DNA from: Candidatus Tayloriibacteriota bacterium
GTDB taxonomy: Bacteria; Patescibacteriota; Minisyncoccia; Phycocordibacterales; SIBU01
Direction of reading: 5' to 3'
Assembly: GCA_009695005.1 (NCBI GenBank)
Contig: SIBU01000002.1
Coordinates: forward strand, 7,274 to 71,273
DNA: 64,000 bases
In this document: piece by piece, positions 1 through 64,000 of the stretch
Numbering within the stretch: the stretch's first letter is position 1
How the letters are laid out: every line of letters begins with the position of its first letter
Program-made: the position numbers and the translations under genes
The notes under the pieces: generated by a model
Database searches by the model: none
What the model saw: the letters and a program-made list of their open reading frames with translations, nothing else
What the model was told of the DNA's origin: nothing

Positions 1-798
1 AAAATTCAGTGCACCATAGGAATCCTTACTTTCAATTCAGAACGCACAATCAAGGAAACACTTGAGTCTGTTAAGAATTTTTCTGAAATTATTATTTGTG
101 ATGGCGGTAGTACCGACGAAACACTTAGTCTTGCTAGGGCCTATGGCGCGCGCATCATTGTGCAAGACCCGGAATATAAAAATCGAAATAATCAAATTGT
201 TGATTTTGCTGGAGTGAGAAATCAAATGCTCGCTGTTACAAATTGTCAGTGGTTTTTTTCTCTTGATTCAGATGAATTGATGACTCAAAAGCTTGAGATG
301 GAAATCGAGGTAGTTGTTTCCTCAAAACATCCGGCCACCACTTTTTGGGTGCCGAGAAAATATACTTTAAGTGGTGAAGTTGTGGATTGCGCCGCCACTT
401 ATCCTACAAAGCAGATGCGTTTCTTTCATCTCGGAGCGGTCAATGGTTTTATTAAAACTATTCATGAAAGAATTGAGGTTAAACAAGGATCGCCGGTTTC
501 TAGCTTGGAAAATTTTATGTTGGTTCCGATGAATCCGGACCCTCTTTTTCATAGGATGAAATGGAGTCATTACGTTGATTTGGAGCTGGTACGTAGACAA
601 AGAATTTCATTTTATGAATGGCTGTTGTTATGTTTGGAGAATTCCAAAATTTCTCTGCTTTTCATTTATCGATATGCGCGAAATTTATTTTTTTGCAAAG
701 GCAAGAAAATTCCTTGGAGTTTGGAGCGAGAGAGACATATTTATCATATAGATATGTGTAAGCGATTAGCACCGTTTAAAAAAAATAAAAATGGATAG
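1..798 (+). CDS. Glycosyltransferase family 2 (GT-A fold), 5'-partial (continues upstream of window)
   Basis: Frame 1 is open from base 1 (KIQCTIGILTFNSERTIKETLESV...IICDGGSTDETL...) and runs into ORF 160..798. It has the GT2 N-terminal signature (ILTFN, DGGSTD). Stop TAG at 796-798 overlaps the next ATG (791). Confidence 0.65.
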   Translation, partial: KIQCTIGILTFNSERTIKETLESVKNFSEIIICDGGSTDETLSLARAYGARIIVQDPEYKNRNNQIVDFAGVRNQMLAVTNCQWFFSLDSDELMTQKLEMEIEVVVSSKHPATTFWVPRKYTLSGEVVDCAATYPTKQMRFFHLGAVNGFIKTIHERIEVKQGSPVSSLENFMLVPMNPDPLFHRMKWSHYVDLELVRRQRISFYEWLLLCLENSKISLLFIYRYARNLFFCKGKKIPWSLERERHIYHIDMCKRLAPFKKNKNG

Positions 799-2191
799 AA
801 ACTCGATTACACGTTATTTTGATGAGCAGGTCTCTTCCAGGGAGTACTGGAAAAAACGTAACTGGTATTATCATAAAGTTGTGGAAAATTTGGTAAGTTT
901 TCTTGTGCCACCTTCAGGTTCAGTTTTGGAGATTGGTTCTGGAGTTGGGGATTTACTTTCTGTTTTAAAGGCAAACCATTCGGTTGGAATTGATTTGAGT
1001 TCAAAAATGGTTGAGGTGGCGAAAAAGAAACATCCTGAGTGTGAATTTAGAGTGATGGACGCTGAAGAGATGGAATTTTCGGAAACTTTTGATTATATTG
1101 TTTTGTCAGATTTGTTGGGGCATTTGGCTGATGTAGAAAAAGTTTTTCATAATTTAAAAAAAGTAAGTCATTCTAAGACTCGGGTGATTATTACTTATTA
1201 CAATTACGCATGGGAGCCGATTTTGCGTTTGGCTGAGACTTTGGGTTTGAAAGCGAAGCAACCTCTTCAGCATTGGCTTTCTGAAAAGGATATTGAAAAT
1301 TTGCTTTATTTGGCTGGATTTGAAGTTGTTAAAAGAGATAAAAAAATGCTTCTACCTTTTTATATTCCTTGGGTGACAGCATTTACTAACCGAATTATCG
1401 CCAATTTGCCGTTAATCAATCGCTTGTGTCTTATTCAGTATTTTGTTGCTAGACCGATTGATCAGGGATCAAGAAGCTGTTCTGTTTCTGTAATCATTCC
1501 AGCCAGAAATGAAAAGGGAAACATTGAACAAGCTCTTCGACGTATGCCTTATCTGGGCACTGAATGCGAAATTATTTTTGTTGAAGGACATTCTACCGAC
1601 GCCACTTTTGAGGAGATTAATAGGGTCGCCAAGTTATTTGAAAAGAATTTCAAAATTTCCGTCTTGTCCCAGGAAGGTCGCGGAAAGGGGGACGCAGTAA
1701 GAAAAGGTTTTGCTAAAGCTTCGGGTGACATATTGATGATTCTTGATGCCGATTTGACCGTGCCACCGGAAGAATTGGGAAAATTTTACGAAGCGCTATG
1801 TTCAGGAAAATGTGACTTTGCTAACGGCTCAAGGTTGATTTATCCGATGGAGAAGGAGGCTATGAGATTTTTTAATGTGCTCGGTAATAAATTTTTTAGT
1901 TTAATGTTCAGTTGGCTGCTGGGTCAAAGAATTAAAGACACTCTTTGTGGCACTAAGGTTTTGTTCAGAGAGGATTATGAAAAAATTATTAAAGGCAGGG
2001 CATATTTTGGCGACTTCGATCCTTTTGGTGACTTCGATCTTTTATTCGGTGCGGCTAAATTGAATTTAAAAATAATGGAAATTCCTGTTCATTATAAAGC
2101 CAGAACTTATGGTACGACTCAAATTGAAAGATGGAAACATGGCTGGCTCCTTTTGAAGATGTGCGTTTTTGCTGCACGTAAATTAAAATAG
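791..2191 (+). CDS. Bifunctional class I SAM methyltransferase / GT2 polyprenyl-phosphate glycosyltransferase (DPM1/ArnC/GtrB-like) fusion
   Basis: The N-terminal half has methyltransferase motif I (VLEIGSGVGDL). The C-terminal half has GT2 motifs (SVIIPARNE, ILMILDADLTVPPEE, ANGSRL), typical of dolichyl/undecaprenyl-phosphate sugar synthases. ATG at 791 overlaps the upstream stop by 8 bp. Confidence 0.6.
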   Translation: MDRNSITRYFDEQVSSREYWKKRNWYYHKVVENLVSFLVPPSGSVLEIGSGVGDLLSVLKANHSVGIDLSSKMVEVAKKKHPECEFRVMDAEEMEFSETFDYIVLSDLLGHLADVEKVFHNLKKVSHSKTRVIITYYNYAWEPILRLAETLGLKAKQPLQHWLSEKDIENLLYLAGFEVVKRDKKMLLPFYIPWVTAFTNRIIANLPLINRLCLIQYFVARPIDQGSRSCSVSVIIPARNEKGNIEQALRRMPYLGTECEIIFVEGHSTDATFEEINRVAKLFEKNFKISVLSQEGRGKGDAVRKGFAKASGDILMILDADLTVPPEELGKFYEALCSGKCDFANGSRLIYPMEKEAMRFFNVLGNKFFSLMFSWLLGQRIKDTLCGTKVLFREDYEKIIKGRAYFGDFDPFGDFDLLFGAAKLNLKIMEIPVHYKARTYGTTQIERWKHGWLLLKMCVFAARKLK

Positions 2192-2199
2192 CTATTTAA

Positions 2200-3690
2200 A
2201 TGGAAAATTATTTTGATAAATTATATCTTTTCGGTAAAAGGTTTCCCTTGCGGAGTTTTTTTCTACTGTCTGGTTTTTTGTTTATGATTTTATTTTCTCT
2301 ATTTCATTTGACTACACAGCCGAGACTTTGGCTTGATGAAGCGAAGAATATTGAGATTGCCCAAAGTTTCAACACTTCCGGTAAATTTGATATGGAGCTT
2401 TCTTTGGGACATTTCAGTGAAGTACCCCATCTTTTGCAATCTACAGGTTATCCGGTAACTATTCCTTTGGCGTTGACGTTTAGAATTTTTGGTTTTGGTC
2501 TGGTTCAGGCGCGCTTATTTATGCTTGCCTGGATGATTGTCGCCATGTTGGTTTCCTTTATTCTTTTAAAAAAGATAATCGGTTTTCGGTCGGCAGTTTT
2601 TTCGATACTGTTGATTGTGACTTTTGCGTCATTTTATGACAACGGTCGGCCGATGATGGGGGAGATTCCAGGGTTTCTATTTTTAGTTTCAGGTTTGTAT
2701 TATTGGCTTTGCCGTCAATCCCCGTGGATAGCAGGAGGTTTTTTTAGTTTGGCTGTAGTTTCTAAACCGTCTGTATATCTTTTGATAATTCCAACATTGT
2801 TTTTTGTACTCATATTTAGAGGGCAGAGAATTAAGAATTTGATGGTGTTTTTTGCTTCGATGTTACCCGCAGCTCTAGGTTGGATTTTTTTGGTAATGAG
2901 TCAGCCGTTTTCAAAGTTGGCCTGGTTTCAAATTATAGATATGTATGGAAATCCGTATAACGCAATTCCTATAATGCAAAATATTCTAAATAACATTATT
3001 TCCATTCCGCGTACTTTGACAATTGTTTATTTCGGTATTTTTTTTATTTTACTACTGTTGGTTAGGATAGGATTTAGAAAGGAAAATTATAATTTGTCTT
3101 TGGTATATGATTTTGTATTGATTTATTCTCTGTTTGCTTTTTTATATTACCTCCGAAGTCCCGGATGGCTACGCTATACGATCGTGTCGGAACTTTTGAT
3201 TTTAGCTATTCTGCCGAATGCTTTAGAAATTATCCTTTTGTATTTTTCAAGGAAATTTAAAAACGCACGGATTTTTAAGGGAGAAATTGTTTGGTATGCG
3301 AGCCTTGTTTTTCTGGTTGTCTTTCAAATTTTTCATTTATTCAATGGCGCGAAAATTTATTTCTCGGATAGTGATATCATGACCGCTAAATACATAGAAG
3401 ATAAATATTTTATGGAAACTGTAGGTTATGTGGACGCGCTTAATTTGGCGATTTTTAAGGATCGTAAATTGAGATTTATGACGATCGAAGGATCGGTGGT
3501 GCCAATTTTAAAAAGTAATAATACTTTTAAAAATGTTTCCCTTTATTCTCTCGCTGTTCTTCCAGAAGTTTTGGTCCTCAAAAAAGATATCGTTACTTCT
3601 TTTGCAGACGCCAATGTTCTCAATGACAATTACAAGGTGGACACTGTTATGAACGGTTATGCTATTTACGTTAAGAGTAAGATTGAGTAG
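2200..3690 (+). CDS. Polytopic membrane GT-C glycosyltransferase, ArnT/PMT_2 (GT39/GT83)-like
   Basis: Has 10 or more hydrophobic segments. The N-terminal loop motif (PRLWLDEAKNIEIAQSFNTSGKF) matches the ArnT/PMT family DE motif. It sits next to ArnC-like GT2 synthases. Confidence 0.5.
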   Translation: MENYFDKLYLFGKRFPLRSFFLLSGFLFMILFSLFHLTTQPRLWLDEAKNIEIAQSFNTSGKFDMELSLGHFSEVPHLLQSTGYPVTIPLALTFRIFGFGLVQARLFMLAWMIVAMLVSFILLKKIIGFRSAVFSILLIVTFASFYDNGRPMMGEIPGFLFLVSGLYYWLCRQSPWIAGGFFSLAVVSKPSVYLLIIPTLFFVLIFRGQRIKNLMVFFASMLPAALGWIFLVMSQPFSKLAWFQIIDMYGNPYNAIPIMQNILNNIISIPRTLTIVYFGIFFILLLLVRIGFRKENYNLSLVYDFVLIYSLFAFLYYLRSPGWLRYTIVSELLILAILPNALEIILLYFSRKFKNARIFKGEIVWYASLVFLVVFQIFHLFNGAKIYFSDSDIMTAKYIEDKYFMETVGYVDALNLAIFKDRKLRFMTIEGSVVPILKSNNTFKNVSLYSLAVLPEVLVLKKDIVTSFADANVLNDNYKVDTVMNGYAIYVKSKIE

Positions 3691-5113
3691 GCTTTTCTGT
3701 CGGAGTACCAGAAGTTTGTTTTGGATTTTTTAAATCTTTAACCTCTTTGACTTGAAGCCAAATTGAGATAATTATAAAAAATTCCGAGAAAATATATTTT
3801 GATGAATCAAGGGCTTTGCAGAACGACGAAGGGGAAGCAAAATCTCTCCATCCTAAATACATACAATCTGGTACAAAGGCGAGTAGTAAAGCAACAACCA
3901 ATAAGACCCAGGGAATGGTTCGCATCCGATCTTTTGACCAAGGGTGTTGTCCGACAGCGAGAGTTGACAGTGGAATAATCCATACAGCATTCATTGTCCA
4001 GGTCAAAGGTCCAAAAAGCATTAAAATCATAAGAATTGAATACCAATAAAGAAATTCCTTTTCGCTTGAAAGTCCCAAGTTTTCGATTTGAATTTTTTTG
4101 AGAGCCATATATGCCACGGGCAAAAATAAAGCCAAAAGCATTATAGAGATCAGTGTGGGACTGATTTGCCATTCACTGTTTAGATCGTTTGCTCTCATTG
4201 CGATAAAACGTGCTAAAGAGGCGTTGGGAGCGAATGACAAGTGAATGCCTTTAAACCATTGACCGTCCTTTTCAAGGCCGTAAGTGCTCCCCGGATTGCG
4301 TTCATTGTAATATTTTTCAAAATAACTATCGGGCAGTTTCATTTCCGATGTTCCGGCTTCTCCGTATTTTGCAATTCTTGGAAATTCCTTGACGATATAA
4401 TCAGAAACTGAACTTGGTCCGAGAAGAAGTGCTGTTAGAACGACAATCGTTACTCCTCCAAAAAAATATCCCGCTAGTATTTTCCACTGCTTTCTTAAAA
4501 TAAAAAAGATAGCTACGAAGCCTATGTGTAATTTAACCAACGTTGCGAAGGTCCATATAAAACCGGAAACAATTTCTTTTCGGCTTTTTCCAACCGCTAA
4601 GGCTATGGCCGAGATCGCAAGTAGGAGGGTCAGGTTATCGATCTGTCCGCGTTCCAGAGAAGTTAAAAGCGGAAAAAACCAGGAAGTGTAAATTCCAACT
4701 ATGAGATATTGCCAAAAATTTAATTTAAGTTTGAGAGATCGTATGGTGATAAAAATCGAAACTAACAAGCAAGTTAGAGAAAAGTACATCCAAAAAAACT
4801 TTGCAATTCCGTAAGTCATAAACGACGCTATCAGTTCGAAAGGTATTGCGGCTAGAGGAGGGTATAGATATCTGCTGTGAACGTAACGATCAAGACCGTC
4901 CCATATCGGTGGATTGGCGATTATGCCGTTTTTATATAGTGGAAAATCAAAAAGTAAATTTTGGCCGGTAGTGTAGTAAACCGAAAAATCCACTTGAACA
5001 CTGTCTTTTCCGAAGATGGCTATTTTTTCCTGTAATCTTATGATGGAAAATAATAAAAATATGCAAAGACTAATTTCGCAGATAATTTTTATTAATTTAG
5101 TGTTTGTTTTCAT
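3671..5113 (-). CDS. Polytopic membrane protein, putative GT-C-type (DUF2029/GT87-like) glycosyltransferase
   Basis: 501-aa ORF (3671..5176) with many TM helices. The ORF-track start at 5176 is TTG; the first ATG (MKTNTKLIKI..., 5111-5113) is used here. It converges on the upstream gene with a 20-bp overlap. Confidence 0.4.
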   Translation of the reverse strand: MKTNTKLIKIICEISLCIFLLFSIIRLQEKIAIFGKDSVQVDFSVYYTTGQNLLFDFPLYKNGIIANPPIWDGLDRYVHSRYLYPPLAAIPFELIASFMTYGIAKFFWMYFSLTCLLVSIFITIRSLKLKLNFWQYLIVGIYTSWFFPLLTSLERGQIDNLTLLLAISAIALAVGKSRKEIVSGFIWTFATLVKLHIGFVAIFFILRKQWKILAGYFFGGVTIVVLTALLLGPSSVSDYIVKEFPRIAKYGEAGTSEMKLPDSYFEKYYNERNPGSTYGLEKDGQWFKGIHLSFAPNASLARFIAMRANDLNSEWQISPTLISIMLLALFLPVAYMALKKIQIENLGLSSEKEFLYWYSILMILMLFGPLTWTMNAVWIIPLSTLAVGQHPWSKDRMRTIPWVLLVVALLLAFVPDCMYLGWRDFASPSSFCKALDSSKYIFSEFFIIISIWLQVKEVKDLKNPKQTSGTPTEKPTQSYS

Positions 5114-5327
5114 AAAACTATTTTTGTGACCAAAATCTGTCACCAAGTGCAAAAAGGGTTTTTCTGTATTGTTCAACTTGCTTTCCTTTCATTACTCTGT
5201 CGTTTTACTCGGTCTCACTTATTGCTGGGTTGTAAGAATAATCGAATGGTACTGAAGAAATCCTTGAACCGTACACTCTCTTTTGTTTCTTCTAGGTCGA
5301 TCGATTCCATGGATTATTCATTTAAAT

Positions 5328-6218
5328 TTATTTGTAACGAGATAAAAGATAATTTTCTAAGGATTTTTTCCAGGAAATTGTTTCTAAATTGTCAGAGTGC
5401 GCAAGGACAGTGCAAGTCGGACGTTTAACAGAGTGGGTTTTTTTGAATGAACATTTTTTTATGAGTGAAGTGTCGAGCTTAAGAATTTTTGCGACTTCCT
5501 TTGCAATGTCGTATTTAGTTACACCTTGTTCTTTTTTTGAGGCGCCGATTTGATAGATTTTTGTCGTATTAGGTTTTTTTTCAGATATAAGTTTAAGGGC
5601 TACATTGACTATATCTTTTGTCCAAACAGGAATATTGAATTGGTCATTTATCGCTTCGAGTAATTGATTTTGCTTAAGTGTTTTGACAACCATATCGATA
5701 AAAGTGTCACGACCGTCTCCATACAACCAACCGGCGCGTAAAATATAAAAATTCTCTGAAAAGTTTTTTCCGATTTGCTGAACGATTTGTTCCCCACCAC
5801 ATTTTGACCAACCGTAGACGTTTACAGGTGTAGGTAAATCATTTTCCACATACTTTTTCTTACTTCCACCGAAAATGTCGGAAGTACTGATTTGAATAAG
5901 TTTTGTGTCGGTAAGGTTGGATTCCTTGATTACCTCCGCGATGATCCCAGCTCCAATGGTATTGACGTTCCATGCGGTAAGCGGGTTTTTTTCACAGAAA
6001 TCTACATTTACCACAACCGCACAGTTTACTACGGCGTTGGGGCGATTTTCTGAAATTATTTTAGTGACTACTGTTTTGTCAGTTATGTCAGCGGATTCTT
6101 TGGAGTAAGCAATAATTTCCAAACCATTAGGTTTTCCAGATAAAGAAGCGAATTCTTTTCCAAGTAAACCATTTGAACCAAAGACAACAATTTTATTGTT
6201 AGTTTTTCTTGTAGTCAT
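5328..6218 (-). CDS. RmlD-like NAD(P)H-dependent NDP-4-keto-sugar reductase
   Basis: N-terminal Rossmann motif (KIVVFGSNGLLG). Has STSDIFGG (compare RmlD STDYVFDG) and YGWSK (YxxxK). ATG at 6216-6218. Confidence 0.5.
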   Translation of the reverse strand: MTTRKTNNKIVVFGSNGLLGKEFASLSGKPNGLEIIAYSKESADITDKTVVTKIISENRPNAVVNCAVVVNVDFCEKNPLTAWNVNTIGAGIIAEVIKESNLTDTKLIQISTSDIFGGSKKKYVENDLPTPVNVYGWSKCGGEQIVQQIGKNFSENFYILRAGWLYGDGRDTFIDMVVKTLKQNQLLEAINDQFNIPVWTKDIVNVALKLISEKKPNTTKIYQIGASKKEQGVTKYDIAKEVAKILKLDTSLIKKCSFKKTHSVKRPTCTVLAHSDNLETISWKKSLENYLLSRYK

Positions 6219-7389
6219 GGGAGAAGATGGATATTAGAATTTTTATATCTGAGTTCGACAGGTCGGGGTTATTTCCAAAATAAATTCCTTGTTCGTGGAT
6301 TAAAGAGGAAGTGGAATTTATAATTTGTGAACCTTTCATATATTTTTTAAAAAAAGGCTGTTTAGTCATGTCGCCACCAACTATTGGACGAATTTCCACT
6401 TTTTTATTGCAGGCTTCGATTATGGAGTCGCGGATTTCCTTTGTCTTGCAGATGATAGGGAAGGCGAAATTGGAAATAACATCTAAATGGTTAGATTGAA
6501 TTGGATAATATAAGTCAGTGCGTGTGTAGATTGCCTCAGCAAATTTTTTGAAATTACTTTCGCGTTTCTTGACGATAGTGTTTAAGTGGGAGAGTTGAGC
6601 GTTTCCAAGAAAGCCGGATATCTCGGTGGGCCTTAGGTTGTAACCTAGATCGTAAAATGTGTATTTTGCGTAAAGGGAGTCTGACACGCCAAATTCTTTT
6701 CTTATTTTTTTCTGTCCATCCTCTCCTAGGTTGCGGTCCCAGCCGTGGGCGCGGACAATTTTAAGCATTCGTGCTAACTTTGGATCGTCTGTGCAAACGG
6801 CGCCACCTTCAATTGTTGAGAGGTGGTGGGCAGCAAAAAAAGAAAAAGTGCTGGCAAGACCAAAGTTTCCAAGTTTTTTTCCTTTATAAACTGTACCAAG
6901 TGCCTCACAAGTATCCTCGAGAATCAAAATGTTCTTTTCTTTGCAGTAGGATTGAATTTTTTCCATATCGCCGCAAAAACCTAGAAGGTGAGTAATGAAA
7001 AGAACTCTGATAGGATTTTTTTCTGTTGCACTTTTGAAAGTTCTTGATGAAACGTTGAGGGTTTCGATTTCTACGTCAACAGGTATAGCCTTGAGACCAA
7101 GTTCAATAATCGGCATAACATTTGTCGCCCAAGTTAGTGCAGAAAAAGCTACTGAGTCTCCACGTTTTATAGTGCCAAGATTTAAAAGGGTTTGAAGAAT
7201 TGCTAGATTAGCAGAGCTTCCGCTGTTAAAAAAAACAGCATGCTTTCTGTTTTGCCATAATGCAAAAGAGTTTTCAAATTTTTCGCACTCCTTTCCGAAA
7301 CTTAGGGCGTCTGTTTTTTCTATGAAACGACAAAGTTTCTTTTTTGTGCCCTTTTCCTTGAAGAATACATTTTTGACAAGTGGTATCAT
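6199..7389 (-). CDS. PLP-dependent sugar 3-dehydratase, ColD/E1-like (DegT/DnrJ/EryC1 fold with His replacing catalytic Lys)
   Basis: DegT-family core (SGSSANLAIL ... FSFFAAHHLSTIEGGAV ... RAHGWDRN). The Schiff-base position is His (FFAAHH), as in ColD and E1 dehydratases. RAHGW is a ColD-type motif. ORF start at 7413 is TTG; the first ATG (MIPLVKN..) is at 7387-7389. Confidence 0.55.
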   Translation of the reverse strand: MIPLVKNVFFKEKGTKKKLCRFIEKTDALSFGKECEKFENSFALWQNRKHAVFFNSGSSANLAILQTLLNLGTIKRGDSVAFSALTWATNVMPIIELGLKAIPVDVEIETLNVSSRTFKSATEKNPIRVLFITHLLGFCGDMEKIQSYCKEKNILILEDTCEALGTVYKGKKLGNFGLASTFSFFAAHHLSTIEGGAVCTDDPKLARMLKIVRAHGWDRNLGEDGQKKIRKEFGVSDSLYAKYTFYDLGYNLRPTEISGFLGNAQLSHLNTIVKKRESNFKKFAEAIYTRTDLYYPIQSNHLDVISNFAFPIICKTKEIRDSIIEACNKKVEIRPIVGGDMTKQPFFKKYMKGSQIINSTSSLIHEQGIYFGNNPDLSNSDIKILISIFSHDYKKN

Positions 7390-7462
7390 ATTTTGGCTGA
7401 TTTTAGGGGTCAATTGTTGCCTAATGCTAATGGATGGTGGCCGTGATATTATACCTTACACT

Positions 7463-8188
7463 ATGAAAGAGATATCTTCAAATGGGACGGAGTTGTCTGT
7501 AGTTTTGCCTACTTACAACGAAAGAGAAAATCTTGCGGTGCTAATTCCGGAAGTTGAAAAGGCTTTTGGTCATTTGGTGTTGGAAATTATTGTGGTTGAT
7601 GATGGTTCCATGGACGGGACAAAAGAATTGTTGTCAGAGTTAAATGTGACTTTTGGTAATATTAAGCCGATATACAGAAAATCTTTGGGGGGAATTGGCT
7701 CTGCCTTACGGGATGGTTACAACAATGCTTCTGGAGAATTTATTCTTTCTTCCGACGCCGATATGTCTTTCCCCGTAGGCGACATGGTGAAGCTCTATCA
7801 AAAAATTAAGGAAGGGTATGATTTTGTTACGGGATACCGTCACGGAGGAGAAGGTTATTACGAAAAAAGAACTGCCTCTGTGAAAATTAAATATATTATC
7901 AGTCGATTTGGCAATGTAGTGGTAAGAAAGCTTAGTGGAATTAAAGTTCGTGATTTTTCGGCTAATTTCAGGGTTATTCGTCGCGTAAAATGGCTGGAAC
8001 TTAAAACTAAGGAGAATACAAACAGTTTGCTTTTTGAAATGATAGTCAAAGCCACTCAAAAGGGATTTCTTATTACGGAAATACCCGTTCATTTTCATGA
8101 AAGAAGATTTGGAACATCAAAACTGAATCTTTGGAAGGAAGCTCCTAAATTTTTGATTAAGGCTTTAAAGTATGTGTTTTTTAAGTAA
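7463..8188 (+). CDS. GT2 polyprenyl-phosphate sugar synthase-like glycosyltransferase (DPM1/ArnC family)
   Basis: LSVVLPTYNERENL, VVDDGSMDGT and SSDADMSFP motifs. The longer ORF (7322) overlaps the divergent gene, so the start is placed at the internal ATG 7463 (MKEISS..). Start is uncertain (7424/7430 also possible). Confidence 0.55.
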   Translation: MKEISSNGTELSVVLPTYNERENLAVLIPEVEKAFGHLVLEIIVVDDGSMDGTKELLSELNVTFGNIKPIYRKSLGGIGSALRDGYNNASGEFILSSDADMSFPVGDMVKLYQKIKEGYDFVTGYRHGGEGYYEKRTASVKIKYIISRFGNVVVRKLSGIKVRDFSANFRVIRRVKWLELKTKENTNSLLFEMIVKATQKGFLITEIPVHFHERRFGTSKLNLWKEAPKFLIKALKYVFFK

Positions 8189-8221
8189 AAGGTTTGTAAA
8201 CTGCCAAGACAGTTATGAAAG

Positions 8222-9289
8222 ATGAATTTAGAAAATAAGACAATCTGCTATTTTGGTTTTTATCGACCTACCGCCCCTAGGGACAAGGTGTATTTTGATG
8301 GCCTGAAGGAAAGGGGATATAAAGTAATTGAGTGTGTAGATAATTCACCGGGTCTTTTGAAATTTTTTAGATTGGCAAAAAAACTTCGATCACTTAAAGG
8401 CGAATACGATTTTTTGTGGGCAGGGTATTTAAGTGGAAGAGTTGTATCAGTTGCGTGGTTATTTTCTCAGAAGAAAATTTTTTGGAACGTTTTAAATTCT
8501 CAGTATGAAAGAGTGATATTGGACAGAGGAATGCATTCCAAATTTTCTTTAAGAGCCTGGATTTTTTGGTGGATAGATTTTTTTTCCTTTCATCTGTCGG
8601 ATGTATCTTTGGTGGAAACGGAAAGTCAGAAAGGCTACTTGGTCAAAGAGTTTAAAATTAATCCAAAAAAACTTGTTGTTGTTTTTACGGGCGCTGACCC
8701 TGACGTTTTTTATCCGGATCCAGAAGTGGCAAAACGAGAAAATTTTACCGTCATGTTTCGTGGCATGTTTCTGCCGGAAACTGGTGTGGAGTATATTTTG
8801 GAGGCGGCGAAACTTCTTCAAAAAGAGTCGATTGATTTTGTTGTGATGGGCTGGGGGGCGTCTTTGCTAAAAATCGAAAGTCTTTTGAAAAGTTACAATC
8901 TTCCTCGGGTCACTCTTAAGACAGAGTTTCTTCCGCCGAAAGTTTTACGAGAACTTATTCTTTCTTGTCACGTAATGCTTGGGCAGTTTGGTAATCATCC
9001 TCATCTTGATCACACTATTCAAAATAAAACTTTTGAGGCCCTTGCGCTTGGTATGCCATATATTACGAGAGATTCAAGAAGTAATCGTGAACTTTTGGTG
9101 GACGGAGAGAATTGCGTTTTTGTGCCACCCGCTGACCCTCATTCCATCGCCAATGCTATTCTTGATCTTAAAAACAGAGAAGATTTTCGGAATAAAATTG
9201 GGTTAAGCGCGAGAACGACTTACTGCGAAAAAGCTTCACCTGAAGTTTTGGCAGAGCAAATTGTCGAAATTATTCAAAGTGCAGTATAA
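8222..9289 (+). CDS. GT4 (GT-B fold, Glycos_transf_1) glycosyltransferase
   Basis: C-terminal GT4 signature (FVVMGWGAS..., EALALGMPYITRDSRSNRELLVDGENCVFVPP). ATG at 8222. Confidence 0.6.
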   Translation: MNLENKTICYFGFYRPTAPRDKVYFDGLKERGYKVIECVDNSPGLLKFFRLAKKLRSLKGEYDFLWAGYLSGRVVSVAWLFSQKKIFWNVLNSQYERVILDRGMHSKFSLRAWIFWWIDFFSFHLSDVSLVETESQKGYLVKEFKINPKKLVVVFTGADPDVFYPDPEVAKRENFTVMFRGMFLPETGVEYILEAAKLLQKESIDFVVMGWGASLLKIESLLKSYNLPRVTLKTEFLPPKVLRELILSCHVMLGQFGNHPHLDHTIQNKTFEALALGMPYITRDSRSNRELLVDGENCVFVPPADPHSIANAILDLKNREDFRNKIGLSARTTYCEKASPEVLAEQIVEIIQSAV

Positions 9290-9638
9290 AGCCAGATATT
9301 ACGCGTAATTGATTATCTCGCGGGTCGTACGGATGACTCTTCTAAGGAAAGTTTGAAAACCCTAGGCTTTAAAATCCCATTTGTGGTGAAGCCTTTAGTT
9401 GCATCCATCCGGGCTAACTACTAAACGAGCATTTTTAAGCTGACAAAAGCAAGCTGTGGGTACCAACAATATTTGTTTCAACAAAAAACTCGGTTTTTCT
9501 ATTCAAAAATCTATTGGGATCTCCGCGACGAAATGAATGATGTGTGTAGGGTGAAAGACGAAAAATGTTTTTTAAGGTTTTCTATGTCTCTTTTATATTT
9601 GGTTAAGTAAGATCAAATATAATTTTTTTCTGCACATG

Positions 9639-10613
9639 TTATTCGTAATTTATTGTTTCAACCCTTCCTGATTTAGATGATTTTATAATCGCATCTAGTA
9701 TGATTGCTTGGTCGAGGAAGGCTTTGTTGTATTGAAGGTAAGACTCGGGTTTAATTTTTGCATAATGGTTAAACATTTCTAGAAAAGAATCGGAAGATTC
9801 TACTGGAATATCTTTGGCAATGTTGCGCGATCTGTAAAGGATGTTATTAGTGTAATCTTTCGGCGCCGTAAACGCTCGGTCCAAAGACAAATAAAAACCA
9901 GAACCCCACAGGTCTAAATTATTTCTATATTCCAGGTCAAAACCGATATCACCTTGTAAAGTTTTGCTTTCTCCGAAATCAATTGTAACCGCGGCTAGCA
10001 TCGGGATACCACTCTGTTTATTGATACTTACCGAACAGTACACCTTTTTCGGTCTACTGTTGAAATAATACTGACCAACCGAAACTAAGTAGGGGCCTAA
10101 GTCAAAGAGACAGCCTCCTCCAAGTTTTTTGTCGTTGCGGTAGTTATTTTTTTCTAGTGGAGGAAATCCAAATTGAACACTAATTTTATTCAGTGAAGAA
10201 GTTTGAGATTCTAATATAATTTTCAACTTTTGATGCTGGCTGTGATAAAGGTAGGGGATTGACTCAAAAATCAATAATTGATTATTTGCCAATTGGTAGC
10301 ATTTTTTCGCTTCTTTTTTTGAGAGTACTGCAGGCTTATCCACGATAATATTTAATTTTCTTTTCAAGCAGTAATCAATCAATTTGTAGTGTGATGAATT
10401 TTGCGTGGAAATATAAACGGTGTCACAGCCACTTTTCTCGATCGCTCTCTCATAATTATCAAAAATAGGTAGGTCGGAGTTGATTTTCGAAGCCTTGGTT
10501 TGTGAAGCGATGCCTACTAAGGTCACTTTTTTATGATTTTTTATAGCAGGAATTATTGCCTTTTGGGCAATAGCTGAATATCCAATGAGTAGAATTTTAT
10601 TTTTTTTTATCAT
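9639..10613 (-). CDS. Gfo/Idh/MocA-family oxidoreductase, putative NDP-hexose 3-ketoreductase (KijD10/OleW type)
   Basis: N-terminal Rossmann (KILLIGYSAIAQKAIIPAI). GFO_IDH_MocA layout (..DTVYISTQNSSHYKLIDYCLKRKLNIIVDKP..). Its stop lies 6 bp from the 2,3-dehydratase gene start, which implies a coupled function. Confidence 0.5.
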   Translation of the reverse strand: MIKKNKILLIGYSAIAQKAIIPAIKNHKKVTLVGIASQTKASKINSDLPIFDNYERAIEKSGCDTVYISTQNSSHYKLIDYCLKRKLNIIVDKPAVLSKKEAKKCYQLANNQLLIFESIPYLYHSQHQKLKIILESQTSSLNKISVQFGFPPLEKNNYRNDKKLGGGCLFDLGPYLVSVGQYYFNSRPKKVYCSVSINKQSGIPMLAAVTIDFGESKTLQGDIGFDLEYRNNLDLWGSGFYLSLDRAFTAPKDYTNNILYRSRNIAKDIPVESSDSFLEMFNHYAKIKPESYLQYNKAFLDQAIILDAIIKSSKSGRVETINYE

Positions 10614-10619
10614 TTAGCG

Positions 10620-11348
10620 TCAAAGTGGACTGAGGATTGCCTTTACATATGGATTAACTATATTATCAACTAACATTAAAGCTTTTATTTCCGATAGAGA
10701 TAGCCAAATAAAATTATCATTTTCTTGCAGGGGAAGTTTAACTCCTGGCTTCAACAGATTTAATCTGCTCACGTTGCTTTTTTGCCAGAATCTTCCACCC
10801 TCCTCATTCTGACTGGCGGAATAAATAATTGTTGTATCGGGATGGTCAATATACTCGCTAAGAATAGGTTTGTGGCCCGAGTGATGTTGTCTCAGGTTAC
10901 TCATCGTTGCTTGGATAGAAGGTCCGAATTGAATTCTATTAATATTTCCACCCTCAAACTTGGCCTGCAATAAAAATTTAATCTCCCCTTTAATTTCTTG
11001 ACACAAGATAACCAAGTAGCCCCCTTCTTCCTGGACTATAATTGGCTGATCCCAACCAGAGACCTCGGAACTATTCGCATTTTGCACTCTTATTCCTTGA
11101 ACTGAAAAAAAATGACTGGTGCCTGCTTTGTGTCTGACCATCCCTTCTTTCTCTGAGTAAATCCAATCTTTCAATGAAGAAATTGGGAGTATCTGAATCG
11201 TCGATTGGTTTTTTGCTCTTTTTTTATGTAACCAATCCGTAGCGCGTTTAATATTCACTTTTGCTTTTTTCTTGTTAGAAAAAACTTTTGACCTTAGTTC
11301 ATTTAACCTTTTAGTATAAACTCGGGAGTTATTTTTAACCGTTTCCAT
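10620..11348 (-). CDS. NDP-hexose 2,3-dehydratase-like protein, single domain (half the size of EvaA/TylX3)
   Basis: Motifs HFFSVQGIRV, DQPIIVQEEGGYLVIL, LLQAKFEGGN, SQNEEGGRFW and FIWLSLSEI align (from memory) with the C-terminal Nudix-like repeat of 2,3-dehydratases. Only one repeat is present (242 aa). Confidence 0.5.
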   Translation of the reverse strand: METVKNNSRVYTKRLNELRSKVFSNKKKAKVNIKRATDWLHKKRAKNQSTIQILPISSLKDWIYSEKEGMVRHKAGTSHFFSVQGIRVQNANSSEVSGWDQPIIVQEEGGYLVILCQEIKGEIKFLLQAKFEGGNINRIQFGPSIQATMSNLRQHHSGHKPILSEYIDHPDTTIIYSASQNEEGGRFWQKSNVSRLNLLKPGVKLPLQENDNFIWLSLSEIKALMLVDNIVNPYVKAILSPL

Positions 11349-11358
11349 GGTGGAATAA

Positions 11359-11387
11359 ATTATATATAGACCTATTTATATTTGCAA
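11359..11387 (-). promoter_or_regulatory. Candidate sigma70-like promoter for the 2,3-dehydratase/3-ketoreductase unit (-35 TTGCAA, 17-nt spacer, -10 TATAAT, ~10-nt leader)
   Basis: Minus strand reads TTGCAA-N17-TATAAT-ttattccacc-ATG(11348). Hexamers are at 11382-11387 and 11359-11364. AT-rich background makes chance matches likely. Confidence 0.3.
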
Positions 11388-11623
11388 ACTTGTATAAAAG
11401 ACTACCCATTTTCCCACTTTCTGAATGGCCGTTGATATTATTTTTGTAAAACAGGAAGCGATTTCAAACGTCAGTTTTCACTGAAACAAGTTAAGTTTTC
11501 TTTCAGGCTCAAGAATGAAAATAGCAGGTGCACGAACAGGCCCGCCACCGATATGATTTTGAATTTTTTTAAACCGCTTTACTAAATTGAGTGTGTTGAT
11601 TCCAGAATTACGTTAATCATGTT

Positions 11624-12487
11624 TTACGCTTTTCTATCAAACACACTATTTGATTTCAGTATTTTTGAAATACTCTGGGGGTAATAGTTCAAAGTGGTGT
11701 ATGTTTGAATACAATCCATAGATAAATTTGCTAATCTGATATCTTTTGATAAATCTAATTCTTCGGGGATAATCAGACTTGTGTCAAAATTAAAATGTTC
11801 TGCTATTTTTAAAGCAAAATCATATCTAGATAGACTTTCTGATCCTGCACAGTGAAATATTCCTCGATGCTCCTTTTCGATAATAATTCGAAGCATATTA
11901 CATAAATCTCCAATATAAGTAGGATTGTTTATTAGATTTACATAGGCATGAAAATTTCCCTCCCGTTTTAATTTCGTGTATACCTCATCAACAAAATCGT
12001 TTTTTGTTCCAAAAATTCCGCCTATTCGTACTATGACAAAATCAATCAAATTATTTCTTATCAGGTTCTCAGTTGCCAGTTTATCTTTCCCGTATTGCGT
12101 AGTTGGCACTGCAACTGATAATTCATCATGTTTATGAACGCCGTCAAAAACAGCATCTGTTGAAATATAAATCAATTTTATTTTATTTTCAAAACACTGT
12201 GAAATGATATTTTCTGAAGCTTCAAAATTAATTCTTCTTGAAAAAATCTTATCTGCTTCACATTTAGCCATATCCTTGCTTCCAGCAAGATGGAGAATAA
12301 TGTCTGGGGAAACAGATTTAATATATTGATTTGTTTTTATAAAGTCAGTTAAATCAACGTTACGGACATTTTCATGAATATGGGTATTAGAAAATCCAAT
12401 AGGAATAATTTGGTTTTCCTCGTCAGGAAGCATTCGCAATAATTCGCTACCGATATAACCAGTTGCACCGGTCATCAGAATTTTCAT
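11624..12487 (-). CDS. RmlD-like dTDP-4-keto-6-deoxyhexose reductase
   Basis: MKILMTGATGYIGSEL Rossmann. ISTDAVFDG (RmlD STDYVFDG motif). 287 aa is RmlD size. ATG at 12487. Confidence 0.6.
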   Translation of the reverse strand: MKILMTGATGYIGSELLRMLPDEENQIIPIGFSNTHIHENVRNVDLTDFIKTNQYIKSVSPDIILHLAGSKDMAKCEADKIFSRRINFEASENIISQCFENKIKLIYISTDAVFDGVHKHDELSVAVPTTQYGKDKLATENLIRNNLIDFVIVRIGGIFGTKNDFVDEVYTKLKREGNFHAYVNLINNPTYIGDLCNMLRIIIEKEHRGIFHCAGSESLSRYDFALKIAEHFNFDTSLIIPEELDLSKDIRLANLSMDCIQTYTTLNYYPQSISKILKSNSVFDRKA

Positions 12488-12760
12488 TTTATCATTTAGG
12501 AAAATTTTGATAATAACACTGAGACAATTAACAACTTCTTTCGATATTCTTAATTTGTTGACCTGTAAATATTTTCCGTATCCAGTGAAAATCTGGGGTT
12601 AAACTCATCGGAATTGGGAGTAAAAAATATATCCATCATGTACGTTTCGCTTTTTTGAAAGCAGATGTCATGTTAAAGCCCGTAAATCAGTTGCCGTCTG
12701 GGACAAGAATTTTTTTCATAAGGTTGAATATAATTTAATTACTTACCGTTCGTCTTAAAA

Positions 12761-14122
12761 TTATTTCTTGATTTTCTTGGTTGTTACTGTTTTTTTATAT
12801 TCCTCCGCTCCCACAATTCGAGGAAAGGGAATGGGGATAATAAATTTACCTCCTTTGTCGCTAAAATCTTTGAGGTTGGCAATGATTTCCTTGGAAAAAT
12901 TCCAAGCTAGAAGTAGTGCATAATCCACCCCTTCGTTTATGAGTTCTACGTCGGAGACGACAGGAACGTGTCCACCGCCATGGCCACCCGGTGCGAAGCG
13001 GCCAATTTTCAAGCGCGCTCTTTCCGAAATAAGTTTGATGTGTCGGTTTGAAACTCCGATGTAATTTAAAAGAGTCATGCCTTTGGCAGGAGCCGAAACC
13101 ACCGCCAACTTTTTTCCTTGGTGTAGTAGTTTTTCAATAATCGTCATGAGTTCATCGCGATTTTTTCTAACACGTTTGGCAAAATTAAGCATGGTTTCCT
13201 TTTCGTGGAGTTTTGATTCTTTTTCAGCTTGAAGGAATTTTTGGACACTTGCATCAATCGAACGTGTACCGGTCCTTGCTATAAACACTCTGATGGAACC
13301 GCCATGAATATTGGTTTCTCTAATCATAAATATTTCCAAACCAAATTTGGCGAAGAAAGAAATGAGGGGTTTTATGGAAAGGTAAGACAGGTGTTCATGA
13401 TATACGGTATCGTATTCAAGATTTTCGACGAGGTGCTGAAAATACGGCGACTCAAAGATGAAAACCCCGTTCTTTTTAAGGATATATTTTACCGCGCGCA
13501 TTATTTCGTGCAGATCATCTATATGCGCGAACACGTTTGTGCCGACAATGACGGAAGCTGCGCCGACAAGTTTTTTGACTTTTTTGGCGCTTTCCATGCT
13601 GAAAAAATCGCAGATAGTCTTAATACCGTGTTCTTTGTTGGCTATTGCAACGATATTCGGAGCGGGATCAACCCCGATGGTTTTCATTCCCAGCTCTTTG
13701 AAAGATTTAAGAAGTGTGCCGACATTGCTTCCGATATCGACAATAACGTCATCTTTTTTTAATGAAAGGTCGGCGGTGATGGATTCCGCGAAACTGCCCC
13801 AGTGAGCCTGACCCGTTTTGGTCATCGATTGCTCGTAAGGATAGTCTAGTTGATATAGGACTTTCGGGTTGACTATATGACTTAACTGCGAGAGTCCGCA
13901 ATTTTCGCATAAAAGGACTCGTAGCGGATAAGAAATTTCCGGGATATCTAGTTCGTGCGCCGCTCTGAATTGGTCCGCGGGTGGAGTTAAACCCATGTCA
14001 AGATACAAGAAGAGTTTAGGGCTTTTGCACATTCGACAGACGGATGTTACACGATAGAGGTCTTTTACCGCTTCAGCCTGGATGTCTTTTTGCTTATGAT
14101 TTGTTTTTCGGTTGATAGTCAT
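12761..14122 (-). CDS. NDP-hexose C-methyltransferase, TylC3/NovU/EvaC family (Zn-ribbon + MTase + C-terminal domain)
   Basis: N-terminal CxxC...CxxC ribbon (CRMCKS...CENCGLSQL). Class I MTase motif (VIVDIGSNVGTL). Typical family length. ORF start at 14137 is TTG; the first ATG is at 14120-14122 (MTINRK..). Confidence 0.6.
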   Translation of the reverse strand: MTINRKTNHKQKDIQAEAVKDLYRVTSVCRMCKSPKLFLYLDMGLTPPADQFRAAHELDIPEISYPLRVLLCENCGLSQLSHIVNPKVLYQLDYPYEQSMTKTGQAHWGSFAESITADLSLKKDDVIVDIGSNVGTLLKSFKELGMKTIGVDPAPNIVAIANKEHGIKTICDFFSMESAKKVKKLVGAASVIVGTNVFAHIDDLHEIMRAVKYILKKNGVFIFESPYFQHLVENLEYDTVYHEHLSYLSIKPLISFFAKFGLEIFMIRETNIHGGSIRVFIARTGTRSIDASVQKFLQAEKESKLHEKETMLNFAKRVRKNRDELMTIIEKLLHQGKKLAVVSAPAKGMTLLNYIGVSNRHIKLISERARLKIGRFAPGGHGGGHVPVVSDVELINEGVDYALLLAWNFSKEIIANLKDFSDKGGKFIIPIPFPRIVGAEEYKKTVTTKKIKK

Positions 14123-14401
14123 ATAATAAGATGCCAAATTCTTGCATATTTTTTTCTGATTTGCAACATCTGTAATGTATCACGACCTTCGCAATACATG
14201 AAGTAAAATTATGTATGTTCCAGACACGATAAATTTCCAAATCTTGCTTTACTTTAGACTAGGGATGCAATAAAGACCTTTCCTAAAAGATTCCGACTCC
14301 AAAAATAAATATGAGTAAGGTGAAGGAAGTGGAAGAAAATAGCAGAAAAAATTTCGTGTAAAGAATCAGCTAGGAAAAGCCTGTTTAAAAAATTGTGAAA
14401 A

Positions 14402-15667
14402 TTATCTGGCGGATTTTTTATCAAAACGATCTATGCATGCGTTCAGCTTGTTGCTTAGATTGCTAAAGGACCATCTTTCCAAAACTTTTTTACCGTTTAG
14501 TACGAGTTGTTTCTGAAGATTTTCGTCTTTAGAAAAGGAATGAATTTTTTCGGCAATATCCTCCGGGTTACTTGGATCGAACAGGAGAGCTGCATCAAAA
14601 ACTTCATCCAATATTCCGGGAACATTTGATTGAAGAACTGGCTTGTCCATGAACCACGCTTCGATTGTTGGGGTTTGAATCCTACCCATAAAGCTTGGAA
14701 TAATCATTGCGGAACAAAGGGCAAATAACGCACTCATTTCATCATTGTCGGCATAGCCAATCAGGTGGATTTGGTTTTCAATTTTTAAATCCTTGATTTT
14801 CTGGAGTACCTTCTCGTATTCTCCCCACAGTTCTTGTTTGCTTCCGGGTAGAACAAGGTGGAAAATTTCCCCTTTGTCTCGAAGAATTTTAACAGCCTCT
14901 ATCAAATTTCGATGGTTTTTATGGGGCCAAAATTGGGCTGGATAAAATAAAAAACCTGGGGGGAGACTGTGTTTTAGGGCAACTTCCTTCTTTTTCTCTT
15001 CCGAAACGTTTTTTGTCAGATAGATAGGTGGAGCGCACCGTATGACTTCCACAGTATTTTCATCTCTGCCATAAATTTCACAGAACTCTCTCTTGTTTTG
15101 GTCGATTTCAACTATTACAATGGTTGCCTTTTTGGCCACATTTTTATATAGGTATTCCCTTTTTTCCCACTGTCCTAAAGACCAAACTTCTGGAAATTGC
15201 CTGTTGAATCTGTGCTGAAGTTCGTGGACCACTACCAGCGAAGGAATGTTTGACAGATAAGACATTTCCGAAGGCCCGTGATAGACCATAAGGTCTATCC
15301 CGTGACCTTCAAAGTTAAGTGCTCTTTTTTTAGAGTTCAGCCTCGCCAAGAAAATTTCAACCCTGTACAGTCGGAGTGCGCGGAGAAGATTTATTATCAA
15401 CAAATTTATTTTTCTGCGGAATGTTGGTGCAACAGATTTTTCTTCGTTGACACTTTTGCCTTCCTCGGAATTTTTTATCCTTTTAAATCCAATAGGAACT
15501 ATTTTCCAGTTCGAATCCTTGAAATCTTCAAAAGGAAAATCAGGGGAAAGGGTGAATATGATGTAGTCATGTTTTTTATTTTCCTTAAATGCGGCAAGCA
15601 TATTGACGGCGTATTGGTATACGCCACCGGATTTCATATTGCATTCGAAATAGAAGCCTATTTTCAT
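14402..15667 (-). CDS. GT4 (GT-B) glycosyltransferase
   Basis: C-terminal Glycos_transf_1-like region (HLVLPGS...IHLIGYADNDEMSALFALCSAMIIPSF...EAWFMDKPVLQSNVPGILDEV). ATG at 15691 or 15667 (MKIGFYF..); the latter is chosen by analogy with GT4 N-termini. Confidence 0.5.
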   Translation of the reverse strand: MKIGFYFECNMKSGGVYQYAVNMLAAFKENKKHDYIIFTLSPDFPFEDFKDSNWKIVPIGFKRIKNSEEGKSVNEEKSVAPTFRRKINLLIINLLRALRLYRVEIFLARLNSKKRALNFEGHGIDLMVYHGPSEMSYLSNIPSLVVVHELQHRFNRQFPEVWSLGQWEKREYLYKNVAKKATIVIVEIDQNKREFCEIYGRDENTVEVIRCAPPIYLTKNVSEEKKKEVALKHSLPPGFLFYPAQFWPHKNHRNLIEAVKILRDKGEIFHLVLPGSKQELWGEYEKVLQKIKDLKIENQIHLIGYADNDEMSALFALCSAMIIPSFMGRIQTPTIEAWFMDKPVLQSNVPGILDEVFDAALLFDPSNPEDIAEKIHSFSKDENLQKQLVLNGKKVLERWSFSNLSNKLNACIDRFDKKSAR

Positions 15668-15862
15668 ATTATGTTTCGATAATGGTAGCATGTATATATA
15701 GGGTTTTCCACATATACTGTAACAATCGAAAATTGCTGTAGTTACAAGACGATATGATGTGTGAAGCGGATTTCTCAGCGATTTAGCCCTACTTACTAAA
15801 TTAAATAGTTAATTATTTCATCAAGTAGGATATGAAAGAGTGCTGTGCTAGTATTGTTGACT

Positions 15863-16654
15863 ATGAATGCACAAATTGTATCGACCTTGGGTCCATCTAG
15901 CGGAAGCGAGAAAGTTTTGGTAGCAATGATTAAGGGAGGTATAAATATAGCTCGATTAAATTTTTCATGGGGTACTCATGAGGAGCATGGCTTACGTGTA
16001 GATAACCTTCGTAAGGCTGCCAAAAAACTTAAAAAGAGGATCCTAATCCTTCTGGATTTGTCTGGGCCAAGAGTGGCTGCTAAAGGTGGACATCATTTTG
16101 ACGGTGTAAGTAAAAAAATATTGACTAAAAAGGATATAAACGATCTTAATTTTGCTAAGAAATATGGTGTTGATTACGTTGCCCTTTCTTATGTCGGATG
16201 TGCGGCAGATGTGGTAGATCTTAAAGAGGAGTTGAAGAAAAAAGGCGTTACCGCAAAAGTAGTTGATAAAATTGAAAGAAAGAAGGCTTTCGATAATTTG
16301 GATGAAATTTTGAAAGAAGCTGACGCCATTATGATTGCCCGCGGAGATTTGGGGAATGAAATTCCTTTGGAAAAAATTCCTTACGTTCAAAGTATTATTA
16401 TTGCCAGAGCCAAGGAGGCGGGGAAGCCGGTGATTACTGCAACAGAAATGATGATATCAATGGTTGAAAAATCAAGACCTTCACGTGCGGATGTTTCGGA
16501 TGTTACAGTTGCAATTTTAACCGGAACAGATGCTGTTATGCTTTCCGAGGAGACAGCTATCGGTAAGTATCCTGTTGAAGTTGTGCAGATGATGAAAAGA
16601 ATAGCCGTAGAAGCTTCTCGTCAGCCGTTCGCTAAACCTCTCAATTCTTTTTAG
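15863..16654 (+). CDS. Pyruvate kinase-like protein, A-domain (TIM barrel) only; lacks B (lid) and C (allosteric) domains
   Basis: PK signatures: IVSTLGPSS, INIARLNFSWGTHEEH, LLDLSGP, MIARGDLGNEIPLEKIPYVQSIII, PVITATEMMISMV, PSRADVSDVTVAILTGTDAVMLSEETAIGKYPVEVV. Only ~17 aa lie between DLSGP and the second barrel half. The protein ends at ~264 aa. ORF start at 15845 is GTG; ATG at 15863 gives the canonical MNAQIVSTLGP. Confidence 0.6.
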   Translation: MNAQIVSTLGPSSGSEKVLVAMIKGGINIARLNFSWGTHEEHGLRVDNLRKAAKKLKKRILILLDLSGPRVAAKGGHHFDGVSKKILTKKDINDLNFAKKYGVDYVALSYVGCAADVVDLKEELKKKGVTAKVVDKIERKKAFDNLDEILKEADAIMIARGDLGNEIPLEKIPYVQSIIIARAKEAGKPVITATEMMISMVEKSRPSRADVSDVTVAILTGTDAVMLSEETAIGKYPVEVVQMMKRIAVEASRQPFAKPLNSF

Positions 16655-16799
16655 TTTTAGTATCATTTTAGACCTGAAGTTAGAAGTTTTAGGGTGTGTT
16701 TGTTGTATTAAATTTATTTGACATATTATCATGTTCATGATAGTGCGAAATTCGGTTACTTAGTCAGAACATATAAAAATTCAATCAGGAAAGGTCAAT

Positions 16800-17351
16800 A
16801 TGACCGAATGGACATTTGATGAAATTGAAGAAGGTAAAAGAACCCTAGCACGAATCAAGGAAAGAGGATTTCCCGTTCCACTCGATATTATTTTTGGCTT
16901 AACTGAGTCATTTTTCACTATCGTCGTTGAGTGCGCCGTGGTTAAGCGGTTTGACCACGGACCTACTGGGGTCGAGTGGCAGACACTCTGGATTCGCCGA
17001 CCCTCGGATGATCGTTATTACCCCAATAGGTGGCATATGCCTGGGAAAATGCAATTACCAGGGATCAGCATTCCGAAAATGATTGAGAGGACATTAGCTC
17101 GTGAAGTAGGCGTTGCTGTCGACGGAAGTCTGGTTCCCAAAATTGGTTTTTTTGAGGATATTGGCGGTCGTCGAGGGCACGAACATCAGCACCAGTACTT
17201 TGTCACTGTGCCGCAAGACTCCGAAGTAAAAACGGAAAAGGGCGAGTCTCATGTTTGGTGCAATGTGTTTGGGGCTCCGCCTCAGCCAACCCTTCAACCC
17301 CATCTGAAACTTCTTGAAAACCTTCGAGATTTCCTGAGAAAGAAGATTTAA
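16800..17351 (+). CDS. Hypothetical protein with degenerate Nudix-like segment; GC-rich relative to flanks
   Basis: ATG at 16800 preceded by SD AGGAAAGG (16785-16792). Followed by a hairpin terminator. The segment RWHMPGKMQLPGISIPKMIERTLAREVGV resembles a Nudix box, but the catalytic Glu residues are not conserved. Local GC is visibly higher than neighbours. Confidence 0.5.
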   Translation: MTEWTFDEIEEGKRTLARIKERGFPVPLDIIFGLTESFFTIVVECAVVKRFDHGPTGVEWQTLWIRRPSDDRYYPNRWHMPGKMQLPGISIPKMIERTLAREVGVAVDGSLVPKIGFFEDIGGRRGHEHQHQYFVTVPQDSEVKTEKGESHVWCNVFGAPPQPTLQPHLKLLENLRDFLRKKI

Positions 17352-17370
17352 GATTCGGGCGATACCTAAT

Positions 17371-17405
17371 ACCCAACTACACTTGTGTGGTCGGGTATTT
17401 TTTTA
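17371..17405 (+). terminator. Rho-independent terminator (12-bp imperfect stem, 2-nt loop, T9)
   Basis: acccaactacac-tt-gtgtggtcgggt followed by atttttttt. Lies immediately after the 16800..17351 stop and abuts the convergent gene's stop (17407). Confidence 0.5.
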
Positions 17406-17406
17406 G

Positions 17407-18639
17407 CTAATATTTTTTAAGAAAATCAGTAAATATTTTTTTCATATAATCAAGCATTTCCGGAGTTAATCCTTGATGAGCACCTACTGCGAAGGTATCC
17501 TTCATTATTTTGTCGGCATTTTTGAGTTCCCCAACAACTCTTCGTGGTAAGTTTTTGTAAGCTGGATGTCTTAAGATGTTTCCCGCAAAGAAGAGTCTTG
17601 TTTGGATGTTTTGGCTTTCCAGGTATTTTACTATTGTAAAGCGGTCAAAGGGCGCCCCGTCTCTAATGGTAAGAGGGAATGCCAGCCAGCTTGATTTAGC
17701 ATTACTGTGTTCCTCCGGTAAAATAAAATATTTCTCATATTCCTTAAAAAACCTTTTTAAGGAATCAAAGTTATGTTTACGAATTTTAATTACATTCGGC
17801 AATCTTTTTAGTTGTTCTAGTCCGAAGGCGAACATCATTTCGACAGGCTTTAGATTAAAACCCATATGAGTATAAGTAAATTTCCTGTCATAATGAATAC
17901 CTGTAATTTTTGTGGTAAAACGCTTTTCTAGGCTTTCATCATCGTTAAGAGCTGCTCTACCCCATTCACGATAAGAATAAGCCGATTCGTATAATTTTTT
18001 GTCTGAAACCGCAACGATACCTCCGCCTCCTCCTGCCGTGATGTGATGTGAGGCGTAGAAACTTGACGTGGTTACATCACTGTAGGTTCCTGCCGGCTTT
18101 CCGTTGAATGTTCCAGCCATAGTGTCGCAACTATCATCTATGAGATAAAGTTTGTGCTTGTTGCAAAAAGCACGAAGTTTTACCATGTCATTTAAATTAC
18201 CAAAAGCGTGCGGAATTAATATCGCTTTAGTTTTTGGAGAAATCATTTTAGGAAGATTGTTGAGATCTAGGTTGTAAGTGCCAAGTTCAGAATCACCAAC
18301 TACAGGTACTAAATTATTGATATATATCGTGCTGTAAGTGGTAGAGAAAGTGCACGCAGGAGTGATTACCTCACTACCTGGAGGGAGATTTAATATTTTG
18401 AGGGCGAGTAGGTTTGCCGATGATCCTGAATTGACTACTATGCCGTATTTTTTTCCAAAAAGCTTGGAGGTTTTTTTTTCGAATTCCTCCACAATTGGTC
18501 CCATTCCAAGCCAGCCACGTTTGAGACAGGCTACTACTGCCTCTATTTCCTCTTCACCGTACACTGTTTGAGCATAGTAAACTTTATCTTTTCCTGGGGT
18601 AAACTTTCCTGACTTATTGTGTATTCCGTAATATTTCAT
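17407..18639 (-). CDS. PLP-dependent NDP-4-keto-6-deoxyhexose 3-dehydratase, E1/SpnQ-like (His in place of Lys)
   Basis: DegT fold (VVNSGSSANLLAL ... SFYASHHITAGGGGG ... YREWGR). The HH motif is at the Lys position. The E1-type FRDWGR-like motif is present. ATG at 18637-18639. Confidence 0.55.
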   Translation of the reverse strand: MKYYGIHNKSGKFTPGKDKVYYAQTVYGEEEIEAVVACLKRGWLGMGPIVEEFEKKTSKLFGKKYGIVVNSGSSANLLALKILNLPPGSEVITPACTFSTTYSTIYINNLVPVVGDSELGTYNLDLNNLPKMISPKTKAILIPHAFGNLNDMVKLRAFCNKHKLYLIDDSCDTMAGTFNGKPAGTYSDVTTSSFYASHHITAGGGGGIVAVSDKKLYESAYSYREWGRAALNDDESLEKRFTTKITGIHYDRKFTYTHMGFNLKPVEMMFAFGLEQLKRLPNVIKIRKHNFDSLKRFFKEYEKYFILPEEHSNAKSSWLAFPLTIRDGAPFDRFTIVKYLESQNIQTRLFFAGNILRHPAYKNLPRRVVGELKNADKIMKDTFAVGAHQGLTPEMLDYMKKIFTDFLKKY

Positions 18640-19564
18640 AGCGTTTGTAGTGGTTGATAATTTTTTTCAGGCCCTCAGTATAATCTATTTGCGCGTGCCA
18701 ACCAAGTTTATTTATTTTTGAGGTATTGGCTACAAAGTTGGTGATTCCCACTGCATTATGAAAGGCAGGTGGCGGTATCGGAGTTATTTTTGATTTATTG
18801 CCGGTATGTTCCAGTATGTAATTAATCATATCCTTAAATTGCACTGGTTTCCCATAGCCAATTAGATAAGTTTCGTTGACCGCTTTATTTTCTAAGAAGT
18901 GGAGAGCATCAATTACATCATCAATATAGATGTAATCTCGCTTAAAATTTCCACCATGATAGACGTTTAAATTTTCACCTCGGATAGCTCTCATTACTGC
19001 AAAATTGAGCCATGCTTTTTTCGGATCATCAAAAGTTTCACTAGCGCCGTACACGTTTGTAAATCGGGCAATGAGGTAGGGAATTTGATATAGGCGAGAG
19101 TAGAGTTTTAGAATTTCTTCGGTTGCTAATTTGGTAATTCCATATAATCCCAAAGGATCAATTTTACTCTCCTCGGTTATCGGTTTTTTTGTATTATCGT
19201 ATTCGTTGCCGTAAACTTGAATTGTTGCCGGATAAATTATTTTCGGTTTTTTTGTTAAATCTTTGCATAATTCTAAAATTCTCAACGTTCCCTTTATATT
19301 TGTATCAACGTCGACAGAAGTGTCGGTCAGGACGTGATAATTGTGTGTTGTGCTCGCACAGTGGTAAATGCAGTCAACTCCTTCGATGTCATTTTTTGTT
19401 ATGGCCGATATATCCTTTATTAAAATTTTGACATTTTTGTTTTTAATACGATTTTTATCTTTTGAAGATCTTGAAATTACGGTGATGGAACCCTTAAGTG
19501 AGTTTGCTATGGCTGATCCAATAAAACCTAAACCGCCAGTTACTAGGTATTTCTTTTTTTTCAT
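18614..19564 (-). CDS. NAD-dependent epimerase/dehydratase (extended SDR)
   Basis: YLVTGGLGFIGSAI Rossmann. YGITK (YxxxK). 26-bp overlap with the downstream E1-like gene. Confidence 0.6.
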   Translation of the reverse strand: MKKKKYLVTGGLGFIGSAIANSLKGSITVISRSSKDKNRIKNKNVKILIKDISAITKNDIEGVDCIYHCASTTHNYHVLTDTSVDVDTNIKGTLRILELCKDLTKKPKIIYPATIQVYGNEYDNTKKPITEESKIDPLGLYGITKLATEEILKLYSRLYQIPYLIARFTNVYGASETFDDPKKAWLNFAVMRAIRGENLNVYHGGNFKRDYIYIDDVIDALHFLENKAVNETYLIGYGKPVQFKDMINYILEHTGNKSKITPIPPPAFHNAVGITNFVANTSKINKLGWHAQIDYTEGLKKIINHYKRYEILRNTQ

Positions 19565-19566
19565 GA

Positions 19567-20556
19567 CTATTTATTTTTATAAAAAGACAGTGTAATCAAT
19601 AAACCTTCGTCAAAAGAAACTGCTGGTTTCCAGCCGAGCTCTACTTTTATTTTTGTACAGTCCAGTGAGTAACGAAAATCATGACCTGGGCGATCTGGTA
19701 CGTACATAATATAGGAGTTGTCGAGTTTGTGGAAAGCAAGTAATTTTTTTGTAAGTTCGAGATTGCTTAGTTCTGTGTTACCTGCAATGTTATAAACTTC
19801 ACCACTTTTCCCACTCTGAAATACCAAATCAATTGCTCTAATATTGTCCTCAACGAACAACCAGTCACGTATCTGGGCGCCCTCTCCATACAACGGAACT
19901 TTTTTGCCTCTTGAAAGATTGGTGGTAAAAAGAGGTATAAGTTTGCTTTTGTCTTGATGTGGACCGTAATTGTTGGAAGATCTGGTAATAATAATATCTA
20001 GACCAAAAGTATGGTGGTATGAATGTACAAGACGATCTGCTGCTGCTTTTGACGCACTGTAAGGATTGCGTGGCATAAGAGGGGAGTCTTCGGTAAAGAC
20101 CCCTTTTTTTGTTGCAAGTGCCCCGTATACTTCGTCGGTTGAGATAAAAAGAAATCTTTTTGTTTTGAATTCTCTCGCTAAAATAAGTAAATTGTGAGTT
20201 CCCATGACGTTTGTTTCTATAAACAGACTAGGGTTTTTTATACTTAAATCTACATGACTTTCCGCTGCGAAATGAATTATGTCAGTTGGCTGATATTTTT
20301 TAAAAATTTTACGTAAATTTGAAATGTTTCGTATGTCCGCTTTTTCAAAAATGTAATTTATTTCCTTATCAATTTTAATGTTATCGATGTTTGCCGCGTA
20401 GGTTAGGCTATCAATATTGATAAACAGTGTGTCGGGATAAGCGACTACAAATTTATTCAAATAGTGACTTCCGATGAAGCCGGCACCGCCAGTTACTACA
20501 ATTCTTTTTTTGTAGGAAGGGGGTGATTTTTTTGAATTACTTCTTTTTGTTGTCAT
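19567..20556 (-). CDS. rmlB: dTDP-glucose 4,6-dehydratase
   Basis: IVVTGGAGFIGSHY, HFAAESHVDLSI, TNVMGTHNLL, STDEVYG and YSASKAAAD are all RmlB hallmarks. ORF-track start is TTG (20601); the first ATG at 20556 gives MTTKRS... Confidence 0.7.
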   Translation of the reverse strand: MTTKRSNSKKSPPSYKKRIVVTGGAGFIGSHYLNKFVVAYPDTLFINIDSLTYAANIDNIKIDKEINYIFEKADIRNISNLRKIFKKYQPTDIIHFAAESHVDLSIKNPSLFIETNVMGTHNLLILAREFKTKRFLFISTDEVYGALATKKGVFTEDSPLMPRNPYSASKAAADRLVHSYHHTFGLDIIITRSSNNYGPHQDKSKLIPLFTTNLSRGKKVPLYGEGAQIRDWLFVEDNIRAIDLVFQSGKSGEVYNIAGNTELSNLELTKKLLAFHKLDNSYIMYVPDRPGHDFRYSLDCTKIKVELGWKPAVSFDEGLLITLSFYKNK

Positions 20557-21283
20557 TATTTTTATTGCGAATAAAATTTGCAGTTTCAAGCAAACTGTCA
20601 AACGTGCCTATATCGAACCATTCTTTTTTTAAAAAGATACCATGAAGTTTGCCATCCTTGATATATTGCTTGTTTATGTCGGTAATTTCGTACTCACCTC
20701 TCTCTGATGCTTTGAGACTTAAACATTTCTTAAAAACTGTACTGTCATACATATAAACACCGGTCACAGCGTAATTGGTCTTTGGTTTGGTTGGTTTTTC
20801 ATCAATATCTAGAATCTTGCTGTTTTGTCCAAGTGTAGCAATGCCGAATCTTTCAGGGTCCGCTACTTCTTTTAGAAACACCGTCGCTCCACTTTTGAAT
20901 TTTTTTATGTGTGGTGTTAGGTCGTCTTCAAAAATATTGTCGCCAAGATACAGCACACAGTTATCATTACCGATGTAATCTTTGGCGATCCATAAGCCGT
21001 AAGCAATGCCATTGGGCTGGTTTTGGATACCGTAGACAATTTGTATTTGCTTGCCGGTGCGTTTTGACATGAAATCAGCCCCTGAACCGAGAAGTTTAAC
21101 CATAGATTCGATTGCTTCAGGTGAAGTGACAATCATGATTCGGTCGATTCCAGCGTCTACAAGTTTTTTGACCGCGTAATAGATTACAGGCTTATCATAT
21201 AGAGCAAGTAGATGTTTGTTGGTAGAAACGGTTAAAGGACGAAGTCTGGTTCCACCACCTCCGGCGAGTATAATCCCTTTCAT
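20537..21283 (-). CDS. rmlA: Glucose-1-phosphate thymidylyltransferase-like sugar nucleotidyltransferase
   Basis: MKGIILAGGGGTRLRPLTVSTNKHLLALYDKPVIYY matches the RmlA N-terminus (MKGIILAGGSGTRLYP...IYDKPMIYY). ORF-track start is TTG (21337); the canonical ATG (MKGII) at 21283 is used. Confidence 0.6.
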   Translation of the reverse strand: MKGIILAGGGGTRLRPLTVSTNKHLLALYDKPVIYYAVKKLVDAGIDRIMIVTSPEAIESMVKLLGSGADFMSKRTGKQIQIVYGIQNQPNGIAYGLWIAKDYIGNDNCVLYLGDNIFEDDLTPHIKKFKSGATVFLKEVADPERFGIATLGQNSKILDIDEKPTKPKTNYAVTGVYMYDSTVFKKCLSLKASERGEYEITDINKQYIKDGKLHGIFLKKEWFDIGTFDSLLETANFIRNKNNDNKKK

Positions 21284-21468
21284 TTGCTTGTTATTTGACA
21301 TGAGGGTAATCATAACGACATTTGAAAACTGTGTCAAAGAAAAGGTCCTTGATTTGGGCGGTAATTATTCTCTTGTTTTAGCGGTTTAATTAAGGGCTGA
21401 AACCCTTGGTCCATTTCACCTAAACCACTCTATTTACACTCCTAAGCGGTACCGCTATAATTCGAATT

Positions 21469-22635
21469 ATGCAATTACGACAAAAAATAAAGAATATTCC
21501 AATACTCGGCGATCTGATCATGATTTTTGTTCGACTCCCGAGTTTTGTAAAGGGGTCTTTTCTTACTTGGAAATACTATTCTAAACGTCATGCTTCTGCG
21601 GATTTTTTTGGTACTTACATTATTACAGATGTTGCCCCGATTGCGACTCAATATGAGAAAATTGTTAGCCAACTTGGTGGCGACATACTAAAAAATAATC
21701 CAGAAGGTGATCATGTTGAAATAACACCGGTGAGTTTCAAAAACAGGGGACTTTTTTCAATTATGAATGAGGTGTTGGATGAAATTTCCATGAATAATGA
21801 GAAGTCATTCCAGATACTTTTACAAAATACGATGTATAACAATTCTCCGGATGAGAATATGTGGAACTATTATTTTGAACCAATAGATAATAGTGCTGAT
21901 AAACGATTCCCATATAATCTTTTCTTCAACACGAGACCATTTTTCAATAGTCTCTTTCCGCACCGACCAAAGCTTGTCTCACTGTTTAATAAAGTTTTTA
22001 AAAGTCGGATCAAAATAAAATCCGAGATACTCGAGAAAGCAGAGCTGTTTGTTCGTACCAATTTTGCAAATAAAAAAATTGTTGGCGTGTACTATCGAGG
22101 TACTAATATTATGATATCGATTGATTCGGTTTCCCAAATGTACAGAAAGGCACTCCATGAGGAATATTTTATAGAGATAGATTCATTATTGGCGAACGGA
22201 TATGACGCTGTTTTTCTTTCAACCGACGATGAGAAAATTTTTCCAAAATTTAAAGAACGCTACGGTTCAAGGTTGCTATATTACGCTGAAAATAAAAACG
22301 GTTTGAACACAATAATATTTGTGGACTATACACAAAAACCCCCAAAAATTCCGAAATGCTTTACCCCAAGAGAGTTTGGAGAGGGTGCTTTAATCAATAG
22401 CATCCTTTTAGCTAAATGTGATTTTTTCGTTTCCGGCCTTTCAAATGTTTCTGCGGTTATTAAATATTTTAATCCTAAGATTCCATTTAAAAATCTTGAT
22501 ATTAAATATACTAATAAATACATGCAAGATATTGTTAGTATCGGAATGTTTCGAGGACTGGGCAATTTCGGGGAGGGAATTCGAACTTTAAAGTTTTTGA
22601 GAGAAGAAAGTAAAAAGATAAAAAATGAAAGATAA
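21469..22635 (+). CDS. Hypothetical protein, possibly fucosyltransferase-superfamily GT-B (GT11/GT23/GT65-like motifs)
   Basis: VGVYYRGTN resembles the GT11 HIRRGD block. FFVSGLSNVSAV resembles the GT11 NSTMSWW block. No confident family match. ATG at 21469. Confidence 0.3.
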   Translation: MQLRQKIKNIPILGDLIMIFVRLPSFVKGSFLTWKYYSKRHASADFFGTYIITDVAPIATQYEKIVSQLGGDILKNNPEGDHVEITPVSFKNRGLFSIMNEVLDEISMNNEKSFQILLQNTMYNNSPDENMWNYYFEPIDNSADKRFPYNLFFNTRPFFNSLFPHRPKLVSLFNKVFKSRIKIKSEILEKAELFVRTNFANKKIVGVYYRGTNIMISIDSVSQMYRKALHEEYFIEIDSLLANGYDAVFLSTDDEKIFPKFKERYGSRLLYYAENKNGLNTIIFVDYTQKPPKIPKCFTPREFGEGALINSILLAKCDFFVSGLSNVSAVIKYFNPKIPFKNLDIKYTNKYMQDIVSIGMFRGLGNFGEGIRTLKFLREESKKIKNER

Positions 22636-23779
22636 GCTTTTTCTTGTTTTCCATGGACGTTTCCCGAGCGAGAAAGCCGCTGCATTATTTGTAGCGAAAA
22701 GTGCTGAGGCGTTTGCAGAGAAAACTTGCGAGGTTATTCTGCTTGTTCCTAGACGGTTCGGGAGGGCGTCAAAGCCTGCCCGTGAATTTTACGGATTAAA
22801 AAATAATTTTAAGATTGTTTTTTTGCCGACCATTGATTTTTTTCCGTTTCCAGTTTTGAGAAAGCTTGCTTTTTATATAAGTTATATTTCATTTTCAATC
22901 ATTACATTTATCTATTTAATTTTACGTGCCAAACGTCATGACACCATTTACTCCAACGAAGCCTTACCCGTTCTTTTGGCCTCATTTATCCTTCCGAAAA
23001 CTGTATACGAAATTCACGATTTTCCTAAAGAGAATTTTTTTTACCGAAAGATTTTTTCCAAGGTGAGTAAGTTTGTTGTTACTAATGTTTGGAAATCTGA
23101 AAAACTACAGAAGATATTTTCAGTATCACGGGACAGAATAATAGCTGAACAAAATGCGGTCTCTTTGCTTGATTTTAAAACCACATTAAGTACTCTTGAG
23201 GCAAGATCTACGCTTAAACTTTCTATTGATGCAACAATCATCACTTACGTCGGTAGTTTACGCACTATGGGTATGGAAAAGGGAATCGAGGTGGCATTAG
23301 AGGCGTTACTGTTACTCCCGGAAAAAGTTAAACTGCTCCTTGTTGGGGGAAGCCCAGAGGACGTCCTTTTTTATTCAAAGAAGGCAAAACAGCTTGAAAT
23401 TATTAATCGAGTTATTTTTACAGGTTTTGTGCCACACGAAAAGGTTCCACTTTATCTTTCCGCTTCTGATGTTTTGATTGCACCTTTTCCAAAAAACGAC
23501 CACTATGAGTTTTATATGTCTCCTATGAAAATATTTGAGTATATGGCCAGTGGCAGACCAATTGTAGCTTCGAATTTACAGTCTATTCGAGAAATTTTAT
23601 TAGGTGATTCAGCAGTCTTTGTTTTGCCCGGTAATGTTAAATCTTTGGCAGAAGGTGTCGTTGGTTTGTTGGATAATGGAGATGAAGCTTCCATTAAAAT
23701 AGCAAACGCCATGAAAGTTGTTCAGAATCATAGTTGGGAGGGGAGGGCGAAACGTATCCTTGATTTTATTTTGCACTAG
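22625..23779 (+). CDS. GT4 (GT-B) glycosyltransferase
   Basis: LLLVGGSPEDVLFY...VIFTGFVPHEKVPLYLSASDVLIAPF...KIFEYMASGRPIVASNL is the classic GT4 C-terminal domain. 11-bp overlap with the upstream gene. Confidence 0.6.
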   Translation: MKDKLFLVFHGRFPSEKAAALFVAKSAEAFAEKTCEVILLVPRRFGRASKPAREFYGLKNNFKIVFLPTIDFFPFPVLRKLAFYISYISFSIITFIYLILRAKRHDTIYSNEALPVLLASFILPKTVYEIHDFPKENFFYRKIFSKVSKFVVTNVWKSEKLQKIFSVSRDRIIAEQNAVSLLDFKTTLSTLEARSTLKLSIDATIITYVGSLRTMGMEKGIEVALEALLLLPEKVKLLLVGGSPEDVLFYSKKAKQLEIINRVIFTGFVPHEKVPLYLSASDVLIAPFPKNDHYEFYMSPMKIFEYMASGRPIVASNLQSIREILLGDSAVFVLPGNVKSLAEGVVGLLDNGDEASIKIANAMKVVQNHSWEGRAKRILDFILH

Positions 23780-24800
23780 ATAAAAAATAAAATTTAAATA
23801 TCCGTCCTATGGTTTTTAGGTCTATTTTAATCCAGCTTCGAATTATAGAATTCCAGAAAATTTTTTTTACTTTTTTACCGAGTTTCAACGAAAGTCTGCA
23901 ATAGGTGAGCCACTCTTGACTTAGAACTTTTTGCAAGGCTTTTTGGTTGTATACTTTACTGGTTTCATTGGCATTATCTATTTTCAAAAACCACTCAGAG
24001 ATTTTTAATAAATCCTCAGGACTTGAAAGTTTTCGGTACTGGCGGACGTTTTCATACAAAGCTTTTTCATCGGTAGATAGAGGTATACCAAGTTTTCCAA
24101 AAGCATCAGCACAGATACTGTCGCGTACCACTGCTTGTTTCTCAGGTGTTTTGTAACTTGCCTGGTCTTCATGAGTTCTGTAATAGAGTAGAACTTTCGG
24201 TATGTTGGCAATTTTCACCACCTTTGAAGCTCTGTACCAAAACTCGTAGTCTTCAGTGCGTTCAAGTGTTGGGTCATAACGTAGATTAAGTTCATTAAGT
24301 ATTTGTTTTCGCATCATCACCGTTGGATGGATCAGGGATGAATGAAAAAGTAGGCTTGCCCGGATTTCCTCATGGTTAAGAGGGTGGCGCATCGTTATAC
24401 CGGGATTTCTCCCGATAGTTTTGGCATAAGAACCCGCAATGGTAATTTCTTGATGTTCCTCCATAAACTTGATTTGGGTTTCAAATCTGTGAGGTAGTGA
24501 GATATCATCACTATCCATCCTGGCTATATATTCACCTTTTGAGAGGTCAATTCCATGGTTTAGGGCAGCGGGAAGATATGTCAAATTCGCATCACGTCTG
24601 ATGTGGTAGATACGAGAGTCTTTGAAATTACTGATAATTTCAAGACTTTCTGTGCTGGTGTTAGCCGAGCTTAAAATTATTAATTCAAAATTTGTATAAG
24701 TTTGTTTAAGGATGCTGTCTATTGCGTCTGTAAGAAAAGCCTCGCCGTTGTGGACTGGCATAATCACACTTATCAAGGGTAAACGTTTTGAATTAATCAT
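23766..24800 (-). CDS. GT2 glycosyltransferase
   Basis: ISVIMPVHNGEAFLTDAIDSILKQTYTNFELIIL and ARMDSDDISLPHRFE (DxD) motifs. ATG at 24800. 14-bp convergent overlap with the previous gene. Confidence 0.65.
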   Translation of the reverse strand: MINSKRLPLISVIMPVHNGEAFLTDAIDSILKQTYTNFELIILSSANTSTESLEIISNFKDSRIYHIRRDANLTYLPAALNHGIDLSKGEYIARMDSDDISLPHRFETQIKFMEEHQEITIAGSYAKTIGRNPGITMRHPLNHEEIRASLLFHSSLIHPTVMMRKQILNELNLRYDPTLERTEDYEFWYRASKVVKIANIPKVLLYYRTHEDQASYKTPEKQAVVRDSICADAFGKLGIPLSTDEKALYENVRQYRKLSSPEDLLKISEWFLKIDNANETSKVYNQKALQKVLSQEWLTYCRLSLKLGKKVKKIFWNSIIRSWIKIDLKTIGRIFKFYFLSSAK

Positions 24801-25777
24801 AAACTTGAGAAAATTATCTCAGAACCTTCGTGTGTGAAGGAAAAAGGGACCTCCCGTAATTTTGAAAGCGCCTTTCTTAATTTGGTTTGATTGGACCTTT
24901 CACAATAGAACAATAGAAAACCCCCTCCGCCAGCGCCCAGAAGTTTTCCGCCCGAAGCACCATTTTTTAAAGCTAGTTCGTAATAATTATTAATTTCGAC
25001 ATTTGAAACATTGTCAGCAATTGATTGTTTGAGCATCCAGCTGTCATGTAAAAGTTTACCGAAATTTTCTAAGTCATCAGATTCAAGTACGGTTTTCATG
25101 TGATGTGCCATTTCTACCATGTGCTCTAAGGTTGCAACAACTTCATTTGATTTTATGATATTTTCTTTTTGTTTTTCCAAAATATTGTTGGCGGATCTTG
25201 TAACTCCTGTATAAAAAAGCAATAGATTATTTTGAAGTTTCTCTAAGGTTTTTGGTTTTATTTTTACTTCTTCAACTGTGACTTTTCCGGAAGGCATAAA
25301 TTGGATGAAATTAATTCCACCAAAAGAGGCGGCGTATTGGTCTTGTTTTCCAATAGGTGATTTGAGATGCAAAATTTCTGTTCTGCAGGCTCGTTTGGCT
25401 AGTTCCTCTGGTGATATGGTTTTCTTTTGGTAAGCGGATACAAGATGATGTAACCCTACTGCAAATGAACTTGAAGACCCAAGACCAGTTTGGGCCGGTA
25501 TGTCTGCGATAACTTCTATTTCTACACCATTCACTTTGTACTCACTTAGGATACTACGGGCGATGTTGTTTTCGAGATCTTTAGGATGATCTACATCTTC
25601 GGTTTTTTTGTATTTTAGTAGGATTTTTTCCTTGTTGAAATTTGGATGTATGGCCAGATAAATGTATTTATTTATAGTTACACTTAAGACAGCCCCCTGG
25701 TGCTTGCTATAAAATTCCTGTTGATCTGAGCCGCCACCGGCGAAACTTACTCTAAATGGGGTACGGGTAATAATCAT
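24797..25777 (-). CDS. GHMP sugar kinase of the HddA/fucokinase type (COG2605)
   Basis: N-terminal IITRTPFRVSFAGGGSD (compare HddA PLRISFAGGGTD). PAQTGLGSSSSFAVGL is the GHMP ATP motif. 4-bp ATGA overlap with the downstream gene. Confidence 0.55.
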   Translation of the reverse strand: MIITRTPFRVSFAGGGSDQQEFYSKHQGAVLSVTINKYIYLAIHPNFNKEKILLKYKKTEDVDHPKDLENNIARSILSEYKVNGVEIEVIADIPAQTGLGSSSSFAVGLHHLVSAYQKKTISPEELAKRACRTEILHLKSPIGKQDQYAASFGGINFIQFMPSGKVTVEEVKIKPKTLEKLQNNLLLFYTGVTRSANNILEKQKENIIKSNEVVATLEHMVEMAHHMKTVLESDDLENFGKLLHDSWMLKQSIADNVSNVEINNYYELALKNGASGGKLLGAGGGGFLLFYCERSNQTKLRKALSKLREVPFSFTHEGSEIIFSSL

Positions 25778-25845
25778 GAGTGTAATTCTATAACTATATA
25801 AGTGAATGTCTAGTTACATACATAAAGAATATTAAGTTGTGACTT

Positions 25846-25878
25846 TAAAATAAAAAAAGACTCCTGAATGAGGAGTCT
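25846..25878 (-). terminator. Rho-independent terminator for GalT-like gene (8-bp stem agactcct/aggagtct, 5-nt loop, U-run on minus strand)
   Basis: Forward sequence is aaaataaaaaaagactcctgaatgaggagtct. On the minus strand the hairpin is followed by TTTTTTTATTTT, just downstream of the stop at 25886. Confidence 0.5.
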
Positions 25879-25885
25879 CTATGTA

Positions 25886-26764
25886 TCAACCTGGATCAAC
25901 TTGGAGTAGGTGGGCATGTGGGTGTGGCATGTTTTGACCACCAAAGGTGCCGGCGTGTATTCCAAATTGAACTGGAAGGTTGGGATATTTTCGTTCCCCG
26001 CACAAAACAAGAATCAATTCTAGAATTTCAGACAGCATCGGAAGAGGAAGGAGCTGTGTCTTTGTCTCGAGAGGGTTACTTTCCAGCCACCTTTTGTTCG
26101 GCACAATCATTTTGTGCCATGGGTGGGGGGTGCCTTGGTTATCGAAAACAATCAAATTATCTACATTAATCGGATTTAGCACTTCGCCTGAACAAAAACT
26201 GCAGGCCTGACTCGACAGATGAGTCAGATTACCCTCTCCCCAAGCACGCCTCATTTTTGTCCGTATCAGTTCCACACCGCACCTTGTGCCACCGCTCGTA
26301 ACTTGTTTTTCAAGATGAAGTTTGTGGTAGTCTGCCGTTTCTTTCACAAAGAATACTTGCCCGGCGCGAATACCACCGACGAGAGCTTTCCACCCTCCCT
26401 GTTTGTCCAGCAATAAATCACCGTCGGGTTCATCGGTGTCTGTGAGATAACGCCATGTGTCGATGTGAGGCCACGGCAAGGTGAACTTACCCATTCCGTA
26501 AGCCAGTTTGTCGAACTCGGTGAATCCCCAATGGTTTAGGATGGGTAAATAATAGGCCATCAATTTTCCGTCGGAGTTAATCGTTACCGATAGGAGAAAA
26601 GAAGGGCCGATTCCGGTGTTTGGATTCGCGAATTTTTTCTGACAAAGGTCAATCGTGTTCCATATCAGGACCACTAGATCATTAAGCATTTTCATTATCC
26701 GGGCTCCTTTTGTTGAATTTTCAGGCTGAAGACAGTTGGTTAATTTCTGCTTCAAATAATACAT
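25886..26764 (-). CDS. GalT-like HIT-superfamily sugar-1-phosphate nucleotidylyltransferase/phosphorylase (putative)
   Basis: CSFCSGE (CxxC Zn motif) and MPHPHAHLLQ (compare GalT HPHGQ). Size ~290 aa. GC-richer than flanks. Own terminator. Confidence 0.4.
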   Translation of the reverse strand: MYYLKQKLTNCLQPENSTKGARIMKMLNDLVVLIWNTIDLCQKKFANPNTGIGPSFLLSVTINSDGKLMAYYLPILNHWGFTEFDKLAYGMGKFTLPWPHIDTWRYLTDTDEPDGDLLLDKQGGWKALVGGIRAGQVFFVKETADYHKLHLEKQVTSGGTRCGVELIRTKMRRAWGEGNLTHLSSQACSFCSGEVLNPINVDNLIVFDNQGTPHPWHKMIVPNKRWLESNPLETKTQLLPLPMLSEILELILVLCGERKYPNLPVQFGIHAGTFGGQNMPHPHAHLLQVDPG

Positions 26765-26821
26765 ATTATTTTAAAAAAGTCAATACAAGTGACCAAGGAC
26801 GCTATATGTTAGTATGTGTTT

Positions 26822-27745
26822 ATGAAAATTATTGTGGTTACCGGTGGGGCTGGATTTATCGGTTCAAATACAGTTGAACTTCTTTGCGATTTGGGTTTCC
26901 ATGTGCGCGTGATTGACGATCTTTCTTTCGGTTATCGTGATTTTGTCGATCCTCGAGCGGAATTTACACAGGCGTCAATTGGAGACCGTGAAAAAGTTCT
27001 AAAAATTTTAAATGGCGCCGACGCCGTTATTCATTTTGCCGCTTCAAGCATTATCAAATTTTCAATTGAAAATCCAGCATTTTATATTCAAAATAATATT
27101 TTGAACGGCACGGTTTTACTTGAGGCCATGAGAGAAACGGGTGTGAAAAAAATTATCTTTTCTTCGTCTGCTTCGGTGTACGGGGAACCTGATCGTGTAC
27201 CAATTCAAGAGGGTGACTCTAAGCGCCCCTTGCAACCTTACGGAGCGACCAAACTTGCCTTTGAGGCCATTTTGTCTGCCTACTATAACTCCTATGGCAT
27301 CGAAAGCGTTTCATTGCGTTATTTCAACGCTTATGGCCCGCGCGACGAACAAAAACCTGCCACTCGCGCAGTTCCGATGTGGATTAAGGAAATACTTTCT
27401 GGAGAGACGGTGAAAACTTATTGGAAGGGGTCTCAAAGAAGGGATTACGTCTTTGTCAAAGATATTGCGAAGGCACATGTTGATGTACTGGATTTGAAGG
27501 GTTGTCATGTTTTTAACATCGGTTCGGGTGAAGGTGTTTTGATGAAGGATATTCTTTCAGAAATAATCTCTCTCACTGGTAAGAGTCCAACAGTAGAAGA
27601 TCAAGGTGAGCGGATGGGCGACCCTAAAATTCTTGTTGCTGATATTTCTTCAATTAAAAAGGCAGTTGGCTGGCAACCGAAGTTTAATTTACATGACGGC
27701 TTGTTAGAAACTGTCAGTTATTATAAAAAACGTTTGAATTTATGA
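26822..27745 (+). CDS. NAD-dependent sugar epimerase (GalE-like extended SDR)
   Basis: MKIIVVTGGAGFIGSN, SSSASVYGEP and YGATKLAFE (YxxxK). ORF-track GTG at 26816; ATG at 26822. Confidence 0.6.
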   Translation: MKIIVVTGGAGFIGSNTVELLCDLGFHVRVIDDLSFGYRDFVDPRAEFTQASIGDREKVLKILNGADAVIHFAASSIIKFSIENPAFYIQNNILNGTVLLEAMRETGVKKIIFSSSASVYGEPDRVPIQEGDSKRPLQPYGATKLAFEAILSAYYNSYGIESVSLRYFNAYGPRDEQKPATRAVPMWIKEILSGETVKTYWKGSQRRDYVFVKDIAKAHVDVLDLKGCHVFNIGSGEGVLMKDILSEIISLTGKSPTVEDQGERMGDPKILVADISSIKKAVGWQPKFNLHDGLLETVSYYKKRLNL

Positions 27746-28461
27746 AAGCCGTTATTTTGTGCGCCGGTTTAGGAACTCGTCTTTTGCCACTAACAAAAGA
27801 TATTCCAAAAGTTATGGTGGAGATTGGCGGTAAGCCACTTTTGCAACACCATATAGAATGGCTTGCAAAAGAGGGAATCCGGGAAATTGGTATCAATCTT
27901 TTTTATCTACCAGAGGTAGTGCCGAGTTATTTTGGTAACGGTTCAAAATTTGGAGTAAATATTCACTATTCTCATCAATCCACGCTTTCAGAAACCGCTA
28001 GTGGTTTTAAACGCTTTGAAAAATTTGCCGACGGCGAAAGATGCGTGGTTATTTATGGAGATAATATTTTTCAGCTTGATTTGAAAGATTTAGAATTGTT
28101 TCATGAAAAAAAGGGCGGTATCGCAACCATTACCTTGCGAGAATGGGAAAATCCTACAGCTAAAGGAATTGTTGAGATGGACAATAATTACCGAATTTTG
28201 AAATTTAAAGAAAAACCAAAAGCTGAAGAGGTAACCACTAATTTGGGCAACGCCGGCGTATATATATTTGAATCGAAACTGTTCGATTATATTCCGACAG
28301 ACAAGGACTATGATTTTGGTAAGGATATATTTCCAAAACTTCTTGAGGAGAATCAGAATCTTTATGGTTATCGTCTACATGGTTATCATCTAGATATCGG
28401 TACTCTCGAGATGCTGGAAAAGGCCCGTAAAGATTTCAATCAATATGAAGACCTCGTCTGA
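27742..28461 (+). CDS. Sugar-1-phosphate nucleotidylyltransferase, HddC/ManC-like (putative GDP-heptose or GDP-hexose pyrophosphorylase)
   Basis: MKAVILCAGLGTRLLPLTKDIPKVMVEIGGKPLL is the nucleotidyltransferase N-terminal motif. 239 aa. ATGA overlap with the epimerase gene. GmhB lies immediately downstream. Confidence 0.5.
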   Translation: MKAVILCAGLGTRLLPLTKDIPKVMVEIGGKPLLQHHIEWLAKEGIREIGINLFYLPEVVPSYFGNGSKFGVNIHYSHQSTLSETASGFKRFEKFADGERCVVIYGDNIFQLDLKDLELFHEKKGGIATITLREWENPTAKGIVEMDNNYRILKFKEKPKAEEVTTNLGNAGVYIFESKLFDYIPTDKDYDFGKDIFPKLLEENQNLYGYRLHGYHLDIGTLEMLEKARKDFNQYEDLV

Positions 28462-28960
28462 AAAAAAGTCAAAAAAAGCTGTGTTCTTCGACCGCGATGG
28501 TGTGTTGAATAAGAAAGCATCTGAGCATGATTATGTTAAAAAACATGAAGAATTTTTTTGGATAAATGGCGTTAAGGAATTGATTAAGAAAATTAACGAC
28601 CTTGGTTTTTTGGTTGTTGTAATTAGTAATCAGCGAGGAATTGCTAGAGGATTAGTGACTTCCGGATTTGTAGATGAACTTCACGCCAGAATGAACAGGG
28701 ATCTGGAGGAAATAGATGCTCATATTGATGGTTTCTATTATTGTCCTCATGATCACGAAGATAAATGTTTGTGTCGCAAGCCTAAGTCTGGAATGTTCTT
28801 GACCGCAGCTAAAGAACTAGATATTAATCTTTCGGAAAGCTTTGCTGTTGGAGATAGTGTTACGGACACTGAGGCAGCTCTTCTTGTGGATTGTACTCCG
28901 ATATTCGTGTTGACTGACAAACTTGATACAAAACTCGTGATGGGCAGTATTTTAAAATAA
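28445..28960 (+). CDS. gmhB: D,D-heptose 1,7-bisphosphate phosphatase-like HAD IIIA phosphatase
   Basis: AVFFDRDGVLN (HAD motif I), VVVISNQRG, and CPHDHEDKCLCRKPKSGMF (GmhB Zn-loop plus CxCRKP motif). Confidence 0.65.
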   Translation: MKTSSEKKSKKAVFFDRDGVLNKKASEHDYVKKHEEFFWINGVKELIKKINDLGFLVVVISNQRGIARGLVTSGFVDELHARMNRDLEEIDAHIDGFYYCPHDHEDKCLCRKPKSGMFLTAAKELDINLSESFAVGDSVTDTEAALLVDCTPIFVLTDKLDTKLVMGSILK

Positions 28961-28963
28961 TCC

Positions 28964-29815
28964 TTATAATTTAATCCATTCTGGTAGGGAAGGATTATCG
29001 TTTTTGGCGTCTTTTTTCCATACTTGAGGGGTGCAGACAATTTTTCCCGGATTTTTATTGAGCCACGCACCCCACCAGCTCATGGTCGAATTGGCGATGA
29101 TGTTGTGTTTGCAAAGACTCATGAGAGTCAGTTCTTCGGTGTCCGAAATTTCAGGCGAAGAGATGAAAGTTAAAGGATAATTTTTCGAAAAATTATCCTT
29201 TACCCAGAGGATATCGTCTGATGATATGAAGAAGTGAGCGTTCACAGCATAGTCTAGAATTTTTACTATCGCTTTTTCATAGTAGGTAAGAGGGAGAACG
29301 CCGTGAGTGTCGGCAATTTTTTTTATTGAAACATAGTCGCCGCGTCGGATGTGGAGACTGGTGGCGTTTGGTTCGGTTTTTATCCTCTCCGCCATTTCTA
29401 GCGCTTTTACTCCGAGTGGCCGTTTGAGTTCAAAATCCTTTCGAATGGTATTTTCGTTATTTTTGAAATAATTTTCATTCTGCCAATGACCATCAAAGTA
29501 ACCGTCATTTATTTTAAGTATTTGCGCATCAAATGTCTCTGATTTTTCAAAAATATATTTTTTCTGTGTTTCAGGAAAAATTTTTCCTAAAATTTTGATT
29601 AAAGGTCTGCTGTACGATGCAATTTCAGATGCCTCCGACTCCTCTGTGGATATATTAAAATTGTCCAACTGAAAAATACGTCCGCTTTGGTTTGGTCCCC
29701 TAAGATATGAGGAATCAATTTTAAACGGTACTTTATGCAGTAAGGAGAGGTTTCTTCCTAGGGCATACTGAAACATTTGATTGCCAAGCCCGCCGTATAT
29801 TTTCACAATTATCAT
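28964..29815 (-). CDS. GT11 alpha-1,2-fucosyltransferase (FutC/WbsJ-like)
   Basis: MIIVKIYGGLGNQMFQYALG, SLHIRRGDYV and NSTMSWWGAWL are GT11 motifs I-III. ORF ATG at 29851; the internal ATG at 29815 gives the canonical GT11 N-terminus. Confidence 0.7.
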   Translation of the reverse strand: MIIVKIYGGLGNQMFQYALGRNLSLLHKVPFKIDSSYLRGPNQSGRIFQLDNFNISTEESEASEIASYSRPLIKILGKIFPETQKKYIFEKSETFDAQILKINDGYFDGHWQNENYFKNNENTIRKDFELKRPLGVKALEMAERIKTEPNATSLHIRRGDYVSIKKIADTHGVLPLTYYEKAIVKILDYAVNAHFFISSDDILWVKDNFSKNYPLTFISSPEISDTEELTLMSLCKHNIIANSTMSWWGAWLNKNPGKIVCTPQVWKKDAKNDNPSLPEWIKL

Positions 29816-30012
29816 GCTTTGTAGTATATAGCTTTCGGCAAATGTTTCCAATTAGTATTCGCCAATATTCAACTATTAATTTTATGAAAATGTTGCTATT
29901 GAGCAGTAGGTTGTTAACTTTTTGCAATAAATCTTTTCACGGTTTTGAGTTGTTTGTTGACAGCGTTGAAGGAGAAGTCGTCTTTAAATATTTAAAGTGA
30001 CAATCTTTTTAT

Positions 30013-31113
30013 TTATTTGAACTTAAACTTATTGATTATTTCAATCACACTTTCAATTTCCTTGTCAGTCAGCTCTGGAAATATCGGTAAGGAGATGATT
30101 TTCTCGGAATCGTTTTCAGTGTTGAGTAAGGATCCATTTTTGTAACCAAGAAATTCGTAGGCTTTTTGAAGATGGACAGGGAAGGGGTAATGAATGCCAA
30201 AACCTATACTGTTCTTTTTTAGATGATCAATGAAGGATTCTCGTTTTGAGATCTTTACAACGAATAGATGGAAAACGTGAAGATTTCCGTTTCGGATTTT
30301 AGGTAATTCAATCTCAGGATTGTCTATTTTCGAGAGATATTGGTGTGCAATGAAGGCGCGTCTTTCGTTGTTCGAATCAAGTGTTGGTAGTTTTGTTCTG
30401 AGAATAGCGGCTTGAATTTCGTCAAGTCTACTATTGAAGCCCTCTATATTTGCAAAATAGGTTTCTTGCATACCATACACTCTAAGTTGTCTGCAGGTAG
30501 TGGCGTATTCTTTCGAATTAGTAAGAATCATCCCTCCATCGCCGTAAGCGCCAAGGTTTTTTGTGGGATAGAAACTGAAACAAGAAAGATCACCAAAACT
30601 TCCAGCTTTTTTGTCTCCCGCTTTCGATCCAGTGGCTTGAGCACAGTCTTCAACCACTTTAAGGCTGTGTTTGTTGGCGATTTTCATTATCTCGACCATA
30701 TCAGCTGTTTGTCCGTAAAGGTGAACGGGTAACAAAACTTTTGCTTTTCTTGTGATTGCGGCTTCAATTTTTCTTACGTCCATTAAAAAATATTCATCCG
30801 TATCGACAAATACAGGTGTTGCTCCTAGCTCACGAATAGCACTGATTGTTGGGGTCGCTGTGTTTGAGACTGTGATTACTTCGTCTCCGGTTCCTACCCC
30901 CAGGGTCTTTAAGGCTATTTTTATAGCATCAGTTCCGGAGTTAACTCCTATTCCATGTGTGGTGCCGATATACGAGGAGAATTCCTTTTCAAACTTATTT
31001 ACTTCTTCATCAAGCACAAATTTACCAGAGTTTAAGACTCTTTTTATGGCAGCATTCGTTTCTGCTTCGGTTTTTTTTACCAATCGTGTTGCGTCAAAAA
31101 AAGGGATTATCAT
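30013..31113 (-). CDS. DegT/DnrJ/EryC1-family PLP sugar aminotransferase (FdtB/QdtB-like)
   Basis: [15 protein letters not shown] (Lys retained) and [12 protein letters not shown]. Adjacent to an FdtA-like isomerase. Confidence 0.7.
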
Positions 31114-31526
31114 TTTTGTATTAGCTTTTTAAACTCCTCGTAATCACGAATATAGTCTTTTTCGTCATAGACTGTGTCGGCGAGGACGAGCAATATCGTA
31201 TTTTTTTTGAAATTTTTCATCTTGTGCCACAAATATGGTTCAAGAAGCAATCCTTCACTGAGTTTAGAAAGTGTAATTGTTAATTTCTCCTTTCCACTAT
31301 CTAATTCTACGTCGCATTCTCCTGTGATTACGATAAGAACTTGTCTCATTTTGTGGTGGGTATGGTCACCTCGCACATCACTTTCCTTCATGCCTTGAGT
31401 AATAAGAGTTTTTTTTACAACAAATGGAATTTCATTATCTTTCGGTCCGAATTGAATAGGTGTAAGTGTGCCGGTACTATTACTAAATGATGAAAAATTT
31501 ATTATTTTGTATAAAGTGTTTATCAC
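31110..31526 (-). CDS. NDP-4-keto-6-deoxyhexose 3,4-ketoisomerase, FdtA/QdtA-like cupin
   Basis: [11 protein letters not shown]...FVVKKT...VRGDHTHHK...[17 protein letters not shown] matches the FdtA pattern (tlTPIeF..RG.HAHK..Qvl...G). GTG start at 31526 is needed to keep the N-terminus. Confidence 0.5.
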
Positions 31527-31533
31527 GGTAGGG

Positions 31534-32475
31534 TTATTTATTTTTATAATTAAGAAGTTTTAAATATTCTGGCAAGTATTTTTCCAGAGAGGTTTTTGGT
31601 TTCCAACCGAGTTTTCTAGATTTGGATGAGTCGACTGAGTATCGAATATCTTGTCCAAGTCGGTTCTCGACGAATTCGTAAAGGTTTTCTGGTTTACCCA
31701 TGGCTTTCAGTACCATTTTCACAATTTCCAGGTTGGTAAACATTTCTCCAGAAGAAATATTATAAATTTCACCATTCAAACCCTTCTCCATCATAAGAAA
31801 AATTCCCTCACAGTTGTCCCCTGCGTATGTCCATTCACGTAGGTACGATCCGTCTCCGTGTACCGTCATTTTCTCGTTTTTTGTGGCCAGATTTACTGTT
31901 TTGGAGATAAGTTTTTCTGGGTATTGCCCATGGCCATAATTATTGCTTGATCGACAAATTTTAGCCTTTAATCCATAAGTTTTTACCCAGCCGGAAATGA
32001 GCATTTCTGCCGCAGCCTTGGCTGCTGAGTAAGGATTTTCAGGGTGAAGTTGGTCGTTTTCTTTGGCCGAAAATCCTTCTTGTATTTCGCCGTATACCTC
32101 GTCTGTGGAGATGTGAATGAGTGTCGGCCGGTCATTTGGATCCTTGGATCGTATTAGCTCTAGCAAATTGTAGACTCCTCGAATATTACTTTCAAAAAAT
32201 AGACCGTTTGATGTAATTGCATTGTCTACATGTGATTCGGCAGCGAAATTTACAAGATAATCAGCATTTTGAGGTAAATATCGTAAGGTGGCTATATCTT
32301 CACGAATAAGTTCGTATTCTGGATGAGCATCAAAATTGAGATCGTGCCTGGCAGCATAAGTCATTTTGTCGATATTGATGACGTGGTAGCCGTTCTTCAA
32401 AAGCAAATCAACAAAGTAGCTTCCAATGAAGCCCAATCCTCCTGTCACTATTACTCTTCTTTTGATTTCTGCCAT
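31534..32475 (-). CDS. rmlB: dTDP-glucose 4,6-dehydratase (second copy)
   Basis: VIVTGGLGFIGSYF, NFAAESHVDNAI, STDEVYG and YSAAKAAAE. Confidence 0.7.
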   Translation of the reverse strand: MAEIKRRVIVTGGLGFIGSYFVDLLLKNGYHVINIDKMTYAARHDLNFDAHPEYELIREDIATLRYLPQNADYLVNFAAESHVDNAITSNGLFFESNIRGVYNLLELIRSKDPNDRPTLIHISTDEVYGEIQEGFSAKENDQLHPENPYSAAKAAAEMLISGWVKTYGLKAKICRSSNNYGHGQYPEKLISKTVNLATKNEKMTVHGDGSYLREWTYAGDNCEGIFLMMEKGLNGEIYNISSGEMFTNLEIVKMVLKAMGKPENLYEFVENRLGQDIRYSVDSSKSRKLGWKPKTSLEKYLPEYLKLLNYKNK

Positions 32476-32479
32476 ATTT

Positions 32480-33499
32480 TTATGATTGTATCATTTTAAT
32501 AATCGGTGACAAAAGCTTCTTGGTTGCGCGTCGTGATGGATAGTGGAATGTATTGTGCCAGAATTCCCTGAGACTTTTTTTGAGGGGTGGCCGGGGAGTG
32601 AGGCCGTGCGACCATTGTGGGTCTACGTGTCGGATTTGGTCTAAAATCCGGTAGAGTGTCTTTGCGTAGGGTCTATAGATGAGGTCTTTGGCAGGGGACG
32701 TTTTGGTGTATTTGTGAAAGATGTCGGGACCATAGGGCAAAAGTGGAGTGGGAGGATAGAGCACGAATCCCGAGTAGTGAAAAAATATGAGCGGTGTGTC
32801 CCCGATGTAGACAACACCATTTTTCTTTGTAACCTCTTTGCCTTCCATGTTCCATGTTGCAACATTTGCGCCTTCATTTTGAAGTGGGTGAACACCCATG
32901 AACTTTTCTTCAAAAAAATCCAGATATTTTTGGTCGCCATAACGATTTGGTTCAATCCTGTCGAAGCACCATTCAAGACATCGGTCTTGCCACCAATGTA
33001 AACATGCGAGGCCGTTCTCGTCTTTTCTGAAAATTGGCAAACTGACGTTATATTTCCCAACCTCCTTTTCTTTGTCTTTTCTGGTCCAGAATAATCGGTG
33101 TGGAATTATAAGAATTGAATGATTTTCAAATTCTTTGTAAATGGTTTCTGGTGACGAGAAAAAATAAGTGTCAGCGTCGAGGTACGCTATCGATTCTATA
33201 TCGTTGCGTTCCATGACATACAGAGTAAGTACTGAAGATAATGTCCAGCAATACTCACGGTTGTTTCGGGTTTTTTTTGCATTTAACACAGCCTCGGTTT
33301 CGATATCTTGAAGTGAAAGAAGTAGAACATTTTCTAGATTTAATTTTTCAAGTGTGGTGCGAGTTTCTGTATCCATACATAAAATCCAAAGTGTAAAGTT
33401 TTCAGCATGTTTAACAAGCGATTCGTGAAGAGCCACGCCTTTTAGTAAGAAACCTTTGTCAAAAAGAGTGCAGAAGTGGTAAGGGCTTTTCTGGGTCAT
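32480..33499 (-). CDS. Putative GT-A-like glycosyltransferase (DxD: YLDADTYF)
   Basis: Soluble 339-aa protein with a DAD motif. Sits within a glycan operon. No confident family. Confidence 0.3.
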   Translation of the reverse strand: MTQKSPYHFCTLFDKGFLLKGVALHESLVKHAENFTLWILCMDTETRTTLEKLNLENVLLLSLQDIETEAVLNAKKTRNNREYCWTLSSVLTLYVMERNDIESIAYLDADTYFFSSPETIYKEFENHSILIIPHRLFWTRKDKEKEVGKYNVSLPIFRKDENGLACLHWWQDRCLEWCFDRIEPNRYGDQKYLDFFEEKFMGVHPLQNEGANVATWNMEGKEVTKKNGVVYIGDTPLIFFHYSGFVLYPPTPLLPYGPDIFHKYTKTSPAKDLIYRPYAKTLYRILDQIRHVDPQWSHGLTPRPPLKKSLREFWHNTFHYPSRRATKKLLSPIIKMIQS

Positions 33500-34452
33500 A
33501 AAATTTTTTTTACTGTATTTTTTAGCATTCTGATTATTTTTGCTCCTTTGTTTGTTCTTCGGTTGTATAATTCTATTTTGGTAGTAATTATTTTTGTCTC
33601 ATCTATAAGGTCCTTAAAAATAGGATCGTTAAATTTTTTGTCACCATTTGAAGCGATTTCAAAAGCAAATCCATATTGTTTTTTGATAGTGGCAAATACC
33701 CAAAGTAATAAATACTCTCTAGTACCGAAAGATTCCATGTTTCCTTTGTTTATGTAAGATATCTCTGTCCATCCTGGTGATTCGATAGTTGATGATCGAA
33801 GACTATTTCCCAGTTTAGTGTTGAATTTTTCGTAACCTAGGGGCATTTTTCTTGCACCAATAACTCTCATTGTGCTCATCCAGAAATCCATTTTTTCCAT
33901 AAATTGCATCACCTCCCAGGCCTTATCCTCATTTTCGTAAGCTTCAATAATTCCAGGTTCAAAGTCCGCGACAAGAGTTCCCTCCATTATGTCTTTTCCC
34001 AGACTTTTAAAAATTTTAAGGTCGGTTCCTTGAGAATCAGTTTTGAACCAATCGATTCTTGAAATGTTTTTTGAAATAATAACTCTTTTTAAATTTTCTG
34101 TTTTGAGTTTTACTTCATTTTCGACTTTAAATAATGGAGCAATTGTCCATCTAGAATCAATTTTTGGTTTAAGTGTGCTTGAACAAAACGGGGAAGCGGT
34201 TAGGTAAAAATTACTGACATCATTTTCCGATTCAGTAACTATAGAATTGTTAATGTAAAGTTCGCGGTAAGGCGAGGTTCCTTCCTTTAGGTGCTTCATT
34301 TCTCGTATGTCAGGGTCAAAGGCGATACAGATTGCGTATTTGGCGATCTCTTTCCAATGAGAATAAAGATCGCCCGAAGCGCCAATGTCTACAAGTACTG
34401 GTGGACGGTCCACTAAAGTGGTGTGGTTGAAAATTTTTTCAAAAATTTTCAT
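33496..34452 (-). CDS. FkbM-family SAM methyltransferase
   Basis: VLVDIGASGDLYS and FKTDSQGTDLKIFKSLG (compare FkbM iKiDvEGaE..vL.G). Confidence 0.45.
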   Translation of the reverse strand: MKIFEKIFNHTTLVDRPPVLVDIGASGDLYSHWKEIAKYAICIAFDPDIREMKHLKEGTSPYRELYINNSIVTESENDVSNFYLTASPFCSSTLKPKIDSRWTIAPLFKVENEVKLKTENLKRVIISKNISRIDWFKTDSQGTDLKIFKSLGKDIMEGTLVADFEPGIIEAYENEDKAWEVMQFMEKMDFWMSTMRVIGARKMPLGYEKFNTKLGNSLRSSTIESPGWTEISYINKGNMESFGTREYLLLWVFATIKKQYGFAFEIASNGDKKFNDPIFKDLIDETKIITTKIELYNRRTNKGAKIIRMLKNTVKKIL

Positions 34453-35273
34453 TTTCTTTTAAAAATAAAGCCTCTATCGTTCGCAACAGTATCGTTTAGT
34501 TGGATGGTTCCAGCTAGGGCGTCCCATTCCGCAATATATTCATATTTGTCGGCTAGGAATTTAATAAATTTTTCCTTGTTGAAAAACCAAGCCGGATAGC
34601 TTGAGTCGTATATTTTTGGAGCTACTTTTTGGATAGTTATTCTATCTGGGCCATTTGGAATAAACGAAATTCTATCAAAAATAATATATTTAAAATTTAA
34701 AGCGATAGTCTTCTCTAAAATTTCGTATGGTTTTTCAATGTACTGAAGTACGCTAGAGAAGAGAGCTGTATTTGGTGAGGTTTCTTTGAAACATCCCTCT
34801 GTAGATTCAAAGAATTTGAGAGTGTTATCCTCAAATTCTTTCTTACCGGTTCTTACGAAATTCTGTTGTTCTACTATACTCCATTGGATTTTCGATAGAT
34901 GGGCAAGCATTTTTTTATTTTGAAAATAAGAACTTCCCAATGATCCGCCGAAATCCATTAGGTTCAGTTGGTTTCCCTCTTGCGAGCTAATCCAAAGAAG
35001 GCTGGCCAGCAATGGCCACGAATATTCGGGAGTTGCAAAAGTTACAGAGTCACGTTCGAAGGCCACTTCTCCTAGTTTGGCCTTTGTGGCACCAATTCTC
35101 ACCTTTTCTAGAACCGTGCTTGTGTCATAGCCAGTGGAATTTTTCTGAGCCTCTTTCCATGTAGGAAAATTCCCAAAAAAACCGAAAGATGATTGACCAT
35201 TAAGTTTTTTAATAGTCCGAGTAATTGCTGGCGGTAGCCAATTCTTTGCTATCTTTCGTATTTTATTTTTCAT
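34449..35273 (-). CDS. Putative class I SAM methyltransferase
   Basis: LMDFGGSLGSSYF (DxGGxxG motif I-like) and an N-terminal WLPP segment. Confidence 0.35.
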   Translation of the reverse strand: MKNKIRKIAKNWLPPAITRTIKKLNGQSSFGFFGNFPTWKEAQKNSTGYDTSTVLEKVRIGATKAKLGEVAFERDSVTFATPEYSWPLLASLLWISSQEGNQLNLMDFGGSLGSSYFQNKKMLAHLSKIQWSIVEQQNFVRTGKKEFEDNTLKFFESTEGCFKETSPNTALFSSVLQYIEKPYEILEKTIALNFKYIIFDRISFIPNGPDRITIQKVAPKIYDSSYPAWFFNKEKFIKFLADKYEYIAEWDALAGTIQLNDTVANDRGFIFKRK

Positions 35274-36102
35274 TATTTTTTGTGATACCTAAGATGTCAT
35301 CTAAGTTTTTTCTAGGAAAGAGATCTAGAAGTCCTCCATCCGTGGCGTTCGTTATGGAAATGTGCTCTTTTTTTGCAAAACTTCTGATTGAACGGTATTT
35401 GTCCCATAAACTGGCGTAGGATGCGCATTCCGTTCCAAAATCGCTTTCAGACCACTCGTTGTATCCTTTTTGACTCAAGACACTTTCTTTCTCTTCGAAA
35501 AAATGTCTGCTTTCTCCAACGTGCAGAATCCAATCATGGTCAACACCTAAAAGATTAATTTCTTTAACTCCAAGATATATCGCTAAATAGATGGCGACAT
35601 GAGGGACGGTTTGTATTTCCGGAAGATCCTTTGTGAAATCAATTTTCTTGTCAATTGGTTTGATCCCAAGGTAATAATAATAAACATTTTGTTTCTTAAA
35701 GACTTGATATCTCTCGACAATATGTTTGTCAGACAATGAGATCATAACATTCTGATTTTCAGGAAAGTGTTTCTCTGCGTCTTTAAACATTTCCCCAAAT
35801 TGGTCCTCTGTAATTGGTGGATGAGAGGGGGTGAAAACATGGAAGAATGGTTTGATGATTTTAAAGTCAGGATGAACAAAGAAATTACTGACGCTTATTG
35901 AAATCTCACCAGAAAGTTTTGAAAGATCTTGTCTTTTGATCGACGGACCTGTTGCCAGCACAAAACAGCGCCTGTTCGAAAAAACATTTTTAAGTCCAAT
36001 ATTTTTTTGAAGGAGTTTTCCGTCTCTCATTCTTAAATATATACTGTATATGTTAACCAATTTCCTACCTAAAATTGGTATTTTTTTAATTCTTTCCTTC
36101 AT
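35263..36102 (-). CDS. DUF115/MptE-like protein (motility-accessory-factor-like; putative nonulosonic-acid transferase)
   Basis: CFVLATGPSIKRQDLSKL (the G.GPSL motif of DUF115). Directly downstream of the NeuB-like gene. ORF ATG at 36198 overlaps the NeuB gene by 95 bp; the internal ATG at 36102 (MKERIKK) leaves a 1-bp gap. Either is possible. Confidence 0.4.
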   Translation of the reverse strand: MKERIKKIPILGRKLVNIYSIYLRMRDGKLLQKNIGLKNVFSNRRCFVLATGPSIKRQDLSKLSGEISISVSNFFVHPDFKIIKPFFHVFTPSHPPITEDQFGEMFKDAEKHFPENQNVMISLSDKHIVERYQVFKKQNVYYYYLGIKPIDKKIDFTKDLPEIQTVPHVAIYLAIYLGVKEINLLGVDHDWILHVGESRHFFEEKESVLSQKGYNEWSESDFGTECASYASLWDKYRSIRSFAKKEHISITNATDGGLLDLFPRKNLDDILGITKNNEK

Positions 36103-36103
36103 T

Positions 36104-38011
36104 TTAAAAATTGTGTTTTTGTAAACGTTTAAGTGCAGTGATGAATCCTTCGCCGTGATCACGATGACCCATCCAGATTTCCGGTGAAATGGTGACATCG
36201 ACTTTTAAAATTTCGGGCATGAGGATGTTCCATGGAACATCACCTTCACCCACCTGAAGACCTTCTCCGTCGGTACCGGCTCCATCTGATAGATGAATAT
36301 GTTTTATCAAAGGCTTCAATGTTTCAAAATATTTAATTGGATCTTTTTTCGCAAGTGTACAGTAAAGCTGGGCATGGCTACTGTCGTAACAGAGATTAAA
36401 ATTATGTTTCTTAGCGAACTCATATATTTCATCAGCATCGGTGAAAGTGTTTGAAAACCATGAACCTCCTTTGTACCACGGTAGAGGGGCTTGATTTTCC
36501 AGCAATAATTCAATGTCCGTTCGATCTATTTTTTCTAGGGCTTTGCCGAGACGAGTATACATTTTCGCACGTTCGTCTTTGGAAACAAAATCATCATAAC
36601 TCATGCCACCTGGATGAAGAACCACCTTGGCCTTTGTGGGGGTTTTTCCAAAATATTTTCTTATGGATCGAACAGTGTTTAGTAGGTCGTTGATGTTCTT
36701 GATGGAAGCATTCACAACAGAAGAGTCTGTGGAAGAAAAATCTAGAAGTTGGTCACCCCAAAGTTCAGGCGCGTGCACGATGAGTTCAAGTTCTGGATGG
36801 TTTTTGAAAGCCATCTGATTTTTTAGGTCGTGAGAACTGAAATGAAATTCAACAAATGAAGGTTTGAGTCCCGCAATCATTTCCTCGAAATCATGAGGTC
36901 GGACAATGAGCCCCCATTTTCTGCTAGATGAGAAATTGCGATTCAGCCTTTTTTTACCGAGGTCTTCTTCTGTAAAATAGTCATCCATTGGTATGTCGCG
37001 TTCGGCCTTTAAGCCAATCAATTTGTAAAGTTTCTGAGGAGAAAGGCCTTTGGCGGGACTTTTAGAAATAATCATTTCGCGTGTCAAAATTTCTCCTTTT
37101 TTTATTGGAACTTTAGCCACCAAACTTTTTCCTAGAATTTTTCTGTTGATAAGTTCTCCTGCTGTGATAAATTTTTTGTCACTTCTAAGCGCTTCTTCTA
37201 TTGCTCGTATATCTCTGACAAGTTTTTTTATACCAGTTGGTTCAAGTGAAATAGCATGGTCAGGTCCAGTCATGGTTCTGTCCAAAGTGATATGTCTTTC
37301 GATAACTTTGGCACCGAGCGGAATGGCCGCAGAACTTATGGCTATGCCATGTTCGTGGCCAGAGTAGCCAACCGGAACATTGAATTTTTCTTGAAGTGTT
37401 TTTATGAATCGTAAGTTTACGTCCTTCGGGGCAGTAGGGTAGGTGCTGTTGCAGTGAAGAAGAATGTATTCTGCATTAAGCTTGTTTAGAAAATCCACAG
37501 TGTCGCCGATTTCTTCCAAAGAGGACATTCCGGTGGAAACTATCATGGGCTTTTTCTTTGAAGCTATGTATTCAAGAAGTTCAAAATTTACCATGTCAGC
37601 AGAGGCGACTTTGTAGGCGGGCACATTTAGTTTTTCCAATGCGTTAACACTTGGAATATCCCAAGGTGTACACAAAAACATGATACCTTGATCTTTTGCG
37701 TACTTTGCAAGTTCTTTGAAATTTTCATGTGACAGTTCCGATTCTCGGATGAGAGACAAGATGTATTGAGTTGCGATATCTTCATTTTTTGTATTGTTCC
37801 ATGCCTTGTCGGTATAGAGGGTTTTGAAATCTCGCATTTGAAATTTCACGGCGTCGGCCTTGGCCTCAACAGCAACGTCGACAAGTTTTTTTGCCAGTTC
37901 TATTCTGCCGTTGTGGTTGATTCCGGCTTCGGCAATTATGAAAGTTGGCTGGTCTTCTCCGACCAATCTTTCGCCAATTTTAACTGTCTTTTTGTTGTTT
38001 GGTTTTTTCAT
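36104..38011 (-). CDS. Nonulosonic/sialic-acid synthase (NeuB/PseI/LegI family) + SAF domain fused to C-terminal xylose-isomerase-like TIM barrel
   Basis: N-terminus IIAEAGINHNGRIELAKKLVDVAVEAKADAVKFQ (NeuB). SAF region (KVPIKKGEILTREMI). The C-terminal ~270 aa carry HAPE...VLHPGG...LENQ...HLSDG, reminiscent of AP-endonuclease-2/xylose-isomerase-like barrels. Total 635 aa. Confidence 0.6.
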   Translation of the reverse strand: MKKPNNKKTVKIGERLVGEDQPTFIIAEAGINHNGRIELAKKLVDVAVEAKADAVKFQMRDFKTLYTDKAWNNTKNEDIATQYILSLIRESELSHENFKELAKYAKDQGIMFLCTPWDIPSVNALEKLNVPAYKVASADMVNFELLEYIASKKKPMIVSTGMSSLEEIGDTVDFLNKLNAEYILLHCNSTYPTAPKDVNLRFIKTLQEKFNVPVGYSGHEHGIAISSAAIPLGAKVIERHITLDRTMTGPDHAISLEPTGIKKLVRDIRAIEEALRSDKKFITAGELINRKILGKSLVAKVPIKKGEILTREMIISKSPAKGLSPQKLYKLIGLKAERDIPMDDYFTEEDLGKKRLNRNFSSSRKWGLIVRPHDFEEMIAGLKPSFVEFHFSSHDLKNQMAFKNHPELELIVHAPELWGDQLLDFSSTDSSVVNASIKNINDLLNTVRSIRKYFGKTPTKAKVVLHPGGMSYDDFVSKDERAKMYTRLGKALEKIDRTDIELLLENQAPLPWYKGGSWFSNTFTDADEIYEFAKKHNFNLCYDSSHAQLYCTLAKKDPIKYFETLKPLIKHIHLSDGAGTDGEGLQVGEGDVPWNILMPEILKVDVTISPEIWMGHRDHGEGFITALKRLQKHNF

Positions 38012-39015
38012 TTTTGTTTTAGTTTTCTGTATATACCTCTAGTTACTCTATATAACGGTCCTGTTAAGCGAAATGTTTCAAATGCGACGTGCCGAAAAGA
38101 AAATTTCTTTAGGGCGTAATACCACCGTAAACGCTTGGTTTTTTTAAGATAATCCAGTATTTTTTTTGAGTTTTCGGTTTCGGTGCTGTTTGTCCCAGAT
38201 TTGCTTTTGTAGATGGCCGTAATTATTTCATTGCCATAGATTAACTCGAAGCCGGATTTGGCCAGAAGGGAATTGAGGGTTTTTAAGGTGAAATACCACA
38301 CATGAGCATTTTGAAGGTAACCCATAAGATCTCCTCGGTAGGTGTCGTGAATGCTGTAAATTCCAGGGAGGGCAATGTAGAGTACTCCATTTGGTGACAG
38401 CAGTGTTTTAATTCTTTCAAGTTCTTCTTGAGGTTTAAGCATGTGCTCCAGTGTATGGTTTAGGATAACGATATCCGCTGTGCCGAATTGCTTGAGTGTT
38501 TCCGCACTGCCTTCCACTAAATTCAAATTTCGCGTATTACCAAATTCTATATATGAGCGACCATAATCACATCCGAATACCTCGTTACCGTTTTCTTTGA
38601 AAGCTTCCAGGATACCACCAGCACCACAACCTATCTCAAAAATTCTTTTTCCAGTAAGCTTTCCATTAAAAATTTTTTCAGAAAGAAGGTTTTTTATAAT
38701 TCTTCCGAAAGTTTTTTGGCTCATAAAGAATTCAGACGTTGCTTTGTCAGTACCGGTGTAAAGTGGACGGTATTCCTTGCTGTAGAATTGACCAAGGGTA
38801 TTTTCATCGTAGTACGGATCGGATCGAACTAGACCACAAGATTCACAAAGAACCGTCTTGATTGGAATGTCGTAGCGATCATTTTCGGCAAGAATGATGC
38901 CATTTATCTTTCCACAAATACATGGATTCTCTGTAGTTCGATATTCACCATTTTTCATTTTTCGAACAATGTCGTTGCGTGCAACTATCATTGCCTTGGT
39001 GATTGGTACAGCCAT
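38008..39015 (-). CDS. Class I SAM methyltransferase with N-terminal CxxC..CxxC zinc ribbon
   Basis: CICGK...CESCGLV and IFEIGCGAGGILEAF. Confidence 0.55.
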   Translation of the reverse strand: MAVPITKAMIVARNDIVRKMKNGEYRTTENPCICGKINGIILAENDRYDIPIKTVLCESCGLVRSDPYYDENTLGQFYSKEYRPLYTGTDKATSEFFMSQKTFGRIIKNLLSEKIFNGKLTGKRIFEIGCGAGGILEAFKENGNEVFGCDYGRSYIEFGNTRNLNLVEGSAETLKQFGTADIVILNHTLEHMLKPQEELERIKTLLSPNGVLYIALPGIYSIHDTYRGDLMGYLQNAHVWYFTLKTLNSLLAKSGFELIYGNEIITAIYKSKSGTNSTETENSKKILDYLKKTKRLRWYYALKKFSFRHVAFETFRLTGPLYRVTRGIYRKLKQK

Positions 39016-39016
39016 A

Positions 39017-40096
39017 TTATTTTATATTTTTCAAATTAAGCACTTCGACAATGCGATTACAAAAATATTCCGTTGAGAATTTTTTGCAACGCTCAGTTTG
39101 AAGATACTTTTCTCCAGCAGCAATCATTTCATTGTACTGACTTTCAGTAACTCCTTTTAAATATTTGGCCAGTTGTTCATCGTTTTTAAATTTCCGTCTA
39201 TCAATAAAGGCGTCTTCGTCGACATAATCTAGGATGTTGGAAGCGCCCCAGTATATTGGGACTGCCTTAGCCTGAAGAGCGTCAAATATTTTTTCCGTTA
39301 CGTATCCTTTTGCGCCGGACATATTTTCGTAGGCAAGCGCAAATTTATATTTAGACATGGTGCTTATTTTGTTTTCCGCTGGTCCACGGTAGCAGGCAAA
39401 TTTTGGCACTAACCAGGGGAAGTACTTTTGAAGTCGTGTTCTTGGTGTATGCCAAAGCGCGCCATAAAGGTCAAAATCTTTTGGGTAGTGAGAGCTGAAG
39501 TAGGCGCTGGTTCGGGCTCTGGCTGAATATAATTCGTTAGGTCGTGGGTAGTATCGATTGGCCGACATGTTTATTAAAAGCTTTTTTTCATGAAAGGTTG
39601 GGAGTGTTGTTGGTGTTTGACGAAGCGGAATAGGCAGGAAGAATTTGAAAAATTTAATATTATCAACGAGGTCATCATTCCAGGTGAAAAAGTATTTGAA
39701 CTTTTCGAAAACTTGATCCGTGTAGTTTTCTGGGTTGTTGACCTGTCCTTCCCACAGAAACATCGCCATTTTATCCTTCAAACCTTTTTCAATCGCTTCT
39801 CTATATAGTGCTCTGGTTGGCCAGTTCGAATTGCGGTTTCGAATACGCAAGATTTTTTTGATTAAAGACTTGATTGTGTTTTTAGGGAGAAGTCCATCAA
39901 CACTAGGTGAATCGATAAAAAGAATCCACTCGCAATCCTCAAGCTTATGATTGTCTGCAGTAACCAATTCATAGCCGAGTTCTTCGAGACGGGCTTTAAG
40001 TTTTTGCCAAGGCTCGTTCATGTTGTTTACGTCTATGCCGAAAATAGCGTTATTCGCATAAACTGAATTTGGCACTTGGAGAAGGATTTTTTTCAT
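39017..40096 (-). CDS. GT10 alpha-1,3/4-fucosyltransferase-like glycosyltransferase
   Basis: C-terminal KYKFALAYENMSGAKGYVTEKIFDAL matches the GT10 FxLxFENSxxxxYxTEK motif. Confidence 0.6.
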   Translation of the reverse strand: MKKILLQVPNSVYANNAIFGIDVNNMNEPWQKLKARLEELGYELVTADNHKLEDCEWILFIDSPSVDGLLPKNTIKSLIKKILRIRNRNSNWPTRALYREAIEKGLKDKMAMFLWEGQVNNPENYTDQVFEKFKYFFTWNDDLVDNIKFFKFFLPIPLRQTPTTLPTFHEKKLLINMSANRYYPRPNELYSARARTSAYFSSHYPKDFDLYGALWHTPRTRLQKYFPWLVPKFACYRGPAENKISTMSKYKFALAYENMSGAKGYVTEKIFDALQAKAVPIYWGASNILDYVDEDAFIDRRKFKNDEQLAKYLKGVTESQYNEMIAAGEKYLQTERCKKFSTEYFCNRIVEVLNLKNIK

Positions 40097-40112
40097 TAAA
40101 TTGTGACTACGT

Positions 40113-41057
40113 TTAAAGAGGTTTCCAGATTACAATCGAATAACCTTCAATAAATTGACTGCCAATATAAGTTCTTTTGGTTTCGATTATTTTTATTTTA
40201 CCCATTAGTTCAAGCTCCTTCAGGTAATCGAGAAAGCCGTTTAGATAATTTCTCTTTCTGAAATATTTGATAGACAAGTTATCAATCAGTCTGTTTTCAT
40301 CAAGCATTTCGGCAATCGGTTCGATGTGTATGCAAAGTTCCGGTTTATTTTTTATAAGGTAGGAGACAAAATTTTTATGATTTTTGCCAACCTGTTCAAG
40401 TGCGGCTACTGTGTAGATAGCGGAATTTTCTGCAATTTTAACTTGTTTGTTCGGTTTAAAAAAGTCAAAATTGTATCCCGTGATATTTTGCACTAGGCCA
40501 GAGTCAACCATTTTTTTAAGTATCTTTTGTGAAGATTTCGCCCAATCGAGGCCGAATAGATTTACTGTAGGATTAACTTCTCGTAATTTAAGTAGATTGT
40601 GGCCAGTTCCGCAACCAAACTCATAGATGTTTTCAAACTTTCGGAAATGTTTGTCAAAAACATAGTCCAAAATTACATAAAGCATGTTTCTTTCATAATT
40701 AGGAGAAATGCCTTTGACAAAACTTTGATTCAGTCGATTTATTGCGTATTTGCCGTGGTAGTGGGGGAATACTGCGTCAACGGTATTTTGCTCATCGAGT
40801 TCGGTGAGATTTTGCCCCCAGCCCTTTTCCCACTGTTTCAGTCGGTGAGGACCGGAATATACTAAAAAGGGGTCGAGTAAAGTGTTGATGATTTTAATCA
40901 GAATCTGCTCTTCCTCTTGCTTTTCGAGCGGTGAATAGACCAATTTGTAACCATCAATTTTATTTTTGACGTACTCACTTAGCTTTTCGTTCCAAAGTTT
41001 TTCAAAATCTATGTAGTTTAAAGTGATTTTTTTCATGTTTATCAACGTATTGTACAT
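40113..41057 (-). CDS. Class I SAM methyltransferase
   Basis: IYEFGCGTGHNLLKL (motif I) and LFGLDWAKSS. Confidence 0.5.
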   Translation of the reverse strand: MYNTLINMKKITLNYIDFEKLWNEKLSEYVKNKIDGYKLVYSPLEKQEEEQILIKIINTLLDPFLVYSGPHRLKQWEKGWGQNLTELDEQNTVDAVFPHYHGKYAINRLNQSFVKGISPNYERNMLYVILDYVFDKHFRKFENIYEFGCGTGHNLLKLREVNPTVNLFGLDWAKSSQKILKKMVDSGLVQNITGYNFDFFKPNKQVKIAENSAIYTVAALEQVGKNHKNFVSYLIKNKPELCIHIEPIAEMLDENRLIDNLSIKYFRKRNYLNGFLDYLKELELMGKIKIIETKRTYIGSQFIEGYSIVIWKPL

Positions 41058-41170
41058 GAGGCTATATTGTTTGACAAATTCTTTTTATATGGTAAACTGA
41101 TACCAGAAGAATAGTAATTCCATGATTTGGAAATTAGGGATTACTGTTTGAAATTATCGGGGGTTAATAA

Positions 41171-41854
41171 ATGGAAACTAATACTAATGCTAGGGAAATT
41201 TTTGTTCGTAACAGAGCAAAGTTTGCCGGTCTTTTTGAGAGAATTAAGGCAATCCATCACGAAATTGTTGTCGCTGGTCGCGATGTCAACGGGCACGGAT
41301 TTGACCATGACGTCATGGTTGCACAGTATGCTGCCATGATTTCGGAAAATGAACGTGTTGCTGAGATGGCGTGGGTTGCAGGACTCATGCATAGCCTCGA
41401 CCGACACTTTCCCGATAGCTTTAATGCTAAAATAGAGGAATGTATTGTTTTGGTCGGGCACCTGTTTTCAGTGGCTGAAATCGAAGAGATTCGAGTGGCG
41501 GATAGGGTTCACTCACGTCTGAACGATCCCTTGGACGGACCCGTGACAATCGCGCTCAAGGATGCTGATCGGTTGGCCAATGTCGGTGCGCTCAACATTA
41601 TTCGTGGTGGTCAGCATCGACCTAACATTCCTGCCTGTGTGATGGAGTCACTTGGTGGTCTTAATCCAGCATCAACTTTTAAAAGACCCGCCAGTTGCTA
41701 TGATGCAACTTTTTACAACCTAGAGTGGTGGGATATGTTGCGATCGGAGAAAGCCCGTGATCTTGGGAGAGCCGATTTTGAATATACCAGGGCCTGGCAG
41801 CGGAGCGTCGAAGCAAAGTTTGCTCAAGTTGGCCTTTTCCCTTGGAAAACATAA
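41171..41854 (+). CDS. HD-domain-like phosphohydrolase (putative); GC-rich island
   Basis: HHEIVV...GHGFDHDVMVAQYAAMI...LMHSLDRH is an H..HD..H..D pattern. Preceded by a GGGGG SD-like run. On the opposite strand to its flanking operons. Confidence 0.4.
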   Translation: METNTNAREIFVRNRAKFAGLFERIKAIHHEIVVAGRDVNGHGFDHDVMVAQYAAMISENERVAEMAWVAGLMHSLDRHFPDSFNAKIEECIVLVGHLFSVAEIEEIRVADRVHSRLNDPLDGPVTIALKDADRLANVGALNIIRGGQHRPNIPACVMESLGGLNPASTFKRPASCYDATFYNLEWWDMLRSEKARDLGRADFEYTRAWQRSVEAKFAQVGLFPWKT

Positions 41855-41986
41855 AATTCGAACCACTCTCTTTAAAGCGCAATCTAAGGTTGCGTTTTTT
41901 TATTTGCAAGTTAACCAGACATTGACTTTGTGTATTATTTAGGGTATCTTTCTAAAAGAATTTTGTAGAATATAGAGAAATAATAA

Positions 41987-42958
41987 ATGAAAACAAAAAT
42001 ATTAGGTCGTACGGGTTTGAACGTTCCAATTGTGGGGCTGGGAACAGCCTTTATCGGAATTCCAACTCCTGAGCAGGCGGCAAGGGAATATAAAGGTGCA
42101 AGTCAGATGATTCATGAGCTTGGTGTTAAAACTGTTGTTGCCGCATTAAATGCCGGTTGTACGTTAATTGACACTGCTGTTATATATGGCAGGACACAGA
42201 GTGAAAAAATGATAGGGGAAGCTTTGCAGCTTTGTCCCAAACTTGCCAAGCAATGTATTGTGACAACCAAAGTTGGTAAATGCTTGGATCTTAGCACTTT
42301 CAATTATAATGCTGATTTTATCACTCGGAGTGTTGAGGAAAGTTTAGCGCGTCTCAAGCTTAAACGAATTGAAATCGTATATGTTCACGATGCCATGGGC
42401 GCTTCGATGCAAGATTTGTTTGGCAAGGGGAAAATTGTCGATTCTCTTAGAATTCTTCAGAAACGTGGTCTGGTTCGATTTATCGGTACTGCTTCAAATG
42501 ATCCTGAAGTTAATGCTGACCTTATCGAAACAGGTGAGTTTGATGTTGCTGTTGTTTGTGAAGCGTGGAGCCTACTTAATCAACTTGCGTATAAGCGGAT
42601 ACTACCAGCGGCTGAAAGGCATAATGTAGGTCTTGTTATTGCCGCGCCGCTTGAACGAGGGCTGTTGGCAACGGGTCCCGTGCACAATATGATCTACGAT
42701 GACCGAAATTTTAGCCAAACTTGTCTTGAACATGTGGTGAAGATTAAAAAATTGTGTGAGAAGCACGGAATTTCTATGGCAGCGGCTGCGCTTCAGTGGT
42801 GTACACGACATCCTCAAGTTGCATCAACAATTCCTGGTGCCAGGCTTCCGGAGGAAGCAGTCTCCAATATTAAAGCCGGCGAGATGGAAATTCCAGAGAG
42901 TTTTTGGGATGATTTAAAACCACTTATTCGTAATTTTGAAAAAGGTAATGGGCGATAG
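41987..42958 (+). CDS. Aldo/keto reductase family oxidoreductase
   Basis: KILGRTGLNVPIVGLGTAFIG is an AKR N-terminus. ~320 aa. Confidence 0.65.
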   Translation: MKTKILGRTGLNVPIVGLGTAFIGIPTPEQAAREYKGASQMIHELGVKTVVAALNAGCTLIDTAVIYGRTQSEKMIGEALQLCPKLAKQCIVTTKVGKCLDLSTFNYNADFITRSVEESLARLKLKRIEIVYVHDAMGASMQDLFGKGKIVDSLRILQKRGLVRFIGTASNDPEVNADLIETGEFDVAVVCEAWSLLNQLAYKRILPAAERHNVGLVIAAPLERGLLATGPVHNMIYDDRNFSQTCLEHVVKIKKLCEKHGISMAAAALQWCTRHPQVASTIPGARLPEEAVSNIKAGEMEIPESFWDDLKPLIRNFEKGNGR

Positions 42959-42974
42959 TGGCTAGTATAAGTAA

Positions 42975-43009
42975 AAGATGTGGTATTGAATCCACGTCTT
43001 TTTTATTTT
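42975..43009 (+). terminator. Candidate rho-independent terminator after AKR gene
   Basis: aagatgtgg-tattgaat-ccacgtctt followed by ttttattttc (one mismatch in the stem). Confidence 0.35.
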
Positions 43010-43932
43010 CTTATATTAGGATAATTTTCAATAAACCACCGAACGGTTTTTTTGACACCTTTTTCTATAGACGTAAATTTGAAATCAGGTTTGTATTTCA
43101 AAAATTTTGTGGTGTCGGATGGTTTACGGAATTGACCATCTGGTTTTGAGGAGTCAAGAGTAATTTTACCTTTAAAATTCATTTCCTTGGCAATCATTTT
43201 GACCAAATTTTCGATGCTGACTTCAGCTCCAGAGGATAAAATAATAGGGGAGGGTTCATTGTAATTTTTTAGAGCCCAAATTGCCAGTTTTCCAATATCA
43301 TCTGACAGGACAAATTCGCGGAGTGGTTTGCCACTGCCCCATACATAAAGATCCGTATTGTTCTTTTTGGCTAAGTAGCATTTCTGGATGAGAGATGGAA
43401 CCACATGTCCTTCAGTAGGGCTGAAATTATCATTAGGACCATAGATGTTTGTGGGTATGGCGACGATAAAATTGCAACCCCATTCGTTTCTGTAGGCGTT
43501 ACTTTGTACCTCAAGCATTCTTTTCGCGTAGGCATAGCCAAAATTTGAAGGATGGGGCGGACCATTGTGAAGATTTTTTTCGTTTAAGGGGTATTCGCAT
43601 TTGTCCGGAAAGATGCAAGTGGACATAAAGGAAATTAATTTTTTGACATCGGTAAGTCTGGCTGCTTCCAAAACATTTATATTAATCATAATGTTGTTAC
43701 GGAAGTATTCTCCGGTGTGCATGCTGTTGCCCCCGATACCTCCAACTTGGGCAGCCAGATGAATAACGTGAGTGGGCTTGTGTTTTTTGAAAATTTTAAG
43801 TGTTTGATTGAAATCAGTTAAATCACCGTCTTTGCGCGATAAAAAAATCGCATTAGGAACTTTCAGTCTTTTAAGAGCTGAACCGATTAGTCCACTTCCG
43901 CCCGTTACCAATATTTTTTCTGGATTTTTCAT
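43003..43932 (-). CDS. GDP-4-keto-6-deoxymannose epimerase/reductase paralog (Fcl/ColC-like)
   Basis: KILVTGGSGLIGSAL, HLAAQVGGI, FMSTCIFPDKCEYPLNE, YAYAKRM and IPTNIYGPNDNF all follow the Fcl pattern. It is more divergent than the fcl copy next to gmd. Confidence 0.55.
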   Translation of the reverse strand: MKNPEKILVTGGSGLIGSALKRLKVPNAIFLSRKDGDLTDFNQTLKIFKKHKPTHVIHLAAQVGGIGGNSMHTGEYFRNNIMININVLEAARLTDVKKLISFMSTCIFPDKCEYPLNEKNLHNGPPHPSNFGYAYAKRMLEVQSNAYRNEWGCNFIVAIPTNIYGPNDNFSPTEGHVVPSLIQKCYLAKKNNTDLYVWGSGKPLREFVLSDDIGKLAIWALKNYNEPSPIILSSGAEVSIENLVKMIAKEMNFKGKITLDSSKPDGQFRKPSDTTKFLKYKPDFKFTSIEKGVKKTVRWFIENYPNIRK

Positions 43933-44053
43933 AAAGTTTTATAATTTTATTATCAATGCCTGGGTATCATGGAAAATAAGGAAGAGTGAATTTTTTTGAA
44001 ATTAATTATTATTCTTTCTATCATGTCCACTATGTTTTTAATTGGTTTTATCA

Positions 44054-45073
44054 TTATGTTTTGTAGAGGATTTGTTGCCACCTTATCGTTCTTTCTAAGC
44101 CGTCATTTAAGGGGATATAGTCGGTTTTTTTAAATTCCTTGACGGCTTTTGTCATATCAAGTTGAACATCGGTTGGGGCTTCCTGTAAATGATTTGTCGT
44201 ATTTTTGGGGAAAATTACAGGTGTGTCAAGAGATGTTCCAATCATTTTTGCTAGTTGTGCAATTGTGGTATTTGAAATTCCTCCAACATTATAAACAGAT
44301 TCTTTCCCAAAAAAAAGTATTTGCCATAAAACTTCTACAGCATCACTAACATAACAGTATGTTCTTTTAGAGATACCCTGATCAAGTAATTCAAGTTTTC
44401 CTCCTAGAGCTTTTTCTATGAAAGCATTCAGGACTCGTTTGTCACCTTTTTTTGTGCCTGGACCGTATGCAAGAGAAAGACGGGCAGATTTTGCCTCAAC
44501 TCCTTTTCCTCGATAGGCATTTACAATTGCTTCCCCGCATCTTTTACCCTCTATGTAACAGGCGCGTGGGTGGTTGGTGTTGGTGGTTCCTATTTGCTCT
44601 TCTTTGAATGGTGGAGTTTCTAGACCGCTATAAACTTCGCTGGTGCTAATAAAGAGAAACTTTCCATTCGTTTTAAGTTTTTTTATTAAGTTGATTGTGC
44701 ATGTTGTGTTTAGTTCTATGGTTTTGGTCGGGTCTTCTAGAAATTTTCCAGGTTGGCCATATCCTGCGGCGTGAATGATATAGTCGACTTTTAGAATCGA
44801 GTCCAGCAATTTTTGATTGGTAAGGTCACCTTTGATAAATTTCACATTTTCTCCGAAATGGGATAAATATTTTGGGAAGCCCCCTTGGGTCAGGGCAATT
44901 ACTTGTATTTTGAAACCCTCGTCAGCCAATTCTCTCATTGTTGCTAATAGGTATGTGCCAATAAGTCCAGAGGCACCGGTAATAAGAATGGTTTTTCCAT
45001 TAAGCTCTTTGAAATCAATCTTAGGTAAGATTTCCAAAATATCTTTTTGAATTATAGCTTCAAGTTTATTCAT
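44054..45073 (-). CDS. NAD-dependent epimerase/dehydratase (UXS/ArnA-like YxEGKR motif)
   Basis: ILITGASGLIGTYL, FISTSEVYS and CYIEGKRCGE (compare UXS YDEGKR). Confidence 0.5.
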   Translation of the reverse strand: MNKLEAIIQKDILEILPKIDFKELNGKTILITGASGLIGTYLLATMRELADEGFKIQVIALTQGGFPKYLSHFGENVKFIKGDLTNQKLLDSILKVDYIIHAAGYGQPGKFLEDPTKTIELNTTCTINLIKKLKTNGKFLFISTSEVYSGLETPPFKEEQIGTTNTNHPRACYIEGKRCGEAIVNAYRGKGVEAKSARLSLAYGPGTKKGDKRVLNAFIEKALGGKLELLDQGISKRTYCYVSDAVEVLWQILFFGKESVYNVGGISNTTIAQLAKMIGTSLDTPVIFPKNTTNHLQEAPTDVQLDMTKAVKEFKKTDYIPLNDGLERTIRWQQILYKT

Positions 45074-45954
45074 TAGATTAACTTATGTAGGCGGTTCCGG
45101 ATTGATGAAGCTGTAAGTCCTATTTGCTCGTCATGTTCATCCGATTTGCCGTAATTGGTTAGAAATTTTCTCGGTACACCCACGGTATCGATTGATGCCG
45201 CTTGTGGTTTTAATGAATTGATTATTTCATTTGTTAAACCACCTTCGTAGTATGGTTCACATAGTAGAACTTTTCCTGATGGGCAATTGTTTCTAAGAGT
45301 TTCATGATCAAACGGTTCAAGTGTTGTGTAATAAAGAATAGTTACATCCTCGTTTAAGCAAGCCTCCAAAACAGATTTTAGTATTGGCCCTACTGCGACT
45401 ACTGTGGCTGATTTACCTTTTCTAATTAAGTGCGCTTTTCCAAATTTTACCGGCAGACTTTCGGTATTTTCCTTTTCGGATAATCTGAAATATGTAGGGT
45501 GGCCATTGGCGTACGATTCCTTAAAAAGAATATCAAATTCACCCGCTGTTCCTGGTACAACGATTTCCATACCAGGAATTTGTTTCAAAATACCGATGTC
45601 TCCAGGACAATGATGTGTACAACCAAGTGCCGCGTAATCGTATGAAGCCCCGATGCTGACAAAGTTTCCACCTAACTTTTGATAGCCGAAATCATCTTTA
45701 AGTTGTTCGAGTGAACGCTCGATTAAAAAAGGTGCGATGGTGTGGATTACGGGAATTTTACCGGTTAATGCTAAACCTGCGGCCAGACTGACTGTGGATT
45801 GCTCAAGGATGCCTACGTTGTAAATTCTTTTTGGAAAATTTTCAAAAGCTTTTCTGAAGCCAAAAATTCCAATGTCACAGAGAAGGGTAACCAAGCGCTC
45901 GTCTTTTTCGAGGAGCGATTCGACTGTGACGATTAGTTGTTGGCGCATATTCAT
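45073..45954 (-). CDS. Transketolase, C-terminal (pyrimidine-binding) subunit
   Basis: Matches the Transket_pyr/C-terminal subunit (..GILEQSTVSLAAGLALTGKIPVIHTIAPFL..). ORF ATG at 46011; the internal ATG at 45954 gives an ATGA overlap with the N-terminal subunit gene. Start is uncertain. Confidence 0.65.
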   Translation of the reverse strand: MNMRQQLIVTVESLLEKDERLVTLLCDIGIFGFRKAFENFPKRIYNVGILEQSTVSLAAGLALTGKIPVIHTIAPFLIERSLEQLKDDFGYQKLGGNFVSIGASYDYAALGCTHHCPGDIGILKQIPGMEIVVPGTAGEFDILFKESYANGHPTYFRLSEKENTESLPVKFGKAHLIRKGKSATVVAVGPILKSVLEACLNEDVTILYYTTLEPFDHETLRNNCPSGKVLLCEPYYEGGLTNEIINSLKPQAASIDTVGVPRKFLTNYGKSDEHDEQIGLTASSIRNRLHKLI

Positions 45955-46754
45955 TTGAGTTCTTTTAGGATTATCTCGAGTTCTTCCTTGTTCGGTGATT
46001 TGTGGTGCCATGCAGGATTGTGTTCCATGGTTTTTGAACCGAAGCCTTTAATCGTTTCTGCGATGATCGCGATTGGTTTTTTGTCTGATTGCGATGATAA
46101 GGCCTTTAGAATTTTTTTGTGATTATGTCCATTGATTTTCAAACACTTCCATCCGAAAGCTTCAAATTTTAGACTTAGATCACCAACAGAGAGAGCTCTG
46201 TCGGTGGAATGATTGTAGTCAACTATGCAGATCAGGTTTGTTAGTTTGTGGTGGGTAGCAAGCAAGGCCGATTCCCAGACGGTACCTTCGTTTGCTTCGC
46301 CGTCTCCTATAAGAGTGAAAACTTTTGCTTTAGAGTTTGAAATTTTCAATCCTAGGGCCACACCTATCGCCATCGGAAGTCCGTGTCCCAAAGATCCTGT
46401 TGAGGCTTCTACTCCAGGGATTTTGTTTCTGTCTGGGTGTCCCCCCAAAATACTGTCGAATTTTGCGAATCGCTCTAGTTCGCTTTTTTCAAAAAAACCT
46501 TTTTCCGCAAGAACAGCATAAAGGGCAAGAGAAGCGTGCCCCTTACTTAATATAAATATATCTCTTTGCGGGTCTTTAGGATTAAGAGGGTTAAATCTTA
46601 AAACTAGGTCGTAAAGTACCCACAAAATATCAAGAATTGAAAAGGCACTTGCAACATGCCCTTCGCCGGCATTGTGTGCTGCTAAAACGATTGAACTTTT
46701 TAAGGAGTTAATTTTTTTAATGGGGTAGTTCATTTGTTTGGATTTGCCATTCAT
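45951..46754 (-). CDS. Transketolase, N-terminal (TPP-binding) subunit
   Basis: GHVASAFSILDILWVLY and GSLGHGLPMAIGVAL are TPP-binding motifs. ~267 aa split-subunit size. Confidence 0.65.
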   Translation of the reverse strand: MNGKSKQMNYPIKKINSLKSSIVLAAHNAGEGHVASAFSILDILWVLYDLVLRFNPLNPKDPQRDIFILSKGHASLALYAVLAEKGFFEKSELERFAKFDSILGGHPDRNKIPGVEASTGSLGHGLPMAIGVALGLKISNSKAKVFTLIGDGEANEGTVWESALLATHHKLTNLICIVDYNHSTDRALSVGDLSLKFEAFGWKCLKINGHNHKKILKALSSQSDKKPIAIIAETIKGFGSKTMEHNPAWHHKSPNKEELEIILKELK

Positions 46755-47985
46755 TTTTTATCAAAATTTTTGCACCTGTATTTTCAGTTGGATGCGCCTG
46801 GTTGAAATGTGCCGAAGGGCCGACTGTGATGGATTTTTCTATTTGATGTTTTGCTAGATAGTTGATTATTCCAAAACGTCCAGCGTTGAGGGCAATAAAG
46901 TAATTTCCTGGAGTAAGAAGCTTTTCTGGAAAAGGTAATGTAATTTTGTAGTTACCTTTTTTTATGTTTTCAAGTTCCGGTTTCCAGTCGGCGATAAAAC
47001 TTCTGATCATGATGTCGCCCATGGAATTTTTTACATATATGCCGATACGGAATAGTGTGAGGTCGGAGAGTGTTTCAAAATCAATCTCAACCTCGAATGG
47101 CGAATCGCAGTCAAGGTGTGTGGTCTTGGAATTTCGTTGTTTTGTGTGGAATCTTTTTATGATGATATCTTTTTCTTTCAATGGAAAAAGTTTTTCACCC
47201 TCGATATTTTTCTCATATTCATTTTGAAGGTAATGTTCTATGACTTTTTTGGTGTCGTCAAACATTACTAGCTGGCCTTTGCTTAAAAGTACGCTTTTAG
47301 GACAAAGTTTTTCGACGGCCGACATGTTGTGGCTAACGAAAAGAATAGTTCTACCGGCTGTGCCCGTAACTTCTTCCATCTTCCCCAAACATTTTTTTTG
47401 GAATTCTGCATCTCCGACTGCTAACACTTCGTCAACCAAAAGGATATCTGGCTCGATGTGGGCAGCAATTGAAAAAGCAAGACGAACATACATTCCAGTT
47501 GAGTAGCGCTTGACCGGTGTGTCAATGAAATTTCCGATGCCCGAGAATTCAACTATCGCATCAAACTTTTTCTCTATTTCTTGTTTAGTCATGCCTAGAA
47601 TGGCTCCGTTCAGGTAAATGTTTTCCCTACCAGATAATTCAGGGTGAAAGCCTGTGCCGACCTCGAGAAGAGAGGCGATTCTTCCATGTATTGTAATTTC
47701 ACCTTCAGTTGGGGGAGTAATTCTGGATAAGATTTTTAGGAGGGTCGATTTTCCAGCTCCATTTGCTCCGATTATTCCTATGGCTTCTCCTTTAAATACT
47801 TCAAGGTTAAAATTTCTGAGTGCCCAAAAAGTTTCAGAACCATTTTTATTAAATATTGATTTGATAAATTTAAAGGGGTGAAGAAAATTTTCGGTAATCA
47901 CGTCACGTAAGGCAACATAACCGCCTTTTTTGCCGATGATGCTGTATCTCTTACCAACATTTTTTATTTCGATGATAGGTTTCAT
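46717..47985 (-). CDS. wzt: O-antigen/polysaccharide ABC exporter ATP-binding protein with C-terminal carbohydrate-binding extension
   Basis: Walker A GIIGANGAGKST, LSGG-like SRYSTGMYVRLAF, and Walker B ILLVDEVLAVGD. ~170 extra C-terminal residues. Confidence 0.7.
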   Translation of the reverse strand: MKPIIEIKNVGKRYSIIGKKGGYVALRDVITENFLHPFKFIKSIFNKNGSETFWALRNFNLEVFKGEAIGIIGANGAGKSTLLKILSRITPPTEGEITIHGRIASLLEVGTGFHPELSGRENIYLNGAILGMTKQEIEKKFDAIVEFSGIGNFIDTPVKRYSTGMYVRLAFSIAAHIEPDILLVDEVLAVGDAEFQKKCLGKMEEVTGTAGRTILFVSHNMSAVEKLCPKSVLLSKGQLVMFDDTKKVIEHYLQNEYEKNIEGEKLFPLKEKDIIIKRFHTKQRNSKTTHLDCDSPFEVEIDFETLSDLTLFRIGIYVKNSMGDIMIRSFIADWKPELENIKKGNYKITLPFPEKLLTPGNYFIALNAGRFGIINYLAKHQIEKSITVGPSAHFNQAHPTENTGAKILIKNEWQIQTNELPH

Positions 47986-47989
47986 AGTT

Positions 47990-48808
47990 TTATACTATAT
48001 CTGCGAAATAACGTTCAGTTTTTTTGAAAAAATAAATACCAAGTGATAGTAGAACTATTGATCCCACAAAGGAAATTGAAAGTGAATGCCAACCAATAGA
48101 GCCAGTGCCCAGAAGACCTGATCTGGCGGCTTTGATTACCCCAGTCATGGGATTAAGTGAAAGAAGCCATGCGTATTTTCCGGCAATACTTGAAGGATAA
48201 ATAACTGGTGTAAGGAATAAAAGTAGTTGCATGAAGAACGGTAGTACGTATCGAACATCCCGATATTTAACGTTTATAGAAGCTAATATTAACCCGCAGC
48301 CGACCGCGGTAGCTGAAGTGATGAAAAGTAGCAATGGGACAATAGTTAACCCCACAATTCCTGGAGCATAGTTGTAATGGAACATTAAAAAGATTAACGC
48401 TAAACTCGCGAAGAAAAAATCGACGTATTTATTTGCCGTGTCTGCGAGAGGAAGAATGATTCTAGGGAAGTAAACTTTTGTTATGATGGCCGAGTTCGAA
48501 ATAAGAGAATTAGAAGTATCGGATAATGCACTTGAAAAAAGTTGCCAAAACAAAAGCCCGCTGTAGACAAAAATAGGGTAGGGTATGCCGTCGGATGGAA
48601 CCTTGATTAGTTTTCCGAAAAAAACACTGAAAACAACCATGGTCATGAATGGTTGAAAAATGGCCCAACCGATGCCGACAATAGTTTGTTTGTACCGAAC
48701 TTTTAAGTCTCGCCAGACAAAAAAATAAAGTAAACCTTTGTAACGCCAAACTTCCTTGAAGTCTTCAAGGCTAAAAGTTTTTTTTGGTTTTATAATTGTC
48801 GTCACCAT
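47990..48808 (-). CDS. wzm: ABC-2 type polysaccharide exporter permease
   Basis: 272 aa with 6 predicted TM segments. Immediately upstream of wzt. Confidence 0.65.
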   Translation of the reverse strand: MVTTIIKPKKTFSLEDFKEVWRYKGLLYFFVWRDLKVRYKQTIVGIGWAIFQPFMTMVVFSVFFGKLIKVPSDGIPYPIFVYSGLLFWQLFSSALSDTSNSLISNSAIITKVYFPRIILPLADTANKYVDFFFASLALIFLMFHYNYAPGIVGLTIVPLLLFITSATAVGCGLILASINVKYRDVRYVLPFFMQLLLFLTPVIYPSSIAGKYAWLLSLNPMTGVIKAARSGLLGTGSIGWHSLSISFVGSIVLLSLGIYFFKKTERYFADIV

Positions 48809-48818
48809 AGTGTATTGC

Positions 48819-49766
48819 TTAATTTTTTACCTTTATCTCCTTTTGTGATTTTTGAAACCAATCGAAGGTTTCTCTTATACCTTCTTCTAATGTCTTTTTG
48901 TGGTGCCAGCCTAAGGCATGAATTTTGGAAACGTCTAATAGTTTCCTAGGTGAGCCGTCGGGTTTTGTCTTGTCCCATAAAATTTTACCTTTAAATCCAG
49001 TAATTTTTTTAACAAGTTCGGCCAGAGCTTTGATAGAAATATCTTCATTTGTCCCGACATTGATGATTTCGCTGTCGTTATAGTGCTTCATAAGAAAAAT
49101 TGCAGCATCGGCGAATTCATCGACGTGAAGAAATTCACGCTTTGCTTTGCCACTGCCCCATAAGGTTATTTCATTTTGATTATGCTTTTTTGCTTCATAA
49201 AATTTTCTGATGAGAGATGGTAGTACGTGGGAATGTTCAAGATCGAAATTATCATTTTGGCCGTAAAGACTGGTCGGCATTGCAGATATGAAATTGGTTC
49301 CGAATTCCTTGTTGTATGATTGACATGTGATAACTCCAGCAATTTTGGCGATGGCGTAGGCTTGATTTGTCGGTTCGAGTGGTCCTGAGAGTAGGTACTT
49401 TTCTTTTATGGGTTGTGGTGCTAGGCGTGGGTAGATACATGAACTACCAAGGAATAGTAATTTTTTAACACCATTTTTACGTGACTGTTCTAGGACATTA
49501 GCCTGGACCATCAGATTTTCATATATAAATTCGGCTGGAAAATCCTTGTTAGCCATGATCCCACCAACTTTAGCAGCAGCCAAAAAAACATAGTCAGGTT
49601 TTTCCTGAGCAAAAAAGTCTGTAACGGATTTTTGGTCAAGAAGGTCAAGTTCAGTTCTTGTTTTAAGAACAAGATTTCTGTAACCTTCATTTTGGAGTTT
49701 TCGAACGATGGCTGATCCTACCAACCCTCGATGACCAGCTATATAGATTTTATATTTTTTTTCCAT
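48819..49766 (-). CDS. fcl: GDP-L-fucose synthase (GDP-4-keto-6-deoxymannose 3,5-epimerase/4-reductase)
   Basis: KIYIAGHRGLVGSAI, LFLGSSCIYP, YAIAKIAG and MPTSLYGQNDNF. Confidence 0.75.
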   Translation of the reverse strand: MEKKYKIYIAGHRGLVGSAIVRKLQNEGYRNLVLKTRTELDLLDQKSVTDFFAQEKPDYVFLAAAKVGGIMANKDFPAEFIYENLMVQANVLEQSRKNGVKKLLFLGSSCIYPRLAPQPIKEKYLLSGPLEPTNQAYAIAKIAGVITCQSYNKEFGTNFISAMPTSLYGQNDNFDLEHSHVLPSLIRKFYEAKKHNQNEITLWGSGKAKREFLHVDEFADAAIFLMKHYNDSEIINVGTNEDISIKALAELVKKITGFKGKILWDKTKPDGSPRKLLDVSKIHALGWHHKKTLEEGIRETFDWFQKSQKEIKVKN

Positions 49767-49786
49767 TATTTTACTTGATAAGGGAA

Positions 49787-50890
49787 TTAAATATTTGATT
49801 CTGCTTTTTTAATTTTAGTCAGTATCAAATCATGAGCTACCATTTCCTTTATCAGTGTTTCAAAACTTATTTTTGGTTTCCAATCCAAAATATCTTCTGC
49901 CTTGCTTGCATCTCCAAGTAACGAATCCACTTCAACCGGCCTGAAGTATCGAGCGTCGATTTGTACGACTACTTTTCCCGTCTTTTTGTCCACACCTTGC
50001 TCTTTGATGCCTTTGCCTCTCCACTCAATTTTGATTCCTATTTCATTAAAGGCTAGTTCAACGCATTCTCTTACTGTGTGTTGCTTGCCAGTTGCGATCA
50101 CGTAATCGTTTGGTTCCGACTGCTGCAACATAAGATACATGGCTAGCACATAATCTTTGGCATGACCCCAATCGCGTTTGGCTTCCAGATTTCCTAAATA
50201 AAGTTTTTCTTGCAGGCCCAACTTGACGCGTGCAACCGCTTCGGTAATTTTTCTGGTGACGAATGTTTCTCCTCGTCGAGGTGATTCATGATTAAATAAA
50301 ATACCGTTGACCGCAAACATTCCGTAGGATTCTCTGTAATTCACTACTGAGTGGTAGGCAAAAACTTTAGCGGTGCCGTATGGGCTGGCTGGAGCAAAAA
50401 CAGTTTTCTCGTTTTGTGGTGGGGGAGTGGTGCCGAACATCTCCGATGAAGAGGCTTGATAAAATTTAATTTTTTTACCCGCATGCTCTTCGGTGTTTTT
50501 TACCGCTTCAAGTAGTCTAAGTACCCCTAACCCTGTTACGTCGGCTGTATATTCAGGCATATCGAAAGAAACTCTGACATGAGATTGAGCACCAAGATTG
50601 TAAACTTCATCCGGGTTTACTTTATAGAGAATTTTCTGGAGGTTGCTACCGTCAATTAAATCACCGTAATGAAGGAATAATCGTGTGTTTGGCAAGTGGG
50701 GATCTTGGTATAAATGTTCTATTCTGCCGGTATTGAAACTCGATGATCTTCGGATGATGCCGTGCACTTCGTAACCTTTTTCTAGTAACAGTTCTGCAAG
50801 GTAAGAACCGTCTTGGCCGGAGATACCCGTGATTAAAGCTTTTTTTCGTAAACCAGCGACTGTTGAGGTTTTTTTGGTTTCTTTTTTCAT
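49787..50890 (-). CDS. gmd: GDP-mannose 4,6-dehydratase
   Basis: [34 protein letters not shown]...NLGAQSHV...YGTAKV...NHESPRRG. Confidence 0.85.
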
Positions 50891-50947
50891 ATATGGTTTA
50901 TATAGTCAAATAGTATAACATTTTCTCTTTGGACAATGTTTTATATA

Positions 50948-51196
50948 TTACCATTTGTTGATTTTTCCGATTACTTTGCGTTTAATCTTTAGGTAAGATT
51001 TTTCCGCTTCCTTTTCCAGTTCCGGTGATAGTGCGCGAAGCAATTCCTTGCCAAGAATCCTGTATTGACCGCCAATTTTGTTTGCACGTATAAGCCCGCG
51101 TTTCAGAAGGCGCTTAACTGTGCTTTCGCTTATCCTTAATATTTTTTGGGTTTCTGCGGTTGTATACACAGCCCCTGGCTTGATTTCTTCATTCAT
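50948..51196 (-). CDS. Small helix-turn-helix DNA-binding protein (excisionase/MerR-like HTH)
   Basis: 82 aa. YTTAETQKILRISESTVKRLLKRGLIRANKIGGQYRI is a typical excisionase-family HTH. Confidence 0.5.
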   Translation of the reverse strand: MNEEIKPGAVYTTAETQKILRISESTVKRLLKRGLIRANKIGGQYRILGKELLRALSPELEKEAEKSYLKIKRKVIGKINKW

Positions 51197-51270
51197 TTAC
51201 GTATAATGTAGCAAAAGTGTCAAAAGGTGTCAAGTTGTATCAAATGCGTATTGTATGTTATTCTATATAA

Positions 51271-51954
51271 ATGATAAATAATCTCAAAATAGTTGGACTG
51301 GTCCCTCTTAGAGGTGGGTCAAAGTCTATACCGTATAAGAACATAAAAACCTTGGCGGGTAAGCCTTTGTGCTACTGGGTTCTTAAGGCGGCTACTGATT
51401 CCAAGTACATAGATGAGGTTTGGGTTTCAACTGAGGATAAAAAAATTAAAGACACAGTTTTGTCGTTTGGTTTGGGTGTGAAAGTTATAGATAGACCAGC
51501 TGAATTAGCCCAAGATAACTCTTCAACTGAATCAGTTATGATGCATTTTGCTAAAGAAGTGTCTTTTGATATTTTGATTACAATTCAGGCCACTTCACCT
51601 TTGACTGAAAATCAAGATTTAGATTTGGCAATTGAACAGTTTGTCGAGGGAAAGATGGACAGTATGGTGTCGGGAGTGCAATTAAAACGTTTCTTCTGGA
51701 CTCATGAGGGTGTGCCACTGAATTATAATCCTTTGAAACGTCCCTTGAGGCAGGAGTGGAACGGTACCATTATGGAGAATGGAGCTTTTTATATTACAAA
51801 GAGAGAAATTCTAGACACTCTTAAAAATCGCCTTGGAGGTAAAATAGGGGTGTTTAAAATGCCTGAACATACCGCTGTGGAAATCGACGAGCCGGAAGAT
51901 TGGTTGTTTATTGAGAATCGACTTTCCGGTCATTTTAAAAAATCAAAGGCTTAA
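51271..51954 (+). CDS. CMP-nonulosonic acid (acylneuraminate) cytidylyltransferase-like (NeuA/PseF/LegF/KdsB family)
   Basis: KIVGLVPLRGGSKSIPYKNIKTLAGKPL and VWVSTEDKKI. 227 aa. Confidence 0.6.
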   Translation: MINNLKIVGLVPLRGGSKSIPYKNIKTLAGKPLCYWVLKAATDSKYIDEVWVSTEDKKIKDTVLSFGLGVKVIDRPAELAQDNSSTESVMMHFAKEVSFDILITIQATSPLTENQDLDLAIEQFVEGKMDSMVSGVQLKRFFWTHEGVPLNYNPLKRPLRQEWNGTIMENGAFYITKREILDTLKNRLGGKIGVFKMPEHTAVEIDEPEDWLFIENRLSGHFKKSKA

Positions 51955-52081
51955 TTTTTTTGGATTACATTTTGGTCGAAACTCTTAAATTAAGATTACG
52001 GAGTATTGTTTGGCTGTAGATTTTTTAGGTATACACTAATTTGTGTAGCTCTCATTTTATCTCTGTGCTATAGTTTTTGTC

Positions 52082-54406
52082 ATGGCTAATCAAAAAAATT
52101 CACGGAAGCAAAAAAAAGATGGTACTTCGGAAGAAGTGTCTCAGGTTTCTGTTACTCGTCAATCCAATGACATTGTTGACGTGGTGTTAAGGTCAATTAT
52201 TTTGTGTGGAATTTTTATTCTGCCGTTTCTTTGTCTTTTTGTTTCAAGTCATTTGTTTTTTCCTTTTATTACCGGAAAGAATTTTTCCTTTAGAATAATT
52301 GTAGAGATTATTGCTTGTCTGTGGATAATTTTGGCCCTCAGGGATCGTTCCGCTCTTCCGAAGTTTTCCAGAATTTTCCAGGCTTTTGGGGTTTTTGTGG
52401 CACTTATATTTATTTCCGATCTTTTAAGTCCAAATGTGAGTAAAAGTTTTTGGTCAAATTACGAGAGAATGGAAGGTTGGGTGACACTTGCTCATCTTTT
52501 TGTGCTGTTTGTGGTTTTGAGTTCTGTCATGACTAAAAAGGTTTGGGAGTGGTTGTTTAGAGTTTCTCTTTTTGTAAGTTTTATTATTTTTATTTACAGT
52601 TGTCGACAGCTTTTAGGTCAACTTGCTATACATCAAGGGGCTACACGCATTGACGCTACTATCGGTAATTCTGCATATCTTGGTGGATATATGCTATTCC
52701 ATGTTTTCTTCGCTTTGTATTTGCTTTCGGGGTATGCCAGAAGAAGTTACGAGACCTTTGAGTTTGAGGATTATTTTTGGATTATTTCTTACAGTGTTTT
52801 TGCGTTAGCGGATACTTTTATTCTTTATAAAACTGCAACCCGAGGCGCAACCATTGGTTTGGTAGCTGGAATAGTATGTGTGACAATAGGATTGGCGGTC
52901 TTCGAGAAGAAAAATAAAATATTACGCAGTGTCAGTATTGCAATTTTGGCTGTTATTGTTTTGGTGGGAGGTCTGTTTATTTTTCAAAGAAATTCAGATT
53001 TCGTTAAGAATCATGAGCCTCTTTTCCGTTTAGCCGCCTTTACCGATGATTTGTTAACTTTCGATACAAAGGCTATTTGTGAAGGTGAAATGAAATCACG
53101 TTGTTTGTTGTGGCCAGTGGCACTTAAGGGAGTGGGAGAAAGACCTCTTTTGGGTTGGGGACAAGAGAGTTTCAATTACGTCTTTAATAAATATTACGAC
53201 CCCTTGATGTTCCATCAAGAACAATGGTTTGATCGCACACACAATATTATTTTTGATTGGCTTATTGCAGGTGGAATTTTGGGACTTTTGGCCTATCTTT
53301 CAATTTTTGGTTTTACTTTTTATTACCTTTGGCGAAAGGGTAGCCCATTTTCTTTCTCAGAAAAAAGTTTGTTAACCGGATTGTTTGTTGGGTATTTTTT
53401 CCACAACCTTACTGTGTTCGACAACATAACCAGTTACATTCCTTTCATCATGGTTTTGGCCTATATTGATTCTTTTGTCGGTGTACCATCGCCTAAGGTT
53501 GAGGAGAAGGTTGGTGCTTTGGATAGTGGTTTGAAAAATCGTATGATTATTCCGCTTGTTTGTTTGGTTACGGTTTTCATACTTTATAAAGTTAACGCTC
53601 CTCCTATTTTGGCGGCCACTGAACTTATTCAAGCACTTTCGAATTTACAAGGTGGACCTGCTGTTAACTTGGCTCGTTTTGAAAAAGCCTTATCACACAG
53701 ATCATTTGGTGATCCCGAAATTCGTGAACAATTACTTCAAACGGCCACTCAAGCTTCCAACGCACCTAATCTTGATCAGAAAATTAAGGGCGAGTTCTTT
53801 AGTTTGGCGAGAAATGAAATGTTGCTTCAGCTCGAGCAGGCACCTAATGACGCAAGATATCAGTTGTTCAACGGCACATTCTTGATGGCTATAGGTGATT
53901 TGGATAATGCTATTTTGTATTTGAAAAAAGCGCAGGAACTTTCACCGAAAAAGCAGGCAATTCTTTTCTCTGTTGGTTCCGCTTATCTTTCTAAGAAGGA
54001 TTATCCGAATGCTGTGGCGACAATGAAAATTGCTTTTGACGGTGATCCAACCCTCAATGAGTCTCGTACTCTTTATGGATTGTCACTTATTTACGCCAAA
54101 CAACCGGAGCTTGCAGCCGAGGTGTTAAAACCCATTCCTCTTGATTCTGTTTTGGGCGATGAGCGATTTATAGTGGCATTTTACACAAGCGGATATTTTG
54201 AAAATGCTTTGCAGAGCGCGAATGCCTTGATCAAGAAGAATCCATCTAATGCGAATTATTATTTTATGCGTGCAGCTGTTCTTAATGGAACGGGTCGCAA
54301 AGCTGAAGCGATTGCTGATTTAAACAGAGGAGCGGAACTTAATCCTTCTGCCAAGGCTCAGGCTGATGATTACGTAAAACAAATTAAAGCAGGGAAGATG
54401 TTTTAG
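52082..54406 (+). CDS. O-antigen ligase/polymerase-like (Wzy_C) polytopic membrane protein fused to C-terminal TPR repeats
   Basis: About 12 TM segments in the first ~470 aa, with a Wzy_C-like loop. The C-terminal ~280 aa form TPR-like repeats (..AILYLKKAQELSPKK.., ..ANYYFMRAAVLNGTGRKAEAIADLNRGAELNP..). Confidence 0.55.
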   Translation: MANQKNSRKQKKDGTSEEVSQVSVTRQSNDIVDVVLRSIILCGIFILPFLCLFVSSHLFFPFITGKNFSFRIIVEIIACLWIILALRDRSALPKFSRIFQAFGVFVALIFISDLLSPNVSKSFWSNYERMEGWVTLAHLFVLFVVLSSVMTKKVWEWLFRVSLFVSFIIFIYSCRQLLGQLAIHQGATRIDATIGNSAYLGGYMLFHVFFALYLLSGYARRSYETFEFEDYFWIISYSVFALADTFILYKTATRGATIGLVAGIVCVTIGLAVFEKKNKILRSVSIAILAVIVLVGGLFIFQRNSDFVKNHEPLFRLAAFTDDLLTFDTKAICEGEMKSRCLLWPVALKGVGERPLLGWGQESFNYVFNKYYDPLMFHQEQWFDRTHNIIFDWLIAGGILGLLAYLSIFGFTFYYLWRKGSPFSFSEKSLLTGLFVGYFFHNLTVFDNITSYIPFIMVLAYIDSFVGVPSPKVEEKVGALDSGLKNRMIIPLVCLVTVFILYKVNAPPILAATELIQALSNLQGGPAVNLARFEKALSHRSFGDPEIREQLLQTATQASNAPNLDQKIKGEFFSLARNEMLLQLEQAPNDARYQLFNGTFLMAIGDLDNAILYLKKAQELSPKKQAILFSVGSAYLSKKDYPNAVATMKIAFDGDPTLNESRTLYGLSLIYAKQPELAAEVLKPIPLDSVLGDERFIVAFYTSGYFENALQSANALIKKNPSNANYYFMRAAVLNGTGRKAEAIADLNRGAELNPSAKAQADDYVKQIKAGKMF

Positions 54407-54430
54407 GTTGAAAAATTGAATTATTCTAAG

Positions 54431-54481
54431 AATCAAAAAAATCGAGCGCATGCTTGACTTTTTTGATTTCTATGCTACATT
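54431..54481 (+). promoter_or_regulatory. Intergenic long AT/GC hairpin (possible terminator of ligase gene) overlapping candidate promoter (-35 TTGACT 54454-54459; -10 TACATT 54476-54481)
   Basis: aatcaaaaaaatcgagc-gcat-gcttgacttttttgatt is an imperfect inverted repeat ending in a T-run. TTGACT-N16-TACATT lies upstream of the strong SD AAGGAGGAG (54543-54551) for the TTG start at 54554. Confidence 0.3.
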
Positions 54482-54553
54482 TTGGATAGTTCACCGTGGT
54501 CTTTGCCATGGGCGAAATAAAATCTAAAACAAATCTACGTAAAAGGAGGAGAC

Positions 54554-55615
54554 TTGTCTAAAAACATAATAGTAGTAACAAAAGACATTGCGGAATTTCT
54601 AATCTACTTTCTTCTCGTGTCTGCTTTGCGTGAAAGAGGTCACAATGTGACTGTGATCGCTGAGGGAATTTCACTCGATAAGTGGTTGGAAAAAGATGAG
54701 GCTGTTGCTCGTCATTTCTCCGGTTCCACGGAGTGTGAGTTCGAAATTTTTCTCGCTGGGCTAAAGCCGGATCTTGTTCTTACAGGTCTCGCTGATCCGA
54801 TTAATTGGGGGGAAAAGTTCGGACTAGCCGCTAACAAGTTGGGGATAAAGCTCGGTTACGTCATTGATGTTTGGGGCGCTGAGTCTCGGTCAACCGCAGT
54901 GCCGAATTTCATTTGCACTCTTGACAATTTTGCTAGAGAAAGAATCTTGAACTACCATCCCTTTGGAGCATCGATGCCCAAAGTTTACATTACGGGTTCA
55001 CCGGCAATGGATTCTTTGGCTAAGGTCAAGATTCCGACTGGGTTTCTTGGTAATCTTGCAAATTGCAACGAGCGTACTATTCTGTTTTGCGGGCAAAATA
55101 TCTTCTCTGCCTCAGCTCTCGAGGGTTTGATTCAGGCACTGAATGATTGTCAAAAAGAGATACCTTGCATTCTTATTCCGAGATTTCATCCGAAATTCAT
55201 GCAACGAGCTGATCATTGTGCACTTTGGAATGCCATTTTGGCAAAGGCCAAAGGGTATGTGCTTCACGTGCCAACATCAACCACATCGCAACAGTTGATG
55301 ATGTTGGCCGGACTTACGGTTAGTGTGTTTTCGAATGCATTAATCGAGGCGGCCGCCTTGGGGTCACTTCCTGTTAGTTGGAATTCAGAGAACGGTCGGA
55401 AAAATATGAGCTCTGTCTTTGGCGGTCTGACACGTTTCCCATTGGTGGATTGTGGGTGTGCTGTCGAAGTGGAAACTCCGGCAGATTTTATTAGTGTCCT
55501 CAGGATGGCCCCCGTGGATTTTCAGAATAGGATCCGTCGGTGTAAGGCAATGTATCGAGGTGATGGTAATAATACCCAGCGTGTAACAGAGGCCGTCACG
55601 GCTGAGCTTGCTTAG
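54554..55615 (+). CDS. Hypothetical protein, possibly GT-B-like/capsule-biosynthesis-type transferase; GC-rich island
   Basis: TTG start with a strong SD (AAGGAGGAG). Motif YITGSPAMDSL. No confident family. GC is visibly higher than flanks. Confidence 0.3.
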   Translation: MSKNIIVVTKDIAEFLIYFLLVSALRERGHNVTVIAEGISLDKWLEKDEAVARHFSGSTECEFEIFLAGLKPDLVLTGLADPINWGEKFGLAANKLGIKLGYVIDVWGAESRSTAVPNFICTLDNFARERILNYHPFGASMPKVYITGSPAMDSLAKVKIPTGFLGNLANCNERTILFCGQNIFSASALEGLIQALNDCQKEIPCILIPRFHPKFMQRADHCALWNAILAKAKGYVLHVPTSTTSQQLMMLAGLTVSVFSNALIEAAALGSLPVSWNSENGRKNMSSVFGGLTRFPLVDCGCAVEVETPADFISVLRMAPVDFQNRIRRCKAMYRGDGNNTQRVTEAVTAELA

Positions 55616-55866
55616 TTGTTTTGCTGGTTTAAGTATCACCTGTTCCAATTTCGGTTGGGGCAGGTTTTTTTATGTCGAGGAATTGCCTCGACAGAGAGTT
55701 CGTGTGGTGTAATTTCAAACCCGTCGTTTTAAAATTGCTCTGGAGTAGGGTAAATCTTTGGAGTATGATTAAGTTGTGTATTATTGTGAGTGATGGATGT
55801 CGTTGATTGCGATTATGCGATGTTGGTTTAGACTCGAGTTTTATAGGTTCTCTGTTTTGTAATTTT

Positions 55867-56904
55867 ATGGAAGAAAACGTACCACTATCGAAATATACAA
55901 CTTTTAAGATTGGCGGATCAGCCCGCTATTTTTTTCGTATAAGAAAAGTTGAAGATATAATTAGTACTATCGATTTTGCTAGGAAAGAAAATTTACCAAT
56001 TTTTGTTTTGGGCGGTGGTTCAAATTTGTTGGTAAATGACGATGGTTTCAGAGGGGTAATCGCAAAAAATGAGATTTTAGGATTGTCGTATGTGGATGTT
56101 TTGGGTGGAGTTGAGGTTGCATCTGGTTCGGGTGAATTGTGGGATGAATTCGTGGACGCTATGGTCAATCGGAATCTTTACGGTTTGGAAAATCTTTCAG
56201 GCATACCCGGTACTGTAGGGGCATCACCGGTTCAAAATATCGGAGCGTATGGTGTTGAGGTTAAGGATTTTGTTATTGCAGTCGAGACAATCGATATGAG
56301 AAGTGGGGCGGCTAGAATTTTTAGCAATTCAGAATGCCATTTTGGATACAGGGACAGTTTTTTTAAGACCCCTGAAGGAAAAAATTTTTTCATAATCAAG
56401 GTCACTTTTCTTTTGAAGAATAGTTCACCACTTAATCTCGAGTATAAGGATTTGAAAAATTATTTTTCCTTAGAGTCTCGAAAAAATATTGTTCCCACGC
56501 TTCAGCTTGTAAGGAGTGTCGTTTTGGAAATTCGTAAGGGAAAATTCCCTGATTTAAAAAACGTTGGTACTGCAGGGTCGTTTTTCAAAAATCCAATAAT
56601 TTCTAAAGAGAAATTTGAAGATTTAAGAAGGAAATTCCCAAACTTGCCGGGTTTCAAGATACCAAGCACTTCAGGTCAAGATTTGATGATTAAGATTCCC
56701 TTGGCTTGGATTCTTGATAATGTGTGTCATCTTAAGGGTTACGTGAAAGAAGGCGTTGGACTTTTTGAATTGCAACCGATTGTTTTGGTGAGTGCTGACG
56801 GAACCAGTTCATCTCAGGTTCGGTCTCTTGCTGTTGAAGTTTCCCGATGTGTCAAAGAAAAAGTAGGTATTGAGATCGAGTGGGAAGTGAATTATTTGTC
56901 GTGA
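55867..56904 (+). CDS. murB: UDP-N-acetylenolpyruvoylglucosamine reductase
   Basis: LSKYTTFKIGGSARYFF...PIFVLGGGSNLLVNDDGFRGVI is the FAD-binding MurB N-terminus. Start taken at ATG 55867 rather than the upstream ORF start at 55807. Confidence 0.8.
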   Translation: MEENVPLSKYTTFKIGGSARYFFRIRKVEDIISTIDFARKENLPIFVLGGGSNLLVNDDGFRGVIAKNEILGLSYVDVLGGVEVASGSGELWDEFVDAMVNRNLYGLENLSGIPGTVGASPVQNIGAYGVEVKDFVIAVETIDMRSGAARIFSNSECHFGYRDSFFKTPEGKNFFIIKVTFLLKNSSPLNLEYKDLKNYFSLESRKNIVPTLQLVRSVVLEIRKGKFPDLKNVGTAGSFFKNPIISKEKFEDLRRKFPNLPGFKIPSTSGQDLMIKIPLAWILDNVCHLKGYVKEGVGLFELQPIVLVSADGTSSSQVRSLAVEVSRCVKEKVGIEIEWEVNYLS

Positions 56905-56974
56905 TTTTCATCTTGATTTTCCACAATAAAGTTTTTATGTTAATCTGACTTATAAGTTAAAATAAATAAAATAT

Positions 56975-57805
56975 ATGATATTTGTCTCAAATCTAAAAAA
57001 TAGTTTTTACAACCCTGTGTTTTATAGATCTTTGAAGGATAAGTCTCTGGGCTTTTCAATGAAATATTTTTTTTCATTTATAGTAATTTTGGCATTTATA
57101 GTCGCTTTTATTTTAGGAAGCGAGTTGGCTCCTCTATTTTCCGCGGAGAGTCTCAAAAAATTTGTAAGTTTTTATCCTAAGGAATTGTCACTTACCATCA
57201 AGAATGGGGTGGTTTCGAGCAATGTTTCGGAGCCGTATGTCCTCAAGGCGACATCTGTCAAAAAGGGCGAGCATAGTAATTATTTGGTAGTTGATACTAG
57301 TAGTGATTCATCTTTGGATACTTTTCGAAAATATGATACGGATGTTTTGATAGGACGAAATTTTATTGTTAGTGAAAAAGGGAAAAGTCAGATTCAAGTG
57401 ACTGATATCAGTCGTTTGCCTGATTTTACTTTTAATCAGGAATTATTGTTTCATTGGGCCGATGTCATAGGTAGTCATCATTTGGCGCTTTCGTTCGGCT
57501 TTTTCTTTATTCTATGGACTGCGTTTGTATTTTATTTTACTTTTAATTTGGTATGGTTGGCCGTTATGGCACTTATAGTTTTGTTGATTGGTAAGGTAAA
57601 GGCTGTTTCTTTGTCATATAGCCAGTCTTTAAAAATCACACTATTTGCTTCTACTTTGCCACTAATATTAAAATCAATTTTTGTTGTTGCTGCTATCTCT
57701 GCGCCATTTCCGCTATTTTTCAGTGTGCTGATTGTTGTTGTGGTTATTGCCAACATTAAAGCAGATGAGATTGAAATTTCTCATAATCCTTCTGAAGTTG
57801 CGTAA
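56975..57805 (+). CDS. Membrane protein of unknown function
   Basis: An N-terminal TM segment, then a soluble segment, then 3-4 C-terminal TM helices. No motif recognised. Confidence 0.4.
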   Translation: MIFVSNLKNSFYNPVFYRSLKDKSLGFSMKYFFSFIVILAFIVAFILGSELAPLFSAESLKKFVSFYPKELSLTIKNGVVSSNVSEPYVLKATSVKKGEHSNYLVVDTSSDSSLDTFRKYDTDVLIGRNFIVSEKGKSQIQVTDISRLPDFTFNQELLFHWADVIGSHHLALSFGFFFILWTAFVFYFTFNLVWLAVMALIVLLIGKVKAVSLSYSQSLKITLFASTLPLILKSIFVVAAISAPFPLFFSVLIVVVVIANIKADEIEISHNPSEVA

Positions 57806-57814
57806 AGCGTTTGG

Positions 57815-57846
57815 AAGAAAATTGAAAACGGCGCGCCTTGGCGCGC
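57815..57846. terminator. Strong GC-rich palindromic rho-independent terminator (bidirectional)
   Basis: aaaacggcgcgcc-ttg-ggcgcgccgtttt is a perfect 13-bp stem flanked by an A-run and a T-run. Lies between the membrane-protein gene and secA. Confidence 0.7.
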
Positions 57847-57890
57847 CGTTTTCGTCGAATACCTGTCAATTTGATGTTTTATGTTAATAT

Positions 57891-60395
57891 ATGACGATGC
57901 TTTTTACATTAAAAAAATTATTCGGAGATGGAAATGAGGCTAAAATAAAGGTTTTTTTACCGATAGTAGCAAAAATTAGCGCATTAGAAGCCTCAATTAA
58001 AGCTCTTTCTGACGATGCTTTAGCGGGCCGAACAAAATTTTTTAGAGAAGAATTGGCAGAAGGCAAGACTTTCGAGGATATTTTACCTGAGGCATTTGCT
58101 GTGGTTCGCGAGGCTTCAAGACGCACTTTGGGCCAGCGTCACTTTGATGTTCAACTTCTGGGTGGAATTATTTTACATAAAGGAAATATTGCAGAAATGA
58201 GAACTGGAGAAGGTAAAACTTTGGTGGCTACTTTGCCTGCCTATTTGAACGCTTTGGGTGGTAAGGGCGTTCATGTTGTAACCGTCAACGATTATCTTTC
58301 TCGCCGAGATGCTGCTTGGATGGGGCAGATTTATTCTTTTCTGGGATTGTCAGTTGGAATTGTTAATCATGAAAGTTCATTTATTTATGATCCAAAACAT
58401 ACAGAGGTAGATCAGGATCGGGATGAAGTAGGTTCATTTAAAGTGCACCACGAATTTTTGCGGCCGGTTAGCCGACGGGAGGCGTATCACGCGGATATTA
58501 CCTATGGTACCAACAATGAATTTGGATTTGATTATTTACGAGACAATATTTCGTATGAAGAAAGAGAACTGCGCCAGCGCGATTTTAATTTTGCCATCGT
58601 CGACGAGGTAGACTCGATTCTTATCGATGAGGCAAGAACACCTCTTATTATTTCTGCTGCCACAGTTGATTCTGAGGATCTTTATGCTACTTTTGCAAAA
58701 ATCGCCACCACTCTTAAACGAGATGTGGATTTTAAGGTAGATGAAAAGATGCACGCTATAACATTGACAGACAGTGGTATTGAAAAGGCTGAGCAAGAAC
58801 TTGGGGTGGACAATATATACACCGAAAAAGGAATGAAATATGTTCATCATTTAGAAACTGCAGTTAAGGCAAAAGCTCTCTATGAAAGAGATCGGTCTTA
58901 TGTGGTAAAGGAAGATCAGGTGATTATTGTGGATGAATTTACCGGCAGGCTTCAGCCTGGACGAAGATGGAGTGAGGGCTTGCATCAAGCTGTTGAGGCC
59001 AAGGAGGGGGTTGCGGTACAAAAGGAGTCCCGCACTATGGCTTCCATTACTTTCCAGAACTATTTCAGGCTTTACAAGAAGCTGTCTGGCATGACGGGTA
59101 CCGCTAAAACCTCATCTGAGGAATTTTACAAAGTTTACGGTACGGACACTTTGGTGGTACCGACAAACAAACCCATTAACCGTCGTGATGGTAATGATCA
59201 GATTTTTCAAACAGAAATAGGGAAATTTAAGGCTATAGCTCGAAAGGTAAAAGATTTGCACGCCAAAGGACAGCCGGTTTTAATAGGTACGGTTTCGATT
59301 GAAAAAAATGAATTACTGAGCGAATATCTAAAGAGTGAAGGCGTGCCACATGAAATTCTTAACGCTAAAAATCATGAACGTGAAGGTGAAATTATTGCTC
59401 AGGCCGGACGAAAAGGAGCTGTAACTATTGCCACTAACATGGCGGGTAGAGGTGTAGATATTAAGTTGGGCGGTAATCCATCAACCGACGTTATTTCGGA
59501 GGAAGTGAAAATTTGCGGTGGACTTTTTGTGCTTGGTACTGAAAGGCATGAGGCCAGGAGAATTGATAACCAACTTCGCGGTCGTTCCGGAAGACAAGGT
59601 GATCCTGGTTCAACACAGTTTTTTGTTTCGTTGGAGGATACTTTGATGCGTGTTTTTGCTTCGGACATGATTAAGAATATGATGGGTCGTTTCGGCATTC
59701 CGGAAGATCAGCCAATTGAGAATCGTCTTATTACTCGTTCTCTAGAAACAGCACAGACAAAAATTGAAGGTTTTAATTTTGACGCTCGCAAACATGTTTT
59801 GGAATACGATGATGTATTGAATCATCAACGCACGGTTATTTACGCCAGACGCCGAAAGATTTTACTTGGAACAGTTGAAGAAATTGAAGAAATTCTTTCT
59901 GACATGTCGGAAGGGGACGAAGAGGTGATTAAAATAATCGAGAGTAAAAGAAAAGAAGTGGGAGAGGATGAATTTTTCCGCAATCTTCGTCGTTTAATGC
60001 TTCAGGCCGTAGATACTTTTTGGATTGAACATCTAGAAATTATGGATTACATGAGAGGTTCAGTTAACCTTCGTGCTTACGGTCAGCGTGATCCGTTGGT
60101 GGAATATAAAAAAGAAGGATTGCGTCTCTTTAAGGAAATGGAAGCTGCCGCCTCAAGTCAGATTATTCGTCTTATTCCTGCAATTGCTTCAAATGTAGCT
60201 ATTTTTAAGGAAGAAAAACGTCGATTAGCAGAGGTGCATGAGCAAGCTCAAAGTATAGGTAGTGGTGATGTTGAATCGAACAAACAGCACAATGCTCATG
60301 ATGTGCCAGCAATTTCTTCAGCATCTAAGGTGGGTAGAAATGATATTTGTCCTTGTGGGTCAGGGAAGAAGTACAAGAAGTGTCATGGAGCATAA
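57891..60395 (+). CDS. secA: Preprotein translocase ATPase SecA
   Basis: N-terminus [21 protein letters not shown] motor motifs ([49 protein letters not shown]). C-terminal Zn finger [14 protein letters not shown]. 834 aa. Confidence 0.9.
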
Positions 60396-60560
60396 CAAGC
60401 TATGAGAATTTATGTAACCTCATCTTTTGGAGAAAGTAAGTAGTCGAGTATGCTGTAATAGAAGATATTTCTAATGGACTCAAAAAGCTTTGATTAGGAT
60501 ATGTTGTGAGTAAGTACTTTTTAGGTAGTAAAGAGTAAATTTCTCTCAAATAAAAATATT

Positions 60561-61022
60561 ATGCCGCACATACATGAAAAAATTGATTTTACTGTAGAAG
60601 TTTTTATTGTTCACAAGGACCGAGTACTTCTTCGGATGCATGACAAGTATAAGAAGTGGCTTTCGGTCGGCGGACATATTGAACTGTACGAGGATCCGAT
60701 AGAAGCTGCAGTCAGGGAGGTGAAGGAGGAAGTTGGGCTTGATATTGAGCTAGTCGGTAGTCAAAAAATCTTTGAGGGAGTTGACCACACAATAGAGCTT
60801 CTACCACCGATTGCCTTAAATAGAAATCGTGTATCTCCGACACACGAACATGTCACTTTTGTATATTTTGCCCGTACCGATAAAACGGAAATAAAGGCAC
60901 AATATGAAGATGATAAAAGTGAGGAATGCAGATGGTGTACTGAAAAAGATTTGTCGGAGATGGATCTTTGGCCAAACGTCAAGGCTTACGCATTGGAAGC
61001 GCTTCATCGCTTAGGAAAATAA
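60561..61022 (+). CDS. Nudix hydrolase
   Basis: GGHIELYEDPIEAAVREVKEEVGL is the canonical Nudix box GX5EX7REUXEEXGU. Confidence 0.7.
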   Translation: MPHIHEKIDFTVEVFIVHKDRVLLRMHDKYKKWLSVGGHIELYEDPIEAAVREVKEEVGLDIELVGSQKIFEGVDHTIELLPPIALNRNRVSPTHEHVTFVYFARTDKTEIKAQYEDDKSEECRWCTEKDLSEMDLWPNVKAYALEALHRLGK

Positions 61023-61028
61023 TCTTTT

Positions 61029-61661
61029 ATGCCAAAATCTGTTTGGGATACAATTTACAAAGATTATGAAAAAGACGGAAAGGCTTGGGCGAGTTTGAAA
61101 GACGGCATCCACCCGTTATTTATTAGTTTTCTTAAACAAAGTAAGTTCGGCAGGAAGTCGGTATTTGATTTGGGTTGTGGTAATGGGAAGTATTTAGAAT
61201 TTTTACAAAAAGTGGGTTTTGAGGTTTCGGGTATTGATTCTAGTCCAACTGCAATTAGAATGGCACAAAAGAGTTTGGGGAAAAATGTAAAACTTAAAAT
61301 TGCCGATATGTATCTATGTGAAATTCCTGAAGGTATTGATTTGATAATTTCCATTGCAGCAATCCAACATCACACTAAGCCAGCAATAGCAAAGCTTGTT
61401 TCAAGGGTATATAAATCTTTATCGTTAGAGGGAAATTTTTTTATCACTTTTCCACGTCTGAGTATGGCTAGCCGTTGGAATACTTTTAAAGATGCAAAAC
61501 AAATTGCTCCAGGCACGTTTGTCCCCATTCATGGTCCTGAAAAGGGATTGGTGCACAGTTTTTACGAAAAAGAAGAATTGGCAAAACTTTTCTCTAATTT
61601 CGAAAACGTCAAAATTATTAAAGACGACATGGGTAGGTGGGTAGTACAAGGGAAAAAATGA
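61029..61661 (+). CDS. Class I SAM-dependent methyltransferase
   Basis: VFDLGCGNGKYLEFL (motif I), VSGIDSS, and LIISIAAIQH. Confidence 0.6.
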   Translation: MPKSVWDTIYKDYEKDGKAWASLKDGIHPLFISFLKQSKFGRKSVFDLGCGNGKYLEFLQKVGFEVSGIDSSPTAIRMAQKSLGKNVKLKIADMYLCEIPEGIDLIISIAAIQHHTKPAIAKLVSRVYKSLSLEGNFFITFPRLSMASRWNTFKDAKQIAPGTFVPIHGPEKGLVHSFYEKEELAKLFSNFENVKIIKDDMGRWVVQGKK

Positions 61662-62239
61662 TTCATTCCAAAATTCTCAAGAATGTTGGAATAGACGTAA
61701 ATTATATGAATAATAAAAGTTACCAGATTGGTTCAGAAGTCACAGTGAAGGAGTCTCTGGTACAGGGAAAAGGAGTTTTTGCTTTGCGTGATTTTAAAAA
61801 GGATGAGCTGGTTTATGTTGTCCCAAGAGGAAGATTTGTTAAAAAAAGTGAGGTGAAAGGCCTATCAGAATATGAAAAAGAGCATTTGGACCGTGTGGAT
61901 GTAGACACTTATGAATTAATGCAGGAGCCCGCTTGCTTTATAAATCATTCCTGCGAGCCGAATATTATAGAAAAGTTAATGCCAAAGGGGATTGAGGGTT
62001 ATGCGTTTCGAAATATTAAAAATGGAGAGGAGGTCGGTGTTGATTATCGGGTACGAGGTTTTGATGATTGGAAAATGAATTGCAAGTGTGGATCAAAATT
62101 TTGCACGGGTATTGTAATTGGTAATTTTTTCACACTTTCTTTAAAACTTCAGAAAAAATATTTGCCGTTTGCTCCAAAGTTCATCCAAGAAGAATTTGAG
62201 AAAAAGAAAAAAGCGAGGTGTAAAACACCCCGCTTTTAA
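61658..62239 (+). CDS. SET-domain protein (putative protein-lysine methyltransferase) with post-SET Cys cluster
   Basis: GKGVFALRDFKKDELV is the SET N-terminus. FINHSCEPN is the NHSCxPN motif. GYAFRNIKNGEEVGVDY (compare ELTxDY). Post-SET region CKCGSKFC. ORF-track GTG at 61637; the ATG at 61658 gives an ATGA overlap with the MTase stop. Confidence 0.6.
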   Translation: MIHSKILKNVGIDVNYMNNKSYQIGSEVTVKESLVQGKGVFALRDFKKDELVYVVPRGRFVKKSEVKGLSEYEKEHLDRVDVDTYELMQEPACFINHSCEPNIIEKLMPKGIEGYAFRNIKNGEEVGVDYRVRGFDDWKMNCKCGSKFCTGIVIGNFFTLSLKLQKKYLPFAPKFIQEEFEKKKKARCKTPRF

Positions 62240-62241
62240 GG

Positions 62242-63948
62242 TCATTCGATTTCTAGGTCTTGATCATCTGCCATTCTCCTGAATGTTGGCGATATGTCAT
62301 GAAGTTCGCGAAACGAATTTGCTATCGCTTCGATTTTTCCTCCAGAAAGAACAACAATCTTGTTAGCTCTCCTAACCGTCGATAGTCGGTGAGCGATGAC
62401 AAGTGTTCCAACTCCCTTGAGCAGTTCATCCAGACCAACCAATACCGCTTTTTCGGTAGTGGAGTCAAGCGAACTTGTGGCTTCGTCAATAATCATGAAT
62501 CGCGGTTTTTTTAGTACCGCCGCTCCGATCATCAAACGCTGTGCTTGTCCGCCGGAGAGTTTCACCCCGTCGCGTCCGACCACGATGTCGAGCGGATTTT
62601 CCCCAATCGGTCGTTTGCCGAAATCAATACAAAGTTTATTGAGTAGTGTTTTCAGATCCGATTCCGTGTTTCTGGTCGTTAACTCTTCCTTCGTGAGTCC
62701 ATATAAAAGATTGTCTTTTACAGTACCGTCAAGGATTTGTGAGTGTTGAGGAATGTATCCTACAGCTTTCATCCAGGAACTAGTTTTGATATCCCGAAGG
62801 TTTTGACCATTGATCGTAATGTTTCCTTCATCTGGATCCATGAAGCGCATAGCCAGGGCTTCGAGGGTGGATTTACCCGATCCCGAAGGTCCGACCAGTG
62901 CTACAATTTCTCCGAAGCCTACCTCAAAACTTACTTCTCGAAGAACAGGTTCTCCTTTTGGATAGGAATGAGATATTTTATTGAAGGCTAGTTTTACTCC
63001 GCCGTTTAGTATAAGTGCTTTTGCATTTTTACTCTCGATTACATTTGTCGGTTTTTCGAGAATATTCATGATTGCCTTAAGTTTCGGCATGTGCCTTCGC
63101 ATTTCTCGCTCAAGCCAGCCTAAACGTTCCAAGTTACCTCGAACAACTGAACTCCAAATCCAAATTGGAAATAAAATTCCGAATTCTTTACCTGAAGTTT
63201 TTGAAGTAAGGATTGAATAAGTGATTAACGCGAATACTGCAATTGTCCAAAGTGATGTAAGACTTTCTCTTAATGTTGAAGAAGCATTTTCCCACAACCA
63301 AAAGTCTCGATCTCGTTCACAAAGCAGTTTCTGCTGAGCTTTGATAGTTTCAATTTCCTCATCTTTTTTTGCTGAGGTTGAAACCCTTTCGACATTTTGC
63401 CAACGTGCGGCAATATATCGGTCTAGCGCTCGAAAATCATCATCTAGCGCCGCGCATTCCACTTCAAGTCGCCAATTGTTATAGGCACTCCAAAGAATGT
63501 GAATGATGACAATGGTAATCATGGCTAGCCCCGCCTTAGGATAGAGCAAGGTTAAATACACAAGAGCCATTGTCAGAAGACAAATCACTTCGAAAGTATC
63601 CGTAGACTTGTTTGTAAGAAGATCTTGGGCGCTTTCTCTGGATCGCCCTAAGCTTTCGTGATTTAAGTCCTTTTCTTCACGGTGCTGGTTTTGAGATTTC
63701 CCAAAAAATCTTTCTGTTATACCGACAACTATAGATACTTTGTTCATCCCCCAAATCCACTCATGTGCTCTGGTTGACTGCCATCTCATTACTCGGCCAA
63801 ATAGCTCAAGACTGATTAGTATTAGAAAAAGATAAATAATTCTTTCTCTTTTACCTCCAGTTACATCTGCTATCAGAACGCCTACGATTCCTGGTTCAGC
63901 AAGACTGGCCGCCATCATAAGAAGGATTGTAACGTATCTCCATGCCAT
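62242..63948 (-). CDS. ABC exporter, fused transmembrane/ATP-binding (MsbA-like type I exporter)
   Basis: An N-terminal 6-TM domain. NBD with Walker A GPSGSGKST, signature LSGGQAQR, and Walker B MIIDEATSSLD. Confidence 0.7.
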   Translation of the reverse strand: MAWRYVTILLMMAASLAEPGIVGVLIADVTGGKRERIIYLFLILISLELFGRVMRWQSTRAHEWIWGMNKVSIVVGITERFFGKSQNQHREEKDLNHESLGRSRESAQDLLTNKSTDTFEVICLLTMALVYLTLLYPKAGLAMITIVIIHILWSAYNNWRLEVECAALDDDFRALDRYIAARWQNVERVSTSAKKDEEIETIKAQQKLLCERDRDFWLWENASSTLRESLTSLWTIAVFALITYSILTSKTSGKEFGILFPIWIWSSVVRGNLERLGWLEREMRRHMPKLKAIMNILEKPTNVIESKNAKALILNGGVKLAFNKISHSYPKGEPVLREVSFEVGFGEIVALVGPSGSGKSTLEALAMRFMDPDEGNITINGQNLRDIKTSSWMKAVGYIPQHSQILDGTVKDNLLYGLTKEELTTRNTESDLKTLLNKLCIDFGKRPIGENPLDIVVGRDGVKLSGGQAQRLMIGAAVLKKPRFMIIDEATSSLDSTTEKAVLVGLDELLKGVGTLVIAHRLSTVRRANKIVVLSGGKIEAIANSFRELHDISPTFRRMADDQDLEIE

Positions 63949-64000
63949 CCAACGTCTCCATTTTTCGTGATTGGCTATCGATATAAGCCAGTTCCAAATT

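Follow-up and report, generated by a model that had tools for sequence, protein, structure and literature searches.

Introduction

The closest described systems to the locus reported here are the O-polysaccharide clusters of E. coli O8/O9a and the slg clusters of Geobacillus and Paenibacillus, in which cytoplasmic GT-A and GT-B glycosyltransferases occur together with a Wzm/Wzt exporter and with many methyltransferases that are possible chain caps. The slg clusters additionally encode a Wzy_C-type O-oligosaccharyltransferase, WsaB/WsfB. For fucosyltransferases the points of reference are H. pylori FutC and E. coli WbsJ and WbgL (family GT11), H. pylori FucT and human FUT9 (GT10), and NodZ and FUT8 (GT23), all members of well-known families. 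To our knowledge, the characterised GT10 members are all GDP-fucose users, and so are the characterised GT11 members with the exception of one reported colitosyltransferase.

Bacteria of the candidate phyla radiation (CPR, Patescibacteria) are generally described with S-layers and pili, and as far as we know they are generally reported without LPS biosynthesis and an outer membrane. Patescibacteria genomes are rich in cell-surface modification genes, glycosyltransferases among them (PMC12911398). Our literature search on fucosyltransferases, GDP-fucose and glycosylation in Patescibacteria/Parcubacteria returned general statements of this kind on surface modification genes and nothing specific. 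Here we analyse a 64,000-nucleotide stretch of DNA (the window, meaning the whole stretch analysed) from a Ca. Taylorbacteria (Patescibacteria/CPR) genome; the window matches a metagenome-assembled genome (MAG) of this group at 100% identity. We consider it probable, at about 0.65, that it carries a large CPR surface-glycan locus in which fucosyltransferase-type enzymes act on a lipid-linked glycan that is exported by Wzm/Wzt and transferred by a Wzy_C protein.

Results and discussion

A very large glycan locus with predicted GDP-fucose chemistry

A single, very large locus for cell-surface glycan synthesis fills most of the window (Table 1). It occupies at least 54 kb and may continue past the left edge; on its other side, MurB and SecA genes follow from 55.8 kb. 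Pfam and NCBIfam models identified some 13 glycosyltransferases and genes for six or more nucleotide-sugar routes, along with a Wzm/Wzt pair and a Wzy_C protein. Three fucosyltransferase-type enzymes and the GDP-fucose pathway are encoded in the window, and no NCBIfam model names the GT10, GT11 or GT23-like protein. The layout is like that of the E. coli O8/O9a and slg clusters in its Wzm/Wzt pair, its cytoplasmic GT-A/GT-B enzymes and its many methyltransferases, and, as in slg clusters, a Wzy_C-domain protein lies next to the cluster. However, the locus exceeds these systems by far in size and encodes a wider range of sugars, its Wzy_C protein has a long TPR extension, its Wzt_C match is sub-threshold, and no initiating phosphoglycosyltransferase (PF00953, PF02397) was found within the window.

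Table 1. Features of the glycan locus, with positions in the window.
Feature	Position	Strand	Basis or annotation
Glycan locus, glycosyltransferases	791..54406	.	GT2 x4, GT4 x3, GT8-like, GT87, PMT_2, MptE-like
Glycan locus, sugar genes	791..54406	.	dTDP-hexose, RfbH-type, 2,3-dehydratase, FdtA/FdtB, HddA/GmhB-like, NeuB, cytidylyltransferase
Divergent GT23-like (NodZ/FUT8-type) putative glycosyltransferase, 388 aa	21469..22635	+	public record 'hypothetical'
GT11-family (alpha-1,2-fucosyltransferase-type) glycosyltransferase, 283 aa	28964..29815	-	PF01531, motifs
GT10-family (alpha-1,3/4-fucosyltransferase-type) glycosyltransferase, 359 aa	39017..40096	-	PF00852; public record 'hypothetical'
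Second Fcl-like SDR (paralog)	43003..43932	-	NF047922 243 bits, far under cutoff
Wzm/Wzt ABC exporter for lipid-linked glycan (Wzm 47990-48808, Wzt 46717-47985)	46717..48808	-	
fcl, GDP-L-fucose synthase	48819..49766	-	NF047922 E 2.4e-145, 483.7 bits
gmd, GDP-mannose 4,6-dehydratase	49787..50890	-	TIGR01472 578 bits vs cutoff 415; PF16363 E 2e-150
Wzy_C membrane protein (O-antigen-ligase/O-oligosaccharyltransferase-type) with C-terminal TPR repeats	52082..54406	+	PF04932, TPR families

The GT11 and GT10 proteins

An earlier note on this DNA had recognised GT11 and GT10 motifs in two of the proteins and had put forward HMM classification as one way to check them. Indeed, both proteins score well above the common cutoff of 23.9 bits, with 90.2 bits against PF01531 (E 1.8e-25) for GT11 and 65.1 bits against PF00852 (E 8.3e-18, aa 239-327) for GT10.

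The GT11 protein is complete and keeps all signature motifs. The N-terminal bacterial motif GGLGNQMFQYA lies at aa 8-18 (nt 29762-29794), motif I (HxRRGDY) reads HIRRGDY at aa 155-161, the SDD motif is FFISSDDILWVK at aa 195-206, and the S(W/F)SWW motif is NSTMSWWGAWLN at aa 242-253. The protein is 100% identical to MSU55013.1, recorded as 'alpha-1,2-fucosyltransferase [Ca. Taylorbacteria]'. A longer ORF beginning at a TTG and reaching to 29851 is unnecessary, since the public record starts, as we do, at the ATG at 29815. A PDB sequence search with the protein gave nothing meaningful. Like H. pylori FutC and E. coli WbsJ and WbgL, it is a soluble GT-B-type protein in the range of 280-300 aa which carries these same motifs and the PF01531 domain and sits in a polysaccharide locus that also holds gmd and fcl; unlike them, it comes from a CPR host, and its homologs across Patescibacteria, at 55-66% identity, are uncharacterised. 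The gene closes the same strand run that holds the GT10 gene.

In the GT10 protein the family motif is FALAYENMSGAKGYVTEKIF at aa 252-271, within which GYVTEK (aa 264-269; YVTEK at 265-269) aligns with the GYVTEK of H. pylori FucT, so that the donor-binding Tyr, Glu and Lys (Y246, E249 and K250 in H. pylori) are all present. Of these residues, E268 and K269 recur in 90% or more of 47 subfamily members, and the invariant E116 is a candidate for the catalytic Glu. PDB sequence matches were to H. pylori FucT, FUT9 and mango FUT13, and the same three enzymes were the best full-length matches of an AF2 model (pLDDT 93.5), Foldseek ranking 2nzw (H. pylori FucT, E 7.8e-11), 8d0o (FUT9) and 7yro at the top with TM 0.52-0.55 over about 400 columns. 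The predicted fold alone is not discriminating, because SenB and other GT-B enzymes score close behind. The protein has in common with H. pylori FucT and FUT9 the motif F..A/C.EN....GYVTEK, PIYWG and the two-domain GT-B fold. However, overall identity is 15-19%, and sequence likeness is confined to the GDP-fucose-binding C-terminal region (aa ~240-325); the N-terminal acceptor domain gave no significant PDB sequence match, either as a single sequence or as a 47-sequence profile. In contrast to H. pylori FucT, there are no heptad repeats at the C-terminus, nor an amphipathic tail or a phase-variable tract. The gene is one of 11 consecutive co-directional genes separated by no more than 16 nt. 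Its subfamily is distinct and occurs in 322 species genomes, mainly of Patescibacteria, Chlamydiae, Dependentiae, Omnitrophota and Bacteroidota.

The core of the locus recurs across Patescibacteria

We compared 84 loci, of which 80 are genome loci built around genes of this GT10 subfamily and 4 are metagenome context loci. The core gmd-fcl-wzm-wzt...GT10(+GT11) recurs across Patescibacteria. Within 10 kb of GT10, fcl is present in 30 of the 84 loci, gmd in 20 and wzm/wzt in 18/21; GT11 lies within the same distance in 14 of the 80 genome loci, and about 12 of these 14 belong to the patescibacterial set of some 22 loci. Two groundwater Taylorbacteria-like contigs (L003 and L005) are syntenic with the window at 36-51 kb with 61-85% identity, and they share the order gmd, fcl, wzm, wzt, transketolase pair, SDR, Fcl-like SDR, 314-aa protein, GT10 and NeuB fusion. 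The MAGs that carry the nearest relatives of both GT11 and GT10 are patescibacterial, and several come from groundwater or lakes. A recent transfer of the three fucosyltransferase-type genes from a host-associated bacterium was also considered and rejected, as their closest relatives are all Patescibacteria and the GC content of the locus (0.36-0.42) is the same as that of the flanks.

A third, GT23-like protein

For the third protein the earlier note had reported weaker FucT-superfamily motifs. The protein itself has no Pfam match at E < 0.01; below threshold lie NodZ (PF05830, E 0.18, 11 bits against 28.3) and FUT8_N_cat (PF19745, E 0.059, 12.6 bits against 27.6). A word-seeded homolog search returned only the protein itself, and HMMER was needed to reach the family, an exhaustive search giving 1345 remote homologs. 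Among 50 aligned relatives, Pfam NodZ is matched by 41 and FUT8_N_cat by 40, and the profile of these 50 finds NodZ (2hhc) with E 7.5e-26 and FUT8 with E of about 6e-17. Because this remote-homolog profile matches NodZ and FUT8, we class the protein as GT23-like, and the weaker motifs turn out to be real and, by family profile, of the GT23 (NodZ/FUT8) type. The profile aligns with both NodZ domains and with the FUT8 catalytic core, sharing the arginine of the GxH.R motif, ATD(D/E) and L.D..LLS..D.L....S. The window protein differs from NodZ and FUT8 in falling below the Pfam thresholds and in three substitutions, H208Y, D213N and D310N, and, unlike FUT8, it has no SH3 or coiled-coil part. A single-sequence AlphaFold model of the protein had a pLDDT of 34.7 and was left out of the fold search.

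The three substitutions fall at near-invariant positions and are rare or unique among the relatives, Y208, N213 and N310 each differing from 45-49 of the 50. By profile alignment, H208, D213 and D310 correspond to the donor-contacting HxRxxD and LxD motifs of FUT8, the contacting residues of which we take to be His363, Arg365, Asp368, Asp409, Asp453 and Ser469 (FUT8 numbering). Together with the missing above-threshold Pfam match, and with the rarity of family members near a GT10 gene (1 of 80 genome loci, and one close relative besides), these changes raise the possibility of a degenerate or non-fucosyl enzyme, either inactive or changed in nucleotide-sugar specificity, which would leave two working fucosyltransferases only. 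We hold this to be possible but doubtful, as the protein retains the invariant G94, N130, R210, D253 and S325, all three changes (H to Y, D to N) are conservative, and the same motif also varies in NodZ itself. Moreover, the reading frame is unbroken, and its overlap with the beginning of the next gene downstream, a GT4 gene starting at 22625, suggests that the two are co-expressed.

GDP-fucose and other possible donors

The canonical gmd-fcl pair that the earlier note had placed in this region is borne out by the gene models, the two genes being separated by 20 nt and the Fcl score lying just below the NF047922 cutoff of 500. In addition, the second Fcl-like SDR, kept at 76-78% identity in L003 and L005, is a possible alternative GDP-6-deoxyhexose epimerase/reductase by sequence. 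Thus, at least one of the three fucosyltransferase-type enzymes might use, in place of fucose, a different GDP-linked 6-deoxy sugar that the locus itself supplies. Possible donors include the product of this paralog, a branched sugar modified by the transketolase, and a (6-deoxy)heptose made by the HddA/GmhB/NTP-transferase/SDR set next to the GT11 gene. The score of 243 bits that the paralog reaches against the Fcl model would fit such a role, and the HddA-like and GmhB-like genes are present, as is the conserved pair of NTP-transferase (71%) and SDR (82%) genes that adjoins GT11 both in the window and in one further locus (L001). Moreover, in four loci that have no gmd within 10 kb (L018, L036, L023 and L022), GT10 is accompanied by the split transketolase pair, the SDR and the 314-aa protein. 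Nevertheless, we consider a donor of this kind rather unlikely: the canonical gmd-fcl pair is present and its GDP-fucose needs a consumer, and gmd/fcl accompany the same GT10 subfamily in many phyla. The association holds in eight loci outside Patescibacteria (L026, L029, L035, L042, L050, L064, L076 and L078), and it therefore supports GDP-fucose as the GT10 donor.

Export, final transfer and the nature of the envelope

The Wzm/Wzt pair matches PF01061 (54.4 bits) and PF00005 (75.8 bits), and is 84-86% and 67-76% identical in the syntenic loci L003, L005 and L006. The C-terminal domain of Wzt gives a weak match to PF14524 (Wzt_C, 29.1 bits against a cutoff of 30.4), which is also weak in L003 and is present in L004; matches of the pair to NCBIfam TagH/Wzt/Wzm-type models lie below the equivalog cutoffs. 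The Wzy_C-TPR protein scores 63.5 bits against PF04932 (cutoff 31.7), and homologs lie near a GT10 gene in L006 (65%), L007, L017 and L019. It is a candidate for the enzyme of final glycan transfer; its PDB search gave TPR matches only, which do not tell a WaaL-type from a PglL/WsaB-type enzyme.

In the pathway that we propose, Gmd and Fcl would convert GDP-mannose to GDP-L-fucose, and GT11, GT10 and the GT23-like protein, as inverting GT-B enzymes, would most likely attach fucose in alpha linkage, or a closely similar GDP-6-deoxy sugar, to a lipid-linked glycan built at the cytoplasmic face of the membrane. The locus would also supply dTDP-deoxy and amino sugars, a GDP-sugar of heptose or mannose type and a nonulosonic acid. 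Once complete, the chain would leave through Wzm/Wzt, and the adjacent Wzy_C-TPR protein would probably hand it to a surface acceptor.

A Wzm/Wzt pair with a Wzy_C-domain protein is also the classical O-polysaccharide layout, and the term 'outer membrane lipopolysaccharide' has been used loosely for Patescibacteria (PMC12911398). A conventional diderm O-antigen cluster, with WaaL-type ligation to lipid A-core, nevertheless appears quite improbable, since lipid A and core genes are absent from the window and the best score of the Wzt ATPase is to models of the teichoic-acid exporter TagH. It would also be at odds with CPR bacteria being generally reported without LPS biosynthesis and an outer membrane. 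As they are instead described with S-layers and pili, the closest analogy would be the pathway by which Gram-positive bacteria make S-layer or protein O-glycans with an ABC transporter, or else a polysaccharide anchored to the wall or to a lipid. Helicobacter LPS would be the less close comparison.

The question of Lewis antigens

From this set of enzymes the earlier note had also read a hint of Lewis b/y-type epitopes and possible host mimicry. Its parts list (GT11, GT10, a third FucT-superfamily protein and gmd/fcl) stands; the host-mimicry reading finds no support here. The reading supposes that alpha-1,2- and alpha-1,3/4-fucosyltransferases build Lewis b/y on LacNAc as on H. pylori LPS. 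The same family set of GT11, GT10 and gmd/fcl is indeed found in H. pylori, and the alpha-1,3-FucT of that species is the best structural match of the predicted GT10 model. However, Lewis antigens require a Gal-beta1,3/4-GlcNAc backbone, and among window ORFs of at least 150 aa there was no match to the LacNAc-building families GT25 (PF01755), GT31 (PF01762) or GT7. Besides the fucosyltransferase types, the glycosyltransferases in the window are only generic GT2, GT4, GT8-like and GT-C enzymes, of which GT2/GT4 enzymes may substitute for the LacNAc-building families. The acceptor domain of the GT10 protein is, by sequence, dissimilar to those of H. pylori FucT and FUT9, and fucose is just one of the at least six sugar routes in the locus.

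Helicobacter-like phase variation was likewise considered and rejected, as C/G runs stay shorter than 6 and A/T runs shorter than 9 throughout the three fucosyltransferase-type genes. The bacterium is an environmental CPR member whose closest loci are from groundwater and lake MAGs, and the GT10+GT11 pair is widespread in free-living or episymbiotic Patescibacteria. With the nearest relatives of both enzymes being Patescibacteria MAGs, several from such waters, nothing points to an animal host that could be mimicked. We therefore regard Lewis b/y mimicry as very improbable and see no pointer to blood-group mimicry; a predicted lipid-linked glycan carrying fucose or a related sugar, exported and transferred to the cell surface, remains our preferred reading.

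Implications

Two proteins recorded as 'hypothetical' can be upgraded in annotation, to a GT10 and a GT23-like enzyme respectively, and the GT10/GT11/gmd-fcl/Wzm-Wzt core is common to many Patescibacteria. The role of the glycan may lie in attachment to host microbes, in phage evasion, or in both. More speculatively, the module gmd-fcl-wzm-wzt-(split transketolase/SDR)-GT10(+GT11), together with the Wzy_C-TPR protein, might represent an ABC-transporter-dependent system, typical of the lineage, with which CPR bacteria that lack LPS glycosylate proteins or the cell wall. Such a system would occupy over 5% of a roughly 1-Mb genome and would make a fucose-rich, heavily decorated, strain-variable S-layer or pilus coat governing host-microbe attachment and phage recognition; this we offer tentatively. 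If the assignments hold, an ultra-small and metabolically reduced CPR bacterium spends at least 54 kb on an elaborate surface glycan that probably contains fucose, and surface glycans would constitute a major, still unstudied interface of CPR cells with host microbes and phages.

Results

The earlier note had read from this DNA a Lewis-antigen-like fucosylation toolkit consisting of GT11, GT10, a third protein with weaker fucosyltransferase-superfamily motifs, and gmd-fcl, and HMM classification bears out this enzyme set. The GT11 ORF spans 28964-29851(-), with a first ATG at 29815 that gives the 283-aa product delimited in that note. Its match to Glyco_transf_11 (PF01531; E 1.8e-25, 90.2 bits) lies above the gathering score of 23.9, and the bacterial GT11 motif set is complete: GGLGNQMFQYA (aa 8-18), HIRRGDY (aa 155-161), FFISSDDILWVK (aa 195-206) and NSTMSWWGAWLN (aa 242-253). 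The GT10 protein matches Glyco_transf_10 (PF00852; E 8.3e-18) and carries FALAYENMSGAKGYVTEKIF at aa 252-271. Its sequence alignment to H. pylori alpha-1,3-FucT (2nzw/5zoi), human FUT9 and mango FUT13 is confined to aa ~240-325. A Foldseek search of the PDB with its AlphaFold model (47 homologs as input; pLDDT 93.5, pTM 0.90) placed H. pylori FucT (E 7.8e-11) and FUT9 first, over ~400 columns at TM ~0.52-0.55; SenB and other GT-B enzymes ranked close behind, so the fold fits GT10 but is not discriminating alone.

The third protein had no Pfam match at E<0.01; a permissive threshold brought up solely FUT8_N_cat (E 0.059) and NodZ (E 0.18), a word-seeded search of 5.8 billion proteins returned the protein itself alone, and a single-sequence structure model (pLDDT 34.7) was too poor for use. 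Exhaustive HMMER searching retrieved 1345 relatives, 220 at E<1e-10 (best 44% identity, E 6e-73). In an alignment of 50 relatives, 41 matched NodZ and 40 FUT8_N_cat individually, and the alignment profile matched the sequence of the NodZ crystal structure across both domains (E 7.5e-26), FUT8 at ~6e-17 and POFUT1/2 weakly. The weak motifs are therefore real, and of GT23 (NodZ/FUT8) type. Compared with these 50, the protein keeps the invariant G94, N130, R210 and D253, as well as W132, S325 and N335, but has Y in place of near-invariant H208 and N in place of near-invariant D213 and D310; the changes at 208 and 310 are unique, whereas that at 213 occurs in 3 of the 50. In the profile-to-FUT8 alignment the three altered positions belong to GVH.R(R)TD and L.D..LS, motifs that contact the donor in FUT8. 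This GT23-like protein may be inactive or re-specialised.

At 100% identity, GT11, GT10 and the GT23-like protein match MSU55013.1, MSU55023.1 and MSU55005.1, respectively, from a Candidatus Taylorbacteria MAG, the latter two labelled 'hypothetical' in the public record. Window ORFs agree with the gene calls of the matching record (locus tags EXS46_00610, EXS46_00520; contig of 86,247 bp), and GC is uniform across the window (0.35-0.42). Close homologs of GT11 (55-66% identity) and GT10 (40-69%) come nearly all from Patescibacteria MAGs (Taylor-, Vogel-, Zambryski-, Pacei-, Nomura-, Magasanik-, Falkow- and Saccharibacteria), several of them from groundwater or lake samples.

Pfam and NCBIfam scans of all window ORFs of at least 150 aa outlined a single glycan locus at 0.8-54.4 kb, with MurB and SecA from 55.8 kb onward. 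Its nucleotide-sugar routes comprise the dTDP-glucose, RfbH-type, 2,3-dehydratase, C-methyltransferase, FdtA/FdtB, HddA-like, NeuB, PseF-like, gmd/fcl, Fcl-like and transketolase entries of the table. The GT10 gene belongs to a run of 11 genes on one strand, spaced by at most 16 nt; GT11 ends this strand run beyond a 197-nt gap, convergent with the HAD, NTP-transferase and SDR genes, and gmd-fcl-wzm-wzt-transketolase-SDR forms a second tight string.

Features of the glycan locus and its surroundings (window coordinates)
Coordinates (strand)	Feature	Remark
	GT2 (four, one with fused methyltransferase); GT4 (three)	glycan locus
	GT8-like protein	glycan locus
2200-3690(+), 3671-5176(-)	PMT_2 and GT87	GT-C-type membrane glycosyltransferases, left end of locus
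10620-11348	2,3-dehydratase	
12761-14137	C-methyltransferase	
15845-16654(+)	pyruvate-kinase barrel-domain ORF, 269 aa	mid-locus
16800-17351(+)	weak NUDIX ORF	mid-locus
17407-18639	RfbH-type 3-dehydrase	
20537-21337, 19567-20601, 31534-32475	dTDP-glucose synthesis and dehydration	
21469-22635(+)	GT23-like protein	glycan locus
24797-28960	HddA-like kinase, GmhB-like phosphatase, sugar-1-P nucleotidylyltransferase, SDR	
28964-29815(-)	GT11, 283 aa	glycan locus
30013-31526	FdtA/FdtB	
35263-36198(-)	MptE/DUF115-like protein	glycan locus
36104-38011(-)	NeuB fusion, 635 aa	
39017-40096(-)	GT10, 359 aa	glycan locus
40113-41057(-)	314-aa protein	unannotated
43003-43932	second Fcl-like SDR	
44054-45073(-)	SDR	
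45073-46754(-)	split transketolase pair	
46717-48808	Wzm/Wzt	export
48819-49766	fcl	
49787-50890	gmd	
51271-51954(+)	PseF-like cytidylyltransferase	
52082-54406(+)	Wzy_C + TPR protein, 774 aa	putative final transfer
61637-62239(+)	SET-domain (lysine methyltransferase-type) protein	downstream of secA

No initiating phosphoglycosyltransferase (PF00953 WecA/MraY-type or PF02397 WbaP-type) was found among ORFs of at least 150 aa in window 1-54400, against ~13 glycosyltransferases; the initiating enzyme must be encoded at another site or come from a family not yet recognised. The two GT-C enzymes imply extracytoplasmic glycosylation steps using polyprenyl-phosphate sugars. The NeuB fusion joins a nonulosonate synthase of NeuB type to a xylose-isomerase-like TIM barrel (74-76% identity in two groundwater relatives, L003 and L005); next to it lies the MptE/DUF115-like gene, with the PseF-like gene nearby, and the combination suggests that this CPR genome has a branch for a sialic-acid-like sugar. 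The Wzy_C-TPR protein, at the locus edge, is a membrane protein of O-antigen ligase/O-oligosaccharyltransferase type with a long C-terminal TPR array; a PDB search returned TPR matches alone, and four further patescibacterial loci have a homolog close to GT10. The pyruvate-kinase ORF looks truncated relative to normal enzymes, and the SET-domain gene sits beside a class I methyltransferase and a NUDIX hydrolase.

The contigs L003 (GT10 61% identical, tblastn) and L005 (Taylorbacteria) share synteny with ~36-51 kb of the window, in the order gmd, fcl, wzm, wzt, transketolase N and C, SDR, Fcl-like SDR, 314-aa protein, GT10 and NeuB fusion, at 61-85% identity. In the L003 relative, which the locus L001 overlaps, GT11 follows ~14.6 kb downstream with a GT23-like gene (37% identical) in between. 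Regions between conserved blocks differ among relatives, the pattern that a variable surface-antigen locus would be expected to show. The GT10 subfamily is present in 322 species-level genomes. Genes no more than 10 kb from GT10 were counted by tblastn in 84 loci (four of them metagenome context): fcl was present in 30, gmd in 20, wzm in 18, wzt in 21 and the two transketolase subunits in 16 and 14, respectively. Over the same distance, an HMM screen of the 80 genome loci detected GT11 in 14, ~12 of these among ~22 patescibacterial loci, and a GT23-like gene in a single Dependentiae genome. GT10, GT11, gmd/fcl and Wzm/Wzt thus form a recurrent patescibacterial module, and the triple combination is rare. 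On a Zambryskibacteria contig (JAPLZX010000006.1; L004/L014, 8071-18397) two different GT11 genes flank GT10, and the interval between the two also encodes a radical-SAM/B12 enzyme and a DUF268 methyltransferase, an example of how lineages reshuffle their set of fucosyltransferases.

As for the donor, the gmd assignment is unambiguous (TIGR01472, 578 bits, cutoff 415), and fcl scored 483.7 bits (E 2.4e-145) against the GDP-fucose synthase model, below its cutoff of 500; at family level these matches show Gmd and Fcl to be producers of GDP-L-fucose. The association of the GT10 subfamily with gmd/fcl also holds in non-patescibacterial phyla, which by association supports GDP-fucose as the GT10 donor. 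At least one of the three transferases may nonetheless use another GDP-sugar made by the locus, candidates being the products of the Fcl-like paralog, of the transketolase module, or of the heptose route, which abuts GT11 both in the window and in L001. The transketolase pair, SDR and 314-aa protein (weak methyltransferase-like matches) travel together beside GT10 in many loci, some of them outside the CPR (L018, L024, L036 Bacteroidota), and may constitute a module for two-carbon branching of an NDP-keto-sugar. The HddA-like set abuts GT11 and has a counterpart in L001 (10852-12532); its nucleotidyltransferase (71%) and SDR (82%) are better conserved in the closest relative than GT11 (63%), and the window showed no SIS/GmhA isomerase.

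Discussion

In the most likely model, Gmd and Fcl supply GDP-L-fucose, inverting GT-B transferases would attach alpha-fucose on the cytoplasmic side to a lipid-linked glycan, as known GT10, GT11 and GT23 mechanisms suggest, Wzm/Wzt would export the chain, and the Wzy_C-TPR protein would pass it to the final acceptor. In general, CPR bacteria are said to have no LPS and to bear S-layers and pili. The nearest functional analogy is therefore the Gram-positive ABC-transporter-dependent S-layer or protein O-glycan pathway, whose oligosaccharyltransferase is a Wzy_C-type enzyme. The alternative is a wall- or lipid-anchored polysaccharide.

The enzyme set of the earlier note stands; its reading of Lewis-type, possibly host-mimicking glycans, however, is very improbable. 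The small probability left to it stems from GT2 enzymes, which can form Gal-GlcNAc linkages. Against it, the organism is an environmental CPR bacterium, the LacNAc-building families GT25, GT31 and GT7 are absent among window ORFs of at least 150 aa, the transferase genes lack the Helicobacter hallmarks of homopolymer phase-variation tracts and C-terminal heptad repeats, the GT10 acceptor domain has no sequence relationship to Lewis-making enzymes detectable by single-sequence or profile PDB searches, and fucose is one of many sugars in the locus.

Patescibacteria carry many surface-modification genes thought to help attachment, as stated in general terms alone (PMC12911398), and our literature search found no paper on their fucosyltransferases. 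To conclude, these genes add members to enzyme families already known, and the cluster that holds them is likewise of a known kind; some added interest comes from their setting in, and conservation across, the poorly understood Patescibacteria.

What the first reader, a model, noticed from the sequence alone, without database searches (positions are those of the whole stretch)
35263..40096. Nonulosonic-acid module with NeuB-TIM-barrel fusion, DUF115/Maf-like protein and flanking methyltransferases
The 635-aa synthase joins a NeuB/PseI/LegI-type aldolase (plus SAF domain) to a ~270-aa xylose-isomerase-like barrel (HAPE...HPGG...ENQ...HLSDG). I do not recognise this fusion as described. It is followed by a DUF115/MptE-like protein and is surrounded by four MTases. 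A NeuA-like CMP-sugar synthetase lies at 51271-51954. No NeuC/PseB-type upstream enzymes are obvious, so the nonulosonic acid may be unusual (possibly methylated, or Kdn-like).
Basis: partly seen in the sequence, partly recalled or inferred. Interest (0 to 1): 0.7.

Follow-up and report, generated by a model that had tools for sequence, protein, structure and literature searches.

The report
Sialic-acid-type synthase fused to metallo-barrel
A candidate-phylum bacterium carries a sialic-acid-type sugar synthase permanently fused to an uncharacterised metal-binding barrel domain; this fusion is found in hundreds of uncultured bacteria and archaea, always with the enzyme that activates the sugar, and probably marks an unstudied route to a (methylated) nine-carbon surface sugar.

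Summary

The fusion is not a local oddity. At least 584 stretches in species-representative genomes encode it. All 80 loci examined are colinear. CBS-extended, methyltransferase-extended and naturally split forms also exist.

- **Conserved partner:** a CTP_transf_3 cytidylyltransferase, present in 68 of 79 loci and directly upstream in 46. In this window its ortholog sits 13 kb away, at 51271-51954.
- **Recurrent partner:** a small DUF115/MptE-like protein, found in 19 loci. Its family profile weakly matches GT42 sialyltransferases.
- **Methyltransferases:** four flanking ones are confirmed. A 959-aa relative fuses the adjacent methyltransferase type onto the synthase.

The synthase half is not an equivalog of NeuB or PseI. 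It lacks the essential Arg314 and shares signature columns with human Neu5Ac-9-phosphate synthase. The barrel is closest to MJ1311 and endonuclease IV, and keeps 7 of the 9 trinuclear-zinc ligand positions.

My best inference, at about 0.45, is a phosphosugar-using synthase fused to the phosphatase that removes the 9-phosphate. A substrate-forming epimerase or isomerase is the main rival. I found no literature on the fusion. I rate it a new variant of a known kind.

The parts
36104..38011 (-). 635-aa three-domain protein: NeuB-type synthase + SAF + xylose-isomerase-like metallo-TIM barrel
37175..37885 (-). NeuB catalytic barrel (aa 43-279). PEP and metal residues are conserved (E28, K56, Q58, K134, S137, H219, E238, H240, D251). 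Carries the signatures GYSGHE and KFQMR.
36959..37126 (-). SAF/antifreeze-like domain (aa 296-351). Has Ser318 where NmNeuB has the essential Arg314.
36107..36916 (-). C-terminal TIM barrel (aa 366-635). Invariant H413, H466, E505, D543, H546, H573, D576, E583, E611, H616, R371. Closest to MJ1311 and endonuclease IV.
35266..36102 (-). Small DUF115/MptE-like protein (279 aa from M33; the maximal ORF runs to 36198). Candidate CMP-sugar-dependent glycosyltransferase.
38008..39015 (-). Class I SAM methyltransferase with an N-terminal Cys motif. Overlaps the synthase start by 4 nt. A homologous domain is fused to the synthase in P0064.
39017..40096 (-). GT10-like glycosyltransferase (fucosyltransferase C-terminal domain). 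Conserved next to the fusion in Taylorbacteria locus L006.
40113..41057 (-). Probable methyltransferase (weak Pfam hits and a weak Pse_Me-ase hit). Its cluster recurs near the fusion in L006 and L011.
34449..35273 (-). TIGR04325 (LIC12133-type) methyltransferase. Recurs near the fusion in L006 and L011.
33496..34452 (-). FkbM-family methyltransferase
51271..51954 (+). CTP_transf_3 cytidylyltransferase (CMP-ulosonic acid synthetase type). Ortholog of the gene that lies directly upstream of the fusion in most genomes.

Best explanation
The 635-aa protein is the core enzyme of a compact pathway for a sialic-acid-like (nonulosonic, possibly Kdn-type) sugar.

1. The N-terminal NeuB-SAF half condenses PEP with an aldose. 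This is inferred from intact catalytic residues.
2. The aldose is most likely a sugar 6-phosphate such as Man-6-P or ManNAc-6-P, giving a nonulosonate 9-phosphate, as animal NANS does. This is inferred from signature columns.
3. The fused C-terminal barrel is an MJ1311/endonuclease-IV-like multi-metal hydrolase that removes the 9-phosphate. This is inferred from ligand conservation.
4. The partner cytidylyltransferase (51271-51954) then makes the CMP-sugar. The functional linkage is shown by gene-neighbourhood conservation; the activity is inferred.
5. The flanking SAM methyltransferases methylate the sugar. The linkage is shown by a gene fusion in a relative; the target atom is unknown.
6. 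The small DUF115 protein transfers the sugar to an acceptor. The acceptor is likely the glycan made by this roughly 54-kb ABC-transporter-dependent locus, or a surface protein.
For: **Architecture and catalytic residues**
- Domain architecture is established.
- Alignment with NmNeuB shows the catalytic residues are conserved.

**Distribution**
- All of the top 120 homologs share the architecture.
- At least 584 genome stretches encode a relative, and 80 of 80 loci are colinear.
- The C-terminal profile finds 288 clusters at 50% identity with E <= 1e-30.
- Split form L086 has an ATGA overlap exactly at the domain boundary. The two halves therefore work together as separate units.

**Partners**
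- CTP_transf_3 is in 68 of 79 loci and at position -1 in 46. The same holds in Orenia, Rokubacteria and the CBS variant.
- The window's copy is 67%, 58%, 55%, 45% and 41% identical to those adjacent copies.
- Minimal loci contain only cytidylyltransferase, fusion and DUF115 (L007). In Orenia the set is Maf, cytidylyltransferase, fusion, Maf, within a flagellin island. No dedicated upstream enzyme is present, so the substrate probably comes from central metabolism.

**Synthase half resembles the phosphosugar-using enzyme**
- The Arg314 equivalent is S, G or C in every family member, as it is non-Arg in human NANS. All canonical free-sugar enzymes have R-P there.
- The fusion family shares GYSGHE and a basic residue after KFQ with NANS. 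Canonical enzymes have SDH(T/S) and an aromatic residue. The NANS sequence was verified as exact.

**Barrel half resembles a phosphoesterase**
- The barrel profile hits MJ1311 at 1e-16, then endonuclease IV at 3.7e-5, 6.8e-5 and 1.8e-3. The only sugar isomerase hit is at 2.5e-3.
- Invariant H413, H466, E505, D543, H546, H573 and E611 align to seven of the nine endonuclease IV zinc-ligand positions.
- It is established knowledge that endonuclease IV has 3'-phosphatase activity.

**Other**
- No recurrent HAD phosphatase cluster appears in the 79 loci.
- The methyltransferase link comes from P0064.
- DUF115 matches MptE-like, with weak GT42 sialyltransferase and Maf matches.
Against: - No biochemical data exist for any member.
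- The D-x-H pair of endonuclease IV's third zinc site is replaced by G-E583-G. The metal centre is therefore not the canonical trinuclear one.
- NCBIfam's weak best hits for the barrel are an epimerase and an isomerase, at 25 and 17 bits.
- Overall similarity of the synthase half to NANS (42%, 266 bits) is matched by its similarity to canonical environmental NeuB paralogs (43%, 276-293 bits). Only the signature columns point to a phosphosugar.
- The role of those signature columns in phosphate binding is my inference, not established.
- I could not inspect model coordinates to confirm the geometry of the metal site.
Confidence: 0.45

Rival explanations
1. The barrel is an epimerase or isomerase that makes the synthase's aldose substrate from a ubiquitous metabolite. 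Examples are GlcNAc-6-P to ManNAc-6-P, Glc-6-P or Fru-6-P to Man-6-P, or a free ketose to an aldose. This would be enediolate or hydride-shift chemistry, as in ketose 3-epimerases and xylose isomerase. The fusion would then be a 'substrate-maker plus synthase'.
For: - The fold and the E-D-H-E tetrad (E505, D543, H573, E611) are those of the sugar isomerase/epimerase superfamily.
- The weak NCBIfam hits are to fructoselysine 3-epimerase and hydroxypyruvate isomerase.
- Minimal three-gene loci have no other upstream enzyme. A fused substrate-forming step would also explain self-sufficiency.
- No NeuC or NanE-type gene is associated.
Against: - Profile-to-PDB matches favour MJ1311 and endonuclease IV over any isomerase.
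- The invariant His pair H413/H466 corresponds to endonuclease IV Zn1 ligands. From memory, ketose 3-epimerases have small or hydrophobic residues at these positions.
- If the synthase uses a 6-phosphosugar, a phosphatase would still be missing from the conserved module.
- Man-6-P should already be available in a cell that makes GDP-fucose (gmd and fcl at 48819-50890).
Confidence: 0.25
2. The barrel modifies the nonulosonate after condensation, for example by dehydration, hydration or epimerisation next to a carbonyl, as in the IolE, AsbF, YcjR or keto-glucal hydratase members of the superfamily. The pathway would then yield a structurally new ulosonic acid.
For: - Many loci add tailoring enzymes around the fusion: GFO/IDH/MocA oxidoreductase, radical SAM, DegT, methyltransferases, sulfotransferases plus PAPS synthase. 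This indicates heavily modified sugars.
Against: - A 3-deoxy-2-ulosonic acid has no stereocentre at C3 to epimerise.
- No specific sequence similarity to those subfamilies was found.
- Universal fusion to the synthase, rather than to the tailoring genes, argues for a core step and not a tailoring step.
Confidence: 0.15
3. The module makes ordinary Neu5Ac, legionaminic acid or pseudaminic acid, and the barrel is an accessory or regulatory domain without a pathway-specific catalytic role.
For: - The NeuB_NnaB model scores 357 bits.
- Database names say N-acetylneuraminate synthase.
Against: - The score is below the equivalog cutoffs for NeuB (399.65) and PseI (340.25).
- Arg314 is absent.
- No NeuC, PseB, LegB or acetyltransferase genes are associated.
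- In Rokubacteria the fusion coexists with a separate canonical NeuB + NeuC + PglD-like set.
- About 25 invariant residues lie at the barrel's catalytic face.
Confidence: 0.07

Closest known systems
Animal N-acetylneuraminate-9-phosphate synthase (NANS) plus NANP phosphatase, and the Bacteroides Kdn-9-P synthase plus HAD phosphatase pathway
   Same: - NeuB + SAF/AFP architecture.
- 42% identity to human NANS.
- Shared GYSGHE motif, a basic residue after KFQ, and no Arg at the NmNeuB-314 position.
- The same pathway logic: synthase, then phosphatase, then CMP-synthetase.
   Different: - The phosphatase candidate is a fused xylose-isomerase-like metallo-TIM barrel, not a separate HAD enzyme.
- Phosphosugar use is untested.
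- The sugar may be methylated.
Bacterial NeuB, LegI and PseI nonulosonic acid synthases (N. meningitidis NeuB, C. jejuni PseI, B. subtilis SpsE)
   Same: - NeuB barrel with conserved PEP and metal residues, plus a SAF domain.
- 33-36% identity.
   Different: - Below the NCBIfam equivalog cutoffs.
- Lacks the essential SAF-domain Arg.
- No NeuC, PseB or LegB context.
- Carries about 270 extra residues of TIM barrel.
MJ1311 (PDB 3wqo) and endonuclease IV (Nfo)
   Same: - Seven of nine zinc-ligand positions are conserved.
   Different: - The D-x-H of the third metal site is replaced by G-E-G.
- The domain is fused to a sugar synthase, not a DNA repair enzyme.
- MJ1311's own function is unknown.
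Maf (motility-associated factor) flagellin nonulosonic-acid transferases and GT42 sialyltransferases (CstI/CstII)
   Same: - The downstream protein has the MptE-like/DUF115 core.
- Its family profile weakly matches CstI/CstII and Maf.
- In Orenia the fusion sits among true Maf genes in a flagellin island.
   Different: - Only about 280 aa.
- No Maf_flag10_N domain.
- The host is a Patescibacterium in a polysaccharide-type locus, so the acceptor is probably not flagellin.

Membership tests
NeuB/PseI/LegI nonulosonic acid synthase | NeuB TIM-barrel domain with conserved PEP- and metal-binding residues | tested here: met
   PF03102 at 297 bits. E28, K56, Q58, K134, S137, H219, E238, H240 and D251 are invariant and align to NmNeuB E25, K53, Q55, K129, S132, H215, E234, H236 and D247. 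The NmNeuB residue numbers are from memory.
NeuB/PseI/LegI nonulosonic acid synthase | C-terminal SAF/antifreeze-like domain | tested here: met
   PF08666 at 34 bits, cutoff 21. Aligns to the PseI and human NANS AFP domains.
NeuB/PseI/LegI nonulosonic acid synthase | SAF-domain arginine (NmNeuB Arg314) that contacts the substrate's N-acetyl group | tested here: not met
   Ser318 aligns to position 314, which is A or K in the mutant chains 4ipi and 4ipj. The family has S, G or C there. Canonical enzymes have R-P.
NeuB/PseI/LegI nonulosonic acid synthase | Score above the NCBIfam equivalog cutoffs (NeuB_NnaB 399.65; PseI 340.25) | tested here: not met
   357 and 262.5 bits.
NANS-type nonulosonate-9-phosphate synthase | Uses a sugar 6-phosphate; sequence signatures shared with human NANS | tested here: inconclusive
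   Signature columns are shared. However, overall similarity is no higher than to canonical environmental NeuB. Substrate use is not testable here.
   Only 15-20 bits, against cutoffs of 268-486.
Xylose isomerase-like TIM barrel (PF01261 / AP_endonuc_2) | Pfam match above the gathering score, and the fold | tested here: met
   [not shown]
Endonuclease IV | Nine-residue trinuclear zinc site | tested here: not met
   Seven of nine positions are conserved. The D-x-H pair is replaced by G-E583-G.
Endonuclease IV | DNA-binding groove and AP-endonuclease activity | not testable with these tools
Fusion to a sugar synthase makes a DNA role unlikely.
Ketose 3-epimerase / sugar isomerase subfamilies | Match to curated subfamily models (FrlC, Hyi, UlaE and others) | tested here: not met
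   The best are 25.4 bits (FrlC, cutoff 305) and 16.9 bits (Hyi, cutoff 353).
Maf / DUF115 (MptE-like) glycosyltransferase | MptE-like domain | tested here: inconclusive
   The window protein scores 31.1 bits, below the 34.6 cutoff. All 21 orthologs match, with a best E of 4.5e-15.
Maf / DUF115 (MptE-like) glycosyltransferase | Maf_flag10_N domain and flagellin-locus context | tested here: not met
   There is no such domain in the 279-aa protein. The context is a polysaccharide locus.
CMP-nonulosonate synthetase (CTP_transf_3) | Pfam domain, and conserved adjacency to the synthase | tested here: met
   108 bits. Present in 68 of 79 loci, and the window copy is orthologous to the adjacent copies. 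It is below the PseF equivalog cutoff, 97 against 205.7.

The most novel reading that the evidence does not exclude
The fused barrel defines a new class of sugar-phosphate phosphatase built on the endonuclease IV/MJ1311 metallo-TIM scaffold, replacing the HAD phosphatases NANP, KdsC and Kdn9PP. The family would reveal a widespread prokaryotic NANS-type (phosphosugar) route to Kdn-like, often methylated or sulfated, nonulosonic acids. That route would span Patescibacteria, Chloroflexota, DPANN and Asgard archaea.
Probability: 0.4. Interest if true: 0.75.

Novelty: new variant of a known kind. Interest (0 to 1): 0.62.

Why it matters
Nonulosonic acids decorate flagella, pili, S-layers and capsules, and they mediate host and phage interactions. 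Current genome-based prediction of these sugars relies on the NeuB, LegI and PseI paradigms with NeuC or PseB-type upstream genes.

This fusion marks a large family that those rules misname as Neu5Ac synthase. It covers hundreds of species, mostly uncultured, and includes CPR bacteria, Chloroflexota, DPANN and Asgard archaea.

If the barrel is the 9-phosphatase, three things follow:
- It would be a non-homologous replacement of the HAD phosphatases.
- It would be the first assigned function for the MJ1311-like branch of the endonuclease IV lineage.
- The phosphosugar (animal-type) route would turn out to be common in prokaryotes.

The compact three-gene module is also attractive for enzymatic synthesis of CMP-activated sialic acid analogues.

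Tried and rejected
- **Leptospira origin.** I suspected a Leptospira rfb locus because of about 38% GC and the TIGR04325 'LIC12133' methyltransferase. I rejected this: the synthase is 100% identical to a Candidatus Taylorbacteria MAG protein.
- **Literature.** Seven searches found nothing on the fusion or on MJ1311 function: NeuB + xylose isomerase/AP_endonuc_2, nonulosonic + xylose isomerase, sialic acid synthase + sugar phosphate isomerase, MJ1311, nonulosonic + Patescibacteria, endonuclease IV + sugar phosphate phosphatase. One further query was rejected for syntax.
- **'Specifically NANS-like' by overall similarity.** I rejected this as stated. Canonical environmental NeuB paralogs are equally similar to the fusion and nearly as similar to NANS. 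Only the signature columns were retained as evidence.
- **Assembly or frameshift artefact.** Rejected. 76 of 80 loci have a single ORF. The four with frame changes are colinear, and at least three of them are MFD-labelled MAG assemblies.
- **Unannotated ORFs as hidden cytidylyltransferases.** In related loci, clusters c35 and c41 look like methyltransferases by sequence inspection only; I did not run them against Pfam. Window ORF 41171-41854 has no Pfam hit.
- **Upstream of stand-alone barrel P0126.** The short contig L089 shows only a Lys-rich 38-aa fragment, which is uninformative.
- **Model coordinates.** They were not available to scripts, so metal-site geometry and the relative orientation of the two active sites could not be measured.

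Full report
**1. Observation**

The window has about 38% GC. It carries a tightly packed minus-strand gene string from 41057 down to 28964.

ORF 36104-38011 (-) encodes 635 aa. Pfam finds:
- NeuB at aa 43-279 (E 1e-88).
- SAF at aa 296-351.
- AP_endonuc_2, the xylose isomerase-like TIM barrel, at aa 404-630 (E 1.4e-18, 68 bits against a cutoff of 31.1).

DAHP and Kdo8P synthase models score only 15-20 bits, against 357 bits for NeuB_NnaB.

The synthase protein is 100% identical to one from a Candidatus Taylorbacteria MAG. The host is therefore a Patescibacterium (CPR).

**2. Surroundings in the window**

| Coordinates | Strand | Content |
|---|---|---|
| 38008-39015 | - | Methyltransf_23 methyltransferase; overlaps the synthase start by 4 nt |
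| 39017-40096 | - | GT10-like glycosyltransferase |
| 40113-41057 | - | weak methyltransferase |
| 35263-36198 | - | small MptE-like/DUF115 protein, downstream of the synthase |
| 34449-35273 | - | TIGR04325 methyltransferase |
| 33496-34452 | - | FkbM methyltransferase |
| 32480-33499 | - | GT8-like protein |
| 30013-32475 | - | SDR / FdtA / DegT amino-sugar set |
| 51271-51954 | + | CTP_transf_3 cytidylyltransferase |

Orthologs of the DUF115 protein are 265-297 aa. The likely start is M33 at 36102, one base past the synthase stop codon.

The rest of 791 to about 55000 is one large glycan locus. It contains:
- dTDP-deoxy, amino and C-methyl sugar genes;
- GDP-fucose genes;
- heptose-type genes;
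- a split transketolase;
- the Wzm/Wzt ABC transporter;
- a Wzy_C + TPR ligase-like protein;
- GT-C enzymes.

No Epimerase_2 (NeuC/LegG), PseB/LegB-type or PglD/PseH-type gene was found.

**3. The fusion is a large family**

- All 120 best database homologs, down to 46% identity, have the same three domains (two partial sequences aside). They come from Patescibacteria, Rokubacteria, Nitrospinota, Orenia marismortui, Nanoarchaeia and Helarchaeota.
- The best 80 loci are mostly Chloroflexota/Anaerolineales. Others are Saccharibacteria, Paceibacterota, Methanosarcinales, Methylomirabilota, Acidobacteriota, Actinomycetota and Thermodesulfovibrionales.
- All 80 loci are colinear NeuB-SAF-barrel. 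76 have a single ORF and four have a frame change.
- An exhaustive profile search found 288 clusters at 50% identity with E <= 1e-30.

Architectures seen in that search:
- the three-domain form;
- a frequent CBS-NeuB-SAF-barrel form of about 730-777 aa;
- a form without SAF;
- stand-alone barrels that start exactly at the domain boundary.

In L086, a 349-aa NeuB-SAF gene overlaps a 278-aa barrel gene by ATGA. This is a natural split. P0064 (959 aa) adds a C-terminal methyltransferase that is homologous (E 4e-17) to the window's 38008-39015 gene.

**4. Conserved partners**

I called ORFs in 79 non-redundant loci and clustered the neighbours.

- **Cytidylyltransferase.** The CTP_transf_3 cluster, which includes the window's 51271-51954 gene, occurs in 68 of 79 loci and is the gene immediately upstream in 46. 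The window copy is 67%, 58%, 55%, 45% and 41% identical to the adjacent copies in L012, L014, L034, L004 and L001. This parallels the synthase identities. It is therefore the orthologous partner, displaced here by 13 kb, with an HTH_17 gene next to it.
- **DUF115.** The small DUF115 cluster occurs in 19 loci. In Patescibacteria it lies 1 to 4 genes downstream of the fusion. All 21 members match MptE-like. The family profile weakly matches the GT42 sialyltransferases CstI/CstII (E 0.016-0.08) and Maf.
- **Minimal loci.** L007 holds only cytidylyltransferase, fusion and DUF115. Orenia marismortui has Maf, DUF8042, cytidylyltransferase, fusion, then two more Maf genes a few genes downstream, within a flagellin island.
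- **Chloroflexota.** These loci add a Capsule_synth (KpsC/S-like) protein at +1, an SDR, PAPS synthase, sulfotransferases, a GFO/IDH/MocA oxidoreductase, a methyltransferase, an amino-acid-ACP ligase plus ACP, and extra SAF-less NeuB paralogs.
- **Rokubacteria.** The fusion, with its own cytidylyltransferase, coexists with a separate canonical NeuB + NeuC + PglD-like set. The fusion is therefore not simply that pathway's synthase.
- **Absent partners.** No NeuC-type or HAD-phosphatase cluster is recurrent.

**5. What the two halves look like**

*Synthase half*

- The catalytic and metal residues of NmNeuB are conserved.
- The protein scores below the NeuB and PseI equivalog cutoffs.
- NmNeuB Arg314 is essential; PDB entries 4ipi and 4ipj are its A and K mutants. 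It aligns to Ser318, and the family has S, G or C there, never Arg.
- Human NANS is the Neu5Ac-9-phosphate synthase. I recalled its sequence from memory and verified it as exact SIAS_HUMAN. It also lacks Arg at that position.

An alignment with reference enzymes shows three columns that separate two groups:

| Column | Fusion family and NANS | Canonical free-sugar enzymes (NmNeuB, PseI, SpsE, Leptospira, two environmental canonical NeuB) |
|---|---|---|
| Metal-His motif | GYSGHE | S-D-H-T/S |
| After KFQ | basic residue (KFQ[MK]R in the fusion; KFQKS in NANS) | aromatic residue |
| NmNeuB-314 position | no Arg | R-P |

The Chloroflexi NeuB-only paralogs share the first two columns with the fusion family. 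They lack the SAF domain, so the third cannot be scored for them.

Overall similarity does not discriminate. It is 42%/266 bits to NANS and 43%/276-293 bits to a canonical environmental NeuB.

*Barrel half*

- A family profile hits MJ1311 (E 1e-16). Next come endonuclease IV from B. anthracis, M. tuberculosis and T. maritima (3.7e-5 to 1.9e-3). Only one putative sugar isomerase appears, at 2.5e-3.
- Invariant H413, H466, E505, D543, H546, H573 and E611 align with seven of endonuclease IV's nine zinc-ligand positions.
- The D-x-H pair is replaced by G-E583-G. MJ1311 keeps D-E-H there.
- Further invariant residues are R371, D374, D395, D576 and H616.

**6. Mechanism**

*Shown*
- The fusion, its breadth and its split form.
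- The conserved cytidylyltransferase partner.
- The recurrent DUF115 partner.
- The methyltransferase gene-fusion link.
- The absence of canonical upstream genes.

*Inferred*
- The synthase condenses PEP with a centrally available aldose 6-phosphate. Man-6-P giving Kdn-9-P is the most economical option, since the cell makes GDP-fucose.
- The endonuclease IV-like barrel hydrolyses the 9-phosphate. It is established knowledge that endonuclease IV has 3'-phosphatase activity.
- The cytidylyltransferase activates the sugar.
- The methyltransferases modify it.
- The DUF115 protein transfers it.

A further speculation concerns the locus type. It has a Wzm/Wzt transporter, and Wzt has a near-threshold carbohydrate-binding Wzt_C domain. 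The methylated ulosonic acid could therefore be the chain-terminating cap, as β-Kdo or methyl groups are in other ABC-dependent O-antigen systems. I did not test this.

I put the synthase-plus-phosphatase reading at about 0.45. The rivals are:
- a substrate-forming 2-epimerase or isomerase, about 0.25;
- a post-condensation modifying enzyme, about 0.15;
- an ordinary NeuB with an accessory domain, about 0.07.

**7. Novelty**

Databases already hold and generically name these proteins. Seven full-text literature searches found no description of the fusion or of a function for the MJ1311-like branch.

It belongs to a known kind, nonulosonic acid biosynthesis. It differs by an uncharacterised, universally conserved extra catalytic domain and a non-canonical substrate signature. 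I therefore rate it a new variant of a known kind, with moderate to high interest.

Noticed in passing
window 15845-16654 (+): A 269-aa ORF with a GTG start matches only the pyruvate kinase barrel domain (261 bits, two stretches). It sits inside the glycan locus. It could be a truncated or divergent PK, or a PEP-handling enzyme, which may matter because NeuB consumes PEP.
   Followed up: no
window 45073-46754 (-), with 43003-45073 (-) and 41987-42958 (+): Split transketolase (N-terminal and Pyr/C-terminal subunits) next to two SDR epimerase/dehydratases and an aldo-keto reductase. The same pair of transketolase subunits and the SDRs are conserved upstream of the fusion in Taylorbacteria locus L006. 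This suggests a two-carbon sugar-branching or chain-extension pathway.
   Followed up: partly
window 9639-14137 (-): NDP-hexose 2,3-dehydratase, a GFO/IDH/MocA reductase, an RmlD-like reductase and a sugar C-methyltransferase (Methyltransf_13/14). This is a branched-chain 2,6-dideoxysugar (mycarose-like) pathway, unusual for a CPR bacterium.
   Followed up: no
window 24797-28960: Heptose-type gene set: GHMP kinase (HddA-like), an unknown 292-aa ORF, an SDR, an NTP_transferase and a GmhB-like HAD phosphatase. Homologs of this GHMP kinase sit two genes upstream of the fusion in two Zipacnadia loci (L018, L040).
   Followed up: partly
window 50948-51196 (-): An HTH_17 (excisionase/MerR-like) gene lies between gmd and the displaced cytidylyltransferase. 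It may mark the rearrangement that separated the cytidylyltransferase from the synthase in this genome.
   Followed up: no
window 21469-22635 (+): A 388-aa ORF with no Pfam match. Its only homolog in the fetched loci lies immediately downstream of the fusion in Saccharibacteria locus L011.
   Followed up: no
window 46717-47985 (-) and 52082-54406 (+): Wzt ABC ATPase with a near-threshold Wzt_C carbohydrate-binding domain (29.1 bits against a cutoff of 30.4), and a 774-aa Wzy_C + TPR protein. Together they resemble ABC-dependent, cap-terminated glycan export plus an O-oligosaccharyltransferase or ligase, as in S-layer glycosylation loci.
   Followed up: no
L019-L085 (Chloroflexota loci), e.g. 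L053, L058, L074: One or two extra ~290-aa NeuB paralogs without a SAF domain sit beside the fusion. They carry the same GYSGHE and KFQKR signatures. Nearby are PAPS synthase, sulfotransferases, an amino-acid-ACP ligase plus ACP, and an AAC(3)-like acyltransferase. This implies sulfated or acylated ulosonic acids.
   Followed up: partly
P0144, P0151, P0165, P0187; locus L087 5585-7828: A frequent four-domain variant with an N-terminal CBS domain (CBS-NeuB-SAF-barrel, about 730-777 aa), also preceded by CTP_transf_3. The CBS domain suggests nucleotide-dependent regulation.
   Followed up: partly
L004 6465-7952 (Helarchaeota): A CTP_transf_3 domain fused to a class-V aminotransferase (495 aa), next to a Metallophos_2 phosphoesterase and a methyltransferase of the window's 38008-39015 type, all beside the fusion.
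   Followed up: no

Follow-up and report, generated by a model that had tools for sequence, protein, structure and literature searches.

A SET-domain methyltransferase gene with Nudix and methyltransferase neighbours in a variable gene slot downstream of secA in a Candidatus Taylorbacteria genome

A stand-alone SET protein and its described counterparts

Small single-domain SET proteins have been described from several prokaryotic and viral genomes, among them Methanosarcina mazei Go1-SET, chlamydial SET/NUE, Bacillus anthracis BaSET, Legionella RomA/LegAS4 and vSET of PBCV-1. The substrate of Go1-SET is MC1-alpha, and some prokaryotic SET proteins methylate endogenous nucleoid proteins (review PMC3980110). 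BurB of Burkholderia thailandensis (172 aa; PDB 9l4t, 9l4v), also built on a SET domain, converts methionine into S-methyl-methionine (PMC12542666). Here we describe a SET gene from the streamlined genome of a member of Candidatus Taylorbacteria (Paceibacteria, CPR), located in a 64,000-nt stretch of DNA (the window) behind secA and preceded by the genes of a Nudix hydrolase and a class I SAM methyltransferase (MTase). Our literature searches found no paper on SET proteins with Nudix neighbourhoods or on SET proteins in CPR biology. The locus adds ordinary new members to known families and lies in a slot of variable content, and relatives of it display an unexplained phenomenon of repeats coding for the SEC-C zinc motif.

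A first-pass annotation of the window had recognized in the last of the three genes a SET domain with an NHSCxPN motif and a post-SET cysteine cluster, and this assignment was borne out. The Pfam search with PF00856 returned 56 bits (gathering score 22.4; E 5.8e-15), the translation contains the motifs GKGVFA, NHSCEPN and GVDY followed by the post-SET cluster CKCGSKFC, and residues G37, G39, N96-H97-S98-C99, N102, D129, Y130, C142, C144 and C149 were invariant in an alignment of 20 homologues. The zinc cluster, made up of the post-SET CxCx4C motif together with the Cys of NHSC, is complete, comprising C99, C142, C144 and C149. An AlphaFold2 (AF2) model was obtained with a mean pLDDT of 88.2 and a pTM of 0.79, and its 50 top Foldseek matches in the PDB were all SET domains with probability 1.0 (MLL1 SET domain, E 2.4e-10), showing that the motif region aligns with genuine SET domains; NCBIfam gave no match.

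The protein shares with the MLL/SET1 and NSD/ASH1L/SETD2 enzymes (PDB 2w5z, 4z4p, 6kqq) the core fold, GxG, NHSCxPN, the Tyr of (E)LxxDY and the post-SET CxCx4C, with E values down to 7e-24 for the SET profile against PDB chains and 25-30% identity in the Foldseek alignments. Unlike these enzymes, it stands alone (about 177-193 aa), is devoid of AWS, pre-SET and partner-binding regions, and carries after the post-SET motif a conserved extension of two helices (162-171 and 174-188 in the AF2 model; consensus GNFFxLxxxLQKKYLPFAPKFIQEEY). Since the host has no histones, its substrate must also differ from that of the MLL/NSD types. The likeness to the characterised prokaryotic SET proteins is one of description (small, single-domain) and not of sequence comparison; for PBCV-1 vSET (3kma), the TM score against our model, normalised to the target, was 0.85. 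In comparison with these characterised proteins, the window protein lacks a secretion signal or an effector context. It comes from a groundwater CPR bacterium with a free-living or episymbiotic life, so that a role as host-chromatin effector is unsupported.

By analogy with these families, the protein would bind SAM through its GxG and NHSC motifs and methylate the epsilon-amino group of a lysine, using Tyr130 and a post-SET lid held by zinc through the four cysteines named above. The substrate would be endogenous and, judging from the family, probably an abundant basic protein. We also considered that the enzyme could be a small-molecule methyltransferase which, like BurB on free methionine, does not act on protein lysines. 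BurB is a precedent for a SET domain acting on methionine (PMC12542666), is similar in size and core to the window protein, matches the SET family profile at positions 71-139 (E 3.9e-12) and, as 9l4v, aligns structurally over 165 columns, against about 140 for histone methyltransferases, so that the alignment probably includes the C-terminal region; the neighbours of the SET gene are, in addition, metabolic enzymes. However, identity to BurB is just 19% with an rmsd of 8.5 Å, no DMSP or malleicyprol pathway genes lie near the window SET gene, and its closest matches in sequence and in fold are lysine methyltransferases (MLL, NSD, ASH1L and SETD2 types). Moreover, the window protein has the full lysine-methyltransferase motif set, the catalytic Tyr and the complete zinc cluster typical of such enzymes being invariant, and a SET-GNAT fusion found elsewhere points to protein lysines. 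We consider a small-molecule substrate quite unlikely, and methylation of a protein lysine remains our preferred reading.

The statement that bacterial SET proteins are uncommon turned out to be exaggerated. Two peptide patterns alone retrieved at least 568 relatives from GTDB species representatives, and 7,481 cluster representatives reached E <= 1e-10 against the SET family profile. The matches listed included archaeal homologues 44-45% identical to the window protein, one of them from a Methanosarcinales genome, and a metagenome scan for closer orthologues added only distant loci (best 44% identical among the matches listed). These data document a widespread prokaryotic 'long-form' SET family composed of SET, post-SET and a conserved two-helix tail, and its presence in CPR bacteria with neither histones nor a eukaryotic host offers a clean system in which to look for an endogenous bacterial SET substrate.

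Organisation of the genes downstream of secA

The three genes annotated as co-directional at 60561-62239 are all intact ORFs on the + strand (Table 1).

Table 1. Features of the window from the gene upstream of secA to the convergent ABC transporter gene.
Feature	Position	Strand	Remarks
DUF1189-like membrane protein gene	56975..57805	+	ORF; 5' syntenic neighbour of secA
GC-rich palindromic hairpin	57824..57853	.	Between DUF1189-like gene and secA; 13-bp stem, 9 GC pairs
secA, 834 aa, C-terminal SEC-C zinc motif	57891..60395	+	ORF
SEC-C-motif-coding 3' end of secA	60363..60395	+	Single copy in window; repeated around cassettes in L017 and L098
secA-Nudix spacer, 165 nt	60396..60560	+	Without terminator-like hairpin, promoter-consensus match or Rfam match
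Nudix hydrolase, 153 aa	60561..61022	+	ORF; PF00293
Class I SAM methyltransferase, 210 aa	61029..61661	+	ORF; Methyltransf_25
SET + post-SET methyltransferase	61658..62239	+	193 aa from ATG 61658; 177 aa from ATG 61706
Hairpin	62209..62237	.	Inside last SET codons, 5 nt from stop of convergent ABC gene
ABC transporter, 568 aa, fused permease + ATPase	62242..63948	-	Convergent to SET; PF00005

The Nudix and MTase genes are separated by a 6-nt gap. At the following junction, the ATGA tetranucleotide that had been taken as a stop/start overlap does exist at 61658-61661, but the in-frame ATG it contains is probably not the start of SET, which by sequence comparison would rather be ATG 61706. In the locus L011 (relatives are designated here by L numbers), whose junction is 90% identical, a 2-bp indel shifts the ATG equivalent to 61658 out of frame and into a stop, so in L011 SET can only begin at the codon corresponding to 61706. 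All close homologues use that same start position, and residues 1-18 of the long version of the protein had pLDDT values below 50. Depending on the start, MTase and SET are separated by a 44-nt spacer (61706) or overlap by 4 nt (61658).

The hairpin upstream of secA, with a folding energy of -28.7 kcal/mol (z = -4.1; equalled by 0 of 200 shuffles), is likely a terminator or the boundary of a transcription unit. The one at the end of SET (13-bp stem and, after it, a minus-strand T-run; -19.7 kcal/mol, z = -3.1) is likely a bidirectional terminator, and it encodes a SET tail, KKKKARCKTPRF, which is non-conserved in homologues. The hairpin search found no terminator within the trio or between secA and the Nudix gene, and the 165-nt spacer showed a folding z of +0.3. 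No sigma-70-like promoter was found 5' of the Nudix gene, promoter-like counts being lower than expected from shuffles, although the consensus used may not fit CPR bacteria. A search for riboswitches or leader RNAs over 57700-62400, spacer included, yielded exclusively sub-threshold Rfam matches to the terminator-like palindrome, none of which came near its gathering score. Taken together, secA, nudix, MTase and SET would be co-transcribed as one unit with the two hairpins at its ends. For anti-phage defence, PADLOC produced generic domain-level matches only, and none for SET.

Synteny around the unit extends to relatives: orthologues of the DUF1189-like gene were found in L001 (E 1.6e-78; PF06691 detected) and L011 (E 6.4e-78), those of the ABC transporter are neighbours in the same two loci (E 8.7e-284 and 3.5e-118, respectively), and secA orthologues with the SecA Pfam domains are present in L001, L004, L011, L016 and L017 (all E = 0).

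Gene content of the slot and the association of SET with its neighbours

The assignments made for the two upstream genes also held. The Nudix protein scored 60 bits with PF00293 (gathering score 21.1; E 3.1e-16) and contains a complete Nudix box GX5EX7REUXEEXGU, GHIELYEDPIEAAVREVKEEVGL. With 2,596 homologues at E <= 1e-10, many of them 60-79% identical, it is on sequence grounds a member of a highly conserved Patescibacteria-wide family. It shares with MutT, NudB, RppH and 3f6a (an uncharacterised Nudix protein and its best solved relative, 5e-24) the complete box and a size of about 150 aa, and the NudB and MutT models match it in part. In contrast to MutT, NudB and RppH themselves, it stayed below every NCBIfam equivalog cut-off tried (MutT, NudB, RppH, NudC and others), the top score being 36.2 bits for NudB, whose cut-off is 103, with all others lower, so that these models assign it no substrate class. 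The most likely activity would be nucleoside-diphosphate-X hydrolysis in a housekeeping or 'house-cleaning' role. As for the second gene, a class I MTase was confirmed by a Methyltransf_25 score above the gathering threshold (51.9 bits versus 27; E 1.2e-13), by four further MTase models exceeding their cut-offs, and by a motif I (hh[D/E]hGxGxG) readable as VFDLGCGNG. TehB and other matches were weak, PDB matches were only generic, and none of the named equivalogs (TehB, BioC, UbiG and others) reached its NCBIfam cut-off, the best scores being 40.5 bits for BioC (184.95 needed) and 38.1 for TehB (303 needed). This enzyme, with 79 homologues at E <= 1e-10, mainly in Patescibacteria, may methylate a small molecule or RNA.

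From the association of these three genes, which it regarded as fixed, the first-pass annotation had proposed a modification/signalling module. Among the relatives compared, the Nudix-MTase-SET trio was present only in the window, where it is followed by the convergent ABC gene, and in L011 (SET 78% identical), which reads secA-DUF559-Nudix-MTase-SET-ABC. It was absent from L001, L004, L008, L009, L016, L017 and L177, where SET is found in the following arrangements: secA-SET-ABC, with nothing between secA and SET (L001, 73%); secA, NTase-like, SET (L008, 80%); DUF559-MTase-SET-HTH, with no Nudix gene (L177, 79%); secA, MazG-like, SET (L004, 56%); secA-DUF3850-SET-DUF4406-Nudix-secD, with a DUF3850/ASCH gene (L016, 45%); secA, HAD-like, Nudix, SET (L017, 41%); and HD-Nudix-x-Nudix-HD-SET-cupin (L009). 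The slot is thus occupied across relatives by Nudix, MazG-like, HD, HAD-like, Maf, DUF4406, NTase-like, DUF559 and DUF3850 genes, SET being its most persistent occupant and the succession secA-SET the persistent link. The partners, in turn, are found without SET. A Nudix orthologue 76% identical to that of the window belongs to a secA-Nudix-Maf-Nudix-Nudix-CTP_transf array devoid of SET (L094), and MTase orthologues have ClpB and ribosomal genes as neighbours or follow other Nudix genes, with no SET nearby in L091 and L093. The three genes being not co-conserved across relatives, and no fixed neighbour family having appeared in about 165 SET loci, the inference of a fixed association does not stand.

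The reading that we favour, and judge probable, is that the window contains three small enzyme genes, real, intact and independent of each other in function, which occupy a variable accessory slot directly 3' of secA. Given that the same slot holds other gene combinations in relatives, their tight packing would result from compaction of the genome and from genes inserted one after another behind secA, with no dedicated pathway. Three enzyme genes of known families packed in this way are an ordinary finding.

A looser relationship was also weighed, namely that SET and a nucleotide or phosphoester hydrolase, perhaps joined by a second methyltransferase, share a target on which they work together. 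This could be a molecule that is nucleotide-linked or capped, or else a modified protein from which the hydrolase takes off an adduct. From lineage to lineage, one partner would stand in for another: Nudix in the window; HIT, HAD, MazG or HD in others. Neighbour statistics bear on this idea in both directions. Among the immediate neighbours of SET homologues, no Pfam family was found at over 3 of the roughly 83 upstream or 81 downstream positions, NUDIX filling 2 upstream ones and Methyltransf_25 filling 2. When Nudix ORFs were located along the 165 SET loci, 9 of 13 fell within 1.5 kb of SET, a distance that covers 35% of the sequence (one-sided binomial p = 0.013), and Nudix genes stand two genes or fewer from SET in the window, L009, L011, L016, L017, L018 and L021. 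This enrichment is a weak, modest and facultative tendency. A Nudix gene lies close by in only about 5% of the SET loci, and L001 and L008, in spite of SET proteins 73-80% identical to that of the window, have no hydrolase neighbour. The Nudix family itself extends far beyond this SET subfamily (2,596 versus 24 matches in the same kind of search). Adjacency to a MTase, for its part, was limited to some 4 of the 165 loci, the MTase in L019 being the housekeeping KsgA, and is consistent with chance.

Other hydrolase genes adjoin SET as well (MazG-like in L004, HD in L009 and HAD-like in L017), and the hydrolase link reappears in rare fusion proteins joining SET to Nudix (P0233), HIT (P0367, 2 sequences) or HAD (P0235, 2 sequences). 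However, SET is also fused to unrelated partners (GNAT, HEPN/AbiU2 and Mur ligase), and the fusions are represented by one or two sequences each, taken from gene calls on metagenomes. The tightest cluster was found in L018, from a distant bacterium whose SET is 36% identical, with the order MTase-Nudix-SET-MTase and gaps of 37, 12 and 3 nt. Its Nudix and MTase proteins are similar to those of the window at the motif level only, and SET-adjacent Nudix and MTase genes are in general non-orthologous between lineages. The clustering of the same hydrolase types behind secA without SET in L094 indicates, in addition, that proximity can be merely positional. Enrichment, fusions and the L018 cluster leave room for a functional link, of a facultative kind, between SET and a hydrolase of nucleotides or phosphoesters, but we regard such cooperation as rather unlikely, and independent genes in a variable slot as the better description.

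SEC-C-coding repeats around SET in relatives

Comparison of the loci exposed a variable gene slot behind secA and, in two distant lineages, repeats coding for the SEC-C motif that bracket SET and other small genes. In L017, the last 33-34 nt of secA recur at the end of every small gene that follows it, with 3 copies at 66% identity or higher (0 in 200 shuffles) and a score of 48, the null maximum being 28. The array consists of three single-gene tandem units, and the HAD-like and Nudix cassettes carry the same repeats as SET. In L098, which belongs to a high-GC, non-CPR bacterium, the upstream gene encodes a 159-aa SEC-C protein other than SecA and ends 5 nt before SET, and SET is flanked by 66-nt direct repeats of the 3' end of that gene (local-alignment score 92; null maximum 25). 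The repeats include out-of-frame and intergenic copies. As far as these sequences tell, the direct repeats suggest cassette insertion in L017 and L098.

No such repeats were detected in the window itself: the pattern of the secA 3' end had a single match in 64 kb with up to 3 mismatches, no copy reached 66% identity, and the best local score downstream of secA (23) equalled the 95th percentile of the null and was not significant. Cassette insertion in the window is consequently an extrapolation from relatives. Repeats were likewise not significant in L001, L008, L011 and L094, and scores were borderline in L004 (25 versus a 95th percentile of 23) and for the SET tail in L016 (22 versus 24). 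A SEC-C tail as a feature of the SET family was discarded, since KK[YFW]K[KR]C[CH] occurs in 0 of 149 top family representatives, which makes the tail of the L017 protein a local DNA event.

The repeats led us to contemplate that the site 3' of a SEC-C-coding gene end (secA in Paceibacteria) is an insertion hot spot for single-gene cassettes. SET, Nudix, HAD-like and similar cassettes may enter by recombination at the highly conserved SEC-C-coding sequence, each insertion may duplicate 33-66 nt of it, and the Nudix-MTase-SET array of the window may be an old, eroded product with SET as recurrent cargo. We propose this hot spot tentatively and still consider it doubtful. If general, SEC-C-repeat insertion would be a novel way for very small genomes to acquire gene cassettes and, as far as our searches went, it is undescribed in the literature. 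With Campbell-type or site-specific integration (tRNA and tmRNA islands), L017 and L098 have in common inserted genes placed between direct repeats that derive from the 3' end of the target gene, and a target ORF left intact, and the L017 tandem array of three single-gene units recalls integron cassette arrays. Unlike in those systems, the units measure just 415-580 bp and no integrase was present within the 6-12 kb examined, and unlike the attC-like hairpins of integrons, the repeats code for a zinc motif.

A more speculative variant holds that SET is kept behind secA for methylating lysines of the SEC-C tail. In its direct form, SET would methylate the lysine-rich SEC-C tail of SecA or of other SEC-C proteins, the adjacency of the genes being explained by co-expression of enzyme and substrate. 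The motif has four lysines and a SEC-C gene (secA) precedes SET with 0-2 genes in between in the window, L001, L004, L008, L011, L016 and L017, to which the 5-nt spacing in L098 can be added. However, the repeats are DNA-level direct repeats, some of them out of frame or intergenic, so that recombination accounts for the adjacency without an enzyme-substrate relation, and the non-SET cassettes of L017 carry them too. In addition, no SEC-C gene lies near SET in about 155 of the 165 loci, and we found no paper linking SEC-C and lysine methylation. We deem SEC-C tails very unlikely to be the substrate, and an endogenous basic protein remains the candidate we favour.

A similarity of 14-38 nt between the end of secA and the N-terminal coding region of the Nudix gene (peptides DKYKKW and GKKYKKC) was also noticed, with scores of 23 in the window and 25 in L011 against a null maximum of 23, and is probably due to chance or to lysine-rich composition.

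Domains, fold and start of the three enzymes

The three open reading frames behind secA and their domains were confirmed, all three proteins scoring well over the curated Pfam cut-offs (NUDIX, 60 bits; Methyltransf_25, 51.9 bits; SET, 56 bits). The canonical Nudix box is complete, and motif I of the methyltransferase (MTase) reads VFDLGCGNG; neither of these two proteins reached a named NCBIfam equivalog, and their solved relatives were uncharacterised or generic. In the SET protein the motif NHSCEPN is accompanied by GKG, the catalytic DY and the post-SET CKCGSKFC, invariant across an alignment of 20 homologues. Compared with solved structures, the family profile matched the SET domains of MLL, NSD, ASH1L and SETD2 (E down to 7e-24), and a Foldseek search with the AlphaFold2 model (mean pLDDT 88.2) returned exclusively SET domains (MLL1 at E 2.4e-10). 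A conserved two-helix extension past the post-SET motif (residues 162-188, GNFFxLxxxLQKKYLPFAPKFIQEEY) is the defining feature of the family's 'long form'. The profile also matches proteins with 5-9 tandem SET-like stretches (P0224, 1449 aa; P0225, 1479 aa; P0230, 1415 aa) and a large class with two SET domains; its matches include many of 290-390 aa.

In motifs and fold, every lysine-methyltransferase feature is present, and the SET protein would methylate a lysine of an endogenous protein. Archaeal and chlamydial SET enzymes that act on nucleoid proteins (PMC3980110) may serve as precedents. BurB, a small SET enzyme methylating a free amino acid (PMC12542666), aligns with a larger share of the SET model than histone methyltransferases; the identity is 19%, however, and we consider it very unlikely that the window protein has a substrate of this kind.

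The ATGA overlap at 61658, from which the first-pass annotation had started the SET gene, is present in the sequence but is probably wrong as a start. L011 is the closest relative with DNA, and its MTase-SET junction is 90% identical to the window; a 2-bp indel there puts the equivalent ATG in another frame, which runs into a stop, leaving the codon that matches window 61706 as the only possible SET start. In the alignment, a start equivalent to 61706 was common to all close SET homologues, and residues 1-18 of the longer version were predicted to be disordered in the AlphaFold2 model. These observations suggest that the conserved start is probably the ATG at 61706 (MNNKSYQ...).

The SET, MTase and Nudix proteins of the window are each 100% identical to annotated proteins of a metagenome-assembled Candidatus Taylorbacteria genome. 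Taylorbacteria belong to the Paceibacteria, within the candidate phyla radiation (CPR), and the G+C content of the window is 38.5%. The stretch from secA through SET is bracketed by two strong hairpins. The first is a perfect, GC-rich 13-bp palindrome (GAAAACGGCGCGCC/GGCGCGCCGTTTTC; z = -4.1) between the DUF1189-like gene and secA, whose Rfam matches, to unrelated enterobacterial sRNAs and all sub-threshold, probably arise from its terminator-like shape alone. The second (z = -3.1) lies inside the last, non-conserved SET codons and abuts the stop of the convergent ABC gene. Hairpin, folding and Rfam searches found no significant structure, terminator or Rfam match in the 165-nt spacer between secA and the Nudix gene. 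As the hairpins lie outside and the spacer has no terminator, we infer that the trio may share a transcript with secA.

Coordinates of features in the window and in comparison loci from other genomes and metagenome contigs
Locus	Feature	Position	Strand
Window	DUF1189-like gene	56975-57805	+
Window	First hairpin	57824-57853	
Window	secA	57891-60395	+
Window	Nudix gene	60561-61022	+
Window	Nudix segment resembling secA 3' end	60645-60658	
Window	Class I MTase gene	61029-61661	+
Window	MTase-SET junction	61658-61708	
Window	SET gene	start 61658 or 61706, end 62239	+
Window	Second hairpin	62209-62237	
Window	Convergent ABC transporter gene, after SET	62242-63948	-
L011	DUF559 gene	4611-4970	
L011	Nudix segment resembling secA 3' end	5095-5132	
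L011	MTase-SET junction	5955-6003	
L177	DUF559 gene	34-390	
L008	NTase-like gene	816-1244	
L176	SET-HIT gene	4001-4876	
L018	MTase-Nudix-SET-MTase-HNH-like cluster	4605-8215	
L093	540-aa protein gene	5030-6652	
L017	Region with repeats	4918-6403	
L017	Repeats of secA 3' end	5454-5477, 5500-5533, 5955-5988, 6370-6403	
L098	Direct repeats	5916-5983, 6456-6521	
L098	SET gene	5989-6381	

Gene order around SET homologues

The trio had been proposed to form a fixed modification/signalling module, which our comparison did not support. Loci with SET homologues were gathered by exact-protein look-ups, from 80 GTDB species-representative genomes and from 80 metagenome contigs, among the matches listed, and the trio was found again solely in L011 (SET 78% identical), in the order secA-DUF559-Nudix-MTase-SET-ABC. 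L177 (79%) has DUF559-MTase-SET-ArsR-like regulator, without Nudix; L008 (80%) has secA, a 142-aa NTase-like gene and SET; and in L001, from Kaiserbacteria (73%), SET follows secA directly and precedes a convergent ABC gene. The remaining arrangements were secA, MazG-like, SET and an unknown gene (L004, 56%), HD-Nudix-x-Nudix-HD-SET-cupin (L009, 57%), secA-DUF3850/ASCH-SET-DUF4406-Nudix-secD (L016, 45%) and secA, HAD-like, Nudix and SET (L017, 41%). When about 83 distinct SET loci were taken together, a given Pfam family filled the position immediately upstream or downstream of SET 3 times at most; NUDIX and Methyltransf_25 were found upstream twice each. The trio is thus not co-conserved in these relatives, the outcome that the first-pass annotation itself had named as refuting its proposal, and a fixed module is not supported.

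The window Nudix family is Patescibacteria-wide and highly conserved (2,596 members with E ≤ 1e-10, of which many are 60-79% identical), and an orthologue 76% identical (L094) lies in a secA-Nudix-Maf-Nudix-Nudix-cytidylyltransferase array with no SET. MTase orthologues (60% and 53% identity) adjoin ClpB and ribosomal protein genes, or follow two other Nudix genes. The Nudix and MTase partners are independent of SET. Each gene of the trio adds a new member to a family already known, and together they lie behind secA in an accessory slot of variable content.

A DUF559 gene (Vsr-like endonuclease fold) stands between secA and the Nudix or MTase gene in L011 and L177 and is absent from the window; its presence in two close relatives is a further hint that single genes enter and leave the slot. 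The L011 record (CAYHDB010000036.1) is titled 'uncultured Candidatus Saccharibacteria', its proteins being 78-96% identical to the window's, and that of L016 (CAZMJP010000009.1) 'uncultured Gammaproteobacteria'. Their secA-SET synteny, and the protein identities of L011, indicate Paceibacteria, and both titles are probably binning or labelling errors. In P0048 (341 aa, Candidatus Pacebacteria), an NTase-like domain of about 130 aa is fused N-terminally to an orthologue of the window MTase (46% identity); this domain, with no Pfam match and the signature G[SG]...D.D, is the stand-alone gene between secA and SET in L008. In L093 (GCA_004196315.1, SDBT01000152.1), a 540-aa protein with N-terminal PF27704, guanidinoacetate N-methyltransferase-like, is encoded directly downstream of an MTase orthologue; Nudix, alpha/beta-hydrolase and Nudix genes come before it.

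Residual proximity of SET and Nudix genes

A Nudix HMM detected 13 Nudix ORFs in 165 distinct SET loci, 9 of them within 1.5 kb of SET, a distance covering 35% of the sequence (p = 0.013). This enrichment is weak and facultative, affecting about 5% of loci. It could reflect a facultative functional link, the main rival to a positional reading, as could fusions of single long-form SET domains to Nudix (P0233), HIT (P0367) and HAD (P0235) found among the best 150 family representatives from a library of 1.8 billion proteins. The fusion proteins, which also include GNAT (P0361), HEPN/AbiU2 (P0325) and Mur ligase (P0227) partners, are however singletons or doubletons, rare metagenome sequences and possible gene-calling artefacts. 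One SET-HIT gene (L176) lies directly downstream of an rpsM-rpsK-rpsD-rpoA-rplQ cluster. Also compatible with a link is the tight, co-directional MTase-Nudix-SET-MTase-HNH-like cluster of L018, a distant MAG bacterium (JBARXB010000040.1; gaps of 37, 12, 3 and 19 nt), but its SET is 36% identical to that of the window and its Nudix and MTases are non-orthologous, with motif-level similarity only. Because the same hydrolase classes are grouped behind secA without SET in L094, we read the proximity as mainly positional and regard a functional link as unlikely.

Association with secA and SEC-C repeats

The persistent association of SET is with upstream secA, which codes for a terminal SEC-C zinc motif and lies 0-2 genes upstream in the window, L001, L004, L008, L011, L016 and L017 (SET identities 41-100%). 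Methylation of the SEC-C tail by SET is an attractive but unsupported idea, which we hold to be most improbable. In L098 (metagenome contig Ga0247727_10010216, from a high-GC, non-CPR bacterium), a non-SecA SEC-C protein of 159 aa (PF02810, 5.5e-08) is encoded upstream, ending 5 nt before SET.

SEC-C-flanked cassettes in relatives were the single unexpected discovery of the analysis. In L017 (Paceibacterota, JAGOQP010000006.1), copies of the final 33-34 nt of secA (GGCAAGAAATATAAAAAGTGTCACGGAAAATAA) follow both the HAD-like and the Nudix gene, a further copy lies at the end of the SET gene, the protein of which carries a SEC-C-like C-terminus, and the ATG of the next gene lies 1-6 nt past each copy; at least 66% identity was reached by 3 copies versus 0 in 200 shuffles. 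In L098, 66-nt direct repeats, about 90% identical (local-alignment score 92 versus a null maximum of 25), enclose the 393-nt SET gene (130 aa) and 75 nt; they correspond to the 3' end of the upstream SEC-C gene, the encoded peptide ending in (K/R)CCRKTMG, and the second of them is a remnant that lies out of frame. Remnants in L004 and L016 were borderline. None of the 149 top SET family representatives had a SEC-C-like tail, so the repeats reflect an event in the DNA, not a domain belonging to the SET family. Such repeats would be the footprint of insertion into a conserved gene end, Campbell-type or site-specific, and this would account for the secA-SET synteny as well as for the varying content of the slot. 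Repeat, local-alignment and pattern searches detected no SEC-C repeat copies in the window, where this mechanism would be an extrapolation from relatives. In the window and L011, the DNA of the N-terminal coding region of the Nudix gene (..MHDKYKKW..) is similar to the 3' end of secA (GKKYKKC). The local score in L011, 25, lies above the highest of 100 shuffles (23), but the similarity is probably a lysine-rich coincidence.
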